A stretch of DNA of 64,000 nt from Candidatus Obscuribacter sp. (GCA_016712465.1 JADJQZ010000001.1:5477300-5541299); one strand, 5' to 3'; counted from the first letter of the stretch, positions 1 to 64,000 are shown. The notes: generated by a model not told the origin, from the sequence alone. Translations and numbers: made by a program.

Positions 1-2
1 AC

Positions 3-644
3 ATGATGCGCCGCCCGGCTGGAGTCGCATTCCCGGGCGCGGGCAGTAATCCCAATGCCCAGGGCGGGATGCAAGGCGCACCTCCGGCCGGCTCCTCGGC
101 TTTGCTCCAGAATCCGCCCGGCGCGGGCACTTCTCTGCAGGCCTTGAACATGGCCAACGCCCAGGCCGCCGCACAGAATTCCGTCGATCCCACCTGTACC
201 ATCGAAACCAGCAAGGGTCGCATTGTCATAAGACTATTTCAGCAGTACGCCCCAATAACCGTGAAAGCCTTTACCGAAATGGCTAATCACGGCTTCTACA
301 ACGGTCTCAATTTTCACCGGGTCGAGCCCGGCTTCGTCATTCAAGGCGGCTGCCCCAATGGGGACGGCACCGGCAACTACACACCTCCAGGGGCAAAAAT
401 GCCTCGCTTCTTGCCCCTGGAAGCATCACCTTTTCTCAAGCACAATGCCGCCGGAGTAGTGGCCATGGCCCGCCAACCGCAAAACGTCAACACCTCCAGT
501 TGCCAGTTTTATATAACCCTGGCGCCCCAGGTCAGCCTCGATCAGAAGTACACCGTATTTGGTGGCGTCCTGCAGGGCATGGAAGTAGTGCGCTCCATAG
601 CCAAAGGCGACCGCATCATCTCGGTTTCCGTCAGCCAGCCATAA
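3..644 (+). CDS. Cyclophilin-type peptidyl-prolyl cis-trans isomerase with Gly/Ala/Pro/Gln-rich N-terminal region; ORF is open to the window edge, so the 5' end may be truncated
   Basis: Translation carries cyclophilin signature blocks FHRVEPGFVIQGGCPNGDGTGN, SCQFYITL and TVFGGVLQGMEVV. Confidence 0.9.
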   Translation: MMRRPAGVAFPGAGSNPNAQGGMQGAPPAGSSALLQNPPGAGTSLQALNMANAQAAAQNSVDPTCTIETSKGRIVIRLFQQYAPITVKAFTEMANHGFYNGLNFHRVEPGFVIQGGCPNGDGTGNYTPPGAKMPRFLPLEASPFLKHNAAGVVAMARQPQNVNTSSCQFYITLAPQVSLDQKYTVFGGVLQGMEVVRSIAKGDRIISVSVSQP

Positions 645-665
645 GAAGCACGGCGTCCGTTTAAA

Positions 666-695
666 ATAGCTCCCATTGAAATAGCTCCCATTGAA
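666..695. repeat. Perfect tandem duplication of the 15-bp unit ATAGCTCCCATTGAA in the spacer between convergent genes
   Basis: Units at 666-680 and 681-695 are identical when read directly from the sequence. Confidence 0.9.
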
Positions 696-703
696 GGCGG
701 AAG

Positions 704-1834
704 CTAAATCGAATTCGGGTCGCTGTAAGGCGGCAGTTTTTCTTCAGGAGCCGGTACTCTGAGGGGACTGCGCCCGCCCGGAATCGGCACCGGCAGTGGT
801 GCCGAAGGTGCGGCTCCGCCGGGCTTTTTCAGAGTGCCAAAGGGAATGACCGTGCCGTCCGGGGAGATAGGAAAGGGCATTTCCTCCACCCCGTTGAAAT
901 TGCGCATCATGTCCATCATCTGACGGTTCATTTCATCAAACATTTCAGCCAGAGGGCGTGGCTGCCCGCCCGGCGTAAGACTGGGCATGGGCAGGGTTCT
1001 CTTATTGGAAAAGTAAAAACCGCCATTGCCGAACTTATCCTGAAAGGTACGAAACTGCGGCGGCTCTCCCGGCGCGGAATCGTCTCCCTCGGGAAAGGCC
1101 TCGTTATTGCCGGGCGACTTGGGCAGCGGCCCAAACTTGAAATTGCGCGGCACCGTCTGCCTGCCGGGGTTGATGCCGCCGTCCGAAGGAGCCACGCTCA
1201 CACCAAAGCCCGTTGTTTTCCTCAGCCTCTCGATGCGATCCACATAAGACATGGCCTGGGACGGCACCCCGAAAAGATGCTCCTCAAGGCGATTCAAGCG
1301 CTGGTCCAGGCTTTCTTTGGGATAAGTCTTTTGCAAGACTTTCCATTCCAGACCGGTGACCACCGGATAACTCTCGCCGCCGGCCTTCACTTCCGGACTG
1401 GCGGCCCGCTCTTTCATAACTTTCGCTGCCTGGCTGTCTCTTTCTTGCACAGCCTTCTTCAAGGCCGCCAGGCGCTGGCTCTCGCCACCGGCACGACTCT
1501 CTCCCAAAATGAGCAGCTCCAGTCGCTCCAACCGCTTTTCCAGCGGATCATGACCATATTGATGGAAGAAGAAGCGATTCTCCAGCACGCTCAACTCTTT
1601 GTCGCAAGCCGCCTGCGAAAGGGCGACGCTACCGCTCTCGCTGGGGGAAGGCTTGCCGGTGGGCTTCTCTACCGGGCTTGTGGCAGCGGCAGCAGAAACA
1701 AAAAGCATCGTCAGGGAAAGGCTAAGAGAAAGGGGAAGCACCAGAGAGTTCCGGCAAACCGCTCGCAAGTGCAAGAAAGCCCCTGCGGCATCTGATAAGT
1801 TCGCTTGACGCTGCTCCATAAATAAGATCCTCAC
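704..1834 (-). CDS. Hypothetical exported protein with a Pro/Gly-rich C-terminus
   Basis: 376-aa ORF. Hydrophobic N-terminal stretch LVLPLSLSLSLTMLFVSAAAA fits a signal peptide or anchor. Two internal L..LE..F....D.L..RL.RLE..LFG-like repeats. No family recognised. Confidence 0.55.
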   Translation of the reverse strand: MRILFMEQRQANLSDAAGAFLHLRAVCRNSLVLPLSLSLSLTMLFVSAAAATSPVEKPTGKPSPSESGSVALSQAACDKELSVLENRFFFHQYGHDPLEKRLERLELLILGESRAGGESQRLAALKKAVQERDSQAAKVMKERAASPEVKAGGESYPVVTGLEWKVLQKTYPKESLDQRLNRLEEHLFGVPSQAMSYVDRIERLRKTTGFGVSVAPSDGGINPGRQTVPRNFKFGPLPKSPGNNEAFPEGDDSAPGEPPQFRTFQDKFGNGGFYFSNKRTLPMPSLTPGGQPRPLAEMFDEMNRQMMDMMRNFNGVEEMPFPISPDGTVIPFGTLKKPGGAAPSAPLPVPIPGGRSPLRVPAPEEKLPPYSDPNSI

Positions 1835-1936
1835 CTCATCGTTGGAAGAGCATAGAACTAGAGATCTTCACTAATTCAGCATAACAGAATATCAAAAGCT
1901 CTTGCGCCGAACAAAAGATCTCGCCCTTCAGTCCAT

Positions 1937-1968
1937 AACAAGAAATCGCCCACCGAGAAGGTGAGCGA
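1937..1968 (-). terminator. Intrinsic terminator of dnaK
   Basis: 34 nt downstream of the dnaK stop. On the minus strand the RNA reads UCGCUCACC-UUCUC-GGUGGGCGA (9-bp stem with one G-U pair) followed by UUUCUUGUU. Confidence 0.6.
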
Positions 1969-2001
1969 CTTCTTTCAAGCTATGCAGTTTCCAGTGCGGA
2001 A

Positions 2002-3963
2002 TTAGTCTTCCGAAGCTCTGAACTCAGCGTCTACAACATCGTCGCCGGTGTTGGAGGAGGAGAATCCGCCTTCATAACCGCCGCCGCCGCCTTCGTAACC
2101 ACCGTTGCCACCTTCGTAGCCGCCGTTGTCACCGTAGGCATCGCCGCCTTCTTCGCCACCGCCGCGCTGGTAGGCAGCCTGTTGCAAGAGCACCAGGGCG
2201 CCGCGCAGTTCGTTCATGATCGTCTTGATGGTTTCGAGATCGGCTTCTTCCTTGAGCTTGGCCCGCAGGTCGGTAACCAGCATTTCGCAACGAGATTTTT
2301 CCCCGGCGGTAACTTTGTCGCCCAGCTCTTTGATCTGGCGCTCCACAGCGTATCCGATGGAATCGGCTTCGTTGCGTACATCGGCTTCTTCTTTGCGCTT
2401 GCGGTCGTCGCCGGCGTAATTTTCGGCTTCGCGAATAGCTTTTTCGATGTCGTCTTTGGACATGTTGGTAGAAGCAGTAATTGTGATTCTCTGCTCTTTA
2501 CCGGTGCTCTGGTCGCGGGCTGTGACGTTCATGATACCGTTGGCGTCGATATCGAAAGTCACTTCTACTTTAGGAATACCGCGAGTAGCCGGAGGAATAC
2601 CGTCTAAGCGGAAGTTTCCGAGAAGCTTGTTGTCGCGAGCCATGGGACGCTCACCCTGGAACACGTAAATGTCTACCGCTGTCTGGTTATCGGCAGCAGT
2701 GGAGAACACTTCGGTTTTGCGGGTGGGAATGGTTGTGTTTCTGTCTACCAGTTTGGTCATAACACCACCCATGGTTTCAATACCAAGGGAGAGAGGTGTC
2801 ACGTCGAGGAGCACAACGCCCTTAACTTCACCACCAAGCACGCCGGCCTGGATAGCTGCACCTACCGCCACCACCTCGTCGGGGTTAACGGTCTGGTTGG
2901 GCTCTTTGCCGCCGGTGACCTGCTTGACCAGCTCTTGTACAGCCGGTATACGGGTAGAACCACCCACCAACACAACTTCATCGAGGTTGTCGTAAGTCAG
3001 TTTGGCGTCTTTGAGGGACTGCTCCATGGGCTGACGGCAACGCTCAACCAGGTGTCTGGTCAGGTCGTTGAAGCGAGCACGAGAGATTTTCATCTCAAGG
3101 TGCTTGGGACCGGAAGCATCGGCAGTGATGAAGGGCAGAGAAATGTTGGTTTCAGTCACCGAGGAAAGCTCGATCTTGGCTTTCTCAGCCGCTTCGGTCA
3201 AACGCTGCAGAGCCTGCCTGTCTTTGCGCAGGTCGATGCCCTCAAGGTTTGTGAATTCATCGGCTACATGAGTAACGATGCAATGGTCGAAGTCGTCACC
3301 ACCAAGGTGTGTGTCGCCCGAGGTGGACTTAACTTCGAATACGCCGTCGCCCACTTCCAGAATGGATACGTCGAATGTACCGCCGCCCAGGTCGAATACT
3401 AGAATTGTCTCGTTGTCTTTCTTATCAAGACCGTAAGCAAGCGCCGCTGCTGTAGGCTCGTTGATAATACGCAGCACCTCAAGACCGGCGATGGTGCCGG
3501 CATTCTTGGTGGACTGACGCTGAGAGTCGTTGAAGTAAGCGGGAACCGTGATAACGGCTGAAGTGACTTTCTCGCCCAGGTACTTCTCGGCATCTTCCTT
3601 CAGCTTACGCAGGATCATGGCGGAGATTTCTTCGGGGGAATATTCTTTGCCCTGAATGGACACTTTGCAGCCGCCGTCGGAACCTTCTTTTACCTTATAA
3701 GAGACGATCTTCTTCTCAGAGTCGACTTCGGAGAATCTTCTTCCCACAAAGCGCTTGATGGAATAGACCGTGTTTTCAGGATTGAGAACGGCTTGACGTC
3801 GGGCTAACTGACCAACCAGGCGCTCGCCCGATTTGGTAAATGCCACTACAGAAGGAGTGGTTCGCCCACCTTCGGCATTGGATACCACTGTCGGTTGACC
3901 GCCTTCCATCACCGCAACGACGGAGTTGGTGGTTCCCAAATCAATGCCTACTGACTTACCCAT
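2002..3963 (-). CDS. dnaK: Molecular chaperone DnaK (Hsp70)
   Basis: 653-aa ORF with Hsp70 signatures [19 protein letters not shown] and [11 protein letters not shown]-terminal GGYEGG-type repeats. Confidence 0.98.
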
Positions 3964-4021
3964 ATTACTTTGAAACTCCCTTCGGACCTACTTTGAAAGC
4001 TAAGGCTGGAGACACCCACGA

Positions 4022-4049
4022 ATTATACTTGGGATAAGTTCCAGCTAAA
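4022..4049 (-). promoter_or_regulatory. Candidate sigma70-type promoter of dnaK
   Basis: Perfect TATAAT on the minus strand (plus 4022-4027), about 58 nt upstream of the dnaK ATG. Weak -35 TTTAGC (plus 4044-4049) with a 16-nt spacer. No CIRCE inverted repeat seen. Confidence 0.3.
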
Positions 4050-4398
4050 AACAAAATTTGGATATATTTGGATTGGCAACTTCTTGAAATTCGGGGATTG
4101 AGTTCCCCTGGCCTGCTTGAACCATCCACAATCCGGTCTTTTTCCATGATGCCAACCCGGTCGGGCTGAACATCCAAACTTATACAAAGATTCATAATTT
4201 TATCAGAGACCATTATTTCACCACTTGACGGCGACAACGGTTCTAAAGTGCAAAAATAGTAAAAATGCTTCCGCCCAAACCAAATTCAATTTCAATTTTT
4301 TCTTCCCTACAACCTCCCCAAGCACCTCCCCCGAGCAACTTTCCCAAGCACCTTTCCCGAAGAACTTTATTGACTACCTACCTAATACCCAGTTTTGT

Positions 4399-5916
4399 TC
4401 AGTCTATTCGCTTTGGTCTGGAACGCCCCAGTAAAGATCCGACAGTGAGGGAATCTTCAGGCAGACAGGCGGTTCCCAGGGAAACCATGAGGGGATAACC
4501 GCTCATGCCGCCGCTCAAGGGCGTGCTCTCCAGTAGTTCACTCAAACGGGCAGCCATGTTGCGAGCCAGATGACCCTCCGTCTCGGGCAAGAGCAGGGCA
4601 TAGCCGAAGGTCTCATAATGTGCGAGCACGTCGGTCTTGCGCTTGAAGCGACTGACCCGCTCGGCAAACTCTTTGATACCGGAGATGGGCAGAGGCTCGA
4701 TAATTTGGTTGACGGCCGTGGGTCTAATGGCAATCTCCATAAGGATCAGGGAGAAGGGGCGACTGAAACTCTCCCAGCGGGAGAATTCCCTCTCCAGCAT
4801 CCAGAGCAGGGTGGGATAGGTATACAAGCCTGTGTCTTGACGCATCAGCAAACGGTCTACAGCACGGCTCTGGCTCCAGTCGATACTGACGGCGTTGTCA
4901 TCGGCAGCCGAATCAGCCAGCCGGTCAACGAAGTTGACCATATTGCAAGTGGCGAAATTGAAGATAATCGGCACCCAGTCAAGTTTGGTCAAATTGAACC
5001 GGCGCAAAATGTCCGACAACCTGCTTTTGTTGTCAATCTGCTGATAGAGTTGCTTCTGCAAATTCATATCGCAGCCTGTGCCGTTTTCCAGCAGTTTTTC
5101 AAACTGACTCTCAGTCAAACTGTCGTGCACGCGAATCAAGAAACTGTTTTCCTTGATGCCTTTCTGGCGAATCGCCTTGTATTGATCGTCAAGGGCCGCC
5201 CCTTCCATGAGCAGGGTATCCAGCCGTTTGCGAATAGTGCGCTTCTCAGTTGCCGCCTCGGGATAAAAGCGAAACTCCCCTTCCTCCCAGCCCACCAGCT
5301 CGAGAATGGCTATGCCGCCGTCCAGGTTGCCAAGCTCGCAGTGCACCGGCAAACCGTCTACAAAAAAGACCACGGCATTTTCAGAGGGTGATTCCACTTC
5401 CAGACGACCGGTGCCCTTACTCATACCTATAGATTGCAAAACGTTGGGAATTTGCAGGTTCTTGAGATCACCTTCCAGGGTGGCCTTGGCCCGCATGCGC
5501 ATTGAGGTTGACTGTTGCTCGTAGTTGTCCCAGGCCGTCTGCAGTTCTCTCGTGCTGGAAGCCTGAAAAGTCGGCTGGCTGCGCAGAGCCACCGGCTTCA
5601 AATCAAAGCCGGGAAACTGAGCGGTGATCAACTGGTGAATGTAACCAGGGTCCATGCTTACCTGGTCCCAGACCAACATTGAGGTGCTTCCATCGCCCCG
5701 GTAAAGGGCCCAGTGCAGATCCCCTTTACCACGGTCTTTGAAAACCGCCAGGGAATAATCTTCGGGTGGATCCCCAAAAGGAAGCTGGGTGGTACGCCCC
5801 ACCGCCTTCAGGGATTCGCTGAGCATTGCCTGCAATTGCTTGAGAGTAGGCAAACCAGCCTGCTTCGGCAGCCGATTGAACCCTCTGTCTTCATTTCTAC
5901 GATTTCCAAGCATCAT
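4399..5916 (-). CDS. DUF4388 (PatA-N-like) domain protein with a degenerate C-terminal GGDEF-like domain
   Basis: Block GDLKNLQIPNVLQSIGMSKGTGRLEVES..VVFFVDGLPVHCE..ILELVGWEEGEFRF fits the DUF4388 pattern. The C-terminal ~150 aa follow the GGDEF-fold pattern, but the signature reads HYETFGY instead of R.GGDEF. Confidence 0.6.
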   Translation of the reverse strand: MMLGNRRNEDRGFNRLPKQAGLPTLKQLQAMLSESLKAVGRTTQLPFGDPPEDYSLAVFKDRGKGDLHWALYRGDGSTSMLVWDQVSMDPGYIHQLITAQFPGFDLKPVALRSQPTFQASSTRELQTAWDNYEQQSTSMRMRAKATLEGDLKNLQIPNVLQSIGMSKGTGRLEVESPSENAVVFFVDGLPVHCELGNLDGGIAILELVGWEEGEFRFYPEAATEKRTIRKRLDTLLMEGAALDDQYKAIRQKGIKENSFLIRVHDSLTESQFEKLLENGTGCDMNLQKQLYQQIDNKSRLSDILRRFNLTKLDWVPIIFNFATCNMVNFVDRLADSAADDNAVSIDWSQSRAVDRLLMRQDTGLYTYPTLLWMLEREFSRWESFSRPFSLILMEIAIRPTAVNQIIEPLPISGIKEFAERVSRFKRKTDVLAHYETFGYALLLPETEGHLARNMAARLSELLESTPLSGGMSGYPLMVSLGTACLPEDSLTVGSLLGRSRPKRID

Positions 5917-6086
5917 CAGGCAGTATTAAAGAGCGTATTTCGAACCGATAACCAACGGCAGCGTTGCAATAGACACAATGAAATGGCCTTGACCCCATTT
6001 TCACCAGAGTCAAATCCCGTCCTTACATCTTCTACCCGCCCGGCAGGCGAATTTAAATCATTCTCTCCAAAGGAAATTTTGCCGCC

Positions 6087-6824
6087 CTAACCCGGCAACA
6101 CTTCCCCTATGGCCAGAGCCCGCACATCCACGACGGAACCGGAGGTCTTAGCCAGCTTGACAAGATCGGAAGACTGATAGCGAAAGAAAACCTGCTCTTT
6201 CAAAGGCTGCCAGTGCATGGGCACAAGCCTTTCCGCCCGAATTTCCTCAGCCAGCTTGAGGGCTTCCGCCGGCGAAGCTGTGGCATATTTGCCGCCTATG
6301 GGCAAAAGAGCCGTGTGAATGCGCTTGCCCTTTAAGGCATGGGAGATGGTGGGGCTATATTTGGTTGCGCCGCCGTGATAGAAACCCTCGAAGTAATAGC
6401 CGTTCACCGGTTTACCCGGCGCCGAGCTTCTGGCAAACAAATGCATAATGGTCTTGCCAAGACGACTCAAGGGGCGGTGGGCTGGCACGGCGGTAATCTC
6501 TACACCATGGAAATTGACGGTTTCATGGTGAGAAATGGCAATTAATTTGTCGGCCGGTATCTTGTGACGATACTTTCTGTGCATCCACTGAATTAAGGGC
6601 TTGGGTCCGATAAAGGTGCAATTCCACCGGTCGTAAAGCTCTTTGGCCATGAGAACACCGTGGTCAAAATGCCCCACGCTGAACAAAACCAGGTCGCCCT
6701 TGGGAAGCCGGGAAATGTCTACCGGCGCCTGTATATAGGGATCCGTATAGATGCAAAGCCCACCGACTTCAATCTGAAAGGCACTGTGTCCCAGAAAGGT
6801 AAGATTCAAAACGCTCTTCTCCAC
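6087..6824 (-). CDS. Metal-dependent hydrolase, metallo-beta-lactamase fold (family-level call)
   Basis: 245-aa ORF. VGHFDHG motif and overall pattern of short MBL-fold hydrolases. Confidence 0.55.
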   Translation of the reverse strand: MEKSVLNLTFLGHSAFQIEVGGLCIYTDPYIQAPVDISRLPKGDLVLFSVGHFDHGVLMAKELYDRWNCTFIGPKPLIQWMHRKYRHKIPADKLIAISHHETVNFHGVEITAVPAHRPLSRLGKTIMHLFARSSAPGKPVNGYYFEGFYHGGATKYSPTISHALKGKRIHTALLPIGGKYATASPAEALKLAEEIRAERLVPMHWQPLKEQVFFRYQSSDLVKLAKTSGSVVDVRALAIGEVLPG

Positions 6825-6887
6825 CGCGGCGTCGGCTAGTACAATCGTGCCTATTAATTATCCACCTACTACACAGGTTCTATCACG

Positions 6888-8534
6888 ATGAAACGACCGG
6901 TAAGTTATCTTTCAGGTGTCCTGGCATTCACTTTACTTGTAGGACTCTCTGGCTTAACCAGTCCGACTGCCCTTCTAGAGCCTGCTCAAGCCAAGCCGGA
7001 GCCCAAGGAATGGGCCAAATACTTAAACCCGGTACCGCAGAAAAACTACACGCTCAACAAAAGCCAGGACCGTGAGATTAAGAAAAAAGGTTTTAAAACC
7101 CTTCAAATCACAGGCGCCCAGGCCGTCACCAACAAAGAAATTGGACTTTTCGCCCGCTTGAATCCATCCGACAGAGATAACAGCGAGCTTGTCAACAAGC
7201 TTCTGGAGAAGCCGGAAGTAAACGGTCTCTCCGCCAATTTCTCCTGGCGTGAACTGAACCCCGAAGATGACAAGTTTGAGTGGAAGAAACTGGATGACTT
7301 GCTTGCCCTGGTCGGCAAACATGACAAAACTCTGATCTTGAGAGTCACCACATGCGGCACCGAAGCAAAAACAGAATCGGATACCCCGGAATTCGTACTT
7401 AAAAAGGAAGTCAAGACCCTCGCCTACAAAGACGCCGCAGGAACCGAGCACAAGATGCCGATATTCTGGGACTCAACCTACTTGGCCGAATGGGGCAACT
7501 TCGTGCAAGAGTTCGGCAAGCGCTATGACAAAAATCCCAATCTCCACAGCGTCGGCATCACCGGCGGTGGCGTAGCCGGCGGCACCCTGGTTGTACCTGA
7601 ACTTTCCGAACCTCTCAACCAGGAAAATTACAAAGCCCTGGAAAAAACCCTCACCAAAGAGCACGGCATGAGCCAGCGCCAACTGGTTGAACACTGGAAA
7701 TACGTAGCCGATATCTTCCCCAAAGCCTTCCCCACGGCCCGACTCAATTTCGACATCAATCCCCCTACGCCCAACCGCGCCGGGCAGGACAGTCTCGATG
7801 AAATTTCCGATTACCTGATCTATCGCTACGGCCAGCGCGTTTACTTGACCCGCATGCATGTGAACGATGCCAAACACGGTTTCGATCAATACCGGGTTAT
7901 GCTCAAGTTCCGCCCCGACACCCTTACCGGCTTCCAGCTAACCGATAACCTGAAGGCGGAAGACCTGCCCAAAGTAGAGAAGAATGCCTTCGATGACGGC
8001 GCCAGTTTTGTGGAAGTACCTACTAAATTCTTCCTGGGCGATGCATCCAAGAACGAAACCGAACCGTCGGAAGCGGTGAAGACGGCCATGAAGAACTTGA
8101 GAGAACATCTGGGCTATCAAATTGTTTCCCAGAAAGTATCTCTGCCCGAGGGCATCAAAGCCGGCGACCCCATCAAAATGTCCTTCACCTTCGCCAATAT
8201 CGGCGCGGCAACAGCCATGCGCCCGGTGCGCAGCCTTGATAAAGACGTAGCCTCCAGCTACCGCCTGCAAATTGAAATGCGCGACGAAACCGGCAAAGCC
8301 AAAGGCTACTATTTGCACACCCCCACCATCCCCACAAATAAGTGGGTGCCGGGCAAGCCCATCACTTGGGAATGCGAACTGAAACCAACCAAGGGTCTCA
8401 AACCCGGAGAATACACGGTTTACGTTTCCCTTTTGGAGCCGGAGAGCAAACGCCGACTGAATATATTGAACGGTCTCAGCCAGGAGCCGAAGATGGAGAA
8501 CAACATCAGCGTCGGCAAGATCAAAGTGGAATAA
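6888..8534 (+). CDS. Secreted protein, possibly glycoside-hydrolase-like (GH42/DUF4832-type TIM barrel) with a C-terminal beta-sandwich
   Basis: 548-aa ORF. Signal peptide LSGVLAFTLLVGLSGLTSPTALLEPAQA. W.ELNPEDDKFEWKKLDDLL block resembles GH42/DUF4832 proteins. Function is tentative. Confidence 0.5.
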   Translation: MKRPVSYLSGVLAFTLLVGLSGLTSPTALLEPAQAKPEPKEWAKYLNPVPQKNYTLNKSQDREIKKKGFKTLQITGAQAVTNKEIGLFARLNPSDRDNSELVNKLLEKPEVNGLSANFSWRELNPEDDKFEWKKLDDLLALVGKHDKTLILRVTTCGTEAKTESDTPEFVLKKEVKTLAYKDAAGTEHKMPIFWDSTYLAEWGNFVQEFGKRYDKNPNLHSVGITGGGVAGGTLVVPELSEPLNQENYKALEKTLTKEHGMSQRQLVEHWKYVADIFPKAFPTARLNFDINPPTPNRAGQDSLDEISDYLIYRYGQRVYLTRMHVNDAKHGFDQYRVMLKFRPDTLTGFQLTDNLKAEDLPKVEKNAFDDGASFVEVPTKFFLGDASKNETEPSEAVKTAMKNLREHLGYQIVSQKVSLPEGIKAGDPIKMSFTFANIGAATAMRPVRSLDKDVASSYRLQIEMRDETGKAKGYYLHTPTIPTNKWVPGKPITWECELKPTKGLKPGEYTVYVSLLEPESKRRLNILNGLSQEPKMENNISVGKIKVE

Positions 8535-8664
8535 GGGTCCAAATCGCCCCTCCAGCCAAGATAGGCACCATACTTTTTGAACAGCCCTTGCTTACTTTTG
8601 GGGTAGTTCGCCAGCGCCCGCCCAACACCCCTTGGCAGCCTGCCGTGGGCATTCTACGAAGAAA

Positions 8665-8689
8665 ACCGCCGCCCAAACGGCTGTTTTTT
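8665..8689 (+). terminator. Weak intrinsic terminator after the 6888-8534 gene
   Basis: ACCGCCG-CCCAAA-CGGCUGU imperfect hairpin followed by a run of T. Confidence 0.35.
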
Positions 8690-8848
8690 CACAGGTCTGT
8701 AACAAATGATTGGTTATTCTTTATGGGCGTTGGCGACTCCGCTGCCCTTATAATGCATCCAGCTAGTCAAGCGATAACTGGTGACACTTCACCTCCGCAA
8801 AACGAAACTGAAGTTGCAGCCATCAGGCGGAGACTGGGGAGAAACAAA

Positions 8849-9499
8849 ATGATTCAGGATGCTAAATCGGCGAATTTCAATTCGGCAAATGCGAACACAG
8901 CAAATTCCACCACGGCAAATTCCCATACGGCACAGATCACCGAGGGTGGTGCTGCGCACGGATTTATCGCACCACCTCTGAGCGCAAGCATTTTTCAGCA
9001 AGAAGCTGCCAGACTGGCTCCCGGCACCCTGCGCAAAGAAGCGCGGGAAAGAGAAGCAGCCCTGGCCCGGGAAAAATCCAGAACCGTCTTGCTGGAAAAG
9101 TTGCAGGCTTTCGGACCGCTGCCGGAGCACATAGATCTGGCTCTGGAAGCGGTAATTTGGGAAATCACCGACAAGGCGCCCCGGGCCGAATATCTGGCCG
9201 AACTCTTGCTTTTGTTCCTGGCGGAAGAGAAAGTTGTTTTTGCACAGGTCTTAGGCATCCTCTTGAAGGATGCCGGTATCAAGGTCGGCTACTGGCGCGG
9301 CGAAGTGACTCTTTCTCGCTTCTGCCAGGAAAGCCAACTGGCTCTGGAAGTAAAGATCACATCCACATCAAGAGTAGTGATGAAGAGCGAATTCACCGAC
9401 CTGGCCCATAAGAGCGCCGACGGTAACTGCTGCTCCGTGGTCGACAACCTCACCTTCCTCAATCTCTGCGTGCATGTCTGGCAAGTCTTCGGTGCTTGA
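8849..9499 (+). CDS. Hypothetical protein with an Asn/Ala/Thr-rich N-terminus
   Basis: The track ORF 8342-9499 overlaps the upstream gene and the terminator. The in-frame ATG at 8849 has GGGGAG 7 nt upstream. An alternative ATG lies at 8723. Confidence 0.45.
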   Translation: MIQDAKSANFNSANANTANSTTANSHTAQITEGGAAHGFIAPPLSASIFQQEAARLAPGTLRKEAREREAALAREKSRTVLLEKLQAFGPLPEHIDLALEAVIWEITDKAPRAEYLAELLLLFLAEEKVVFAQVLGILLKDAGIKVGYWRGEVTLSRFCQESQLALEVKITSTSRVVMKSEFTDLAHKSADGNCCSVVDNLTFLNLCVHVWQVFGA

Positions 9500-9553
9500 G
9501 GCGGTTATTTCGAGCCAGTGCAATTCCCGGCGAACATCCGGCTTGCAGCGTAG

Positions 9554-11404
9554 TCAGCGCGCCGCCGGTGAGTGTGCGCTTTTGAGCTTCCTCTGATAGA
9601 AAGCCACGCCGTCTTTGAAATCTCCCACTTCATCATATTTAGCGGGCACCACCACGCGGCCGGCGGCATCAACAAAACCCCAGCGCTCACCTGCTTTAAA
9701 TGCCGCCAGTCCCTCACTCATGGCTCTGCCGCTTGAGTTCAAGGAGCCAACTTTCGACTGCGCCGACGATGCACCGATACTCTCCAAAGAACTGCTAAAA
9801 ACAATCTCCCCAGGCGGGGAAGTGGGACCGCCGTTCTCTGGAAGAATCTGCACCAGTCGCTTGTGCCCCGGTCTATGAGGGTCCGGCTCCATCATTAGAT
9901 CAATGAAGTATCCGGTGGGACTGACTATACAACCACTTTTGCTCTGACCGGTAATGATTAAAAGCGAGAACCGGTTACCTACTCGCTTGAGCGGACCATG
10001 GAAGGTACCGGAAAACAGGATATCGCCGTTTTCGTCTATCAAGTCGCTCAGACCACAGCGAATATAACCTCGCCGATAACCCTGGGCAAGCCCGTCCTCA
10101 AAATCACCGACATCCATATCAGGCAACTGCACAAGTTCCTTACCGTTTTTATCTATGAGCGAATACGGTGTCCACTGCCCTTCCACATCGATGGGGAAAA
10201 GACCGTTAGAAAGTTTGACTGTGGCCACCCCGCTACTGAAGGCATTGGCGCGAATGAAACGAGGAGCTATCTTCCAGTTTCCGCGGGTATCCACGTAGCC
10301 AAAGAGCCGGCTGTACTTATGGGCTGCCGCCCCGAGACCCTGGGAGAAAGTGGAAACTCTGACAAGGTCCTGGAAGGGCGCAAATTCAGGAGCCGTCACC
10401 TCCACACCTTTCTTATCTAAGATGCCGGCAAATTTTCGGTCACGAAAAACTGACTGCCAACGGCTCTGCAATCTCTTATGAAGCTGCACATCCTTATCTT
10501 TGATGAGTTCGAGAAAGGTTCCAAGATAGTCGAAGCCAGCATATCCAGATCCAAAATTGAACTCCTTTTCCCGCTCCCAAAAGCCGAGACAGCGCTCATA
10601 CAAGGCTGTCGCCGGCTCAAGCCGCCCTCGCACAGCCAGAAAGCAGGCATAGCTATATATCGAACCGATACTGACGCATTTTTTACCGTCACCTTGAGCG
10701 GGCGCCTCAAGGGCAAGTTGAAGAGCCATATCGGAGGCTAACTTATAGGTAGACTCAGCCTTATCCATTTGACCAAGTGTGTAATGCAAATCGGCAATGC
10801 GTGTCAGGTCACAGCATCTCTGCTCCTGGGGAAGTTCCTGCTCCCGCAGGTGATAGCTGCGCCAGAGAATTTCCACAAGCTTGCGGTGATCGCGGCTCTG
10901 GTAGTAATTTTGCAAAAACCACTGGCTATCCTTAAAGTAACTACATTCAAGTCTGGCGATCAATTCTTCAGCTCTGGCCGTGAAACCCAGCCGATCGTAG
11001 ATCTCAATCAAGCGTGAGCTGTAAGCAGCAAAATCTGCCTCGGCATCAGCGGCGGTTGAGCCGGGCGCCGACTTTCCCTTTGCCTCTACAACAGCGGCGG
11101 CCAGAGCCTGAAGTTTTCCTTCCAGCGCCTTCATTTCCCGCTCCAGCCTGGCCTTTATCTGCTCAGAACTCAAAAGCCTCTGAGTTTTCCGATCCACCAT
11201 CCAGTTAGAGTAAATTTCATCATCACTACCGAACCACTGAGCTAGCGCCGCCTGCTCAGGAAAGAAGAAGGGCAAGAATAGAACCATGCCGCACAAAACT
11301 GAGGCAAGGAAAAACTTTCGACCAGACAATCTCTTGCCCTGTGGCGGTCTCTTCATACTGCGGGTCTCTTCTAATGGAGAGGACCCGGAAAAATCCGGGT
11401 CCAT
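9554..11404 (-). CDS. WG-repeat (KWG-type) protein with an N-terminal membrane anchor and a helical/TPR-like middle region
   Basis: Repeats of the type RWGFVDAAGRVVVPAKYDEVGDFKDGVAFY and LFGYVDTRGNWKIAPRFIRANAFSSGVATV. N-terminal hydrophobic helix FFLASVLCGMVLFLPFFF. Confidence 0.7.
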   Translation of the reverse strand: MDPDFSGSSPLEETRSMKRPPQGKRLSGRKFFLASVLCGMVLFLPFFFPEQAALAQWFGSDDEIYSNWMVDRKTQRLLSSEQIKARLEREMKALEGKLQALAAAVVEAKGKSAPGSTAADAEADFAAYSSRLIEIYDRLGFTARAEELIARLECSYFKDSQWFLQNYYQSRDHRKLVEILWRSYHLREQELPQEQRCCDLTRIADLHYTLGQMDKAESTYKLASDMALQLALEAPAQGDGKKCVSIGSIYSYACFLAVRGRLEPATALYERCLGFWEREKEFNFGSGYAGFDYLGTFLELIKDKDVQLHKRLQSRWQSVFRDRKFAGILDKKGVEVTAPEFAPFQDLVRVSTFSQGLGAAAHKYSRLFGYVDTRGNWKIAPRFIRANAFSSGVATVKLSNGLFPIDVEGQWTPYSLIDKNGKELVQLPDMDVGDFEDGLAQGYRRGYIRCGLSDLIDENGDILFSGTFHGPLKRVGNRFSLLIITGQSKSGCIVSPTGYFIDLMMEPDPHRPGHKRLVQILPENGGPTSPPGEIVFSSSLESIGASSAQSKVGSLNSSGRAMSEGLAAFKAGERWGFVDAAGRVVVPAKYDEVGDFKDGVAFYQRKLKSAHSPAAR

Positions 11405-11453
11405 CTCATTCTTGTATTGTCTTGCGGGCGATCAAACACCTTGAGCAAAAGCC

Positions 11454-14039
11454 TTACACCTTCACCTGTTTGGGCTCGGTAGCCCAGCAAATATAAGGCG
11501 TATCGAAGCTCGAAACGAGGTCTTCGTGGCTCGGCAATACCCTTACGGTAAAGCCGTGTCTGCCGCTCTTGAAGTACTTGATGGCGCCGGTGAACAGCTT
11601 CTCGGAACCCTTCTTGGCAGAAGAATCCGGACGCATATCAATCACTTCCCCTTCCACAATATTGCCATATTGATCGATGGGTCCGTGATACATCTGCACC
11701 ACTACATCTTCGGCATTCAGCTCACCAAGGTTGATCCAGGCTTTGATATTCATATCGTCGCCTACCTTGATGGTGTCACCGGTATTCTCTTCAACCGCAC
11801 CGATGCGCACATGAGACCACTTCTGCTTCAGGTTCTCTTTCCAGTGAGCAAGAGCCTTGGCTTTGGAGGCACCATTTTCCACAAAATCGTGATAGCGCAC
11901 CAGGGACGGGAAGTACATCTCAGTGGCGTATTCACGCACCATTCTGTTGATGTTGAAGACCGGGCAAAGCGATAGCATGGAGCGCTTCATACGGCTCAAC
12001 CAGGCACGCGGGTGTTTATCTTGATCGCGGTCATAGAAGGCCGGCACGATTTCTTTTTCAAGCAGATCGTAGAGGGCATTTGATTCCACTTCATCTTGGT
12101 AGTCGGTGTCTTCATAGACTTCACCGCGACCGATAGCCCAGCCCAGATGCGGCTCGTAGGCTTCATCCCACCAACCGTCCAAAATCGAACAGTTGATACC
12201 ACCGTTGAAGGCCACCTTCATACCGGATGTACCGGAAGCTTCCAGGAAGCGGCGGGGCGTATTCAGCCATACATCAACGCCTTCCACCATCCATCTGGCT
12301 ACGTTCATATCGTAGTCTTCCAGGAAGACAAAGTGCTTGCGCAGATCTTCGCGGCGGCAGAAATGCATGACCTGACGGATAAGCTCTTTAGCCGGAGCGT
12401 CTTCCGGGTGAGCCTTACCAGCCATGATGATCTGAATGGGGCGATGCTTATTGGTGAGAATGCGAGCTAAGCGCTCGGGATCTTTGAGAAGCAGGGTAGC
12501 TCTCTTATATGTAGCCATGCGGCGAGCAAAGCCGATGGTCAGTACTTCCGGGTCAAGCACGTTTCTGGCTTCGTCCAGTTCCACCTGGGTGGCACCGCGC
12601 TGCTCAAGCTGCCCGGTGAGGCGCTTGCGGCAGAAATTGACGAGGCGTTGACGACGCATCTCGTGGATTCTCCACAGCTCTTCATCGGGAATATCCGCAA
12701 CTTTCTTCCAGATGTTCTGGTCGGAATTATCTTCCGACCACTTGGGTCCAAGATAACGGTCGAAGAGATCGGCCATTTCCTTGGAGATCCAGGAGCGAGT
12801 GTGCACGCCATTTGTGATATGGGTGATGGGCACTTCGTGCTCGGGCACATCTTTCCAGTTGTCTTTGAAAAGCTCCCGCGATACCGCACCGTGCAATTTG
12901 CTCACGGCATTGGTGCGAGAAGAAAGATTGATTGCCAGGTTGGCCATGGAGAACAGCTCGGTTTCGTCACTGGGCTCGGTGCGTCCGAGGGCGAAGAACT
13001 CTTTGCGGTTCAAGCCGACTTGATGATAATAGGAGCTCCAGTATTTATCCACCAGCTCGGGATCGAACTTATCGATACCGGCAGGCACGGCGGTGTGAGT
13101 GGTGAAGATCTGACCGGCGGCGGCAACTTCTTTTGCTTCGGCAAAGGTTAGACCTTTCTCTCTCATCAAAATAGCAATGCGCTCAAGACCGAGGAAGGCA
13201 CTGTGCCCTTCATTCATATGGCAGATGGTGGGCTCGATACCCACAGCCTTCAAGGCGCGCATACCACCGACGCCGAGAATGATTTCCTGCTGGATACGAA
13301 TTTCGCGATCGGCTTTGTAGAGCGCGTCGGTAATGTCTTCGTCCTGCTTGGAGTTCTCGGGAATATTGGTGTCGAGCAGATAGAGCGGCACACGTCCGAC
13401 CTGTGCTTTCCAGATGCGCATATAAACTTTGCGTCCGGGGAAATCAACCGACACCAGCACCGGGCTGCCGTCTTTTTCTTTCAGGGGGATAATCGGCAAA
13501 TTATAGAAATCGTTGATGGGATAACGCTCTTGCTGCCAACCATCAGCATTAAGATACTGACGGAAATAGCCCTGTTGATAAACGATACCCACGCCCACCA
13601 GGGGCAGACCCAGTTCGGAAGCGGCTTTCACGTGGTCGCCGGCCAGAATACCCAGACCGCCGGAGTAAATAGGCAGCGCATCGGAAAGACCGAACTCGGC
13701 GGAGAAATAAGCCAGCACACCGGCATTACTCTTCTTGAAGTTCTTCTCGTACCAGGTGCCTTCGCCCTTCATATAATCGTAGTGCTTCTGGCAAATGCGA
13801 TTGAGTTGATTGACAAAGCCGTCGTCTTGAGCGGCTTCATTGAGGCGCTCCTGGCTGACCATGCCCAGAAGCAGAACCGGGTTATGACCGGTGGCATCCC
13901 AGAGGTCGCGGTCAAGGCGACGGAAAAGCTTGATGGTTTCGTGGTCCCAGGTCCATCTCAGGTTGTACGCCAGTTCTCTCAGGCATTCCAACTCGGGCGG
14001 CAGGAAGGGAGTGACTTCGATGGTGCGGATCGGTTTCAA
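11454..14039 (-). CDS. glgP: Alpha-glucan (glycogen/maltodextrin) phosphorylase, GT35 alpha-glucan family
   Basis: 861-aa ORF. Pyridoxal-phosphate lysine block EASGTSGMKVAFNGG. YSGGLGILAGDH block typical of the alpha-glucan phosphorylase family. Confidence 0.9.
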   Translation of the reverse strand: MKPIRTIEVTPFLPPELECLRELAYNLRWTWDHETIKLFRRLDRDLWDATGHNPVLLLGMVSQERLNEAAQDDGFVNQLNRICQKHYDYMKGEGTWYEKNFKKSNAGVLAYFSAEFGLSDALPIYSGGLGILAGDHVKAASELGLPLVGVGIVYQQGYFRQYLNADGWQQERYPINDFYNLPIIPLKEKDGSPVLVSVDFPGRKVYMRIWKAQVGRVPLYLLDTNIPENSKQDEDITDALYKADREIRIQQEIILGVGGMRALKAVGIEPTICHMNEGHSAFLGLERIAILMREKGLTFAEAKEVAAAGQIFTTHTAVPAGIDKFDPELVDKYWSSYYHQVGLNRKEFFALGRTEPSDETELFSMANLAINLSSRTNAVSKLHGAVSRELFKDNWKDVPEHEVPITHITNGVHTRSWISKEMADLFDRYLGPKWSEDNSDQNIWKKVADIPDEELWRIHEMRRQRLVNFCRKRLTGQLEQRGATQVELDEARNVLDPEVLTIGFARRMATYKRATLLLKDPERLARILTNKHRPIQIIMAGKAHPEDAPAKELIRQVMHFCRREDLRKHFVFLEDYDMNVARWMVEGVDVWLNTPRRFLEASGTSGMKVAFNGGINCSILDGWWDEAYEPHLGWAIGRGEVYEDTDYQDEVESNALYDLLEKEIVPAFYDRDQDKHPRAWLSRMKRSMLSLCPVFNINRMVREYATEMYFPSLVRYHDFVENGASKAKALAHWKENLKQKWSHVRIGAVEENTGDTIKVGDDMNIKAWINLGELNAEDVVVQMYHGPIDQYGNIVEGEVIDMRPDSSAKKGSEKLFTGAIKYFKSGRHGFTVRVLPSHEDLVSSFDTPYICWATEPKQVKV

Positions 14040-14156
14040 CTAAGTAGCCTCGCTGCAAAATAGCAATCATAATAAAAGGAGCAGATACAGCCTATTTGAG
14101 CCGCATCAACCCCTCGCTGCCAAGAGGATAAAATCTTTCCTCGGGAGGGCTTTGAA

Positions 14157-14687
14157 ATGGTAGCACTTATTGAGGGCTCTAAAGCGCCTGATTTTCAGCT
14201 CAAAACATCCAGAGACAAGGTACAGTCACTGGGTCAGGCACTTGCGCGATTTCCCCTTGTGCTCATAACAATCTTCAAAGTCCACTGCCCTGTATGCCAG
14301 CTCACACTTCCTTATATACAACGCCTACACGCCGGGCTGAAAGCCGCCGGGGCTCCGGACCGGCCCGAGCACGCAAGCCCGCTTCCAGACGAAAGCCCGC
14401 TACTGGTAGTCTGCCAGGACTCGCAAGATGAAACCAGGGAATTCATTGAGCAGTACGGGCTAACCATGCCGGTTCTCGTGGACGATAACCTGGATGTTAC
14501 GCTAGCCTACGGTCTCACCAATGTTCCCAGCCTCTTTCTAGTCAGAGCCGACTACACTATTGAGAGCACAATTGTCGGCTTTGACAAAAGTGCCCTGGTA
14601 AGCGCGGCCGGGCGCCTCGCCGGTGAGGATTTCGCCCTCTTCACCAGCGAAGAAAACACCACCCTGCCCGCTTTCCGCCCCGGCTGA
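14157..14687 (+). CDS. Thioredoxin-fold redoxin (TlpA/AhpC-TSA-like)
   Basis: 176-aa ORF with a CPVC active-site motif in a redoxin-like context (VLITIFKVHCPVCQ). Confidence 0.65.
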   Translation: MVALIEGSKAPDFQLKTSRDKVQSLGQALARFPLVLITIFKVHCPVCQLTLPYIQRLHAGLKAAGAPDRPEHASPLPDESPLLVVCQDSQDETREFIEQYGLTMPVLVDDNLDVTLAYGLTNVPSLFLVRADYTIESTIVGFDKSALVSAAGRLAGEDFALFTSEENTTLPAFRPG

Positions 14688-14847
14688 GGAACCAATGTCA
14701 GGTTCTAAGGTTTAGAGCCCATCCAAATCACCAACCACTGGAAACCACTCCAAACAAACCAAGGCAGCCGACCGGCATATCCAACGCATATCCAGGTAAT
14801 CCCAACGCAGTTTAAAATGTCCGCTTACTAAGACAACGGAAAAAACC

Positions 14848-15342
14848 ATGATTAAAATCGCCCGCATAGTCCGACTGGTAGCCCTGGCCATCCTATTCGG
14901 AGGCGGCACGGGCATAGTCTTCGCCGCCATCACCCTGGTACATGCGGCAAAGGCCCAGGGCATCCCCGTGGCCGAAGCAGCCGCCACCAATGCCCCCATC
15001 TTTCTGGAATTCGCCAAAGTAGCCGCCGCCTTCGCCATCGCCCTGGTGGTAGCAGAGGCTATTGAAATCAAAGGCGATTTGAAAAACCTGGAAAAACGCA
15101 GCAAATGGCCCATGGCCCGCTACTTCGCCAGCATCGTGGCAGCGGTGGCCGCCTTCATCTTCGCCTTCGGCATCGCCCCGCCCATGAAAGACCTGCAACC
15201 CAAAATCAAGGCCGACCAGGCCGCCCACGCCGAATTCACCCGCCTGCATGAAGTCTCCCGGGGTGTCTTCAGCGCCATGATTGTCTTCGCAATGGCTTCC
15301 ATGATAATTCCCGTTCTGGGGCCGGGCAAACACATGGAATAA
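14848..15342 (+). CDS. Small integral membrane protein (about 4 TM helices)
   Basis: 164-aa ORF with four hydrophobic helices. The antisense ORFs here are shadows. Confidence 0.55.
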   Translation: MIKIARIVRLVALAILFGGGTGIVFAAITLVHAAKAQGIPVAEAAATNAPIFLEFAKVAAAFAIALVVAEAIEIKGDLKNLEKRSKWPMARYFASIVAAVAAFIFAFGIAPPMKDLQPKIKADQAAHAEFTRLHEVSRGVFSAMIVFAMASMIIPVLGPGKHME

Positions 15343-15434
15343 TTTCCCCGACCGGTGCAAAGAAATTGAAAAACCGGGAAAATAAGCCAGTGAAGAGTTG
15401 TAGTCAGTTCCCAAGAACAGTCGAGAGAGATTAA

Positions 15435-16904
15435 ATGCCAAGCAGCAAGTTGAAATCCAGACCTTTTGCAGATATTGCGGGATTTACCGTTATGGCCGGC
15501 CGTGCCGGAAATGCGGCTTTGAGCCGAGTGATTGCGCTGAGCCTGATGCTCTCCCTGGGCTTTCCTCTAGCCGGTCTTGCCTACCAGGACACCGGCTTCG
15601 ATCAAGGGCGCGCCCGCATGATGACTGGCGACTACGACGGCGCCGTGGCTGCTTTTGGCGAATCCCTCGGACTCAACTCCAATAACTCCAGAGCCCTGGT
15701 CTTGCGGGGTGAGTGCTTCTTCAAAATGGGCAATTACAAACTGGCTATTCAAGACCTGACCAGCGCCCTGCAATACGCTCCCAATAATATCCGCGCCCTC
15801 ATTCTGCGCGGCATCAGCCACTGCAGCCTTGGCAAAGACGGCATGGCTATTCTTGACTTTCAGTCGGCCATCAAACTGAACGGCCCCCTGGCCGACAAGT
15901 TTTTCAACCGCATTACCGGTGGTGGCATCGCCGCCCTCGAACGCCTGGAAGAACAGCGCAAGAATGACCCCAGCGGAGCCAGAGAAGAAGACTCTTACGA
16001 TGTTGACGACGAGTCGGGCTTCAACGTGCATGCCATCAAAGACTACAGAGAAGCGCTGATAAGTTTGAAAGAAGGCAGAAATAGCACCATCGCGCCCGAC
16101 GACAGCATCACGGCACAGCCCACAGGCGGTAGCCACGGCGGCAACAGCGCGGTCGGCACCTCCAACATCGGCTCCGCAAGCGCCTCCGGCGACGGCGGCA
16201 GTAACCCCGGCAGACGCAGACATCCCGACTGGCATAAGAATGCTATCGCCGGCACCGGTGCCAGCGACAACGGCGATTTCGGCGCCCAGGGCGCTACCGA
16301 CTACGGCGAAACCACGGTAGTTAGCGGCGAGAAAGACCCGGGCGGCAAAAAATCGCAAATAGCCAAAAACCTGGTCGGCAACCCGAAAGAAGCAGCCGAC
16401 AAAGGCAACCGCCTGCCCTACATCTTTCAAGACGCTCAAAACAACGCCGACGTAGACAGCGACGACACCATTGCGCGCTATAAAAACGAACGCTTCACTC
16501 CCAACCTGGATCAAGACCCCATGCGCGGCGAATTCGGCTTGCTCTCAGGGGCCGGCGGCTTTCCCGGCGACGCCAAACAAGCCATCCTCGACTACAGCCA
16601 GGCCATCAAGCTGGACCCCACCAATGCCGAGTACTACTACCGGCGCGCCAAAGCCTTCCAGAAACTGAGAAAGGTCAACGATGCCATGGGCGACTTCAAC
16701 CACGCCATTTTGCAAGACCCGCAGCAAGGCAAGTATTACATCGGTCGCGCTTCGCTCTACTTCCAGCTCGGCAAGCAGATTCTCATGGACGCCGACATAG
16801 TCGCCGCCCGTAACTGCAACCCCGACCTGCCGGCGGTCATCCACTTCAACCTGGAAAAACTCCCCCCGGGAACGCAGTGGGCTGGCGACGGGGCGAGAGA
16901 CTAG
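15435..16904 (+). CDS. TPR-repeat protein with a central Gly/Ser/Asp-rich linker
   Basis: Tetratricopeptide-like repeats at both ends (for example GNYKLAIQDLTSALQYAPNN and AILDYSQAIKLDPTNAEYYYRRAKAF). N-terminal signal/anchor. Confidence 0.75.
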   Translation: MPSSKLKSRPFADIAGFTVMAGRAGNAALSRVIALSLMLSLGFPLAGLAYQDTGFDQGRARMMTGDYDGAVAAFGESLGLNSNNSRALVLRGECFFKMGNYKLAIQDLTSALQYAPNNIRALILRGISHCSLGKDGMAILDFQSAIKLNGPLADKFFNRITGGGIAALERLEEQRKNDPSGAREEDSYDVDDESGFNVHAIKDYREALISLKEGRNSTIAPDDSITAQPTGGSHGGNSAVGTSNIGSASASGDGGSNPGRRRHPDWHKNAIAGTGASDNGDFGAQGATDYGETTVVSGEKDPGGKKSQIAKNLVGNPKEAADKGNRLPYIFQDAQNNADVDSDDTIARYKNERFTPNLDQDPMRGEFGLLSGAGGFPGDAKQAILDYSQAIKLDPTNAEYYYRRAKAFQKLRKVNDAMGDFNHAILQDPQQGKYYIGRASLYFQLGKQILMDADIVAARNCNPDLPAVIHFNLEKLPPGTQWAGDGARD

Positions 16905-17005
16905 AACTTAAACCGATAACGGTTAGGAGCCCCGTCGACAGACCACACCTTATGTGAGATTCGGCGACGGGGCAAGAGACTAGAATTAGAACTAGAACCT
17001 AATTC

Positions 17006-17034
17006 TTGCACTTGGCAGACAACCGTGGTAAATT
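17006..17034 (+). promoter_or_regulatory. Candidate promoter (TTGCAC, 17 nt, TGgTAAATT) in front of a short hairpin-plus-terminator unit
   Basis: -35 TTGCAC at 17006-17011, a 17-nt spacer ending in TGG (extended -10-like), and -10 TAAATT at 17029-17034. No ORF follows before the terminator at 17077-17102. Confidence 0.25.
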
Positions 17035-17076
17035 AACCATATCAGCCTGGTGATAGGTGCCGTCCGAAGCCAGGGG

Positions 17077-17102
17077 AAAAGCTCTCTTCGGAGGGCTTTT
17101 TT
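17077..17102. terminator. Strong, potentially bidirectional intrinsic terminator
   Basis: AAAA-GCUCUC-UUCG-GAGGGC-UUUUUU: 6-bp stem with a UUCG tetraloop, an A-tract upstream and a T-tract downstream. It sits between the convergent TPR gene and the NYN-like gene. Confidence 0.75.
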
Positions 17103-17216
17103 GCTTTTGCAAACTAGTCCCAAGACTTCGGTCTATTTCGAATATGAATTCCTGTTAGAGGGTCGCACACGGATCTCGGATATTGGTTTTCTTCGTAGTC
17201 TTTGATCGTCAGTTTG

Positions 17217-17549
17217 TCATGCAGGTGCGCAGATGCAGTCATGCTCGACACAGACCGACCATAAGGCTGCAATGCCATTATTTTGGAAGACGGGTACAAC
17301 TACACCATGCGCCTTAAGCACATTCAGATAGCACTTCTGATTACTTGCCCTAATGCTTTGCGGAGGGCCAACTGTGGCTGTGCAAAAGGTAACAAGGCCT
17401 AAGCACGCATCTGGTCCGAAAAACTTCAACCTCGATTGGCAAACCTTGATAATGTCTAGCCACTTTATGCTAGGCGAGGCTCCGTCTTCGATAGCATCCT
17501 TCAAGGAGCGATACAGATTGAACCCATCAACTACGCAAGCAACACGCAA
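17217..17549 (-). CDS. NYN/LabA-like domain protein, short and possibly truncated
   Basis: N-terminus MRVACVVDGFNLYRSL matches the DG.NLY start of NYN domains. At 110 aa it is shorter than usual. Confidence 0.4.
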   Translation of the reverse strand: MRVACVVDGFNLYRSLKDAIEDGASPSIKWLDIIKVCQSRLKFFGPDACLGLVTFCTATVGPPQSIRASNQKCYLNVLKAHGVVVPVFQNNGIAALWSVCVEHDCICAPA

Positions 17550-17723
17550 AGAGTAGCCTCCACCAAATTACTGCCGAAATAATACAACAGAGATGGCTAA
17601 ATCAAAGTGGCCCAGCAAACTTTAGATTGAACGAGCAGTACGCCCCACAAGCAAATTCTGCAACCCATTCCATCAAATCGACTGATATGGATAAAATTGC
17701 AATTACTGCAATCCGGTGTGCCG

Positions 17724-19974
<2,251 letters not shown>

Positions 19975-20195
19975 TTAGGCAGCACTGGCACCACGCACAA
20001 AACTGTAACCGCAACAGGCACGCACCTGGCGGTTAGATAATCGAAACACTTTGGACTGAGACCATATTTAGACTAACTCTAAACTTAGGCACTGTCAACC
20101 CCGCTCCAAGCGCCAAAATATGGGGGAGACTAGCACCCTTCCGGGTGTCCAGACCCGAATCCAACTTCGATATAAGGTTAAATCCTGTTACCGCA

Positions 20196-21392
20196 TTACT
20201 GACTTGATGAACCAGAGGCACCGGAATTGCCGGAAGCGCCGGACCCACCTGCGGTGCCGGAATTGCCGAAAGCGCCGGAATTGCCGAAAACACCGGAATT
20301 ACCGGAAACAGCGGGACCGGCAAGAGCCACCAACCGGTGCTCCAGGTCAGAGCCCTCCAGGCGCAACCTCAAATCGCGATAAAAAAGCACATAGCCCGTA
20401 TAAGCCACGGCGAATGTCACCATATTTAGTACCACATCAAAACCTACGCCCACAACTTGCAGGTAGACCGGATCTTCCGCCGAAGCCATGGCGGAAGTAA
20501 CACCGTCGCGGCTCACCATGAGAGCGTGAATAATGGAAGCCAGCGTGATCGGGCTGGAAATAGCCACACTGACAAGGGCCAGGGCCGTGGTCAACAGGCA
20601 AATATAGGAGCCGCCCCGCAAGGGTCTGGCCATGGTAAAAGACAGGCTCTTCGCCAGAAGCTCTTTAAAAGGTTTATCCTCAACGGCGGCGCTAGCCATC
20701 AAGATGGCTCCGTAAAGAGATGTAATGGCAATAGAGATGGTCAAGAAAAAGCCGATGGCACCAAAAACAAGGGCCCCCACCACATAACGCTCTGTGCCGC
20801 CATGGGGCACCAGGGGCACCGCCGCCACAGCAACAACGGCCCAGAGCATGAGCACCAGCAGGGGCGGCAAAATAGCCAGGTTGTAGGCGCCGAAGACAGC
20901 CCAACCACGCTGCTTGAGCCTGGCATAAGCCTCTTGATAGCCATTATTGACGCCCAGCAAAAGCCTGGCCATGGCTGAGCAGCGCAGGCACATCTCCCAG
21001 GCGGCGTAGAACCAGACCACAATGCAAACCAGAATCACACTCATGGCAATGGCAAAGGGTGTCACGGCAAGTTGCGACTTTGCCGCCACTTGCACCCAGG
21101 ACTTCAAGCTGTACTGAGCCAGATTGGAGCCGATGGCGCTGAGCATGGCCGGCACCAGGAGCACCTTCCAATATAGACCAATGTTGCGGCGTACCAGTCG
21201 AAATGCCGTGCCGACCAGGTCTCCCAGGGATTGCGGTCCGGTAGCCAGCGGCTCCACAGTTGTACTTGCACTCGGTTCCAATTTGATAAGGCAGCAACCA
21301 TTGGTGATGTTAAGCTCAGAATGAGAGCTTCTGTCAGTATAATATTTCCAAGCTATATTTACTGGAAACGGCATGCCAAGAGTCTCAAACAA
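20196..21392 (-). CDS. Polytopic membrane protein with a C-terminal GNSG(A/V)F repeat tail
   Basis: 398-aa ORF with at least 6 hydrophobic helices. The start may be the internal Met (MPFPV), because the annotated 5' end overlaps the divergent HD gene start. Confidence 0.6.
   Translation of the reverse strand: MFETLGMPFPVNIAWKYYTDRSSHSELNITNGCCLIKLEPSASTTVEPLATGPQSLGDLVGTAFRLVRRNIGLYWKVLLVPAMLSAIGSNLAQYSLKSWVQVAAKSQLAVTPFAIAMSVILVCIVVWFYAAWEMCLRCSAMARLLLGVNNGYQEAYARLKQRGWAVFGAYNLAILPPLLVLMLWAVVAVAAVPLVPHGGTERYVVGALVFGAIGFFLTISIAITSLYGAILMASAAVEDKPFKELLAKSLSFTMARPLRGGSYICLLTTALALVSVAISSPITLASIIHALMVSRDGVTSAMASAEDPVYLQVVGVGFDVVLNMVTFAVAYTGYVLFYRDLRLRLEGSDLEHRLVALAGPAVSGNSGVFGNSGAFGNSGTAGGSGASGNSGASGSSSQ
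20221..20310. repeat. Five tandem 18-bp units (CCGGAATTGCCGAAAGCG-like) encoding the GNSGxF hexapeptide repeats
   Basis: Units at 20221, 20239, 20257, 20275 and 20293, read directly. The second unit is diverged. Confidence 0.8.
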
Positions 21393-22695
21393 ACGGACCT
21401 ACCTGGATCCAATCCACCAGGACATCGTACTGGACTGGGATAAACCCGCCGAAAGGCTGGTCATAGACCTTATTGATGCCGTGGAGTTTCAAAGGCTGAG
21501 ACGCATTCATCAGCTCGGGGTCTCCTATTTCACCTTTCAAGGCGCGGAAGGCTCACGCTTCACGCACTCCGTCGGCGTCATGCATGTGGCATCGCGCCTG
21601 GCTGAAATACTCATTTCAAGACAGCCGGAAGCGGAGAGCGAACGGGCCGTCATCCTCGCCTCCGCCCTTCTGCACGACGTCGGGCACGGACCCTTCAGCC
21701 ACGTCACCGAAAAAATTCTCGGCTACGACCACGAAGACTGGTCTTGCAAAGTCGTCTCCGGCGACACGCAGATTAGAGCCATCCTCGACAACTATAAAGA
21801 AGAGCCGGGACTGGCCGACAAGATTGTCAAAGTCTTGAAGAAAACCTATTCGCCCCACTACGTCTCGCACATAGTCTCAAGCCAGCTTGACTGCGACCGC
21901 TTCGACTACCTGCTGCGCGACAGCTATATGACCGGCACCGCCTACGGACTCTTCGCCATGAAGCGCATCTTGCGCTCAATGGAAATCGACGAAAACGAAG
22001 ACCGCCTGCTAGTTGTAGGCGAGAAAGGGCAAATAGCCGTGGAAGACTATCTCTTCGCACGCTATTCTATGTACGCCCAGGTTTACTACCACCGCAAAAA
22101 TCTGGCAGCCAGAGCCATGTTAGGCAAGCTCATCCAGAGAGCAAAATTCGTCATGGAGCAAAGCCCCGGCGAAATCTCTTTCATCGACGAAGAAACACAG
22201 CTCTGGCTCACCGGTCAGCCCCTGACCGTAGAACAATATCTGCGCCTCGACGACGTACAATTTTTCTACCATATTAAGCGCTGGCTCAAAGACAAAGACC
22301 CTATCCTGCAAGACATGGCCTTCCGCTTTCTCAATCGTCGCATCTTCAAAGCCAGCCGCATAAATAGCCGCGACAAAGCTGAAATCGCCGCCATCGAAGC
22401 CCAGGCCCGCCAGGCTGTAGCCTCTCTCGGCTACGACCCGGAATACTATGTAGCAGTAGAATCAACGGGCTTCCGCCCCTACGATTACTACCGCCCCGAA
22501 GAAGAGCATCCCCAAACCAATATCATGGTGCGCACCGAATCCGGTGAAATCAAAGAACTATCGCAACTGAGCCTGGCCGTAGAAGCGCTTGTGAAAGGCA
22601 ACTACGAATCATACTGGCTTGTCTACCCGCAAGAAGCAGCCGACAAAATCAAGGAAATCAAAGAGCCGGCTCTCACCCACGCCAAAGTATTCTAA
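21373..22695 (+). CDS. HD-domain phosphohydrolase (dNTP triphosphohydrolase/SAMHD1-like family)
   Basis: RFTHSVGVMHVASRLAE and LLHDVGHGPFSH motifs, followed by DRFDYLLRDS. Confidence 0.8.
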   Translation: MPRVSNKRTYLDPIHQDIVLDWDKPAERLVIDLIDAVEFQRLRRIHQLGVSYFTFQGAEGSRFTHSVGVMHVASRLAEILISRQPEAESERAVILASALLHDVGHGPFSHVTEKILGYDHEDWSCKVVSGDTQIRAILDNYKEEPGLADKIVKVLKKTYSPHYVSHIVSSQLDCDRFDYLLRDSYMTGTAYGLFAMKRILRSMEIDENEDRLLVVGEKGQIAVEDYLFARYSMYAQVYYHRKNLAARAMLGKLIQRAKFVMEQSPGEISFIDEETQLWLTGQPLTVEQYLRLDDVQFFYHIKRWLKDKDPILQDMAFRFLNRRIFKASRINSRDKAEIAAIEAQARQAVASLGYDPEYYVAVESTGFRPYDYYRPEEEHPQTNIMVRTESGEIKELSQLSLAVEALVKGNYESYWLVYPQEAADKIKEIKEPALTHAKVF

Positions 22696-22780
22696 ATTCA
22701 AAATCGGAAAATCGTCAGACAAAACTGAGACACACTGCGACAAAATAAGCTAAAGAGAAGCGCAAAGAGGAAGCATCCAA

Positions 22781-24331
22781 ATGTTCGATAATCTCACAGA
22801 CAAGCTGCACGGCGCCTTTCGTTCCCTCACCGGTAACGATAAGCTTACCGCCGAGAACATCGAAGAGGCCATCAGAGAAGTAAGAAAGTCTCTTTTGGAA
22901 GCCGACGTCAGCTTGAAGGTCGTCAAAATCTTCATTTCCAACGTGCGCCAGAAAGCACTTGGCGCCGACGTTCTCACCGCCGTGCGACCCGACCAGCAGT
23001 TTGTCAAAATCGTCCACGACGAACTCGTCACCATCCTCGGTGGCGAGCACAGCCCCCTCAACCACAAAGGCAACCCCGGCATCGTCATGATGGTCGGCTT
23101 GCAAGGCGCCGGTAAAACCACGGCCTGCGGCAAACTGGCTAACAAACTGAAAGCCGAGGGCGAAAAGCCGCTCTTGGTCGCCTGCGACGTGCAGCGCCCC
23201 GCCGCCATTCACCAGTTGCAAACCCTGGGCAAACAAATAGACGTGCCTGTCTTCACCATCGAAGGCAACATGGACGTGCAAGAAATTGCCGAAGCCGCCG
23301 TCAAAGAAGCGAAAGAAAAGGGCCTTAACCCGGTCATCCTCGACACCGCCGGCCGCCTGCAAGTAGACACGCCGCTCATGGCCGAGCTTTTGATCATCGA
23401 CCGCTTCCTCAAACCGCAAGAAAAAATTCTCGTGGTAGACAGCATGACCGGTCAGGAAGCCGTCAACGTCGCCGAAACCTTCAACACCCAGCTCGACCTG
23501 ACGGGCTTGCTCTTGACCAAAGTAGACGGTGACGCCAGAGGCGGCGCCGCCCTCTCAGTGCGCGAAGCCGTGGGCAAACCGGTCAAGTTCATCTCCACCG
23601 GCGAAAAACTCGACAACCTGGAAACCTTCTACCCCGACCGCATGGCCGGCCGCATCCTTGACATGGGCGACGTGGTATCCCTCGTTGAGCGCGCCCAGAA
23701 GACCATCGACGAAAAAGAAGCCACCGAAACCATCATGGAGATGTTCACCAAAGACCTCAACTTCGAGAGCTTTGTGAAAATGCAGGGCATGATGAAAGGC
23801 CTCGGCAACATGGGCGACATCATGAAAATGATGGGCTTCGGCGGCATGTTCGGCATTTCCACCGACCAGCAAAAGGTTATCGCCACCGAAGGCGAAGCCA
23901 TGATGAACATGTACCAGATTGCCATCAACTCTATGACCAAGGAAGAGCGCCGCAACCCCGACCTTATAGATTACAAGCGTCGCCGCCGCATCGCCAAAGG
24001 CAGCGGTCTCAAAGATAATGAGATCGGCAAAATGTTAAATGACTTTCAAAAAATGCGAGAAGTCTTCCGCTCCTTCCGTCAGATGATGGGCGGCGGCGGT
24101 GGTTTCCCGGGCATGCCCGGTATGCCCGGCATGGGTGGCTTCCCCGGTATGCCCGGTATGGGCGGCTTCCCCGGCATGGGTGGTCCCGGCATGGGCGGCG
24201 GCGGTGGACGCCCCGGCATGCCCCCGATGCCCCCCGGCTTCCAGGGCATGGGCCAGCGCCCCGCCGCCAAAAGCGGCAGCGGCTACTCAGGCGGCGCCTT
24301 CTTCAGCAAGAAGAAAAAGAAGAAGAAATAG
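22781..24331 (+). CDS. ffh: Signal recognition particle protein Ffh with an extended Gly/Met/Pro-rich, poly-Lys-terminated tail
   Basis: GLQGAGKTT, DTAGRL and LTKVDGDARGGAALS motifs. Met-rich M domain. About 516 aa. Confidence 0.97.
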   Translation: MFDNLTDKLHGAFRSLTGNDKLTAENIEEAIREVRKSLLEADVSLKVVKIFISNVRQKALGADVLTAVRPDQQFVKIVHDELVTILGGEHSPLNHKGNPGIVMMVGLQGAGKTTACGKLANKLKAEGEKPLLVACDVQRPAAIHQLQTLGKQIDVPVFTIEGNMDVQEIAEAAVKEAKEKGLNPVILDTAGRLQVDTPLMAELLIIDRFLKPQEKILVVDSMTGQEAVNVAETFNTQLDLTGLLLTKVDGDARGGAALSVREAVGKPVKFISTGEKLDNLETFYPDRMAGRILDMGDVVSLVERAQKTIDEKEATETIMEMFTKDLNFESFVKMQGMMKGLGNMGDIMKMMGFGGMFGISTDQQKVIATEGEAMMNMYQIAINSMTKEERRNPDLIDYKRRRRIAKGSGLKDNEIGKMLNDFQKMREVFRSFRQMMGGGGGFPGMPGMPGMGGFPGMPGMGGFPGMGGPGMGGGGGRPGMPPMPPGFQGMGQRPAAKSGSGYSGGAFFSKKKKKKK

Positions 24332-24447
24332 GTGCCGGCAAGTTGCGCTAGGTTAACAACATATACTGTTCGGACATACGGCTTGGCGCTTCCTACTGGT
24401 AGAATTGCTATTTGCAGTCTTTTTGATTAAATGGAGAAAGATAGTCA

Positions 24448-24702
24448 GTGGTTAAAATCAGGCTTAAGCGCGTTGGCGCCAAAAAAGCCCCGCATTATAG
24501 AATCGTCGCCGTAGACTCCCGTATGAGACGCGATGGCATGCCCATCGAAGAACTCGGTTATTACAACCCCCGTTCCAAAGAGCTCAACGTCAACAGGGAA
24601 GCAGTTGAAAAATGGATGAAAAACGGAGCCCAGGCAAGCGATACGGTAGCAAGCCTTTTAAAAAGGGACCAAGGCGCTTCGGCCCAAGTAGCGGGCGCGT
24701 AA
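24448..24702 (+). CDS. rpsP: 30S ribosomal protein S16
   Basis: [30 protein letters not shown] is a classic bS16 N-terminus. Confidence 0.95.
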
Positions 24703-24959
24703 GACAGCCGGTCATCCAAACGACCGCGCCGGAAGATCTGGCCGAGTACATACTTAAGGTACTGGCCAAAGATCCTGACGCCCTACAATTTGAACGCGAA
24801 CAACTAAACCCGGGTCGCAGCCGTATCAACGTCACTTGCGACCCGCTGGTGACCGGACGCCTCATCGGCAAAGACGGTCGTACCATCACGGCGCTGCGCT
24901 CGCTCATCAGAGCGGCCGCCAGCCGCTACGGTAAAAGAGTAGATATCGAAGTCTCCTGA
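24612..24959 (+). CDS. KH-domain RNA-binding protein (UPF0109/YlqC-like); start uncertain
   Basis: C-terminal 75 aa match the KH protein usually found after rpsP ([18 protein letters not shown]). The only ATG (24612) overlaps rpsP by 91 nt, and no ATG, GTG or TTG lies downstream in frame. Confidence 0.7.
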
Positions 24960-24981
24960 ACACCTTCACGGGAGACAGATA

Positions 24982-25587
24982 GTGACTCAAAATAATTCAG
25001 AAGAGCCAGGAAGGGACCTGATAAAGGTACTCCTGGCTGAAGGTGTAATTTCTCAGGCTCAAGCAGACCTCGCCGCGCGAGATGCTGAAAACATGAGCAT
25101 GGGACTAGATGATGTATTGCTAGCCAGGCGCTGGGTGACGGAAGAGACGTTGCAGCGGCTGGCTCCCTGGCTTTTTGGGGGGGCGGGGGCTGGTGCTGGT
25201 GGAGTGGGCTCGGGAAGTGGTGGTGCGGGGGCGGGTGGTTCTACTGCAAGTGCTGGTGCAAGTGACTCGAAGAATAATGGCGGGGCGGCGGGCTCCACAA
25301 GCGCATCCGATTCGAACACAGGTACTGCGGGGGCGGCGAGCAGTGGGGCGACTGGAACTTCGGGAAGTGCTGGAACGGCGGGTGTCGGCTCTGGTTCTGG
25401 AGCCGGGCGGACTTCTGGTGCAGGAATTGGACGAGCATCCGCGTCGGGAATGAAGGCCGCGGATAAGGACTCGCAGGGAGCTGAAGCGGAAGGCTTGAAA
25501 GAAATGAAGGGTTCTTCGGATGATTACGGTGAGAACCTAGCACGGTATCGATCGATAGTGAGGCAGATCCTCGGGAATGAGGGGTAG
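24982..25587 (+). CDS. Stand-alone T2SSE_N/MshEN-like domain protein with a long Gly/Ala/Ser-rich tail
   Basis: N-terminal LIKVLLAEGVISQAQADLAARDAE..LDDVLLARRWVTEETLQRL resembles the N-terminal domain of GspE/MshE ATPases. The rest is low complexity. GTG start. Confidence 0.45.
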   Translation: MTQNNSEEPGRDLIKVLLAEGVISQAQADLAARDAENMSMGLDDVLLARRWVTEETLQRLAPWLFGGAGAGAGGVGSGSGGAGAGGSTASAGASDSKNNGGAAGSTSASDSNTGTAGAASSGATGTSGSAGTAGVGSGSGAGRTSGAGIGRASASGMKAADKDSQGAEAEGLKEMKGSSDDYGENLARYRSIVRQILGNEG

Positions 25588-26102
25588 GGGTCGTGATGCG
25601 GATTCGGTGGGAGGAATTGTGGTTTACAGGGAAGAGAGAAATCGAGCACTTCGGATAGCTTAAAGCCAATCCTTCAGTTAGCTCTTTGCATATTGGGATT
25701 TCAGATCGGATGGCAAAAAGTCGTTTCTGGAATGGCACTATATGTAGTGTTTGTTTTCACGACCAATTGAGATCGTGAAAGTGCCGGTCAAAGCGGAACG
25801 CTAATGATGCTTGTCACCTGCATGTGCCTGGTTCGGGGGATTGCTACTAAATTTGTTGGATGGTGCCGCAAAGTCTTTTCTAAAAAGGATCATCTTCCCT
25901 CACTATAGAGACTCCAATATCGACAGAGGGAGAATTGCAAGTAAAATGAATGTGATTCTATACATACACGAGTTCGTTAATATAGGTTTGATATCAAATG
26001 TTCGAAGTCGATAAACCAATCGAAAATATCCAGGAAGATCAATTCAACCGGAGTGTTTTTGCGGAATCCATCGCAAAGGGTTTGTCGACTTGGAAGAGGG
26101 CG

Positions 26103-26110
26103 GACTCGAG
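26103..26110. repeat. Target-site duplication GACTCGAG (left copy)
   Basis: Identical 8-mer directly abutting both IS ends. Confidence 0.8.
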
Positions 26111-27728
26111 GGCGGAGCATTTTTTGTTCTGTAAATTCAGTCCCGGAGCGGTTTAATCTTTCTGGTGTCATATAGCTCGAAGACCTGATTTTGAATATAC
26201 CACAAAAAAGACAATTAACAGGTGAAGATTTTCGAGTACAAAGCAGGACTCTGCGGTACTGCCAGTAGTATCATCCGCTGATCCTGTACTTGATAGATTG
26301 GATGAAACAGCCGCGCCAGGTCCTGGCGCCACGGCATTGTCCCCGACGTTTGTATGTGATTGCGAACGAGACAGCCCACCTTTTGGGGAGGTGAGCTATC
26401 TCGTTCGCTCAGGGCGCTCTATTACGCATGAGCTGCCACTGCCAAATAGATGTGTCGCTCTATTCTACCGGTTGGGACGGCGTGTTAGCGAAACTTAGGT
26501 AGCATTTGTCAGTCTGCCAGTCCTCGGAGATCTCCATCACAACCGCAGTTACTAGTCGCAGGCATGAGCCGAGTTTGGGAAGATCGATACAACCCGTGTG
26601 CGCCGCTTAATCTCCTTGTTCAGGCGCTCGACACCATTAGTAGTTCGAGTCCGAATTCGATGTTTGGCTGGCAATTTGAAGACCGTAAGACCTTCCGGTA
26701 TATTTTCCGCCATCCAATTTGATAGGCGTGGGGCTGTCTTCTCATAGCTTGCTACGGTCTTGCTCAAAAGCCTTTCCGCTTCCTTCCCATCCGGCGCATT
26801 GAATATGTTACGTATGTCCGCTGCGACCTGAAGCTTCATTTCCTGCTTTGGCACGTGCTTTTGCGCATTCTGCTGGAGATGGTACTGGCATCTCTGCCAT
26901 GGAACAGCCGGAAATACTGCTTTGCGAGCCGCTTTTAGTCCCGCATGATCATCACTGATGAACATTTGGACTCCGTGTAAGCCTCTGTGCTGGAGAGAAT
27001 GCAAGAACTTTCTCCAATGAATCTCCGCTTCAGAGAGCTCAACCGACACTCCCAAGACCTCGCGCTTCCCGCTCTCGGATACCCCGACTGCAACAAGAAC
27101 TGCCTGATCTATGACAACACCTCCCTCTCTCACGTTCTCGTAGCGTGCATCTAGGTATACATAGCGGAAGCGATCGAGGGGCCGCTCTCTCCACGAGGAG
27201 AATAGCTCATCAAGCTGGGATGTCGCCTTGCTGACAGAAGCCGAACTGACTTCAAAGCCGCACAGCTCCTGGGTTATCGACATCACTTTGCGCGTTGATA
27301 CGCCCTGTAGATACATCTCCGCTATAGCCAATGTAAGTGCTTTCTCGGAGCGCTGACCCTTCTCTAGGCAGTTAGGATAGAATTTCCCGTCCCTTGTCTG
27401 CGGGACCGCTAGCGGTATCTCACCTACTCTTGTCTTAATCGTCTTTGGCTTAAACCCGTTGGCATGTGTGGTTCTTGCCTCTGTTCGTTCGTAGGTCCGG
27501 CACCTAAATGCTTCTCTCGCTCAGCTAACATGCCGCATTTAGCAAAATCTGAATGGCATCTCCTATGCGCTCCAGACCGCCCTCTGACAGTATTTCCAGG
27601 ATATTCCCTTGGATGTATTTTGTGCTATCATCTTGTAAGACCATCGGTTGTCCTTCTTTCTTGCAATTGAAAGATTAACCGAGGTCTCCCCCTTTTGACC
27701 GCTTTTACAGAAAGTTTCTTGCACCGAC
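26111..27728 (-). mobile_element. IS256-family insertion sequence (1618 bp) with imperfect terminal inverted repeats
   Basis: Left end GGCGGAGCA......TTCTGTAAA..C.GTC versus the reverse complement of the right end GTCGGTGCA......TTCTGTAAA..C.GTC (about 20 of 32 matches). Flanked by an 8-bp direct repeat. Encodes a Mutator/IS256-type transposase. Confidence 0.8.
26460..27644 (-). pseudogene. IS256-family (Mutator-type) transposase, disrupted by at least 3 frameshifts
   Basis: Homologous segments lie in four frames: MVLQDD..ILLNAAC*, then MLAEREKHLGAGP, then YERTEARTTHANGFKPKTIKTRVGEIPLAVPQTRDG..AEMYLQGVSTRKV..RRTRVVSIFPN (the 26552-27331 ORF), then LRLVTAVVMEISEDW..*. Confidence 0.85.
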
Positions 27729-27736
27729 GACTCGAG
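27729..27736. repeat. Target-site duplication GACTCGAG (right copy)
   Basis: Identical 8-mer directly abutting both IS ends. Confidence 0.8.
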
Positions 27737-29050
27737 CTTAACTGTCGCTATATATGGTGAATGGGGTGGTGGTAAGACATCAGTAAAAAATCTAGTCAGA
27801 CACCATCTAAGCTCTAGCGAGAGGAAGTTCAGATGGATTGACTTTAATCCTTGGTACTGGAGCGGATCTGATGAACTTGCAACGTTTTTGTTTTCTGAAA
27901 TTGACAAGGAATTGAGCGACAACCTTATCACTGAAGAAAAGGAAACCGAACTCAAGACAAGCTGGAGAGATTGGTCAAAGCTAAGCTCACTAACAGGAAA
28001 AGGACTAAATATCGTTGGTGCCGGAATGAAGTTGCTTGATATTCCTGGCAATACAATAGTCTCAACTGGCGGAAAGGCATTCGAGAACCTGGGTGAGGTC
28101 TGCCAGAACGCTCAAGACCTTTCGGCGGCAGGGAAGACCGTAGAAATCCCCAGCCTGTCTGCGCTTCGAGGCCACTTATATTCGCTAATGCAAGACCTCA
28201 AGGAGCCCGTGATAGTAGCAGTTGATGACATAGATCGGTTAACTGCTGCTGAAGTCAGGCAGCTGTTTCAGTTGATCAAGGCAAATTCAGATTTTCCAAA
28301 TCTAGCATTTTTATTATTGTGCCAGAGAGAAGTTGTAGAAGCCTGCTTGTCAGAACTTCTTCCAAAAGAGTTAGACAGTAGATTTCCAACCGGAAGATTC
28401 TTTCTGGACAAAATCGTTCATGTCGGCCTAACACTACCGCCACTTCCAAGTGATCAAGTTCTCTTAAAGCTTCAAGAGCGAACCAAGAGCGTTGTAGGAG
28501 AATTTCAGGATGTAAAAGGGATTTCGGAGCAACTTGACCAAGCTTGTTCTGCTATCCTCCCATTTTTTACAACGATGAGACATGTGATTAGGTTTGCGAC
28601 AGGACTATCTTTCCAGTGTGGAATTTTTCTTCGGGATGGCGCTGAAGGAATCTTTCCACCCGATCTAGTAATGCTTGAGGGACTTCGAATGTTCGAACCC
28701 GATGTTTTTAATCAGCTGCCGAAGTTGAGACTTGATTTGGCTGGTGAGGGTGCCCGAACGAAAGTAAACGAGATTCTAACAAGCCTCCGGGAAGAACGAC
28801 GGGAGATTTCCAATAAAATCCTAAGCAGGCTTATACCAGCAAGCTCGGGCGAAATGTCACCATTTTCCATATCTGAGGACGACAGAAGTAGGTATAGGTT
28901 TTACCTGGAGTCCGTTTTTGACAACTATTTCAAATTCGTAAGATTGCATGTAAAAAGGTTTGAAGAGGGCGTGAATATCTCAGGGTGAGCACTTGAGTCT
29001 GTAATACCTGTTGAAACCGGTCTAAAAGCGCAAAGAGAAGGGCATTACGT

Positions 29051-30361
29051 TCAATTCTCTTTTGTCACTTTTCTTAGGTGCTCTAAGGGAATTGCCCAAC
29101 GATAGTTGGAACGTCCCTCAAGAAAAACTCCTAGTCCATCTTGAATCATAACAAGAGTGACGAAGTACGGAGGAGCAAGCACACAATTTTGTTTCCTGGC
29201 AGCATCAAGAACGATTGAAAATTCGTGAATAAAGGAATTCTCAATTCTGTTGGCGAGATGAAGATAGCTTTCCCCTGAAGATCCTAACTTCTTGAAGTCT
29301 TTTTCAAGATCCATCATGAATCGAGGACACTCAATGCAAAACAAATCAAAGAGCTTGTGCTCCCTATCACAGTCTGCTTTGGTAAAGGCTCGGCCGAAGT
29401 ACCGTTCTTTTGTATTAAACAAATGCCTAATTCCGAATCCACCCCTGCCCAGCTTTGAAAAGAGTGGATCAGCAAGGCGTACTGAGTATTTGAGATGACC
29501 GAATAGTGACATGGCAACGTAGACACCATGAAGATTCTCATATGCTTCGAAAAAGTGAAACGGGTTATGGTCGAGTTGTGCAAACTCATCGTTTGTCATC
29601 GCGCCAGGCTCCACTGAGACCGGATTGTCGATTTGAGAGGCACTATTCAAAATGAAGTCGCGTATGGCATCAAATTCGGATTGCAGCACTATTTCACCGC
29701 AGTCGCTTTCAAAGGCACAGAATGCCAAATAATTAAGAGCAATTTTTGAAATCGTCCTTCTAATATCCTTATCAATCGTTCCTTCAATAATTGCAAAAAC
29801 TTCAGAGGTCTCATCCATGGAATCACCTAGAGTAAGAGCATCGTGCCTGAATTTGACGCCGACTTTTTGCAATATTCCTTTTAATCGATCGTGCTCTTCG
29901 GTACTCTCGGCGAAGATGTAGACTGTGCGATGATCTTTGGGACGCCACTGAAGCTTATCTAAAATCTCGGACTCAGCCAAGTTCTTGGTCCAAATGACTT
30001 CCTTCTTTCCATTGGCAGATACAACCACAATCTGCTGCTCTGGAATGGCCTTCTTCGACTGAGAGTCGAAGCTTGGAAAAATGTGCCCAAAGATGTTATC
30101 TCCGCCAACTTCGAGGGACCATCTTAGACGATCATTCCTCAATCGTGCCCTACGTGATTTCTTCACCTTGTACTGAGCTGCAAGCATTCCCTCGAACGAG
30201 TCTTCCTTGAAGACTGTTTCTAACTTGCTGAGTTCGCCGTTGCAGGTTGCGCACACCTGCCTGAGAATTGGTGAGTTGGATTCAAATGTTCCTAGACTTC
30301 TAGGAATGACGTGCTCTCTTCCCGGCTTTGACATTTGTTCTAAGCAATAGATGCACTTCAT
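29051..30361 (-). CDS. HNH-finger (beta-beta-alpha-Me) nuclease domain protein with a large uncharacterised C-terminal region
   Basis: N-terminus CIYC..(8)..REHVIPRSLG..VCATCNGELS is a CxxC/H/CxxC HNH zinc-finger arrangement. The remaining ~370 aa were not recognised. Confidence 0.6.
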   Translation of the reverse strand: MKCIYCLEQMSKPGREHVIPRSLGTFESNSPILRQVCATCNGELSKLETVFKEDSFEGMLAAQYKVKKSRRARLRNDRLRWSLEVGGDNIFGHIFPSFDSQSKKAIPEQQIVVVSANGKKEVIWTKNLAESEILDKLQWRPKDHRTVYIFAESTEEHDRLKGILQKVGVKFRHDALTLGDSMDETSEVFAIIEGTIDKDIRRTISKIALNYLAFCAFESDCGEIVLQSEFDAIRDFILNSASQIDNPVSVEPGAMTNDEFAQLDHNPFHFFEAYENLHGVYVAMSLFGHLKYSVRLADPLFSKLGRGGFGIRHLFNTKERYFGRAFTKADCDREHKLFDLFCIECPRFMMDLEKDFKKLGSSGESYLHLANRIENSFIHEFSIVLDAARKQNCVLAPPYFVTLVMIQDGLGVFLEGRSNYRWAIPLEHLRKVTKEN

Positions 30362-30554
30362 CGATTGTTCCAGAGATGAGTACCAAGGATCGATTCTATT
30401 GTACTATGCATATTCTGTGCGATCTGCGATCAATGAAGCTCAGCCCCAGCCGTTTCTGTCCGAGCGTAAATCCTGCACAGTCAGAGTACAATTCAGAGAG
30501 GGTGAAGATCTAAAGCTCGACGGATTTATGGACCGCTGTTCCTCCAAGTGTCTT

Positions 30555-30761
30555 TCAACAGTTACCCTTTCGGCTCATGCTTTGAATCGAGCCATATTGG
30601 TCCAGTCGCGCTCTGAAGTCCAGGCTCGCGTATTGGCTACCACGGTCTGAGTACCCCACAACTGGGGCTCGCCCTCGTCTTCCGACTCCCTTCAGCAAGG
30701 CTTCAGAGACGAGGCTTGTCGCCATGTGAGGCGCCATGGACCACCCAATGATTATTATCAA
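30555..30761 (-). pseudogene. Remnant of an IS3-family transposase (rve/DDE integrase core fragment)
   Basis: YSDRGSQYASLDFRARLDQYGSIQSMSRKGNC matches the HSDRGSQYTS..SMSR.GNCYDNA core. It is truncated at both ends by stops, with no intact partner ORF. Confidence 0.75.
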
Positions 30762-30986
30762 GGGGTGTCATTATTATTGTCCGCCACCATGCCTCAGCCC
30801 AAATCTAACCAAGGGCTGTTCTCAACAACCCAGCAGGAGCGAACAGACTTAAAGTCGAACAAGACCAAGCTTGGCAGGCGGTCAAACATCCCATAGACAG
30901 CACAAAGGCACGGCACCCGCCCACATAGCCAACCCTTTCACAAACAGAGGCTTACCCTATCGTAGAATCTAGCAAAGAAACAGAAA

Positions 30987-32192
30987 ATGGAGGTGCTCGC
31001 TATGGGCAAAAACATTCGATTCGCCAGTTTGCTCATCGGCTGGCTGCTAATCTCTCTGCCAGCTTATGCCAAACAAACAGAATATGTACTTGCCCCGGTG
31101 TACTTCGTCACCGATAGGGTACCGGTAAAGCAGAACGGGAAAATACAATTCCGCGACTACGGGCAGAAAATTGACTCCTTCTCTGCTGGTATCAAATATG
31201 TACCAGTGCCAATGAGAGATGACATTCAGAAAACCTGGTCAGAACTCGAAGCGAAGGGCTGGATAGACAAGGCTCACTTTCCCTCTGTGACAGAGAAAAA
31301 GAAAAAGTCAGATTCCAAGTCTGAAGCAATCGAAGCCGCGGAGAAGCTATCTAACTATGAACTGTCCGACGAAGAAATAACCAGTACCCTCAAGAAGCTA
31401 CCCGACAATACCGAAATCGTGCTTTATGTGCACGGCTTTTTCAATAGCTTCAATGACGGAACCGAAAGCGCAGCGGAGCTAACATCGTTCTTCAAGACCC
31501 CCGTAGTCGTATATTGCTGGACGACGCCTAAAGATGAGGTGAGGCCAAATCCAGTGCCTACACCACTGATAAAACTTCCTAATTTAACTCCTAAGATCTG
31601 GCAATCCTACCGAGAATCCGAGGTCACTCATCAACACGGGCAGGAGCGCTTTACAGCTCTGCTTGTTTCCTTAGATATGAATTTCCCCGGCAGACTCATA
31701 CCGGTCGCCCACAGTATGGGATCACGCCTCCTAGATCAAGCCTTGCTCTGCAGATACGGATACTTTGAGCTTGCACCGAAGGAAAAGAGACTGAAGGAAG
31801 TTATCTTCTCAAATCCGGATCTGGATGGGCGCTATTTTGCAACTCACGCCGAAAGGCTCTGTGATCAGGCAGAGAAAGTGCGTGTATTTTTCGTCGCCCA
31901 GGATGGAGCCATGAAAGTCTCCAAGTTTTTGCACGGCAATCACGACCGACTCGGTGCACCAAATCCCAGTATCTCAGCTCTAATAAAACGTTCCGACGTA
32001 AGCATGATTGATATGTCCAAACTCGGACAGGGGAACTTGGGCACCCTTGGCCACACGATGCCCTCCTGGGTACTATCAAATATGCACAAATATGGCACCA
32101 TTGACAAGGAAGGGCGCAGCTATGTTGAGCGAAGGCCAAATAACGATGATAAGCTCATTATCCTGGAGCCTGTCAAAGGAAACACCAAATGA
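30987..32192 (+). CDS. Secreted alpha/beta hydrolase, DUF900-like
   Basis: Signal peptide LLIGWLLISLPAYA. VLYVHGFFNSFNDG and nucleophile elbow VAHSMGSRLL. Confidence 0.65.
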   Translation: MEVLAMGKNIRFASLLIGWLLISLPAYAKQTEYVLAPVYFVTDRVPVKQNGKIQFRDYGQKIDSFSAGIKYVPVPMRDDIQKTWSELEAKGWIDKAHFPSVTEKKKKSDSKSEAIEAAEKLSNYELSDEEITSTLKKLPDNTEIVLYVHGFFNSFNDGTESAAELTSFFKTPVVVYCWTTPKDEVRPNPVPTPLIKLPNLTPKIWQSYRESEVTHQHGQERFTALLVSLDMNFPGRLIPVAHSMGSRLLDQALLCRYGYFELAPKEKRLKEVIFSNPDLDGRYFATHAERLCDQAEKVRVFFVAQDGAMKVSKFLHGNHDRLGAPNPSISALIKRSDVSMIDMSKLGQGNLGTLGHTMPSWVLSNMHKYGTIDKEGRSYVERRPNNDDKLIILEPVKGNTK

Positions 32193-33352
32193 AAGTCAAT
32201 TGGCGCTTTTACCCAGTTCTCGGCTTGACGGCTGCACTGCTTATGCAATCGCCTCTCAGTGCCAGGGCATCTGAACCGCAGCATGTTGGGCCTCCGGTTC
32301 TGGATGTGCCGGTGTTTTACGCAACAGATCGCGAGAAGCTTACTTCCAATAAGGAAGAAGCAGGAGCAAAGCTTGCGCCCTTTACCATGGGCTGCGCCCG
32401 GGTCTTCCTGCCATACGAAAAGAGATGGCAAAATGGCGATAATCTAAGCGAACAGTACCAGAAACTTGGCTGGCAAGTTGACTCAGCGCGTGACACTATC
32501 AAACCATTTATTGAGGTGAGAGGCTATGTGGCTGAGCCCGCACCTCAAAGCGTACTTTCCGTCGAAGGAGAATGCAGCGACTTCTGGAGCAGACTGAAAG
32601 CGCAAGCAGAGGCAAGCTCCGATCATCGCGTCTATATCTACATACATGGCTTTGCCTCAAGCGGGAACAATGCCGTCTATAGCGCCGGAATTCTTGCGGC
32701 TGAACTGGAAGCCCCTGTGATTGCCTTTACTTGGCCATCGAAGGGCACTGCCGGTCTTAAACCACTTCGTCTGGTTGGGCGCAAGCGCATGCGGGCGCTG
32801 TATCTCGCAGATCGCGAGATGATTGACCAACCACAGGTTCTTTCCGACCTGAGTGCATTCATTAGCAAGCTAAAAACCGAGCTGGGACCGAACGTAAAGC
32901 TAAATCTCATAGCTCACAGCCTCGGCAACCGCCTGCTGGCAAAATACCTTGCCAGCGATTCTACTGACGAGTTTGCCGGGGTCTACTTCCTGGCTGCCGA
33001 TGTTGATCAGCAGTTGTTCATGGAAGCCCTTAAGAAACTTCAATCAAAGTCTAAGTACACTGCGATTTATACCAATAAGAACGACCGCGTTCTCAAGGTA
33101 TCTGCTGGAAACGATCTGCTAGGCTTCAAGATTTCACATAAGCTGGGAGACGCAAACTTCTCCGTGCCAGGGGTCGAATTCATCGACTACGGCCAAATTG
33201 CAGAACCCCGGTCAATAGACTACCTGAGGTTGATGCACTATGTACCCTTCGAACATTTTGGCAGCATTGTCAGAACCGGCCAACCTTTCGATGACGGCAG
33301 TGGACGTTACATTGTAAGGCGAACGACCATCGAGAGGAGCCGCCGGAAGTGA
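32189..33352 (+). CDS. Secreted alpha/beta hydrolase, DUF900-like (paralogue of the upstream gene)
   Basis: Signal peptide. VYIYIHGFASSGNN and LIAHSLGNRLL. The start overlaps the upstream stop (ATGA). Confidence 0.65.
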   Translation: MKVNWRFYPVLGLTAALLMQSPLSARASEPQHVGPPVLDVPVFYATDREKLTSNKEEAGAKLAPFTMGCARVFLPYEKRWQNGDNLSEQYQKLGWQVDSARDTIKPFIEVRGYVAEPAPQSVLSVEGECSDFWSRLKAQAEASSDHRVYIYIHGFASSGNNAVYSAGILAAELEAPVIAFTWPSKGTAGLKPLRLVGRKRMRALYLADREMIDQPQVLSDLSAFISKLKTELGPNVKLNLIAHSLGNRLLAKYLASDSTDEFAGVYFLAADVDQQLFMEALKKLQSKSKYTAIYTNKNDRVLKVSAGNDLLGFKISHKLGDANFSVPGVEFIDYGQIAEPRSIDYLRLMHYVPFEHFGSIVRTGQPFDDGSGRYIVRRTTIERSRRK

Positions 33353-33552
33353 CTAACCAAACCGGAGTACCTGCAATGCCAATCCCGGCTCCCGGCATAA
33401 CCGAACGTGCCGACTACTACGCTCTTGAAAGGGCTGCTCGCCATGGCAATATGCTACCGGAAATTGCGGCAGCCAACCTAGACCAAGCACTAGGGATTCG
33501 AGAACACGAGCTTCACAAGTATGTAAACGCAGATATCACTGCGCAGTATTAG
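33349..33552 (+). CDS. Small hypothetical protein (67 aa), translationally coupled to the DUF900 pair
   Basis: GTGA start/stop overlap with the preceding gene. No homology recognised. Confidence 0.35.
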   Translation: MTNQTGVPAMPIPAPGITERADYYALERAARHGNMLPEIAAANLDQALGIREHELHKYVNADITAQY

Positions 33553-34085
33553 AAGTAGAAAGTACCAATCTGAACCAGAACCAGAAAATAGGGCGAGTTT
33601 ATTCAATCTGAAATTCTGGCAGAAACCACACACTAAATATCGCTTCAAGACATCGCAAAAATTTAATGCCTACCCAAGCTGTGGCTTCCAAGAGAACATA
33701 CAATCAAAGACTTGGCACCAAAAAAGGACAGCAGCAAATTCATCCAAACGGATTGCTGCACAAGCAAGTTCGGCTCCGACGGTTGCCACCACCTGCAATA
33801 TCATCTGCCGGAAAAACGACCGTCCAAACCACCGACATTATAGGCAGTTGTCATTTAACACGCAGCGGGTAACTTACAACCCCGGGTCAACAAGGCAGGC
33901 GACTATTCACTCGGTAATTGTCGAGGAATTTACACACCTTTAGGCGACTCAGCCAAAACAGGGCAAACGCCAGATTAATTTCAGGCCCAGAATGTTTACC
34001 GTAAATACGTGGCAGTTTTTGAGCTGTTATTCTTGCCCTCTGGTATCCAGAGTTTACTTCCCAATATCGGAAAGGCGGCAGCATT

Positions 34086-35033
34086 TTGAGAATAGCCTGC
34101 TTCAACGTTGAAAACATGTTTTCACGATATCGATTCCTAGATGAACCATGGAGTGAGAAAAAGTACGAGCAATACATCAGCCCGTCAGGGCTTGCAACAA
34201 TAGCAAGTAGGCAAGGCGATATCTTGCCCGAAGCAACTACTCATGAGCAGCGCAAAAGTACAGCATCTGCGATTCTCGAATGCCAGCCCGACGTTCTTTC
34301 GGTATGTGAAGTAGAAAACCTCCAAACTTTGAGGATCTTCAATGCACAGTACCTAAGACACTACTTCGATAGAATCATTTCTATCGACGGTAACGATCCC
34401 AGAGGCATTGATGTAGGGTTGCTTGTGAAGAGAGGCTTTTCTGGAACAGTTGAAAACATTAGAACACACGTTGATTTGGCAGCTGAACCAAACGAATTTG
34501 TCAATCGAGGAGCGGCGTTCTATGCAAGAGGGAATCTATTCTCCAGGGATTGCCTAAATGTACTACTGAAGAATGCAGGCAGAGAATACAGCATCTTTGT
34601 AAACCACTTCAAAGCTCAAGACGGAAAATCCTCCTCAACTGACAAACGGCTGCGGCAGGCAAGAGAAGTTAGCGACCTTGTAAACAATGAACCAATCAAT
34701 CGAAAAGTAATTGTGCTAGGCGACTTAAATATTGACACAAGGCAAAGAGACTACGACAACTCCCTAGATCCGTTGGTCAACAATTCTAGACTCGCTGAGC
34801 CATGGGAGGCAGAGGCACCGGCCCAAAGATGGACACACTACTACGAGAGCGAAGACTCTGTTAGCAAGCTGGACTACATATTTGTGGAACAGAGCTTGAA
34901 CATAGTAGACAAAGGAATCGTAAGAGCTGGGCTGGCCGAAGATTGCCACTACACAAGCGACCCGCGTTTCCCCACTGTTCAAGGCTATGGGACGGAAGCA
35001 AGCGATCATTGTCCAGTCTGGATTGAAGTTTAG
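34086..35033 (+). CDS. Endonuclease/exonuclease/phosphatase (EEP) family protein
   Basis: MRIACFNVENMF at the N-terminus and ASDHCPVWIEV at the C-terminus are the first and last EEP motifs. A TTG start is needed to include the FNVEN motif. Confidence 0.8.
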   Translation: MRIACFNVENMFSRYRFLDEPWSEKKYEQYISPSGLATIASRQGDILPEATTHEQRKSTASAILECQPDVLSVCEVENLQTLRIFNAQYLRHYFDRIISIDGNDPRGIDVGLLVKRGFSGTVENIRTHVDLAAEPNEFVNRGAAFYARGNLFSRDCLNVLLKNAGREYSIFVNHFKAQDGKSSSTDKRLRQAREVSDLVNNEPINRKVIVLGDLNIDTRQRDYDNSLDPLVNNSRLAEPWEAEAPAQRWTHYYESEDSVSKLDYIFVEQSLNIVDKGIVRAGLAEDCHYTSDPRFPTVQGYGTEASDHCPVWIEV

Positions 35034-35046
35034 GGAGGCGGCCACT

Positions 35047-35928
35047 TTGCAGCACGTAATTTTCCTAATACACGGTATCGGCGATGGCACACCCGGTGAC
35101 GACTTTGACACATTTGAACAATTGCTAATGGAAGCATACTGCCGACAAAACAAAGCAAATGAGACAGAATGGAGAAAACAATTCAAAGTTCAAGGAATAG
35201 TTTGGGATCCTGCAACAACAGATCCCGAGACGACTATATATAGCCGCTCATTTGGCTCTCTAAGACCAAGCGATAGAAGCCTGGTATCAGAATCGAATCC
35301 CTTTCTGGCAGCACTTAGCCTGCCAAATACACGCGCCTGGCGCTATTTTATGACCTTCTTCGTCGGCGACGCAATCGCTTATGTTGATGAATTCGACAAC
35401 GGCATCCGCCGAAGAGTCTGGGAACAAATGGCTGCGATTCTAAAACCAGAGAGTGCAGGACAAATACCCAAGTTCTCCGTAATAGGACATTCCCTGGGCT
35501 CAGTTATTGCCTATGATTTTGTACATGCACTAAACTCTGCACCAGGCAAGATCTTCGATCTTTCACCGGATCCAGCTAAGAACGTTAAACTATCAGCGGC
35601 TCAGATAGCATTACTTCAGACTGGCTTTTGCAATCTCATAACACTAGGGTCACCAATTGCATTGTTCTGGATGAGACGAAGAGACCTCTGGCAAAACGAC
35701 TTCGCAGGTCTCAACAATCCGGTGCAAGGTGCTCAGCGCTGGCTTAACTTCTGGGACAACGAAGACATCATTGCCTATCCGCTGCGAAACTTTTTCTCTA
35801 CCGGAAACGTTGAAGACATTCGAATTGAAGACATTCGCTTTGATACATCAATAATGATGCCATGGGCTCACACCGGCTATTGGAAAAACAAGGCGCTCGC
35901 CGAGCGTGTGGCGGAGGTTCTAGAATAA
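35047..35928 (+). CDS. Alpha/beta hydrolase, lipase/esterase-like (GxSxG)
   Basis: VIFLIHGIGDG and nucleophile elbow VIGHSLGSVIAYDF. The TTG at 35047 has GGAGG 8 nt upstream. The track ORF start at 34987 overlaps the EEP gene. Confidence 0.65.
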   Translation: MQHVIFLIHGIGDGTPGDDFDTFEQLLMEAYCRQNKANETEWRKQFKVQGIVWDPATTDPETTIYSRSFGSLRPSDRSLVSESNPFLAALSLPNTRAWRYFMTFFVGDAIAYVDEFDNGIRRRVWEQMAAILKPESAGQIPKFSVIGHSLGSVIAYDFVHALNSAPGKIFDLSPDPAKNVKLSAAQIALLQTGFCNLITLGSPIALFWMRRRDLWQNDFAGLNNPVQGAQRWLNFWDNEDIIAYPLRNFFSTGNVEDIRIEDIRFDTSIMMPWAHTGYWKNKALAERVAEVLE

Positions 35929-35930
35929 CC

Positions 35931-36686
35931 ATGGAAAAACTGGTGCTAACCACATTAATAATCGGTCTTGCCGTTCTTGGCATTCTGTGGTTCAAAATCA
36001 CAGATCAAACCATCGGAATGTTAACTCTCCTTTGTGTGGCAGTACTCTGCGCTGTCGTATGGCGTGGTGGCAGCTTCGAAATGCCTGGCGGAATAAAGGG
36101 ACAGTTACCGGAACCTCTCGCAGAAGATGTTGGAATAAAGCTTAAGCGGCTAAAGGAGAGTCCTGGATCAAAACTTCCGCCGGAAAAGAAACAAGTAATA
36201 AAGGGCATACTAAAGGACAGCATTAAACGGGGACAACTAAATGAATTCTTGGCTTCAAACAATATGTGTCCATCATTGACCAAGCTGAATTCCGATAGAT
36301 ATCGCGAAATAGGTCAAATAGACGAACTCTTGGCTCTTAGAGCGCTTTCCCTCGGTCTCGAAATAATGTTGAGAAACTATTGTACATGGGCAGATATTCA
36401 TTGGCCAGTGAGATCTCCAACTGTGAAGGAGCGCATCTTAGAACTGAAGAAACGTTTGATTCTTGACGACGATGCAGAACACAATTACTCGGAAATCTTT
36501 AGCATCATTCATAAAATCTGTGACTCAGGCGAGGCAATTACAAAAGGCGAAGCACTTTCGACTTGTCTTGAAAAGTCAGACGAGCTGATAAATGACTATG
36601 TAGATTGGCTACTGAAAGTATTCCATCCAACCAGTGTACAAAAGGAAATTGAAGACATGCGTAAACTGCTTGAGGACTGTCAGTAG
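35931..36686 (+). CDS. Membrane-anchored helical hypothetical protein
   Basis: The ATG at 35931 follows the upstream stop by 2 nt. Two N-terminal TM helices (LVLTTLIIGLAVLGILWF and MLTLLCVAVLCAVVW). Confidence 0.5.
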   Translation: MEKLVLTTLIIGLAVLGILWFKITDQTIGMLTLLCVAVLCAVVWRGGSFEMPGGIKGQLPEPLAEDVGIKLKRLKESPGSKLPPEKKQVIKGILKDSIKRGQLNEFLASNNMCPSLTKLNSDRYREIGQIDELLALRALSLGLEIMLRNYCTWADIHWPVRSPTVKERILELKKRLILDDDAEHNYSEIFSIIHKICDSGEAITKGEALSTCLEKSDELINDYVDWLLKVFHPTSVQKEIEDMRKLLEDCQ

Positions 36687-36903
36687 CACCAACGCAAAAT
36701 CAAAAATGTTCAAGCGGTCTAAAGCTGTTAACTGTTAGACTGCGACCAGACACCCCTTTCTCGGAAGCAAATCGAACCCAACTTTTTGTCGCATGTCAAT
36801 TTAGGAGTTTCAATAAGGCAATAATGGTTATGGTAAGTTTGCTGTGTCACCAACCAACTAAAGCAGTTCAAAAAAATAGCTGAGGATAGAGTGTGACACA
36901 CCC

Positions 36904-37452
36904 ATGGGACTAGACTCAGTCGAACTACTCTTGGCCATCGAGGAAGAATTCGGCGTCGAGATTCCCGACCATGATGCCGAGCGAATCACCACCGTAGGGG
37001 AGGCTTACGACTGGCTCAGAGCCACCCTGCACAGGACGCCCCCGGCCAAGTGCATCACGCAGAAAATGTTCTACAAGGTGAGACGGGCCCTGATCGAAAA
37101 CTATGGGCTATCCAAACAGTCAATCACGCTTGATGCGAAGATCAAAGATCTGGTGCCCGCGCAGGAACTAAAAGTGGCCTGGCCCTACCTCGACCTCTTT
37201 GCCGAACTGGATTTCCCCAAACTCGACAAAAACTGGTGGCCCATGGGGAGGCGCTTTAGCACAGATGAACTGACCTTGCGCGAACTGCTCACAGCCATGG
37301 CCACACTCAATGCAGAAAAGCTGCTTGTGGAACCCGGTTCAGATGAGGATATCTGGATAAGGTTGACAAAAGTTATTCAAGAGCAGCTCAATGTCAGTCT
37401 GCGAGAAATTCAGCCGGATGCCTCGTTCACTAAAGATTTGGGCATGGATTGA
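36904..37452 (+). CDS. Acyl-carrier-protein-like protein with a permuted or fragmentary domain order
   Basis: N-terminus [37 protein letters not shown] equals ACP helices II-IV including the Ser attachment motif. C-terminus [25 protein letters not shown] equals ACP helix I up to the DLG.D motif. Confidence 0.55.
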
Positions 37453-37575
37453 CCATGAGCCACTAAGTTTATCCTGGCTAACTGATCTTTCAGGTCTATC
37501 CGATCTGTCCGGTCTATCTAAGCCGTCAGCTCTGCCCAGAGTGTTCGGTTTGTTCGGTCTCTTCTACCTGTACTG

Positions 37576-40500
37576 CTAATCCTTACCAAAGAGTCGCTCG
37601 AATACCTGTTTTCTAGCACTGGTCATCTGCTCGCCTAGATCGGTCAGGGGGCGACGTTTGCCTTTTCGCAGCATTCGATCACGCCCCTGATACAAACGAA
37701 GCGCCGCCGCCGTTCCCTGAACTGCCGACTCAAGCTTGGCGAGGCGCTTCTCCTGATCTTCCTCATTACGCGGACGAGGAGACTTGCCTCCCACAGGTAG
37801 AGCAGGCTCTTTACCGGCTGGTCTAGATGCCAGACTCCTGGCGCTACGCTCATCACGATTCTCGCTCCCACTGGCACGGTACCTTTCGGCGCTGGAACCG
37901 ACACCGGAAGAATAAACTGTCGAAAAGCGCGGGGACTTCTCACTCAGCAATCCACCGAGATGATGAGCCTTCAGCACCCGCTCGCTGATACCGGTATCGG
38001 TGCCCAGAAAGCGCAGCATTATTGTCTTGATTATTGAGCTATGCTCAAAGGAAGTGTGAGAAACCAGCCCCCGCCCTATCCAGGGAGAAATGACAATAGC
38101 GGGCACGCGAGCCCCCAGGCTTCTAAAAGCAGGGCTTTCAGGTTCGATGGCAGGCTGTAGCTGGTCTAAATAAGGTGGCCTTACATGATCAAAAAAGCCG
38201 CCGTGCTCATCGTAAACGATGATGAGCATGGTGCTATGCCAGTTAGGGCTCTTGAGCAGAGCATTAAAGACTTCCAGCGCAAAATGCTGGCCATGGCTTA
38301 TATCGGCCGGTGGGTGGTCATCATTGGCGGTATTGACGTCCAGGATCATCTCACCAAAGGCGTCTTTCTCGCGCTCGCGATCTCTTTTGCCACGCTCGCC
38401 TTCCACCCAATGTTCTACTACCGGGTTCTTCTCTCTATTTCCCAGGGTCTCTCGAATATCGCCAAGATCCACAAAGTTAGGATCAATCCAGAACACCTCC
38501 GGCAATTTGCCGTCTTCGGCATCCTTGAAGAACTTTTTGATGGACTTGATGCGATTGGGAACACCGTTCATCAGATTACGAAAACCGGAAGCATAGCTTG
38601 AGTCCACGCAAAGAAGCGAGGGCATATCCTGCGCGTAGAAAGCCCAGTCGACCTTACTGCCATCCGGCTTCTTGGTCTTGTCCATATATCTAAAGAATGA
38701 TTCTTCATCCCAGGGCATGTCATTGTTTGTGATGAAAAGCCCGTGCTCCTGGTGAAACTGCTGCTCTTCCCATTCCTCATACTCTTCCTTACTGCGAAAA
38801 TCGTTGGCAGTTAACTTCTGCCGCTTGCCCGGCTTGCCGCAAAGGGATATGGTGCGGTTTACCCAGGTGTTGCCCGGATAGGAAGAGTACCAGCGATCGC
38901 AAATGCCGAATTCACTGGCGAAGAGATCATAGGCAGGCACGTGGGCGGCCGGATGATAGCCCATTACCTGCTCCAACTGTTCTCTTTGCTTTCTCCAGTC
39001 TTCCTCGGATATTTTGCCCGCAGTTGGCAGGGTCTGCAAATGCAAGCGCTTCCTGAAAACGAGAGCTTGAAAATAGTCTTCGATAAAGCCGACCATGGCA
39101 CAGCGGTCGTTGGGATCGCCGCTTGGTGCACCGAGATCGGTGGAGCAGAGGGGCAATTCGACGTCTAATCTGCTTGGCCAATGAGGATCAATAGCAAACC
39201 CGTCACTGGGTACAGCTTCAGAATCGGGGTTATCGGAACTAATCAAAAGAGAGCGCCCGAACTCGTCTCGACGATTGTGCAACTGCCTCTCGACGTTAAC
39301 TATGTTGTGACCGGGATCGTCTTCAATCTGTGTATCCTGGAGGGGCAAAACAGGGAAAATCTGATCTTGCGTGAAGAATGCCTTCAGTTCGTCATAAACA
39401 GCCGGATCGGCGGTATCAAACTTGCCTCCCTTAATCTGATCGAATTGAAAATCGGTTCTCGCCTTGAGCACATTGAACATGCCTGTGGTTTTGCCGTTCA
39501 AAAGACGAGATTCTTCTCTGTCGTTAGCCAGGAAAGATAGCATTTGATCGAAAGAACGATTCTCAAGCATGATCACACCGATATGATCAATTTTCTGAAG
39601 ATTGGCGAGGGCCTCCTGAGAATTAGGTTCATCCTCAATAGGTGGCGGCGTTTCAGGCTCTTTCTTAGCCAATTCGGCTTTTACCTTCCATTCAAAAGTG
39701 AGTTCATAAATTGCTCTATGTTCGTCAATGTGTTTGCCCTTCTGGACATATTCAAAGCGTACCGGTTCGATTGGAAAACTTGTACCGAAATCAATGGCGG
39801 GCTGTCCGGCACCCTGGGTATCAACAGCACCGTCGGGCAAATCGAGGTGAAAGCTGATAACTTGCGGCGGGAAAAACTCATCGCGCACGGCATCGCCGAT
39901 TATTTCAGCCACCAGCTTGGTGGACAAAGCAATCAACTTCATCCCCAACAGACCCAAGAGGACAGTGCCCAGACCTGCAAAGCCACCAAGCACCGCGCCG
40001 TAAACCAGGCTGTAGACCGCTGGAGAAATTCCCACGCCGATGGCTCTGGTCAATCCCAACCCGTCAAAGCCGCTCTTCGCACCGCCGGAGATACCAAGTA
40101 AGGAAAAGATTGAGGTAGTGTAAGCCACGAAGAGTATGTCGCGCATCTCGTGGCTGGACATGCCGTGCAAATCTTCCAGCTTTCTACGGTTGAAGCCTCC
40201 CCAATCAGTCTCTGCCAGATAGACACTGGCCGTGTAGACCCGGTTGCGCCAGTCACCGTCGGCAACAGGAATGGTAGCAATACACTTGGGCAGTGTTATC
40301 TTCTTCTTTTCCTTCTCTCTTCCAGCTTTAAACTCGCCAATTTTCTGAGGGTCAAAATAAATGTCGCCCGGCGGCAGCGAGTATATGTCTTGCGCCACGA
40401 CACCAAGCGAAATCTCGTCATAACCTGCTTCATGCTTGAAGTCTGCAATGCACTCCACATTAGTGAGCAACAACTCAAGCTCTACAGGGCGAAATTCAAC

Positions 40501-41115
40501 CTGCGGGGTAAGATCGAGGAAGTCGGCGATCGAAGGGCGCAGAAGCCTCTCGGAAAATTTCACTTTGGCGCTTTTCCCGCCTCCGGAAACAGCAGCCGAC
40601 TTCGCTGCATTTCCGGCTCTCGAAGCAGACTTTTTCTCGGTCTCTGCTGCGTGAGCGGCGCCGCCGTCTTCAGCATCGAGCTTATCGATCAGTTTCTGAA
40701 CGCCTCCTCTGACCCGCTCTTTCAGACCCTTAATCTGTTGATGCGACGAAATATCGGAAGCTTTTTCAAACACCGACTGTCGTCCGTCAAGAGAAAGAGA
40801 GGAAATGACTTTGCCGTAACGCAACTCTCGCTCTTTTCCCACAGCGGCTAGTCTTGCGCTGGCTTTGGAAGAGATCTTGTTTCTAACCCCGGCAGGCATC
40901 TTCTTAAGGGAGGCACCCAGGATTTGTTCAAAAGAGGCAAGCCCGGTCAACGACTCATCATCGTCCGCTCTATTTCCTCCTGCCACACCCGAGTCAGCCC
41001 CGGCCAGTCCCTGGTCCAGGGAATAGCGAACCATTTCGGTGGCACGCTCCAGAAGTTCGTCAAGTGACTTTTCAAGATCCCGGTCGGTCTGGCGCAAACG
41101 CTCGAACAATTTCAT
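37576..41115 (-). CDS. Fusion protein: helical N-terminus plus glycine-zipper membrane segment plus phospholipase C/AcpA-type phosphoesterase domain
   Basis: Phosphoesterase-family motifs [36 protein letters not shown] and [25 protein letters not shown]. Residues ~327-407 are Gly/Ala/Leu-rich ([52 protein letters not shown]). Confidence 0.8.
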   Translation of the reverse strand: [1179 protein letters not shown]

Positions 41116-41294
41116 CGACTCACCTCAAACTTGACTTCAACAATTAAATTCGGCAGCAATAGACGCGGCGCCGAACGAAGTCCAGGGCGCCGTTGCCATG
41201 AGAATAGCGAACGGGATTCCGAGGGCCCAGATTATAACGGATTGGTGAAAACTTTTGGTGGACAATAATATGCACAACCTGGCCACTGAGATTC

Positions 41295-41996
41295 TCATTC
41301 AGGAACAGTCGCAGCGCAGTTCAAAACCTCGCGCACATCCCGGCGAAGCACTTCTACTCCGCCCCGATTGGCCACGCGCAGCTCGTAGTGCCCATCCTTT
41401 TCTAAGGTCAACGTGGGCATGCAGCCATAGGGAAACTCAATATCATGCACTACCTTGTAACAATATGGACCTCTTGCCTCAGTCAACAACAAACGATATC
41501 GAAAACCAGAGAAAGCTCCTACACTCCATTCAATCAGTCGCAGCCGCTTATTGTCTATGCTTCCTTCAAATATAACTTCGCCGCAGTCGGAAAAGGTTCG
41601 CAATTCCTTGTCGGTGAAGCCTCCATTAGAAACGGTGTAGCAACAGCGTTCTATTGCACCATTTATCCACTCACAACCGAGGATAAGTACTGAGCTTAAC
41701 AAGCAAAGTGGCGCAGCCACACATATGCCAACCCACTTCAAATAGCTTGCCGGCCCTGAAACGAAAACCCAAAACACTAACCAAGGCAAAGATAACAAAC
41801 AATAAAACAGGAGACAATTTAGATACCCGGCGTTAAAGCGAATCGTAGACAACACTAGAAACAAAGCACAGCCAAAACAGAAGACATAGACCAGGCGGAG
41901 AATCATAATGTGATAATTCGCCTGCCGACTGGAGTGTTCAAGTAATTCGCCGGAATGCCGCAGAATCTCTCTGGTTCGAGGCTCGTAGCCGATCAT
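41295..41996 (-). CDS. Membrane protein (3-4 TM) with a soluble C-terminal domain, upstream of the PLC fusion on the same strand
   Basis: 233-aa ORF with hydrophobic helices in the first 120 aa. No family recognised. Confidence 0.5.
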   Translation of the reverse strand: MIGYEPRTREILRHSGELLEHSSRQANYHIMILRLVYVFCFGCALFLVLSTIRFNAGYLNCLLFYCLLSLPWLVFWVFVSGPASYLKWVGICVAAPLCLLSSVLILGCEWINGAIERCCYTVSNGGFTDKELRTFSDCGEVIFEGSIDNKRLRLIEWSVGAFSGFRYRLLLTEARGPYCYKVVHDIEFPYGCMPTLTLEKDGHYELRVANRGGVEVLRRDVREVLNCAATVPE

Positions 41997-42468
41997 TGCA
42001 AAACTCCTCCTGCCATCAATATCGTCATGGTCGCACGGGAATGGTTAGGCACAGTGCACCTTGTGTAAGATCTGCGGAAGGCTGGAGATCAATTATGTTT
42101 GGCTCGAGGCGGAATCGAATAAACGCTTTCCGCGAACCCTAAATTCGCAGCAATTAGATTTGCTGTATCCCACCACCGTAAGCGCGGAAGTTTTCCAAGC
42201 ACTCCAAATTCATTGTGGAAAATCCCTTGCCAATGATTCGTTTCTAAGGTATGCTTCATGAATATCCAGATAGTCGACCATGCAACCAATCAAATTGGCT
42301 GGCAGCTATGGTCAGGGTTATGCTCGCAGCAATATCTACATAGATAATCGGGCAAAACCATCAACAATCCGCGCAAGCGGCTGAGTTGTCGCGGCAACTT
42401 TGCAGAGTGTCCCCTATCAGGCAACCCGGCATCAATCTATAATCCGCCACCACTATGGGAGGTCCACC

Positions 42469-44067
42469 ATGTTTCGATGGAACCCACACGTGACGACCAG
42501 AGAATCATTCACGAAAGATTTTCTCGCTTCGCTTGTTGTCTTTCTAATGGCCTTGCCGCTCTGCATGGGTATTGCATTAGCGTCGGGGGTGCCCGTCGAA
42601 AAAGGAATTCTCACCGGCATTATCGGTGGCTGTCTTATTGGCTTCATCACCGGCAGTCCCCTGCAAGTCAGTGGACCCGCCGCCGGTCTCACCGTTCTCG
42701 CCTGCGAAATTGTAGCCACTCACGGTCTTGCAGGTCTGGCAATAATTATTGTATGCGCGGGCTTATTGCAGCTCTTCATGGGCCTGGCACGCGTCGCTCA
42801 GATCTTTCGAGCGGTATCACCGGCTGTTATAAATGGAATGATGTCCGGCATCGGCATCACGCTTATGCTAAGCCAACTCCACATTATTGGCGCTCTGCAT
42901 CCCAAAGCACACGCGCTGAGCAACATCAGGCATCTGCCTGACTTGTTCGCCAACATTTTAAACCCCAAAACTGCAGCAATGCAGTCGGTCTCCATAGGGA
43001 TTCTCACTATTGTTGTCCTGATCTTGTGGACGAAATTAGTGAAAGGAAGATTGGCTGCAATTCCCGGTGCACTGGTAGCCGTTGTAGCGGCCACGGCCAT
43101 AACAAGCATTTTGCACTTGCCGCTTGCGACCATTCCCCTGCCTGAAAATATCTTCGCCGGAATTCAATTCTTAGATTTGGCAGCCGTCTCAAAAATGGAT
43201 CCCTGGTCCCTGGCACGATTTTCCGTAGCACTGGCCATCATAGCCAGCGCAGAAACTCTCCTGAGCGCGGCAGCAGTCGACAAGTTGCACTTCGGTCCGC
43301 GCACTCAATACGACAAAGAGCTTATTGCCCAGGGCATCGGCAACACCATCTGCGGTCTATTAGGCGCCTTGCCGATGACGGGCGTTATCGCGCGCAGCAG
43401 TGTTAACGTCATGAGCGGCGCCACCACAAATCGCTCCGCTATCATGCAAGGGCTCTGGCTTTTGCTGGCGGTGGCGGCCATGCCCGGCGTTCTCAGGCTG
43501 GTGCCTGTGGCAACCCTGGCTGCACTGCTTTTGTTCACGGGCTTCAAGCTGATCGACATCAAAGCCATCCGCAAACTCTGGAATTTCGGGCCGCGCCTGG
43601 TAGGCGTCTATGCCCTCACCACAATCGCCATTGTCAGCACCGACTTACTGGTCGGGGTAGCTGTCGGTATAGCGCTATCCGTTATAAAGCTCGTCTACAC
43701 TATGACAAGATTGCACGTCACCATCGATCGCCAGGAAGGCAAATCCTTCCTGCAGTTGCGCGGAGCAGCAACCTTTTTGAGCTTGCCGGTTCTGGCCGAT
43801 GCTCTTAATTCGGTTCCTGCCAACACTGAATTGCATGTTTGCATGGAAGACCTTGATTACGTCGACCACGCCTGCCTGGAATTACTTATGGACTGGGAAA
43901 AACAGCACGAGTCCACCGGCGGCACCCTGGTATTAGACTGGGGCGAACTGCGGGCAATGTTCAAAAGCAAGCGTCGAGCCAGACATATTCACCCGGCATC
44001 CACATCGGTGTTGCACTGCCACTCCAATAGCAATGCAAGAAGCCCAATGAAGACCACGGCGGTTTAG
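42469..44067 (+). CDS. SulP-family anion transporter with a C-terminal STAS domain
   Basis: FLASLVVFLMALPLCMGIALASGV and GIGNTICGLLGALPMTGVIARSSVN blocks typical of SulP. The ATG at 42469 has GGGAGG upstream. Confidence 0.85.
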   Translation: MFRWNPHVTTRESFTKDFLASLVVFLMALPLCMGIALASGVPVEKGILTGIIGGCLIGFITGSPLQVSGPAAGLTVLACEIVATHGLAGLAIIIVCAGLLQLFMGLARVAQIFRAVSPAVINGMMSGIGITLMLSQLHIIGALHPKAHALSNIRHLPDLFANILNPKTAAMQSVSIGILTIVVLILWTKLVKGRLAAIPGALVAVVAATAITSILHLPLATIPLPENIFAGIQFLDLAAVSKMDPWSLARFSVALAIIASAETLLSAAAVDKLHFGPRTQYDKELIAQGIGNTICGLLGALPMTGVIARSSVNVMSGATTNRSAIMQGLWLLLAVAAMPGVLRLVPVATLAALLLFTGFKLIDIKAIRKLWNFGPRLVGVYALTTIAIVSTDLLVGVAVGIALSVIKLVYTMTRLHVTIDRQEGKSFLQLRGAATFLSLPVLADALNSVPANTELHVCMEDLDYVDHACLELLMDWEKQHESTGGTLVLDWGELRAMFKSKRRARHIHPASTSVLHCHSNSNARSPMKTTAV

Positions 44068-44107
44068 CTTGCTAAAATGGCTGCTCCGTTAAAAATGGAG
44101 AGCGTGG

Positions 44108-44317
44108 ATGTATCACTATCAAACCTTTAAGGGTGCCGACGCCATAGAATTTTGCGAAACCAAACTGGAATTGCCCGAAAACTTCGACACAAGCGTCGTC
44201 AACCGCGTAGAAATCTACAGCGCCAGCCTTCCCGAAGATGGCGAAGATTTCTGCGAAGCTCGCGTCATCGATGCAGAAGACGTAGTGCTATGCGTGCGAC
44301 GCATGTATTCGTTCTAA
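44108..44317 (+). CDS. Small acidic hypothetical protein (69 aa)
   Basis: ORF only; no homology recognised. Confidence 0.3.
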   Translation: MYHYQTFKGADAIEFCETKLELPENFDTSVVNRVEIYSASLPEDGEDFCEARVIDAEDVVLCVRRMYSF

Positions 44318-44512
44318 ATTCCGAATAAATTCCCAGTACCACGGCACCGACACCGCAGCCAACCAGCCAGGGAGCCGGATCAGGCATTAGTGGTCTTCCC
44401 TTTCTTCCCGACTACTGTTTCAAACCAGAAAATGCAGCAGGGCGAAACCGGGAATATTACGGCCAGTCATAGTCTACAATCTTATTACCGCCGCAAGGAG
44501 ACTGAAATCAGT

Positions 44513-45538
44513 ATGAACTGCTTCACCAGACTCTACAAAAGAGTGGTTGTCCTGACCGGAGCAGGAGTATCAACGGCCTCGGGCTTGCCAACCTACAGAG
44601 GTCAGGGTGGGCTCTGGTCCGACCCTGAAACGGCTCGCTTTACCTCTCCCAGGGCTTTTGTAAAAGACCCTGACGGTGCCTGGAAATTCTGGAGCACCCT
44701 GCGCGAGCATTGCCTTAAAGCCGAACCAAATCCGGGTCACCTGGCCCTTTCCGACTGGGGTCGCAAACTAAACTCCTGGGAAGACAGGTCATTTACCCTC
44801 ATCACTCAAAATGTCGATGGCTTACATGAGCGAGCCGGCAGCCATGACGCAATCACAATGCATGGGTCGATACTGCACAGCAGGTGCACAAACGATACTT
44901 GCGATCTTGCAGTCTTTGAAGACAGAGAACTGTTTTTCAAGGGGGCGCCGCGCTGCCCGGAATGCAAGAGCGTGCTGAGACCCGATGTGGTGCTCTTCGA
45001 TGAAGCCATACCGGCAAAAGCAGAGTGGTTGGTACGGCAAGCCCTGAGAAACTGCGACCTGTTTATTGCAGTTGGTACATCAGGAACGGTGAGCCCGGCC
45101 GCCGGCTTTGTCAACAGTGCCAAGTATGTCGGCGCCACAACCTTGCTTGTAAATCTGGAGCCCATGGAATCGGTAAACAAAGCTTTCGACCTGGAGCTTC
45201 TGGGAAAAGCGGAGTCACTGCTACCGCGCCTGGAAGTGGAGTTCTTCTACAAACAGGTGATGTTTTCAGGCGACCTGCCACCTGCGAGCCGCGACCGAGA
45301 AGAGTACGCACACCAGCGCTTCAATATGGCTCTCAGTCCGGAAGAGCAGGCAGCCCGGGAAGCCCATACGGAACTATTGGGAGGTCTCGATAGCGTCAGG
45401 TATGCCGACCCCCAGTTTGATGCCTGGGTGCACCGCTATTACGCAGTGGTCTGCGCCCAGCAGTACCTCAACGAATGCCGCCGCAAGTATCTGACGGAAG
45501 CAGAGCTTGAAGCGGTCTCAAGCGATGACGGCTTGTGA
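44513..45538 (+). CDS. NAD-dependent protein deacylase (Sir2/CobB family) with a ~100-aa C-terminal extension
   Basis: GAGVSTASGLPTYRGQGGLW, ITQNVDGLHERAG, catalytic His in ITMHGS, and a Cys4 zinc ribbon (CTNDTC..CPECK). Start placed at the ATG preceding the Rossmann motif. Confidence 0.8.
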   Translation: MNCFTRLYKRVVVLTGAGVSTASGLPTYRGQGGLWSDPETARFTSPRAFVKDPDGAWKFWSTLREHCLKAEPNPGHLALSDWGRKLNSWEDRSFTLITQNVDGLHERAGSHDAITMHGSILHSRCTNDTCDLAVFEDRELFFKGAPRCPECKSVLRPDVVLFDEAIPAKAEWLVRQALRNCDLFIAVGTSGTVSPAAGFVNSAKYVGATTLLVNLEPMESVNKAFDLELLGKAESLLPRLEVEFFYKQVMFSGDLPPASRDREEYAHQRFNMALSPEEQAAREAHTELLGGLDSVRYADPQFDAWVHRYYAVVCAQQYLNECRRKYLTEAELEAVSSDDGL

Positions 45539-45578
45539 TTGACCACCCAGATATTTGCCGCACAAATGACTGAACCAT

Positions 45579-45713
45579 CAGTAACTGCGACATAAATAAC
45601 TGCGACATAAATTACCGCGACATCAGTAACTGCGACCTAAATAGCTGCAACTTAAATAACCGCGACAGCAGTAACTGCGACCTAAATAACTGCAACTTAA
45701 ATAACTGCCACGC
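45579..45713. repeat. Nine contiguous 15-bp tandem repeats (consensus AAATAACTGCGACMT)
   Basis: Units start at 45579, 45594, 45609, 45624, 45639, 45654, 45669, 45684 and 45699. A degenerate tenth unit lies upstream. Intergenic. Confidence 0.9.
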
Positions 45714-45849
45714 CGGCAAGGCAACACAAAGCAAAGCAAAACAGCAGCGGCAACCAACGCCGAGGCGGCAGCCTACCGGCCGCTGTAGGCCGAGCCCTTC
45801 CATTAAGGTATCCTTAGGCGATTAAATTGACAGGGCAAAAGCTCGCAGT

Positions 45850-45887
45850 CACCAACCGACCCTACCGACACCAACCGACCCCACCGA
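45850..45887. repeat. Two tandem 19-bp direct repeats CACCAACCGACCCYACCGA
   Basis: 45850-45868 and 45869-45887 differ at one position. They lie 21 nt upstream of the ATG at 45908. Confidence 0.85.
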
Positions 45888-45907
45888 CAAAAAGAGATGG
45901 CGCTCAG

Positions 45908-46087
45908 ATGAACGAAAAGCATTTTACGAAAGAGCAAATTCAGTACATTCTCAAGGAAGCGGAATCGGCAACGAACATCTACGAGATTTGCTTGAAGCAT
46001 GACATCTCCGAAAATACTTTGTACGAGTGGCTGGCCGAATACACTCCCGACAAAGTACAAAAGACCGGTTTCAATCTGCGTCAGTTT
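45908..46087 (+). other. IS3-OrfA-like helix-turn-helix segment in frame with the downstream propeller gene (likely a remnant)
   Basis: MNEKHFTKEQIQYILKEAESATNIYEICLKHDISENTLYEWLAEY resembles the HTH of IS3/IS911 OrfA proteins. It runs without a stop into the Tat-signal Met at 46088. Confidence 0.4.
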
Positions 46088-47686
46088 ATGCATGAAATCT
46101 TCAATGGCGGCATCACCCGCAGAGAGCTACTCTATGCAGGAGCCACAGGTATTGCCGGTTTTGCCGCCGGCAATATCTTCGCCATGGTCGGCAAAGTAAG
46201 AATGCCGGAAGTGCTCGGTCACAAAATAGAGGTGGAAGACGCATCCAAGTACAAGCAATCCAGTGAAGAGCTGGGCGACTACCTCTATCTTACGCCCCAG
46301 AAGCTGGGTGGCGGCACCCACGTCGTAGACTTCAAGCAGGGCATCACCCTGGCTTCCATCAGCTACTGGAATTATGGCGACTCCTGCCCCATCTCGCACC
46401 ATCTGTCAGCCTATCCATCCAGCAATCCCCGCAAAGGTTTTGAATTCGTCAATTCCACCCAGGGCGGCAAAAACGTCACCATGTACAGCATTCCCACCGA
46501 AATCGAAGAGCGCGGCTTGCTCGATACATGGGGGCAGGGTAATCACATTTACCGAGTCGAATTCGACGGCACCAAAATGGAATTGAAAGAAGACATCGCC
46601 AAAACCACCGGCATCGGGCTCGGAGTGCACATCACAATTTTTCCCGACGCCAAAGGTTTTGCCGCCGCCGATGGGCAAAAAGACATCTGCGCCTTTTTCG
46701 ATAGAGTGAGCGGCGATGGCAAAACTTCCGTGCTCAAAGCCTTTAGAGCCGACTGGATAGGCAAAGAGGCCGACGGCAACCTCAAAGACAACTGGCGCAA
46801 AGGCGGCAAACTGCGCATCGTAGAGCTGAACAAAGCGCCGGAAACCGGCAAGTACGATTATCAGGGCACCAGGGGCAATAAAATAGACTGGGAAATGGCG
46901 CCCATGGCTGAGAATCTAGTCTCGTCCGACGGTATTCCAGGGGCGGGCAAGAAAGGGCTGACGGGGCTGGATGCCGTGGTGCATCATCCGGGCAATAAGT
47001 ATTCGGCGCTCATCATTCGCATGCTCTCATGCGCCGTCATCGTCGACAGAGAGACATGGGAGCCGGTAGCCTGCCTGCACAACCCCGAGGGCTCGCCGGA
47101 CAACCTGAAAGTAACCAAATTGCATACTAATCCCAATACCTGGGAAATTGAATTCGCCGACGTAAAATGCGTCGGTCACGAAGCCGGCTTCTCTCCGGAC
47201 GGCAAATTCTTCACCATGATGAATAACATAGAACAAAACAACATGGCGGTATACGACACATCGAGCCCAGACCCGCGCAACTGGAAGCGTGTCACCTTCG
47301 TGAAAGATCCCGAATGGGTGGGCGAGTTCCCCAGCCCCTTTCACCTTTGTTTCTCTATGGACGGCAGCAAAATGTTTGTCTCGGTGATGCACGAGAAACC
47401 GGCCAAGAGCGGCTGCTGCGTGGTTGACACCAAGACCTGGAAGATAATCAAGAAATTCAAAAATATCGGCGTCGATTGCCAGACTATGGCAGTCTCCTAT
47501 GACGGCAAGTTTGTCTTCCAGATATTCAGCGGCTTCCAGAGACAAGAAAGCGGCGCCTTCGTCTTTACTCAGGATGACTCCCTGCGCCCCCTGGGCTTCC
47601 TGCCTAACTTCGGCGGGCACCACGACTGCGTCATTATTCCCACCAAGACCGAGCATATGAAGAACAGTCGCTGCACTACGCTCTAA
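46088..47686 (+). CDS. Tat-signal beta-propeller protein resembling the N-terminal CuZ domain of nitrous-oxide reductase or thiocyanate dehydrogenase; no CuA domain
   Basis: Twin-arginine signal MHEIFNGGITRRELLYAGATGIAGFAAGNIFA. His-containing blocks CPISHHLSAY, GNHIYRV, VVHHPGN, VGHEAGFSPDGKFF, SPFHLCFSMDGSKMF and GGHHDCVII resemble NosZ CuZ ligand blocks. The ORF ends right after the last block. Confidence 0.55.
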   Translation: MHEIFNGGITRRELLYAGATGIAGFAAGNIFAMVGKVRMPEVLGHKIEVEDASKYKQSSEELGDYLYLTPQKLGGGTHVVDFKQGITLASISYWNYGDSCPISHHLSAYPSSNPRKGFEFVNSTQGGKNVTMYSIPTEIEERGLLDTWGQGNHIYRVEFDGTKMELKEDIAKTTGIGLGVHITIFPDAKGFAAADGQKDICAFFDRVSGDGKTSVLKAFRADWIGKEADGNLKDNWRKGGKLRIVELNKAPETGKYDYQGTRGNKIDWEMAPMAENLVSSDGIPGAGKKGLTGLDAVVHHPGNKYSALIIRMLSCAVIVDRETWEPVACLHNPEGSPDNLKVTKLHTNPNTWEIEFADVKCVGHEAGFSPDGKFFTMMNNIEQNNMAVYDTSSPDPRNWKRVTFVKDPEWVGEFPSPFHLCFSMDGSKMFVSVMHEKPAKSGCCVVDTKTWKIIKKFKNIGVDCQTMAVSYDGKFVFQIFSGFQRQESGAFVFTQDDSLRPLGFLPNFGGHHDCVIIPTKTEHMKNSRCTTL

Positions 47687-48921
47687 TGAACACTCGCGCC
47701 GGAAGCAAAGCAAAGAGACTCTTTCTCAAATTGGCCTGCCAGAATTTGCTGCGCAAACCAACCCGCACCATGCTCTTGATCGCAGCAGTAGCCATGGTGA
47801 CAGGGTCCGTCTTTGCATCCACCATCGTCGGACGCGGCGTGCAGGCTTCCATGGAGAGAAGCTTTGCCAAAATGGGAGCGGATCTAATTGTGGTGCCGGC
47901 CCAGGCGCTGGTAAATATCACCAGCGCACTACTGACGGTGCAGCCCACGGAGGCCACTCTCGACACCACTCTGGCGGAGAAAATCAAGGCCATACCGGGT
48001 GTGGAAAAGGTAGCCACGCAAACTATCTATCAGATACCAATGATGGTGCACATGCCGGAACACAAGGCAAACCTGATAGCCTTTGCACCGGAGAGCGACT
48101 TCACCATCTTGCCCTGGCTCAAGGATAAGCCGGACAGACCACTGCGCAAAGGCGACCTGATAAGCGGTTCCAGGCGCGAGGAGACACTCGGGGAAGAACT
48201 GGAGCCCTGCGGCAGGGCCGCAAAAATATACGGCAAACTTGGCATAAGCGGCGTGGGCCCTCTCGACGATAATCTCTTTGCCAGCTATGAAACCGCTCAA
48301 TATCTGGCAGAGGGCACGGTAGAAGGCAAGCAGGCCATTGCCAACTTCGACCCGAAAAGATGTTCGGCCATACTGGTAAAGCTATCAACCGGCACCACGC
48401 CCGAGCAGGTCAGATTTGCCGTCTCGCAACTCAATGATGTGAAAGTGGTTATGGGTACCAACATAGTGACTTCCACCAGACAAACTACTTCCGCCCTGCT
48501 GCTCGGGCTACTGGGACTGGCTCTCATGCTCTTGCTTGGTGCATCAATTGTGCTGAGCTTGCTTTTCTCCGCCATTATTTCCGAACGCAAGAGAGAAATA
48601 GGGCTACTTTCCGCCATCGGTTCAAGGCGCTCGAACATAATCGGCATGTTTTTAGCGGAGGCTTGTCTGACCACAGGGCTGGGAGCCATTGGTGGTATCG
48701 TCCTCGGTGGCGCGCTGATAATGGTCTTTCAAAGATCTCTAATTTACTATCTGGAAACCTTGCAAATAGAATTTTACTGGTTTAGTGCCGCAGAAATTGC
48801 CCAAATAGCTTTACTTTGCATGGGTCTGACCATACTTTGCGGGCTACTAGGGGCCCTTGTGCCGGCCTGGAAAGTGAGCCGCGAAGAAGCTTACAGCCTC
48901 ATCCAGAGCGAGGGCGGCTAG
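47686..48921 (+). CDS. ABC transporter permease, FtsX/MacB type
   Basis: 411 aa. One N-terminal TM, a large extracytoplasmic loop, then three C-terminal TMs with a SERKREIGLLSAIGSRR-type FtsX motif. TAATG overlap with the upstream stop. Confidence 0.8.
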   Translation: MNTRAGSKAKRLFLKLACQNLLRKPTRTMLLIAAVAMVTGSVFASTIVGRGVQASMERSFAKMGADLIVVPAQALVNITSALLTVQPTEATLDTTLAEKIKAIPGVEKVATQTIYQIPMMVHMPEHKANLIAFAPESDFTILPWLKDKPDRPLRKGDLISGSRREETLGEELEPCGRAAKIYGKLGISGVGPLDDNLFASYETAQYLAEGTVEGKQAIANFDPKRCSAILVKLSTGTTPEQVRFAVSQLNDVKVVMGTNIVTSTRQTTSALLLGLLGLALMLLLGASIVLSLLFSAIISERKREIGLLSAIGSRRSNIIGMFLAEACLTTGLGAIGGIVLGGALIMVFQRSLIYYLETLQIEFYWFSAAEIAQIALLCMGLTILCGLLGALVPAWKVSREEAYSLIQSEGG

Positions 48922-48924
48922 ACC

Positions 48925-50352
48925 ATGGAAGTACAGGTCTCACAACTCTCCAAATCTTACGCCAGTGAAAACACCGGCAGTAGCGGTGCCGGCGGTAAAA
49001 CCGCCACACTGACCAAGACCGATGCGGTGCAAGAAGTGAATTTCACAATCGCCAGTGGAACTTTCCTGGCTATCGTCGGCCGCTCCGGCTCCGGCAAATC
49101 TACCTTGCTGGCCATGCTCGGCGGCATCTGCCGGCCAAGTAGCGGCAATATCAAACTGGGCGACAAGAGTCTCTGGGAAGAGAGCGAAAGTAAGCGCGCC
49201 GACCTGCGCAATAAAGAAATCGGCTACGTCTTTCAGTTTGCCAGCCTCATGCCTTCTCTCAGGGCCATAGATAACGTGGCACTGCCGGCGCTGGTTTCCG
49301 GTCTGCTCAGCGAGAAGGCGGCCTATGCCAGAGCCAGGGCCCTGCTTATTCAAGTAGGTCTGAATGAGCGCATCGACTCCTACCCGGGTGAGCTATCAGG
49401 TGGAGAGCAAAGACGTGTGGCCATAGCCCGGGCGCTCATCAACGCACCAAAACTACTGCTTGCCGATGAACCTACCGCCGACCTCGATGAAGAGACGGAA
49501 GCGGAGATTCTCAATCTGCTCATTGAGATAAAACAGGCTCACAATTTGACCATGATTCTGGTCACCCATAACAATGACATTGCCGCCCATGCCGACCGCG
49601 TGCTGAGCATGAAGAAAGGCCGGGCTACAATGAGCGACCAGCAGTCTGCCGCCGAACTGAACACAAGCAGGGAGAGGCTGGAGAATATTTTTGCCATCTC
49701 TTCCAAGCAGGTAGAAACCGAAAAAGTAAGCCTGGGTCTGGGCATCGATCGCTATGTGGGGCGCTTTGTACTGGTATTGATACCGGTGCTCTCTCTTATC
49801 TACATTATCAATCTGGCCCTGGCCGGCTACCAGCAAAGCCTCGCCACTGCCAGGCAGGAAGAACAGCAGGCCATGGAAGACCTGGCCATGAGTGATTTGA
49901 AGGCGGGAGTGAAGGCAATTAAAATGCTTGGGAACGACTCTTATGAGTTGGAAGTTTTCTTGCGCAATTCCAGGGGCGATAAGCCCATGTTTGTACTCAA
50001 GCCCGCTGTCAGAGTCTTTGTGCAACTGTCAAACAACTGGCTGGAAACGGCAGCAGAAGCCATAGACCCTCCCGGGCCTGATGTAATGCAGATCAAGGGC
50101 GAACAACTATTTAGATACAAGATAAAACCCACGGTGGCCGGCTATACTCAGTTGATTCCCTACTACATGCACGTGCGCATCACCAACGACATGCTCGTGA
50201 GCGGCAGTAAAACACCGAAAAAAGATCTAATCGAACGCAAAGACAGTTACTATGTCTATCTTAAGCCCTATGGCGTAGCCGACGAAGCCATCGCCGCCAA
50301 GCTAAAGTTTGCCGGTGCACCGCCTGTCTACTTACCGATGCCGCCCCATTAA
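48925..50352 (+). CDS. ABC transporter ATP-binding protein (MacB/LolD-like) fused to a TM helix and a ~170-aa extracytoplasmic C-terminal domain
   Basis: Walker [10 protein letters not shown], signature LSGGEQRRV, Walker [11 protein letters not shown] helix [22 protein letters not shown] followed by an unassigned domain. Confidence 0.8.
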
Positions 50353-50412
50353 TTGTCTCCACTAACTGACTCTCTCTCTCAGACTCCAAATATTGACTGT
50401 CTCTCGCTTTTG

Positions 50413-51756
50413 TCATGAGATAAGTATCGCCCTCTCCAGAAAGACTTCCTTTGTTTCTGGAGAGATCCAGGTCCAAACGCCTTCCAGATGACCGTCACTG
50501 TCTATTTTGTAGAGTTTGACAAAATGCTGATCGTTGAGTTTGTTATCCCGAATAGTTCCCTTCGCCAATAACCATCTTCCGAAGCAGATACCGGCACCAA
50601 AATAGGTTCGCCCGTCCTCAAGTTTCCAGGACATATCATATAGAGCTTCTGTCACACTTGAACCAGTTTTTGTCGCGAATAATTGTCCCAGATAGGCATT
50701 TTCATCCTGCCCTACTATGCGATAGTGTTTGCCTAGGTGATTGTCGGTTTTGATTTTCACGACAGGAAGGTTGATCTTCGGCGGTTCTAGCGCACTTGTT
50801 AATGCAACGACGCGAACAGAAGTCTTTATCTGAATGTCGCCATACTGTGTGCGATACGGCTCGACCCGGAGTTCAATGCCCCCTGGATAGCGTTCGCCTG
50901 GCAGGTATATATCGGTTGCGGTTGAGTCGGCTAAAATGAGCGTTCCGCCGAGAGCAAGGGCAACGCCGCATTTCTCGCGCCTTTCGTCAGAATTCGTAAC
51001 AAGGAAAGTGTAGAGACAGCCGCTGACGTGCTTAAAGATCAGTCGGTCATACAGCATTTTTTGGAGCATAAAATCTGTATACACTCTGGTGTATTTGGAC
51101 AGAGTGTCTATCTTAAGCTTCTTAGCATCTAAATTATTGAAAATGCTCTCTCTCTCGGGCTCGAATTCGAATTGAGAGGAGAGCTTCGCGGACAACCCAC
51201 AAGCTTCTTTCAATAGTCTGATGAATGGTCCTGCCTTTGTGGAGTCTGCTAGTTCGCCAGGCCAGGTTGAAGTGAGTCTACTTAGAGAGTGATTACATTC
51301 TTGTTCTAGCAACTGAATGTCTTGGAGTGCTTTCACTATATGGGCCTTGGGATACGCTACGAGAGCAATGCTTCTCTGAAGGCTATTGCACAGTTCAATC
51401 AAGTCTATTGACCTGGCAATTTTGGTCTGTATTGAGGATGCATAGTCCTTGAGTGCTTGCTCTCCGTCTGGTTCTGTTGAAGCATTCATGCAGCGTATTT
51501 GAGCAGCTAGTTGCTCACACTTGGTTTGCTCGACTTCTATTGATTGGAGTATAGAGTTCAGTTCTGTCAGATAGGTTTCTTGATCTGAGGTGGACGAAGC
51601 GGTCGCCTTGTCAATGCCCTCAATTTGGGGGGTCATAGTCTCTAAGACGTAGATGTTTAACTGCTCTCTCCGAGAGTTAATCGCCAGATTGTCTAGAAAG
51701 AGCCCAACGTCCATTTTCACTGTGTCGGAAGTCGAAGATTCTGAATTGTTGTCCAT
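50413..51756 (-). CDS. Hypothetical protein with a helical N-terminal half and a beta-rich C-terminal half, divergent from the ATPase operon
   Basis: 447-aa ORF in an AT-richer segment. No family recognised. Weak resemblance to the N-terminal two thirds of the 52150-53649 product. Confidence 0.6.
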   Translation of the reverse strand: MDNNSESSTSDTVKMDVGLFLDNLAINSRREQLNIYVLETMTPQIEGIDKATASSTSDQETYLTELNSILQSIEVEQTKCEQLAAQIRCMNASTEPDGEQALKDYASSIQTKIARSIDLIELCNSLQRSIALVAYPKAHIVKALQDIQLLEQECNHSLSRLTSTWPGELADSTKAGPFIRLLKEACGLSAKLSSQFEFEPERESIFNNLDAKKLKIDTLSKYTRVYTDFMLQKMLYDRLIFKHVSGCLYTFLVTNSDERREKCGVALALGGTLILADSTATDIYLPGERYPGGIELRVEPYRTQYGDIQIKTSVRVVALTSALEPPKINLPVVKIKTDNHLGKHYRIVGQDENAYLGQLFATKTGSSVTEALYDMSWKLEDGRTYFGAGICFGRWLLAKGTIRDNKLNDQHFVKLYKIDSDGHLEGVWTWISPETKEVFLERAILIS

Positions 51757-52149
51757 GAATTCTTTTTACGTCCTCGCGAGATCTGAGTAGCTTGACTAGC
51801 ACTTAATTTGATTGAAAAACTTCAGTTGACATTTCAGGGGCCAGATTAGAGATTGTCAGGGTGACCACTTTATTTGATTCTATCGAAAGTTGCGAGCTCA
51901 ATTGTTACTGATTCTAGCCCTTGGGAAGTGATTGTATTGCAATGCGCCTTTTGCTGCCTGACTCGTAAGGTAGCCAGAGGCAGGCTGGGATTATGCCTTG
52001 CACAATAATTGGAGACTATTTCTATGGAGGGATTCAAACTTCGCCCCGTTGCCAAGCCCCCCGACTGGTGATCTCATGTACTCGAAATTAATACAGTTTC
52101 GGGAAATTGGATATACCATTCTCACAATTGTCGAACTGGAGTTAGAGCT

Positions 52150-53649
52150 GTGGCACACCTTCATCCTCAACGAAAGATTGAAGAGCGCCTTAAGAATCTG
52201 CAATTGCGAGCAGAGGTGCATTGGGTGCTGCAGCGGCTGCATGAAACTGGTTGTGGAACGATTAGCAGCTTGACGAACATGCTTAGCTTAGTTGAGGCTG
52301 ACGAACTCATTATCGAACGGCTTAGCTCGGCTCACCATTATTTTGACAAGCAGCTTGCCGAGATCCGAGCAAAGAAGCGGACGCTTGTTGAACTCAAAGA
52401 AATGGCACTCATTATTTGTGAAACATTGGTCAACGAGTCCTCAAAAATGAGCGCCGAGCGCTTGTTGGAAATTAGGGAGACTATGATTGATCGATTTATT
52501 TTGTGCCAGCAAAAGGAAGAGTATCGAACATTACGCATCAAAGGACCTATGGTTGATAAGGTCTCCTTCAAATGCCGAAACTCGTCCTATCCGACGACCA
52601 GGATTTTACTAGACATCCTGGAGGCGTGCCATGCAGAGTTTCGCGGCGGAAACGAGGATTTAAGCGACTTTTGGCGATGGTATTCCAAGGATGTAAGCAC
52701 AGAAGAAATCTGGTTCTATCATCATAGTGATTTCGAAAAGTGGAAGTGTATTTTCTTTCGAATCTCAGTCAGATCAAGTGGACGAGGAAGAACTCTCTAT
52801 CTGGAGAGTTTTGTTCCGTTTGGATATGGAAAGGACCCGGCCAATTATCAACTGGAAGCATCCTCAGTCTATCAACGTCCGGGCTGGACGCTTACGCTTG
52901 TTACATCCGAAACAACTTCAACCCAAACTACTGAAACGGAGCAGCAAAGTTACTCTACAAACAGGGGTGTTTCGGTAGGGGAAGGGCGCACATCAAACAA
53001 GAATACTACAGAGGGAGAGTCATCTGGATTGACAGAATCTTTGAATTGGGGCGTTGCAAGTGGGGAAACCTGGTCAAATACCAATTACTCCAGCATGACA
53101 CTAAACCCATTGTCAGCGAGCTCGGGCTCCAGTGCTGGCAGTAGCAGTTCGTTTAACCAGACTTTTTCTGGAGGTTCTGGCAAGAGCACCGCTAAGAATT
53201 ATTCAACGAGTCTTGGCGAGGCACTGAATTATCAAACTACATTGAACGACTCCATTGGGGAGGTAACCTCCTCTGGCATTTCCTTTACAAGCAGCAGGAG
53301 TCTTCAAGTCACTTGTTGGGCCTATGGGATCAATTTCGCCGTTAGCTCCAAGCAACATTTAGAGAAATGGAAAGAGAAAAATCAAGACGCTCGAGATCTT
53401 TACGATAGAGCTTGGGATCTGCTCAGTGAGCTATGCGAGGCGGAAATGTCTCATTTGGACTCAATCTCTTATACCGCAAAGCCCGCTGATTCTCCGTCGG
53501 CATTAGGCTATCTCGAAAAGGTTAAGAGCATTGTCCCAGTGGCTTGTCGCAATATAGGGAGCCAAATTTCCGAGGTGCCTATACAGTCTTCCGTAGAGAA
53601 ATATCTGGGTGCGCCGCCGCTTCATAACGATTACAGTTCTGAAGACTGA
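52150..53649 (+). CDS. Hypothetical protein with a helical N-terminus and a ~140-aa Ser/Thr/Asn/Gly-rich core
   Basis: 499-aa ORF. GTG start with GGAG 8 nt upstream. First gene of a tightly spaced four-gene operon. Confidence 0.65.
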   Translation: MAHLHPQRKIEERLKNLQLRAEVHWVLQRLHETGCGTISSLTNMLSLVEADELIIERLSSAHHYFDKQLAEIRAKKRTLVELKEMALIICETLVNESSKMSAERLLEIRETMIDRFILCQQKEEYRTLRIKGPMVDKVSFKCRNSSYPTTRILLDILEACHAEFRGGNEDLSDFWRWYSKDVSTEEIWFYHHSDFEKWKCIFFRISVRSSGRGRTLYLESFVPFGYGKDPANYQLEASSVYQRPGWTLTLVTSETTSTQTTETEQQSYSTNRGVSVGEGRTSNKNTTEGESSGLTESLNWGVASGETWSNTNYSSMTLNPLSASSGSSAGSSSSFNQTFSGGSGKSTAKNYSTSLGEALNYQTTLNDSIGEVTSSGISFTSSRSLQVTCWAYGINFAVSSKQHLEKWKEKNQDARDLYDRAWDLLSELCEAEMSHLDSISYTAKPADSPSALGYLEKVKSIVPVACRNIGSQISEVPIQSSVEKYLGAPPLHNDYSSED

Positions 53650-53675
53650 GATCACGGTCTTCTGGGGGAGGGCAA

Positions 53676-56534
53676 GTGCCGGGCAAAATCAATTGCAGAG
53701 AGTATTGTGGAGTCAAGATCAAGACTTTGGCAGACTTTCTTACTGACCACACGCTTCTTCAGGAGAAGCTCTCACAGCGACTACCGGAGCACTATGAACG
53801 ATGGACGCAGTTTGTGAAACGCCTATCTGTTTGGAAGAAGTCCGTGTTTTGCTTGCGATTCAACGGCCAACCGGCTGACGGAACTGTCGGTGTTTATTTG
53901 TTGGCGAAACCAAGTGATCCCAATGACCGCGATTGTTTACAAGCAGACTTAGAGTTTGCTCTTTCAGCATATGGAATTCTTCCAGACGTTCAAGATACAA
54001 AACACTGTCTTTCTCTTTTGTCGCCTAAGCAGATAGAAGAATTGCCATTGAGCGATCTTGGAAGGAAGAGGATAAGTCTCGAAGTAGAGAGGGAGTTTGG
54101 TAAAGTCCTGGCCCCTGGGCTTTGCAACAATTCAGTGTTTGCAGCCGTTATGCAAGATGCTCCAACACTCTTGTTCGAGCACGAACAAACTCTGCGCGAC
54201 TTCCTCAAAGATGAGGGCTTAAATCTAGATATATCAGAGAAGAGTGATGCAAAGGGTTGGCTCCCCAATCTTTGGGCGGGACCCAGTGGTCCATTTTTGA
54301 TTCCGTTTAAGGCTCTTATGTCCACTCGCAGCCCTGTTCAAATTTCGGTATATCTTCAACCACACACGATGACTGTGCCTGAGCGAATCTGGATAAAGAG
54401 GCTTGCCCTCTTTGCACAAACTGAAGTACAGCAAACATCTCGCTTCAAGGATCCACTGATGGCAGTAGCTTCTCAGCAGGCTATTAATGTGGTGCGGCGG
54501 CTGGAAGACGGAGCATTTGCGACCTGCGCCGTTGTAGCGGCGCTCGATGGAAACACGGGAGCCGCGCAGAGCGTCGCTCATACTTTGCAGGCACTGTGCC
54601 TTCGAAGTAGAGAAGAAAGTAACGGCAAAGAGGGAGAGTGGCTGGCAACTGCTCGTCTTCACACTAGCGAGAGTGATACGGTTGACGAGGCGAGGCAGTC
54701 GCATGAGAGTCTATCATTTCCGAAATGGTGCGATGTTCCAGGAATGCCTCAGGCTGTTAGAAAACTGCCTTACTTGTCAGATGCAAGAGGCGCGGCTACC
54801 GTGTTCCGCCTGCCGGTGAGTGTCAGAGGTGGTGTCGCTGGCGTCTCCGTGGAGCAACCTATTCCAGACTTTACCCCGGGACTGCGGGAGGAAGAGGAAA
54901 GTAAGAACAGCTTATTAATCGGCAAGTTTCAATCAGGTGGATACGCTTACGTGCCCGTCGATGATTTCGCGAAGCATACCTTAATAACGGGATTTACCGG
55001 CAGCGGGAAGACTCAGACTGTCATGAACCTGATCCATCAACTCTGGTCGAAATTCAAAATTCCATTTTTAGTCATTGAATCTGCAAAGACAGAGTACAGA
55101 GGACTTCTTAACTTTTCCGGCTTTGAATGCGCGGAAGGAAAAAAGAATTTATTGGTGTATACTCTGGGAAACGAGAGTCTCGTCCCATTTCGCCTGAACC
55201 CATTTCAGTTACTACCGGGTGTCCGAGCTGAAGCTCACATTAATCGCTTGCAGAGTTGTTTTGAAGCAACTCTTCCTCCTTTCGGACCAATGTCATCAAT
55301 TCTTGAGCAGTCTTTGATAGAGGTATACCGCGATCAGGGCTGGATGATGACCGACGAAGGCGTCTCAGAAGAGGAGCTGTCGAAGCAAGGAGAATTTTCT
55401 TCGCGCCGGTACCCAAACATGTCTGAGTTTGCAAAAAAGCTTGAAGAGGTAGCAGAGAGCCGAAAGTACCAAGGCGAGAATCGAGCGACTGTTTTGGCAG
55501 CAGTGAGTGGCCGAATTCGTCCGCTCACACGAATAATGAGTAACAGCAAGGGAATGATGCTGGATACTGAGAGTACTAGACCATCAGCTGCTATGCTATT
55601 CTCGACACCTTCGATACTTGAAATGAACGACCTGAATATTCAGGATAAAGCCCTTGTGTCGATGTTTCTCCTGACACTCCTACGAGAGCATCGGGAGCTT
55701 GAACATAAAAACAAGTCCAAGCCTGGCTTGCAGCATGTTACCGTTATTGAAGAAGCACACAATGTGCTGGAGAATGTACGTTCCTATGGCAGCATAGATG
55801 GCGCTGAATCAGATATCCGCTACAAGGCAGTGCAGTCCTTCTGTAGTATGCTCGCTGAAGTACGAGCATTGGGAGAGGGATTAATTATCGCCGACCAGAG
55901 TCCAGAGAAGTTGGCGCCTGATGCTATGCGCAATACAAACATTCAGATTGCCCACCAGCTTCGTGATGCTAGGGATCGTCAATCTATAGCAAACACGATG
56001 ACTATGTCAGAGGAACAACGTGACTATCTAGGTAAGCTTAAGCCTGGATATGCAGCTGTGTTTTACACTGGTCTCCAGCGCGCCAGTTTTGTCAAAGTGC
56101 CTCGTTTCGACAGGCCAGAGTTATTTAAAGCACAAAAGAAGACCGACGGGGTACCATCGGACAAAGAAGTAAGAGATTATATGGCTGATGAGGTGGAGGA
56201 CGTTAGAGAGTTAGTACGTCCCTTCATTGGGTGCTACGGGTGCGGACATATTGAAGAATGCAGCTACAAATGGTCTTCTCGCAACTTGGTGTCGATGCTT
56301 AGCGTTAGCGAAGAGCAAGAGTTCGTAGACGCATTCATCACAGATGTCCCAGATGATAAACGTTTTGCGATGACAGCAGAGTTTTTGCGAAACAAACTCC
56401 CGCTCGGAGCTGACAGAGATCGGCAGTGGTGCCTTCTCCTACATTTAAAGCACAGGTTTTTGCGAAAAGCGAGTGAGGGTGGCATTTCAGATGAATCACT
56501 ATTTCGTGTCTTTTGCAACAATGTGGTTGATTAA
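53676..56534 (+). CDS. HerA/FtsK-superfamily (DUF87-type) P-loop ATPase with a ~430-aa unassigned N-terminal region
   Basis: Walker A GFTGSGKTQ (54990-55013), Walker B VTVIEEAHNVL, and LIIADQSPEKL..NTNIQIAHQL. 952 aa. Cys cluster CYGCGHIEEC near the C-terminus. Confidence 0.8.
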   Translation: MPGKINCREYCGVKIKTLADFLTDHTLLQEKLSQRLPEHYERWTQFVKRLSVWKKSVFCLRFNGQPADGTVGVYLLAKPSDPNDRDCLQADLEFALSAYGILPDVQDTKHCLSLLSPKQIEELPLSDLGRKRISLEVEREFGKVLAPGLCNNSVFAAVMQDAPTLLFEHEQTLRDFLKDEGLNLDISEKSDAKGWLPNLWAGPSGPFLIPFKALMSTRSPVQISVYLQPHTMTVPERIWIKRLALFAQTEVQQTSRFKDPLMAVASQQAINVVRRLEDGAFATCAVVAALDGNTGAAQSVAHTLQALCLRSREESNGKEGEWLATARLHTSESDTVDEARQSHESLSFPKWCDVPGMPQAVRKLPYLSDARGAATVFRLPVSVRGGVAGVSVEQPIPDFTPGLREEEESKNSLLIGKFQSGGYAYVPVDDFAKHTLITGFTGSGKTQTVMNLIHQLWSKFKIPFLVIESAKTEYRGLLNFSGFECAEGKKNLLVYTLGNESLVPFRLNPFQLLPGVRAEAHINRLQSCFEATLPPFGPMSSILEQSLIEVYRDQGWMMTDEGVSEEELSKQGEFSSRRYPNMSEFAKKLEEVAESRKYQGENRATVLAAVSGRIRPLTRIMSNSKGMMLDTESTRPSAAMLFSTPSILEMNDLNIQDKALVSMFLLTLLREHRELEHKNKSKPGLQHVTVIEEAHNVLENVRSYGSIDGAESDIRYKAVQSFCSMLAEVRALGEGLIIADQSPEKLAPDAMRNTNIQIAHQLRDARDRQSIANTMTMSEEQRDYLGKLKPGYAAVFYTGLQRASFVKVPRFDRPELFKAQKKTDGVPSDKEVRDYMADEVEDVRELVRPFIGCYGCGHIEECSYKWSSRNLVSMLSVSEEQEFVDAFITDVPDDKRFAMTAEFLRNKLPLGADRDRQWCLLLHLKHRFLRKASEGGISDESLFRVFCNNVVD

Positions 56535-56569
56535 GAATGGTTTTGTAGCCCTGATATAGGGAAGCTTAT

Positions 56570-58024
56570 ATGTCAGATGAAAAAATGATAGACGGGCAGA
56601 TGGAGAATTCTTCTGAAGCTGACCTCAGAACAAAGGAGAAGATTGGAGCAGCTCTTGCAAGTAATAGTAGGGAGTCAATTCCAGATAGTCCTTGGGAGAA
56701 AGCCGGTGGAGAGAAGGCCGGTGGGAAGAACCTGGAGCGTCGGCTCAGCGGTGAAGACTCGAAATTAGAGTATAGGCAGAATCAACAGATCGGCGAAGCT
56801 GAGTTCTTGCGTAGCACGGGAAAATTTAGTGACAGGAATCTTTCTCGTGTAGTGGAAGCAATTGCGAAGTTACCACCGGATAAACAGGCCCTTGTCCTTG
56901 GTGCAGGGGTTGATGCATTTAGCAAAGAAGCCAGAAAACAAGGACTATCTACCCTAATTGGTACTGTAGCCGGATTTGGTGATGGGTTACAGAACCTTGT
57001 TCGGGTGGCTGCGACACCTGGCAGTATGGTTCGTGAAGGTGTTCAATTTGGTCAAGACTTGCTCCTTGACACCCCTGTGGCTATTGAGAAAGCGAACAAG
57101 GCTCGGTCAACGCTCTCCCAGCTCCTCGTCAATGGCGTAAGGGTTTGGGAGGTTGCGGACAGATATGCAGGTTCGCTTGAAACCGCAGCGAAGTCTGGTG
57201 ATTTTGCGAAGGGATTGCGAGATATCTCAAGGTTTGGCAATCTACTAAATGATCGGTGGAACGGGCTAAGTGTTGAGCAAAGGGCGCAGTTTGCTTCGAA
57301 ACATTTGACAGAACTAGGCGCGACTTTGGGTGGCGGACTCCTTGCTTCGAAACTAGACAAATTAGAAAGAATCACTGTCACGTTAGAGGAGCTGGGTACG
57401 GCAGCGAAATCTGCTGGACGGGGGGCGCAGCTTCGCGCCGAAAAGGTTTTCGACAGAATTCTTGATGAAATGTTTCCGCAGCCTCTTCCTCAAGCTGGTG
57501 GCAGGATTTCCGCTGGACCATTAAAGCCAGCGCCTGATTCGGCCAGAGAGCAAATGATGGCGATGGCGCCGTTCTTCGAGCAAGGGCAGAAGAGAGCTCT
57601 AAACGGAGGTGCTAAGAGAGCAGCGAAAGTGACAGGTAAGTCCGAAGAAGAGCTTCGGAAGGAGCTAAAAACCGATCCTGATTATCTTGAGAAGGCTACG
57701 AATGGTCAACTTATATACATGGAGAAACAATATCGAGAGATTTACCTGTCAGCGCATCCACAATACAGAAACTTCAGTAAACCATTTGAGGTTCACCACA
57801 GGATTCCGCAGGACGTCTTGACCAGACATCCCAAACTCTTCAGCCACAAGGAAATACATGACATTCGGAATCTCGTTGGTATTCCCCGTGACGCGGGAGT
57901 TCATGGCGGAATAAAGACTAAATGGAATGAGTTTTTCGAGACTCATCCAAGTCCTACTAAAGAGCAGGTCATTGAGTTCGCTGTGAAAATTGACAAAAAG
58001 AACGGGAGACACTACCTGAAATGA
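56570..58024 (+). CDS. Polymorphic-toxin-like protein with a C-terminal xHH (AHH/SHH/LHH-type, HNH/EndoVII fold) nuclease domain
   Basis: C-terminal FEVHHRIPQDV..(HH at 57794-57799)..IRNLVGIPRDAGVHGGI..W. Helical N-terminal ~380 aa without a signal peptide. Confidence 0.6.
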   Translation: MSDEKMIDGQMENSSEADLRTKEKIGAALASNSRESIPDSPWEKAGGEKAGGKNLERRLSGEDSKLEYRQNQQIGEAEFLRSTGKFSDRNLSRVVEAIAKLPPDKQALVLGAGVDAFSKEARKQGLSTLIGTVAGFGDGLQNLVRVAATPGSMVREGVQFGQDLLLDTPVAIEKANKARSTLSQLLVNGVRVWEVADRYAGSLETAAKSGDFAKGLRDISRFGNLLNDRWNGLSVEQRAQFASKHLTELGATLGGGLLASKLDKLERITVTLEELGTAAKSAGRGAQLRAEKVFDRILDEMFPQPLPQAGGRISAGPLKPAPDSAREQMMAMAPFFEQGQKRALNGGAKRAAKVTGKSEEELRKELKTDPDYLEKATNGQLIYMEKQYREIYLSAHPQYRNFSKPFEVHHRIPQDVLTRHPKLFSHKEIHDIRNLVGIPRDAGVHGGIKTKWNEFFETHPSPTKEQVIEFAVKIDKKNGRHYLK

Positions 58025-58473
58025 AGTACTTTCAGATCTGTCCGCAGGTTGCAGGCGTCTGTGGAGATGAAACCGTATGTGATGATTGGTCTAGTCGCCC
58101 AGTCGTGATTCGCAAGCTGCAGTTTGAGTTAGAGTCATGGCCTGAAGACGATTTAATTTTGGCTACGGTTGGAGGGTACGCAGGAACTAGCAGGCTTGCG
58201 GAGGCAATCAAGAAGGCTGAACTCACCGGTATAGAGTTCGATCGACTTGAGATGATAAAAGGTGACCAATTCTGGCTTCAAGAAGAAGAGCACGCAAATG
58301 AAAAGATTCCAGAGTACAGGTGGTTCAAATTTACAGGCGAGCCTGGCGTCGATGATTTCGGAATCATCGGGAAACCCGTGGCTTTACCATTGACCGTTTC
58401 CGAACGGGCGTTGAAGATATTGAGACAGTTCAATATGAATAATCTGCGCACCAAAGGCTTTCGAGTCAAGTAG
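58021..58473 (+). CDS. Putative cognate immunity protein (Imm11/DUF1629-like pattern)
   Basis: ATGA start/stop overlap with the toxin gene. 150 aa. The ..ILATVGGYAGTSRLAEAIKKAELTGIEFDRLEMI.. block resembles Imm11-type immunity proteins. Confidence 0.5.
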   Translation: MKYFQICPQVAGVCGDETVCDDWSSRPVVIRKLQFELESWPEDDLILATVGGYAGTSRLAEAIKKAELTGIEFDRLEMIKGDQFWLQEEEHANEKIPEYRWFKFTGEPGVDDFGIIGKPVALPLTVSERALKILRQFNMNNLRTKGFRVK

Positions 58474-58588
58474 AGTTCTAGTAAGAACAACTTATCTGTC
58501 CTTACCTGTCCTTACCGACACTTGATCTTGATTCCCAACATCGAACCACCCTCAAGGCAACTGAAAGAGGAAAGCAATGCAAGGCCGA

Positions 58589-61354
58589 TTAAAAGCCGGA
58601 AAATGAAGTTGGTGCTTTCGACTTAAGACCGGTTGGCTCGGCACAAGCTTGCAGAAGTTTCTTGCTGCCTGAAACTTCCGTCATCACCGGATAGTTCCCA
58701 AAGGCATCTTCGACCTCCGGCTTCTGTGCAGGAGGGGCGGAAACCGGCGGCAAGACATAATAATGACCTTCAAAAGTGTACGGCTGCTGAGAGTGTTGCT
58801 GAGCAACTATCTCGGCATCCCAAACAGGGTACTCCGGGGCCTTGAACCAGACCCGCAGATGTTCCGCCGCTGTCTCCTTCATGTTTTGTCTGGCCATGGC
58901 TTCTATCATTAAAATATACAGCGGCGAACTGGGGACTTTACTACTCGTTTCCGGAGTGAGCTGCCGTGATCTTAGAAAGGCAGGCACTTCCTTAGCACGG
59001 TGGTTTCTGGTCAACAGGTCACAATAGGCCACAGTCACCACCTGGTCAGACCAGTAATCTCCATCTTTATCGACAATTTCAAAGTATCGCTTGTAAGTTT
59101 TCATGGCGCTGGCATCATCACCGACCGAAACATAACAAGCTGCCAGTTGCGCCAGGATTCCTTGCAATTTAGGTCCGTGCTTACCGTTGGCTTGCTCCAG
59201 AATGGCCAGTTGCCGCTCGAGCAGAGGAATAGCCTTCTTCTTGTTCGGATCGCCCATCACCACAGACGACTCCCGCCTGAGAGTAAGGGCTGAATCCACC
59301 AGATAAGAGAGTTGAGATACGGGAGTTTGCGAGGTAGATTCCGTGACCGGTACGAATTTTAAGTAGCCGGCGGCAGCCTCCAGGTCTCCAGCCAGTAGCT
59401 CATCGCAACCCAGCCGTAGATAGGTTTTGGCATTGGGCCACAAAAGATGCAGCCGGGCAAGCTTTTCATTGAGCGGCTTCAGTGCCGGGTTATCTTCCGA
59501 GTCATCGCTCGCCCCTAAGGCATAGTACCAGAGAGACCGGGCCAGATAACTCTTCGCTTTAGCCGGCGGCAGGCTAAGCCCCAACTTAAGATTTGCCTCT
59601 GCCGCTAACTCCTTCAACATTGCGTCATCAAGATTGGCATCATTGAATCTGTTGGCGGTCTCTCCAGCCAGGCTGGCGCAGGCCTGATACTTCTTCGCTT
59701 TCATCAGGTCTCGCAGTTGTGCCATAGTCTTCTGCGCATCTGCGCTTCTTAACTCTTTGTCAGGCATGTGCAAATAAAGCTGACTCATATTGTCGAGAAG
59801 CCCGAGGGCATAGGAGCGCATGTGCGGTCCATGATTGAAATACTCAAAAGCTTTTTCATACTCATGAATGGCGTCTTCAGCCAACTTATCACGCTTAACG
59901 CCCATTCCACTGTCCAGGGCTTGCACCCGGTAAGAATCGGCCAGTTCCCAGTGCAAATCGGCAAGCAGACCGGGAGGCTTTCCAATCAATTCGGCTTGCT
60001 TGATTGCTTCTTTATAGTTTGACTGAGCCAGGGGCCAATCTACAAAACGAGCTATCTGAGCCTCATCAATCAGCTTCTGCAACTGTATTTCACCAATATA
60101 CTTAACGGCGAAGAGCCCCAGCAGCAAGTAGGCAGTTAAAGCCGCCGTGATTTTGCGATCAAAGCGATCAAGGAAACGAAAAAGCAGAAGTTTCTCCGCT
60201 TTGCGCGGCAGTCTCTTAACCTTCTCTATCTTGGCGGCATCAAAACATTCAATAATAATATTGAGCGCCCTCTTCAGCTCATTGACGCTGCCAAAGCGCT
60301 TAGCCGGTTTCTTATGCAGGCAGCGTTTGACCACGCAGTCGAGAAGCTTGAGGGCACAATGTTCGGGAGACTCGGGACTGTACTGACCGGCCATTTCATA
60401 AAGCACATCAACGGCGAGATTGCCTGCCTGTGGCGGGCGACCGACCAGGGCTTCATACATGATGCAACCAAGAGAGTAAATATCCGAACGAGCATCTACA
60501 TGTGAGCGATCAAGACATTGCTCGGGGCTCATATAAAACGCGTTCTGAACGGCATCGACAGGCATGCCGAAATCATAGACTTTAAGAGCTTCGTCATCTA
60601 ACTCATCGCCTGCAAAAACAATCTTCTCCGGCGTGAGGTTGCCGTGCATCAGATTGCGAGAATGCGCGTCAGCAAGCACATCGCAGATCTGAACAAAGAC
60701 CGAAAGAAAATACGCCACGTCCAGTCTCTTGCGCCGTTTTATAAGATCAGAAAGCGACTCACCCTTGAGCCAGTCTGATACCACATAAGGTGTGCCCTCA
60801 TCACTGATGCCATTCTCGTAAACCGTCACATGATTGGCGTGAGTGAAGTCTCGTGCTTGACCCGCTGCTTTCTGAATCTCCTTGATCTGACCGCTATCAC
60901 TGATGCGCTCATTGAAAATTCGCAAGGCTAGAAAGCCTTCCAGATCTATATTCCTGGCGGCATAGGTGGTGCTTATCGAGTCCTTCTGGATTTCAAATAG
61001 TAGTTCGTAGTTGAGAAACTTCTTTGCCGGTAGTGCAGGAGACTGCGAATCTCTTGCCTCCACTTGCCCTTCTGCCTGCCCGCCTGGCTCGCTCACTTCT
61101 GCCCCTTCCGCCAGGGCCGGACAGCATTGGCTCGACTGCGGCTCCGGCGATAGCGACTGCGGCTCCGGCGATAGCGACTGCGGCTCCGGCAATAGCGACT
61201 GCGGCTCCGGCGATAGCGACGCCGGCTCAGACATGGATGGTTCTGCTATCAAGGAAACGGTTTTCTCACCCTCAACAATTTTGGGCGATTTAGCTAACTC
61301 GGCTAGAGGCGCCGCTTCACGGGCGGAGCCCCTGCCCATTTGTTTTCTAGGCAT
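58589..61354 (-). CDS. Ser/Thr protein kinase-like protein (predicted pseudokinase) with a TM helix and a long TPR-like C-terminal region
   Basis: Hanks-type blocks DFG, YMSPEQ and DIYSLGCIMYE are present. The beta3 Lys is Arg (LALRIF, 60920-60922), the catalytic loop reads HGNLTPEK instead of HRDLKPxN (60638-60646), and the Gly loop is absent. Confidence 0.75.
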   Translation of the reverse strand: MPRKQMGRGSAREAAPLAELAKSPKIVEGEKTVSLIAEPSMSEPASLSPEPQSLLPEPQSLSPEPQSLSPEPQSSQCCPALAEGAEVSEPGGQAEGQVEARDSQSPALPAKKFLNYELLFEIQKDSISTTYAARNIDLEGFLALRIFNERISDSGQIKEIQKAAGQARDFTHANHVTVYENGISDEGTPYVVSDWLKGESLSDLIKRRKRLDVAYFLSVFVQICDVLADAHSRNLMHGNLTPEKIVFAGDELDDEALKVYDFGMPVDAVQNAFYMSPEQCLDRSHVDARSDIYSLGCIMYEALVGRPPQAGNLAVDVLYEMAGQYSPESPEHCALKLLDCVVKRCLHKKPAKRFGSVNELKRALNIIIECFDAAKIEKVKRLPRKAEKLLLFRFLDRFDRKITAALTAYLLLGLFAVKYIGEIQLQKLIDEAQIARFVDWPLAQSNYKEAIKQAELIGKPPGLLADLHWELADSYRVQALDSGMGVKRDKLAEDAIHEYEKAFEYFNHGPHMRSYALGLLDNMSQLYLHMPDKELRSADAQKTMAQLRDLMKAKKYQACASLAGETANRFNDANLDDAMLKELAAEANLKLGLSLPPAKAKSYLARSLWYYALGASDDSEDNPALKPLNEKLARLHLLWPNAKTYLRLGCDELLAGDLEAAAGYLKFVPVTESTSQTPVSQLSYLVDSALTLRRESSVVMGDPNKKKAIPLLERQLAILEQANGKHGPKLQGILAQLAACYVSVGDDASAMKTYKRYFEIVDKDGDYWSDQVVTVAYCDLLTRNHRAKEVPAFLRSRQLTPETSSKVPSSPLYILMIEAMARQNMKETAAEHLRVWFKAPEYPVWDAEIVAQQHSQQPYTFEGHYYVLPPVSAPPAQKPEVEDAFGNYPVMTEVSGSKKLLQACAEPTGLKSKAPTSFSGF
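61134..61217. repeat. Four tandem 21-bp units encoding EPQSLSP heptapeptide repeats in the kinase-like protein N-terminus
   Basis: Units GACTGCGGCTCCGGCGATAGC at 61134, 61155, 61176 (one substitution) and 61197. Confidence 0.9.
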
Positions 61355-61525
61355 CTTATCGGTATTCCTGGTAAAACTGCTGAATCACGAGCAACTGCTC
61401 GAACCTTATGAATACCCGAATTCGCCGCCCCTTGTCAACCAGGGTTTTTCCTAGATCTTTTGTGCCTCCTGTTTGCGCCAAGTCACAAAGGCCTGTCGAC
61501 TAGAAGAATTCTGGAAGCGCACAGA

Positions 61526-62293
61526 CTATCTGAGCAGGTTCTTAAAGGCATCGTTAAACTGCTGCCCTTCACCGAATACTCGATCACCTACGGAAGCTCC
61601 CAGACTGCCGGCTTCACGCTTGCGTGGATCTCTATTCCAGCCGAACACTCCGTTTTCCAGGTGAACCCCGCCACCAAGACCGGCAGAGGATGCGAGAATT
61701 CCACCGTAGAAATGATAGAGAGTTCCCGCCACATCGGTCTTAGACATTTTGTCGGGAGAATTCTGATCGAATCTTTCCAGTCTATTGAAGACGTTATCCG
61801 ACTGTTGCTTGGAGAAAGTGTCGAAGGGGTAGCCCATGTCCGGACGCGGTCTGTCGGTCACCGGTGCCTGGCCTCGTTCTACAGAGGCAATATTCTTGGT
61901 GAAGTTAGCCAGGGTGAGCGTGGCGAGATATTTGTCATTGTTGCAAATATACATGGCTCGCTCAACCATCGTCTTATGGCTGATCGGACCCTGGTCGGCT
62001 TGCAGATCTTTCATCAACCGCTGCTCGTAAGGTCTGGTTACCTTGGCACTGTAGGCATCGTCAAACATCGGCGGCTCGTTGGTATTTTTGCCCAGATACC
62101 CACCAACTGTCAGGTCCTTCACAATTTCCAGTCCGTTCAATCCTTTTGTTCTATTTGCAAACGGCTCATTGAATGCATCGGATACTCCATTACGGATGGC
62201 ATCATAATGCTTTTGCACTGCCGGTGAAAGCCCTTCAAATAGGCGAACATTTTGAGCCAGCAAAATTGAATTGTCACCGGAAGAAGAAAACAC
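61526..62293 (-). CDS. Hypothetical protein, possibly the C-terminal part of a frameshifted larger gene
   Basis: 255-aa ORF. Its frame stays open upstream to 62371 and overlaps the end of ORF 62340-62768. Confidence 0.45.
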   Translation of the reverse strand: MFSSSGDNSILLAQNVRLFEGLSPAVQKHYDAIRNGVSDAFNEPFANRTKGLNGLEIVKDLTVGGYLGKNTNEPPMFDDAYSAKVTRPYEQRLMKDLQADQGPISHKTMVERAMYICNNDKYLATLTLANFTKNIASVERGQAPVTDRPRPDMGYPFDTFSKQQSDNVFNRLERFDQNSPDKMSKTDVAGTLYHFYGGILASSAGLGGGVHLENGVFGWNRDPRKREAGSLGASVGDRVFGEGQQFNDAFKNLLR

Positions 62294-62339
62294 CGATTTG
62301 AAAATACTGTTATCGCCAAAGTCGAGTTTGCCGGTCGCA

Positions 62340-62768
62340 TCAGAAGATGCCCACCGATGCGTCCAGGCGGTTTAGAGAGCCGATCTGGCTGCCGGCAAGC
62401 TTCATCGGGGCTTTGGATTCCAACTGGTCCAAGCCGGCTATCTCAGGTATGCCGAACTGCTTATCGAGCAAAGACTTGGCATTCGAACTATCTTTCAAGT
62501 GGTTGACGTTCGAAACCTGTAAATCCAAATTGTCGGAAGCTAGGTGAGAGACGGAAGAGCTCTTCTGCGACTCTTCTGCCATTTCCATTCTGGACATATA
62601 CGGCACCTCAGGGGAATATTGGCGCTTAATTGTTGCTAGTAAGGGGACCAGGCACTCAAAGCCAGTCAGCGCTTGACAATATGAATTTATGGCAAACTCT
62701 GTGACAAGTACATACCAGCGGTCATGACCTACCGTGTCAGGGGTTGTAAACTGAGGTTTGCCCGTCAC
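62340..62768 (-). CDS. Hypothetical protein, possibly the N-terminal part of the gene continuing in 61526-62293
   Basis: 142-aa ORF ending 46 nt before the GTG of the next ORF on the same strand. Confidence 0.35.
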   Translation of the reverse strand: MTGKPQFTTPDTVGHDRWYVLVTEFAINSYCQALTGFECLVPLLATIKRQYSPEVPYMSRMEMAEESQKSSSVSHLASDNLDLQVSNVNHLKDSSNAKSLLDKQFGIPEIAGLDQLESKAPMKLAGSQIGSLNRLDASVGIF

Positions 62769-62791
62769 CCATAATCTTTCCGAAAACCACC

Positions 62792-63586
62792 TTGGCTAAA
62801 TTCATACAACTGATTCTCACCATAACGGCTCTAGGTTTCTGTCTGGCAAAAGCCGCCCCAGCCACTCAGCAGTTTGCCTTCTCACCGGATCGGAAGCACA
62901 TTGCCACTAACTCAAGGGGTAAGGTCACGATCAATAATGCCCAGGGCAAGCAACTCTCCCAATTTGATCCTAAAGACTCGGCCGGTCCCCACACCGGCAT
63001 CATGGAACTCTACTTTGTAGACAACAACCGCCTGGGCATCAGGCTGCACATGAATCCATCACTGGACTACCTTTCAATAACAGATTTGAAAGGCAAAGAG
63101 ATAGAACACTACCTGGGTTACAACTTCATCTGGTGCAATGATCGCTCGGCGGTAGCTCATGTCGGGCAAATGATTCACTTCAGCGAATGGCCCCACAGTG
63201 AATACATCCAGATAAACAACCGCACAGTTTATCCTCCTTCCGGACCCGCTTACGGTAAAGAGGCAACCACGGTGCACACCTTCATCCCACCCTTCTGCTG
63301 GAGTCCCGACGACAGCAACCTGGCAGTAATAGATGAAGTCGAGGGGAAGGATAAAGGCAAGTACCTGGTCATTATTCCAACTAACCTGAAGGTGAAGGGC
63401 GCAGGGAGCTCCGGCAAGCAGGCGCAGACGCGCCGCTTCCAGATACTGCCGCAGCAAGCCGCTTCCATCGGTTCGCAATGTCCCGACGGTATCAAGTTGA
63501 CCTGGCAGGGAAAGACGGCTGTCACTATCTCTGCGGCAAACGGCCGCCAGGGAAAAGGCTTGCCCTGTACCATATCAATCAAGTAA
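62792..63586 (+). CDS. Secreted hypothetical protein
   Basis: 264-aa ORF. TTG start. Signal peptide FIQLILTITALGFCLAKAAPA. No family recognised. Confidence 0.5.
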   Translation: MAKFIQLILTITALGFCLAKAAPATQQFAFSPDRKHIATNSRGKVTINNAQGKQLSQFDPKDSAGPHTGIMELYFVDNNRLGIRLHMNPSLDYLSITDLKGKEIEHYLGYNFIWCNDRSAVAHVGQMIHFSEWPHSEYIQINNRTVYPPSGPAYGKEATTVHTFIPPFCWSPDDSNLAVIDEVEGKDKGKYLVIIPTNLKVKGAGSSGKQAQTRRFQILPQQAASIGSQCPDGIKLTWQGKTAVTISAANGRQGKGLPCTISIK

Positions 63587-64000
63587 AAGCTTCACACTAC
63601 GGACTTAACACCATGGATTTCCTCACCTGAATTTACAAGTAAACCGACACAAGATAAACTGGCCGACTCATCACCATGAAATGGAAACCACGGGGCTCAG
63701 AAGTAAAGGTCAGAAATTTTTTCAGCAAAGGTCAGTATTGAGATGCCAATATCAAATGGAGCTTCCCCGGAAGCTGTCCACCCGAGCCTTCCCGAAAGAG
63801 CTGCAAATACATTCAGCAAGAACCTTGCCGGAACCGTCTCAGAACCGCGCAGCCGACTTTTTCTGGCTCTGCGCTTTGCCATGGCACCGCGCACCTACAA
63901 AAGAACAAGAAAAAAATCGCAACCGGCACGCTCCAGGCTGCTTGACCTGTTGCTTCTGCCGCCCCTGCTGTCTCTGACAATATGTGGAACAGCGGCCCGG

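What the first reader, a model, noticed from the sequence alone, without database searches (positions are those of the whole stretch)
52150..58473. Four-gene operon: Ser/Thr/Asn-rich protein, giant HerA/FtsK-type ATPase, xHH nuclease toxin and immunity gene. Candidate undescribed conflict or export system
Four same-strand genes are packed with 26-nt and 35-nt gaps and a 4-nt ATGA overlap. The segment is more AT-rich than the core: single 60-nt line spot counts gave about 47% GC here versus about 57% in glgP. Gene 2 (952 aa) has the EEAH-type P-loop of the HerA/FtsK (DUF87) clade: GFTGSGKTQ, VTVIEEAHNVL and IIADQSPEKL. It also carries about 430 N-terminal residues and a Cys-rich C-terminal tail that I cannot assign. 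None of the partners I know for HerA is adjacent (NurA, or SIR2 or DUF4297 in the Her defence systems). Instead it is preceded by a 499-aa protein with a Ser/Thr/Asn/Gly-rich core. It is followed by a nuclease toxin/immunity pair whose toxin has no signal peptide or trafficking domain that I recognise. I see two readings. (i) It is an abortive-infection-type module in which the ATPase senses or activates effectors. (ii) It is an ATPase-driven route for delivering the xHH toxin. I do not know this gene combination as a described system.
Basis: partly seen in the sequence, partly recalled or inferred. Interest (0 to 1): 0.85.

Follow-up and report, generated by a model that had tools for sequence, protein, structure and literature searches.

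The report
HerA-like ATPase with nuclease toxin cassette
A Candidatus Obscuribacter operon couples an unusual ring-type ATPase and a serine/threonine-rich partner protein to a DNase toxin and its immunity protein. Related ATPases across many phyla are likewise followed by variable toxin genes, which points to a conflict or toxin-delivery system I could not find described in the papers I could search.

Summary
The four genes are real and packed as described: gaps of 26 and 35 nt and an ATGA overlap.

- **g2 (952 aa):** a HerA/FtsK-superfamily ATPase with a confidently modelled but unmatched ~400-aa N-domain and a conserved Cys cluster.
- **g3:** ends in a conserved HH…N…H module that models as β-β-α. 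It weakly matches the DUF2380/SitA6 nuclease-toxin family, so it is a probable xHH-type DNase.
- **g4:** the conserved partner of g3. The same pair, with the same 4-nt overlap, recurs in three other contigs, so it is a mobile toxin–immunity cassette.
- **g1:** a rare family found only next to the closest g2 relatives. Sister ATPases instead carry a similar Ser/Thr-rich stretch inside their own N-domain.

Among 80 related loci, 34 have a recognisable toxin-type gene just downstream of the ATPase (WHH, LHH, ParB-like, HExxH, papain-like), often with SUKH immunity. Upstream modules vary by clade: dynamin+2TM, Hsp70+DnaJ-TM, or Zn-ribbon-TM.

No NurA, SIR2, DUF4297, T4SS or T7SS parts are present, and I found no description in the papers I could search.

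Best reading: an ATPase-centred toxin-deployment system. Export is slightly favoured over abortive infection. Function is untested.

The parts
50413..51756 (-). g0: divergently transcribed 447-aa protein of unknown function; a possible but unproven accessory gene
   Evidence: ORF. No Pfam, PADLOC, NCBIfam or PHROG hit. Its C-terminal 200 aa are weakly similar (22% identity, E 1e-4) to the divergent 608-aa gene beside the g1-g2 pair in L085.
52150..53649 (+). g1: 499-aa accessory protein. It has an N-terminal coiled coil, a conserved core (RxQGPxV, LWRW, IWLYHH..KWKCxFFRI, LESYVPFGxGxDPAxY), a Ser/Thr/Asn/Gly-rich segment and a C-terminal helix (HLxxWxxxNxDA)
   Evidence: The family is rare: 29 representative clusters at E<=1e-3 among 1.84 billion. 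Alignment A4. It lies directly upstream of the ATPase in L006, L085 and L086, and upstream with two vWA genes between in L005. A PDB profile search found only coiled-coil matches. No Pfam hit.
52888..53304 (+). Ser/Thr/Asn/Gly-rich core of g1 (about aa 247-385). Length varies between homologues, with alternating T/S/G patterns at both ends
   Evidence: The NCBIfam NF033849 'serine-rich protein' model hits it at E 3e-6, far below its cut-off. Similarity to the Ser/Thr-rich inserts of sister ATPases is compositional only (hhalign probability 10%; HMM E 0.006-0.6).
53676..56534 (+). g2: 952-aa HerA/FtsK-superfamily P-loop ATPase with a family-specific N-domain (aa 1 to about 400) and a C-terminal Cys cluster
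   Evidence: Pfam DUF87 9.9e-6, above its cut-off. PADLOC mad8 1e-17 and HerA models. PDB sequence match to HerA 4d2i. AF2 model pLDDT 82.7. Foldseek hits to HerA, VirB4/TrwK, Sir2-HerA, DUF4297-HerA and DndH-C at E 1e-12 to 1e-14; the well-superposed (low-rmsd) matches span ~405-480 columns, the ATPase portion. 467 homologues at E<=1e-5.
54990..55013 (+). Walker A motif GFTGSGKT (aa 439-446; K445)
   Evidence: Invariant in 27 homologues.
55737..55760 (+). Walker B motif VTVIEEAH (aa 688-695)
   Evidence: E692, E693, A694 and H695 are invariant.
56232..56432 (+). Cys cluster C853-x2-C856-x5-C862 ... C919: a possible Zn or Fe-S site
   Evidence: C853, C856 and C919 are invariant and C862 is at least 90% conserved in alignment A1. 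The CX2CX(4-6)C spacing occurs only in part of the family. The metal ligand role is inferred.
56570..58024 (+). g3: 484-aa effector with a helical N-terminal and central region and a C-terminal probable HNH/EndoVII-fold (xHH-type) nuclease
   Evidence: 12 homologues; ten aligned with g3 in A2. No Pfam or PDB hit for g3 alone.
57722..58024 (+). Predicted nuclease domain of g3 (aa about 385-484), with EVHHRIP at 407-413
   Evidence: H409, H410, H426, H430, N434 and H445 are invariant. The AF2 model shows strand 406-410, strand 435-439 and helix 445-458 at pLDDT 70-92. Three of seven family members hit Pfam DUF2380 with best E 0.002. A DUF2380 protein was shown to be a nuclease with a cognate immunity partner (PMC6091211).
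58021..58473 (+). g4: 150-aa cognate immunity protein (inferred)
   Evidence: It overlaps g3 by 4 nt. The small genes that overlap the g3 homologues by 4 nt in L087 and L088 are 67% and 54% identical to g4, and a third contig has the same layout. It hits phrog_32682 at 1e-18, function unknown. No Pfam hit even at E 10.

Best explanation
The locus is one variant of a widespread ATPase-centred toxin-deployment system that I could not find described.

**Components**
- g2 is predicted to form a HerA/FtsK-type ring ATPase. It is the conserved motor or hub.
- g3, encoded immediately downstream, is its effector. It has an acidic, probably disordered N-terminus, a helical middle and a C-terminal HH…N…H DNase.
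- g4 binds and neutralises g3 in the producer cell.
- g1 is a subclade-specific accessory subunit. It supplies in trans a Ser/Thr/Asn/Gly-rich segment that sister ATPases carry as an insert in their own N-domain. In some clade-B ATPases that insert is a hydrophobic glycine-zipper, which suggests this part of the machine faces a membrane.

**Proposed mechanism**
1. The ring engages the effector's N-terminal region.
2. It uses ATP to pull the effector away from its immunity protein.
3. It hands the effector over for release. This would most likely be export towards competitor cells, as FtsK-type ATPases do in type VII secretion and VirD4-type ATPases do in type IV secretion.

**What is shown and what is inferred**
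- Shown: gene order, ATPase family and fold, conservation of the g3-g4 pair, conservation of g1 next to g2, and the family-wide position of toxin genes downstream.
- Inferred: nuclease activity, immunity function, ring formation, physical interaction, and the direction of deployment.
For: - **ATPase identity:**
- **Operon packing with Shine-Dalgarno sequences:**
- **Toxin genes follow the ATPase across the family:** 34 of 80 loci have a recognisable toxin-type gene in the next three same-strand positions.
  - Clade B (Latescibacterota, Clostridia, Neobacillus, Eggerthellaceae, a Woesearchaeote) has dynamin-like GTPase + 2TM protein + ATPase + WHH/colicin-DNase (1e-31) or LHH (1e-18) + SUKH (2e-16).
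  - The Hsp70/DnaJ-TM clade has ParB-like or HExxH effectors downstream.
  - Chloroflexi loci have a GNAT+C39-like peptidase.
  - Pyrinomonadaceae ATPases, 49% identical to g2, are followed by an acidic 118-aa protein, a WHH nuclease (5e-17) and SUKH (4e-21).
- **Polymorphic-toxin signature:** effectors of different catalytic types within a clade share N-terminal leaders. L085 and L086 downstream proteins share an N-domain at 44% identity.
- **Acidic N-termini:** proteins at position +1 have more acidic, more polar N-termini than other ORFs in the same loci (16.8% vs 10.9% acidic, p 8e-10).
- **Membrane partners are common:** 2TM, Zn-ribbon-TM and DnaJ-TM proteins and dynamin, plus hydrophobic Gly-zipper inserts in some ATPases.
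- **g3-g4 is a bona fide pair:**. g3 homologues beside VirD4-type ATPases carry an N-terminal leader that g3 lacks, as expected if the N-terminus specifies the delivery route.
- **The same layout on a plasmid:** a Lactococcus conjugative plasmid carries dynamin x2 + ATPase + HNH + a small gene.
Against: - No transmembrane segment, signal peptide or outer-membrane component was noticed in g1-g4 when reading the translations (no TM or signal-peptide prediction was run on them), although Obscuribacter, as a relative of the cyanobacteria, presumably has two membranes.
- g3-g4 also occur without this ATPase, so their adjacency here could be incidental.
- Many Hsp70-clade loci show no obvious immunity gene, which fits gated intracellular effectors better than exported toxins.
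- Neighbouring genes are typical of defence islands: a Type IIG RM-like gene in L019; vWA, PP2C and a kinase in the P0004 contig; a Ser/Thr kinase next to the window operon.
- All solved close structural relatives are DNA translocases or defence scaffolds.
- The nuclease assignment rests on motifs, a shallow AF2 model and sub-threshold Pfam hits.
- My expectation of arrays of extra toxin-immunity pairs was tested and failed.
- The 80 loci are not phylogenetically independent, and ORFs were called with a simple script.
Confidence: 0.4

Rival explanations
1. Abortive-infection-type defence. The g2 ring, possibly loaded on phage DNA or triggered by a phage protein, acts as sensor and scaffold, as HerA does in the Sir2-HerA and DUF4297-HerA systems. 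On infection it frees the g3 DNase from g4 inside the infected cell, so that phage and host DNA are destroyed. The Ser/Thr-rich segment of g1 could be a regulatory element, for example a target of multi-site phosphorylation by neighbouring kinases.
For: - The best fold matches are HerA proteins of defence complexes, and PADLOC HerA and mad8 models hit g2.
- The context resembles a defence island. L019 has a Type IIG RM-like gene 45 nt upstream. The P0004 contig has vWA x2, PP2C, a protein kinase and Fic nearby. L005 has vWA genes between the g1-like gene and the ATPase. A Ser/Thr kinase-TPR gene lies convergent to g4.
- Many loci lack an immunity gene.
- g1-g4 show no evident membrane or export features.
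- The CX2CX5C-type cysteine cluster is of a kind known from DNA enzymes (my own knowledge).
Against: - Dedicated immunity proteins such as SUKH and g4, and leader-plus-variable-tip effector architecture, are hallmarks of toxins aimed at other cells (Zhang 2011).
- Membrane partners, dynamin and membrane-anchored J-proteins recur.
- No PADLOC system model covers the gene set.
Confidence: 0.3
2. Two unrelated modules lie side by side. g3-g4 is an autonomous toxin-immunity or addiction cassette, like the DUF2380 nuclease and immunity pair that stabilises plasmid pMF1, and it happened to insert downstream of g1-g2. The function of g1-g2 would then be something else, such as DNA translocation or repair.
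For: - g3-g4 homologues occur without any g2-like ATPase in three contigs, two of them beside relaxase and T4CP genes of mobile elements.
- No g3 or g4 homologue is found in any of the 80 ATPase loci.
- A DUF2380 nuclease plus immunity pair works as a post-segregational killing module (PMC6091211).
- L005, the other Obscuribacterales locus, has no toxin downstream.
Against: - The 35-nt gap is followed by a Shine-Dalgarno sequence, and no terminator-like hairpin was found in either intergenic gap.
- Toxin-type genes occupy exactly this position in 34 of 80 loci from at least eight phyla, including the nearest sister clade. That is hard to explain by chance insertion.
Confidence: 0.2
3. The locus belongs to an already described HerA/FtsK system: HerA-NurA end resection, Nezha (Sir2-HerA), DUF4297-HerA, a VirB4/VirD4 type IV secretion ATPase, or a type VII EssC.
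For: The ATPase fold is shared and sequence hits are weak.
Against: - No NurA, SIR2, DUF4297, other T4SS genes, WXG100, FHA domain or multi-ATPase architecture is present in the operon or its flanks.
- Scores against NCBIfam HerA, CedD and TraD models are far below their cut-offs.
- The ~400-aa N-domain is not covered by the well-superposed PDB matches.
Confidence: 0.03

Closest known systems
Type VIIb secretion loci (EssC FtsK/SpoIIIE ATPase with LXG or EsaD nuclease toxins and cognate immunity proteins)
   Same: An FtsK/HerA-superfamily ATPase is encoded next to polymorphic nuclease toxins (WHH, LHH, AHH-type) and immunity genes (SUKH-type). The toxins have a shared N-terminal region and variable C-terminal tips (Zhang 2011).
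   Different: g2 has a single ATPase domain and no FHA domain or transmembrane helices. There are no WXG100, LXG, EssA, EssB or EsaA genes. The ATPase core is closer to HerA, VirB4 and DndH than to FtsK. The accessory modules (dynamin, Hsp70/DnaJ, g1) are unknown in T7SS.
HerA-scaffolded anti-phage systems (Nezha Sir2-HerA; DUF4297-HerA) and HerA-NurA
   Same: The ATPase core has the same fold (Foldseek E 1e-11 to 1e-14), and a HerA-type ATPase is paired with a nucleic-acid-damaging effector encoded next to it.
   Different: The effector is an HNH-type toxin with its own immunity protein rather than SIR2, DUF4297 or NurA. g2 has a different ~400-aa N-domain in place of the short HAS-barrel-only N-terminus, plus a Cys-cluster tail. 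PADLOC HerA models match only partially.
VirD4-type coupling proteins delivering toxins (type IV secretion)
   Same: It belongs to the same ATPase superfamily. g3-g4 homologues lie beside relaxase and VirD4/TraG genes in L087 and L088.
   Different: The window has no T4SS genes. g2 lacks the N-terminal transmembrane helices, and its TrwB Pfam hit is below threshold.
SitA6 / DUF2380 nuclease toxins with double-CXXCG/Imm11-clan immunity (Myxococcus; pMF1.19/pMF1.20)
   Same: The C-terminal domain of the g3 family weakly matches DUF2380. It is a His-rich nuclease toxin followed by a small cognate immunity gene (PMC6091211 and PMC12077181).
   Different: g3 has no lipoprotein signal and a long helical N-terminal region. 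The hit is below Pfam's threshold. g4 shows no detectable match to Imm11 or double-CXXCG models.
NCBIfam NF033849 'ser_rich_anae_1' serine-rich protein (about 1163 aa)
   Same: One model is hit by both g1 (Ser-rich part) and g2 (ATPase part). It corresponds to the clade-B ATPases that carry the Ser-rich segment as an internal insert.
   Different: Scores of 25 and 81 bits are far below the 650-bit cut-off. In the window the Ser/Thr-rich segment is on a separate protein with an unrelated conserved core. The family has no assigned function.
Bacterial dynamin systems (Eleos/LeoABC; DynA)
   Same: Dynamin-like GTPases are encoded with the clade-B ATPase-toxin operons.
   Different: The window has no dynamin gene. 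Eleos, as I recall its composition (own knowledge, not tested here), has no HerA-like ATPase or toxin-immunity pair.

Membership tests
HerA/FtsK superfamily P-loop ATPase | Walker A and Walker B motifs in a RecA-like core with the HerA/VirB4-type fold | tested here: met
   Pfam DUF87 scores 26.2 bits against a 23.2-bit cut-off. The motifs are invariant. Foldseek matches HerA 4d2i at E 2e-14 with TMt 0.57.
HerA-NurA DNA end-resection pair | An adjacent NurA nuclease gene | tested here: not met
   No NurA hit in g0, g1, g3, g4 or the flanking genes. NCBIfam HerA equivalog models score 13-22 bits against cut-offs of 800-970.
Nezha (Sir2-HerA) and DUF4297-HerA defence systems | An adjacent SIR2 or DUF4297 effector gene | tested here: not met
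   PADLOC and Pfam found neither in the operon or its flanks.
Type IV secretion (VirB4 / VirD4) | Other T4SS or relaxase genes nearby; N-terminal transmembrane helices for VirD4 | tested here: not met
   tblastn of relaxase and other L087/L088 context genes against the window found only a weak P-loop match. The TrwB Pfam hit is below its cut-off.
Type VII secretion EssC | FHA domains, transmembrane helices, tandem FtsK domains and WXG100 substrates | tested here: not met
   There is a single ATPase domain. The FtsK_SpoIIIE hit of 22 bits is below its 24-bit cut-off, and no FHA or WXG hits were found.
xHH-type HNH/EndoVII nuclease toxins (AHH, LHH, WHH) | An HH dyad at the end of the first strand, a conserved Asn, and His ligand(s) on the following helix, in a beta-beta-alpha-metal fold (Zhang 2011) | tested here: inconclusive
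   H409, H410, N434 and H445 are invariant and map onto strand, strand and helix in the AF2 model at pLDDT 70-92. However, there was no AHH, LHH or WHH Pfam hit, hhalign against WHH and LHH sets was negative, and Foldseek on the full low-confidence model was uninformative.
DUF2380 / SitA6 nuclease toxin | A match to PF09533 above its threshold; a lipoprotein signal | tested here: inconclusive
   Three of seven family members hit with best E 0.002, and g3 itself does not. No lipobox is visible in the sequence.
Toxin-immunity pair of the polymorphic-toxin kind | A small gene immediately downstream that is conserved together with the toxin domain | tested here: met
   The 4-nt overlap is conserved in four loci, and the immunity homologues are 54-67% identical. 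Neutralisation itself cannot be tested here.
Imm11 / double-CXXCG immunity clan | A profile match to PF09535 or Imm11 | tested here: not met
   There was no such hit for three family members, even at E 10. A fold comparison was not possible.
NF033849 serine-rich protein | A score of at least 650 bits over the full-length model | tested here: not met
   g1 scores 24.8 bits and g2 scores 81.1 bits.

The most novel reading that the evidence does not exclude
The g2 family defines a previously unrecognised, phylogenetically broad class of ATP-driven protein-toxin delivery machine, found in bacteria from at least eight phyla and in at least one archaeon. A HerA-like ring threads acidic-leader effectors away from their immunity proteins and exports them. 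Interchangeable helper modules (dynamin+2TM, Hsp70+membrane J-protein, Zn-ribbon-TM, or the Ser/Thr-rich g1) would adapt the machine to different cell envelopes. The window carries the g1 variant, armed with a new xHH-type DNase.
Probability: 0.3. Interest if true: 0.9.

Novelty: new variant of a known kind. Interest (0 to 1): 0.72.

Why it matters
**If the link is functional.** This would add a new way in which FtsK/HerA-type motors are used in microbial warfare. It would either be a new secretion route for polymorphic toxins or a new HerA-based immune system that keeps a toxin-immunity pair as its warhead.

**What it would annotate.** It would give a function to a large family of ~900-1100-aa 'ATP-binding / DUF87' proteins (at least 467 clusters) and to NF033849 'serine-rich proteins'. 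It would also explain orphan WHH/LHH/SUKH cassettes that lack known trafficking domains. Dynamin-like GTPases and dedicated Hsp70/J-protein pairs would become linked to toxin handling.

**New families.** The g1 family and the g3 nuclease/g4 immunity families are essentially unannotated.

**A usable starting point.** The Lactococcus plasmid and Neobacillus versions offer hosts that should be more amenable to genetics.

Tried and rejected
- **g1 homologue search:** the word-index search returned only g1 itself, swamped by low complexity. g1 could therefore not be folded with an alignment. The exhaustive HMMER search found the family.
- **g1 relatedness:** hhalign of g1 against the ATPase N-domain, the Ser/Thr-rich inserts, and the c10 and c1 membrane partners showed no homology, only compositional similarity.
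- **g3 nuclease domain:** hhalign against the WHH and LHH sets was negative, but so was WHH against LHH, so the test lacks power. A PDB profile search gave only noise. Foldseek on the whole g3 model was meaningless because the N-terminal 330 residues have low confidence.
- **g3 N-terminus:** no relation to the N-domains of the L085 and L086 downstream proteins.
- **g4:** no match to Pfam at E 10 or to phage genomes.
- **Extra toxin-immunity pairs:** I expected some downstream in L066, L070 and L073. They turned out to be Sel1-repeat and PLP-enzyme/JAB genes.
- **Mobile-island borders:** no tRNA in the window, and no distinctive promoter or terminator signal above the shuffled expectation.
- **Literature:** searches for dynamin or Hsp70 + HerA + toxin/immunity combinations returned no description. 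Iyer 2004 and Makarova 2019 were not readable, so prior description cannot be excluded.

Full report
**1. The observation**

The four ORFs exist exactly as described. They are identical to proteins annotated in a Candidatus Obscuribacter sp. MAG with a 7.0-Mb contig.

I read the junctions directly from the sequence:
- g1 ends at TGA 53647-53649. g2 starts at GTG 53676 after GGGGGAGGG, a 26-nt gap.
- g2 ends at 56534. g3 starts at ATG 56570 after AGGGAAG, a 35-nt gap.
- The g3 stop and the g4 start overlap in ATGA.

No intrinsic-terminator-like site falls in the two intergenic gaps, and the counts of promoter- and terminator-like sites over the whole region are no higher than in shuffled sequence.

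The operon is 47.9% GC against 51.4% for the window. However, 14.5% of equal-length windows are at least as AT-rich, so this is only a weak sign of foreign origin. The window contains no tRNA.

**2. The ATPase (g2)**

Sequence and fold evidence agree on a HerA/FtsK-superfamily ATPase:
- Pfam DUF87 (HerA central domain) passes its gathering score. FtsK_SpoIIIE, TrwB and HerA_C hits are sub-threshold.
- PADLOC gives partial hits to mad8 (1e-17) and to many HerA models.
- NCBIfam gives far-sub-threshold hits to CedD, HerA and TraD.
- An AF2 model built on 27 homologues has a mean pLDDT of 82.7.
- Foldseek finds HerA (4d2i, 9x1m), VirB4/TrwK, Sir2-HerA, DUF4297-HerA, TdpA and DndH-C at E 1e-11 to 1e-14. 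The matches that superpose well (low rmsd, ~405-480 columns) cover only the ATPase portion.

The first ~400 residues form a confidently modelled alpha/beta domain that none of the well-superposed PDB matches covers.

Across 27 homologues, Walker A (G439-K445), Walker B (E692, E693, H695) and D740-Q741-S742-P743 are invariant. So are C853, C856 and C919, and C862 is at least 90% conserved. The CX2CX5C spacing occurs only in part of the family.

In BFVD, the ~800-900-aa proteins of Bacillus phages G and JL align along most of the model (TM 0.33-0.46), in line with the phrog_7035 hit.

The family is large: 467 clusters at E<=1e-5 among the candidates scored. It spans Cyanobacteria, Planctomycetota, Verrucomicrobiota, Chloroflexota, Acidobacteriota and others.

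**3. The toxin-immunity pair (g3-g4)**

g3 has 12 homologues, excluding itself. Ten of them, aligned with g3, share a highly conserved C-terminal ~125 aa with invariant H409, H410, H426, H430, N434 and H445.

In the AF2 model this region is the only confident part (pLDDT 70-92). It forms strand 406-410 (EVHHR), strand 435-439 (LVGIP) and helix 445-458. This is the layout that Zhang et al. 2011 give for the LHH, WHH and AHH derivatives of the HNH fold.

Curated models do not confirm the assignment for g3 itself. Three of seven family members weakly hit Pfam DUF2380 (best E 0.002). DUF2380 is the Myxococcus SitA6 toxin family. One member, pMF1.20, was shown to be a nuclease neutralised by its neighbour pMF1.19 (PMC6091211; PMC12077181).

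In three other contigs the g3 homologue is followed, with the same 4-nt overlap, by a 153-192-aa gene. Two of these are 67% and 54% identical to g4. g4 is therefore the conserved cognate partner, although it matches no immunity family profile.

In L087 and L088 the pair lies beside a relaxase and a VirD4/TraG coupling protein and not beside a g2-like ATPase. Those homologues also carry an extra N-terminal leader that g3 lacks.

**4. The Ser/Thr-rich protein (g1)**

An exhaustive HMMER search of 1.84 billion representatives finds only 29 clusters.

The alignment shows the following, in order:
- an N-terminal coiled coil, which gives the only PDB profile matches;
- a conserved core with the motifs RxQGPxV, LWRW, IWLYHH..KWKCxFFRI and LESYVPFGxGxDPAxY;
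- a length-variable ~140-170-aa Ser/Thr/Asn/Gly-rich stretch with alternating T/S/G patterns at both ends;
- a conserved helix with the motif HLxxWxxxNxDA.

g1 homologues lie directly upstream of the closest g2 relatives (50-56% identity) in L006, L085 and L086. In L005 two vWA genes sit between them. The P0004 contig has a g1-sized 521-aa gene at the same position, but no DNA was returned for it, so its homology to g1 is unverified.

One NCBIfam model, NF033849 'serine-rich protein', is hit by both g1 and g2. The explanation is that sister ATPases carry a ~100-aa Ser/Thr-rich insert at the tip of a helical hairpin in their own N-domain. This applies to 13 of the 120 best homologues and to all of clade B, and the equivalent position in g2 is about aa 253-260. 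In some clade-B proteins the insert is a hydrophobic glycine-zipper.

Similarity between g1 and these inserts is compositional, not demonstrable homology. The pattern 'insert in cis or g1 in trans' is therefore an observation, and functional equivalence is an inference.

**5. Neighbourhood survey**

I took 80 genome loci encoding g2 relatives, called ORFs and clustered them. The operon types are:

| Clade | Loci and taxa | Upstream of the ATPase | Downstream of the ATPase |
|---|---|---|---|
| B | L065-L084: Latescibacterota, Clostridia, Neobacillus, Eggerthellaceae, a Woesearchaeote | Dynamin-like GTPase + 2TM protein | WHH/colicin-DNase or LHH nuclease + SUKH or another small protein |
| B-like, on a plasmid | Lactococcus cremoris conjugative plasmid pB26B | Dynamin x2 + two small genes | HNH endonuclease + small gene |
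| C | Acidobacteriota, Desulfobacterota and others | Hsp70 + Zn-ribbon/J-domain/TM protein | ParB_N-like, D..DxK or HExxH proteins |
| Chloroflexota | – | Zn-ribbon-TM protein | Variable, e.g. GNAT + C39-like peptidase |
| Planctomycetota / Verrucomicrobiota | – | A ~500-aa 2TM protein | Not classified |
| Pyrinomonadaceae (L019, L047; ATPase 49% identical to g2, with insert) | – | Type IIG RM-like gene in L019 | Acidic 118-aa protein, WHH nuclease (5e-17), SUKH (4e-21) |

Further points from the survey:
- In L019 a membrane Zn-ribbon GTPase and an Hsp70 gene lie convergent to the operon.
- Overall, 34 of 80 loci have a recognisable toxin-type cluster within three same-strand genes downstream.
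- Within a clade, effectors with different catalytic tips share N-terminal leaders.
- Proteins at position +1 have significantly more acidic and polar N-termini than other ORFs in the same loci (p 8e-10). These data are not phylogenetically independent.
- In the g1 subclade the downstream genes differ between loci. g3 is here. L085 has a 398-aa protein with a D..IDRK motif. L086 has a relative sharing only its N-domain. L006 has a PEAG-rich protein with a small C-terminal domain.

**6. Interpretation**

The conserved feature is an ATPase of this family followed by a variable effector with or without immunity, and preceded by a variable helper module that is often membrane-bound.

This is the grammar of polymorphic-toxin and secretion loci, with T7SSb (EssC) and VirD4 as precedents. 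I therefore favour ATPase-driven deployment of the downstream toxin, most likely export (confidence 0.4).

An intracellular, HerA-scaffold-style abortive-infection mechanism is nearly as good (0.3). Four things favour it:
- the defence-island-like context;
- the absence of immunity genes in many loci;
- the lack of any membrane component in the window's own operon;
- the DNA-translocase relatives of the ATPase.

Independent adjacency of a mobile g3-g4 cassette (0.2) is possible for this single locus. It does not explain the family-wide pattern.

Membership in HerA-NurA, Nezha, DUF4297-HerA, T4SS or T7SS fails on their defining partners.

**7. Novelty and caveats**

I found no description of this gene combination in:
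- Zhang 2011 or Zhang 2012;
- Kaur 2020 or Kaur 2021;
- the lactococcal plasmidome study;
- any full-text search.

Iyer 2004 and Makarova 2019 could not be read, so prior mention cannot be excluded.

All components belong to known kinds: a HerA/FtsK ATPase, an HNH-type toxin and an immunity protein. I therefore rate the locus a new variant of a known kind, with a 0.3 chance that it represents a new class of delivery machine.

Limits of the evidence:
- ORFs in the related loci were called by a simple longest-ORF script.
- The loci were selected through two peptide patterns.
- The alignments for g3 and g4 are shallow.
- No function was tested.

Noticed in passing
window 58589-61354 (-): A 921-aa Ser/Thr protein kinase with TPR repeats lies convergent to g4. 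Its N-terminus carries tandem SPEPQSL repeats. Large kinases with WD40 or TPR repeats, or kinase+PP2C+vWA sets, also lie near the ATPase in several related loci (L003, L013, L051, the P0004 contig).
   Followed up: partly
window 45827-50352 (+): A 619-aa ORF with a transposase-type HTH (HTH_Tnp_1) precedes a MacB-like permease (FtsX/MacB_PCD). Next comes an ABC ATPase with an unassigned ~230-aa C-terminal extension, directly upstream of the divergent g0.
   Followed up: partly
window 27000-37000: A second AT-rich stretch (47.1% GC, with minima of 43-45%) is as low as or lower than the operon. Its content was not examined.
   Followed up: no
L019 2990-6910 and 11492-15678; L047 equivalent: In Pyrinomonadaceae the ATPase-WHH-SUKH unit lies 45 nt downstream of a 1306-aa Type IIG RM-like protein with an NPPY methyltransferase motif. 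It is convergent to a pair made of a TM/Zn-ribbon GTPase (705 aa) and an Hsp70 (689 aa), reminiscent of the GTPase-Hsp70 conflict systems of Kaur et al. 2020.
   Followed up: partly
L089 (Lactococcus cremoris plasmid pB26B, NZ_CP032437.1 40013-48796): A conjugative dairy plasmid carries two dynamin family genes, two small genes, a 1076-aa ATP-binding protein related to g2, an HNH endonuclease and a 125-aa gene. This gives a genetically tractable version of the clade-B system. The lactococcal plasmidome defence study does not mention it.
   Followed up: partly
L087 9001-11366; L088 9001-11327: g3-g4 homologue pairs sit next to a relaxase and a VirD4/TraG coupling protein. In L088 a weak J-domain protein lies between them. 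This suggests the same toxin family may also travel with, or through, conjugative machinery.
   Followed up: partly
L085 897-3971 (-): Divergent from the g1-g2 pair in L085 are a 608-aa protein weakly similar to the window's g0 and a polytopic membrane protein with a J-domain-like segment (DnaJ 5e-5, with HPE instead of HPD). This echoes the J-domain membrane proteins of the Hsp70 clade.
   Followed up: partly
g2 model versus BFVD (Bacillus phage G Gp156, Bacillus phage JL S5MSQ0): Large Bacillus phages encode 800-900-aa proteins that align with g2 over most of its length (TM up to 0.46), not just the ATPase core. g2 also hits phrog_7035, whose function is unknown.
   Followed up: no
window 58021-58473 (g4): g4 hits phrog_32682 (unknown function) at 1e-18, but tblastn finds no match in 50,697 GenBank phage records.
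   Followed up: partly
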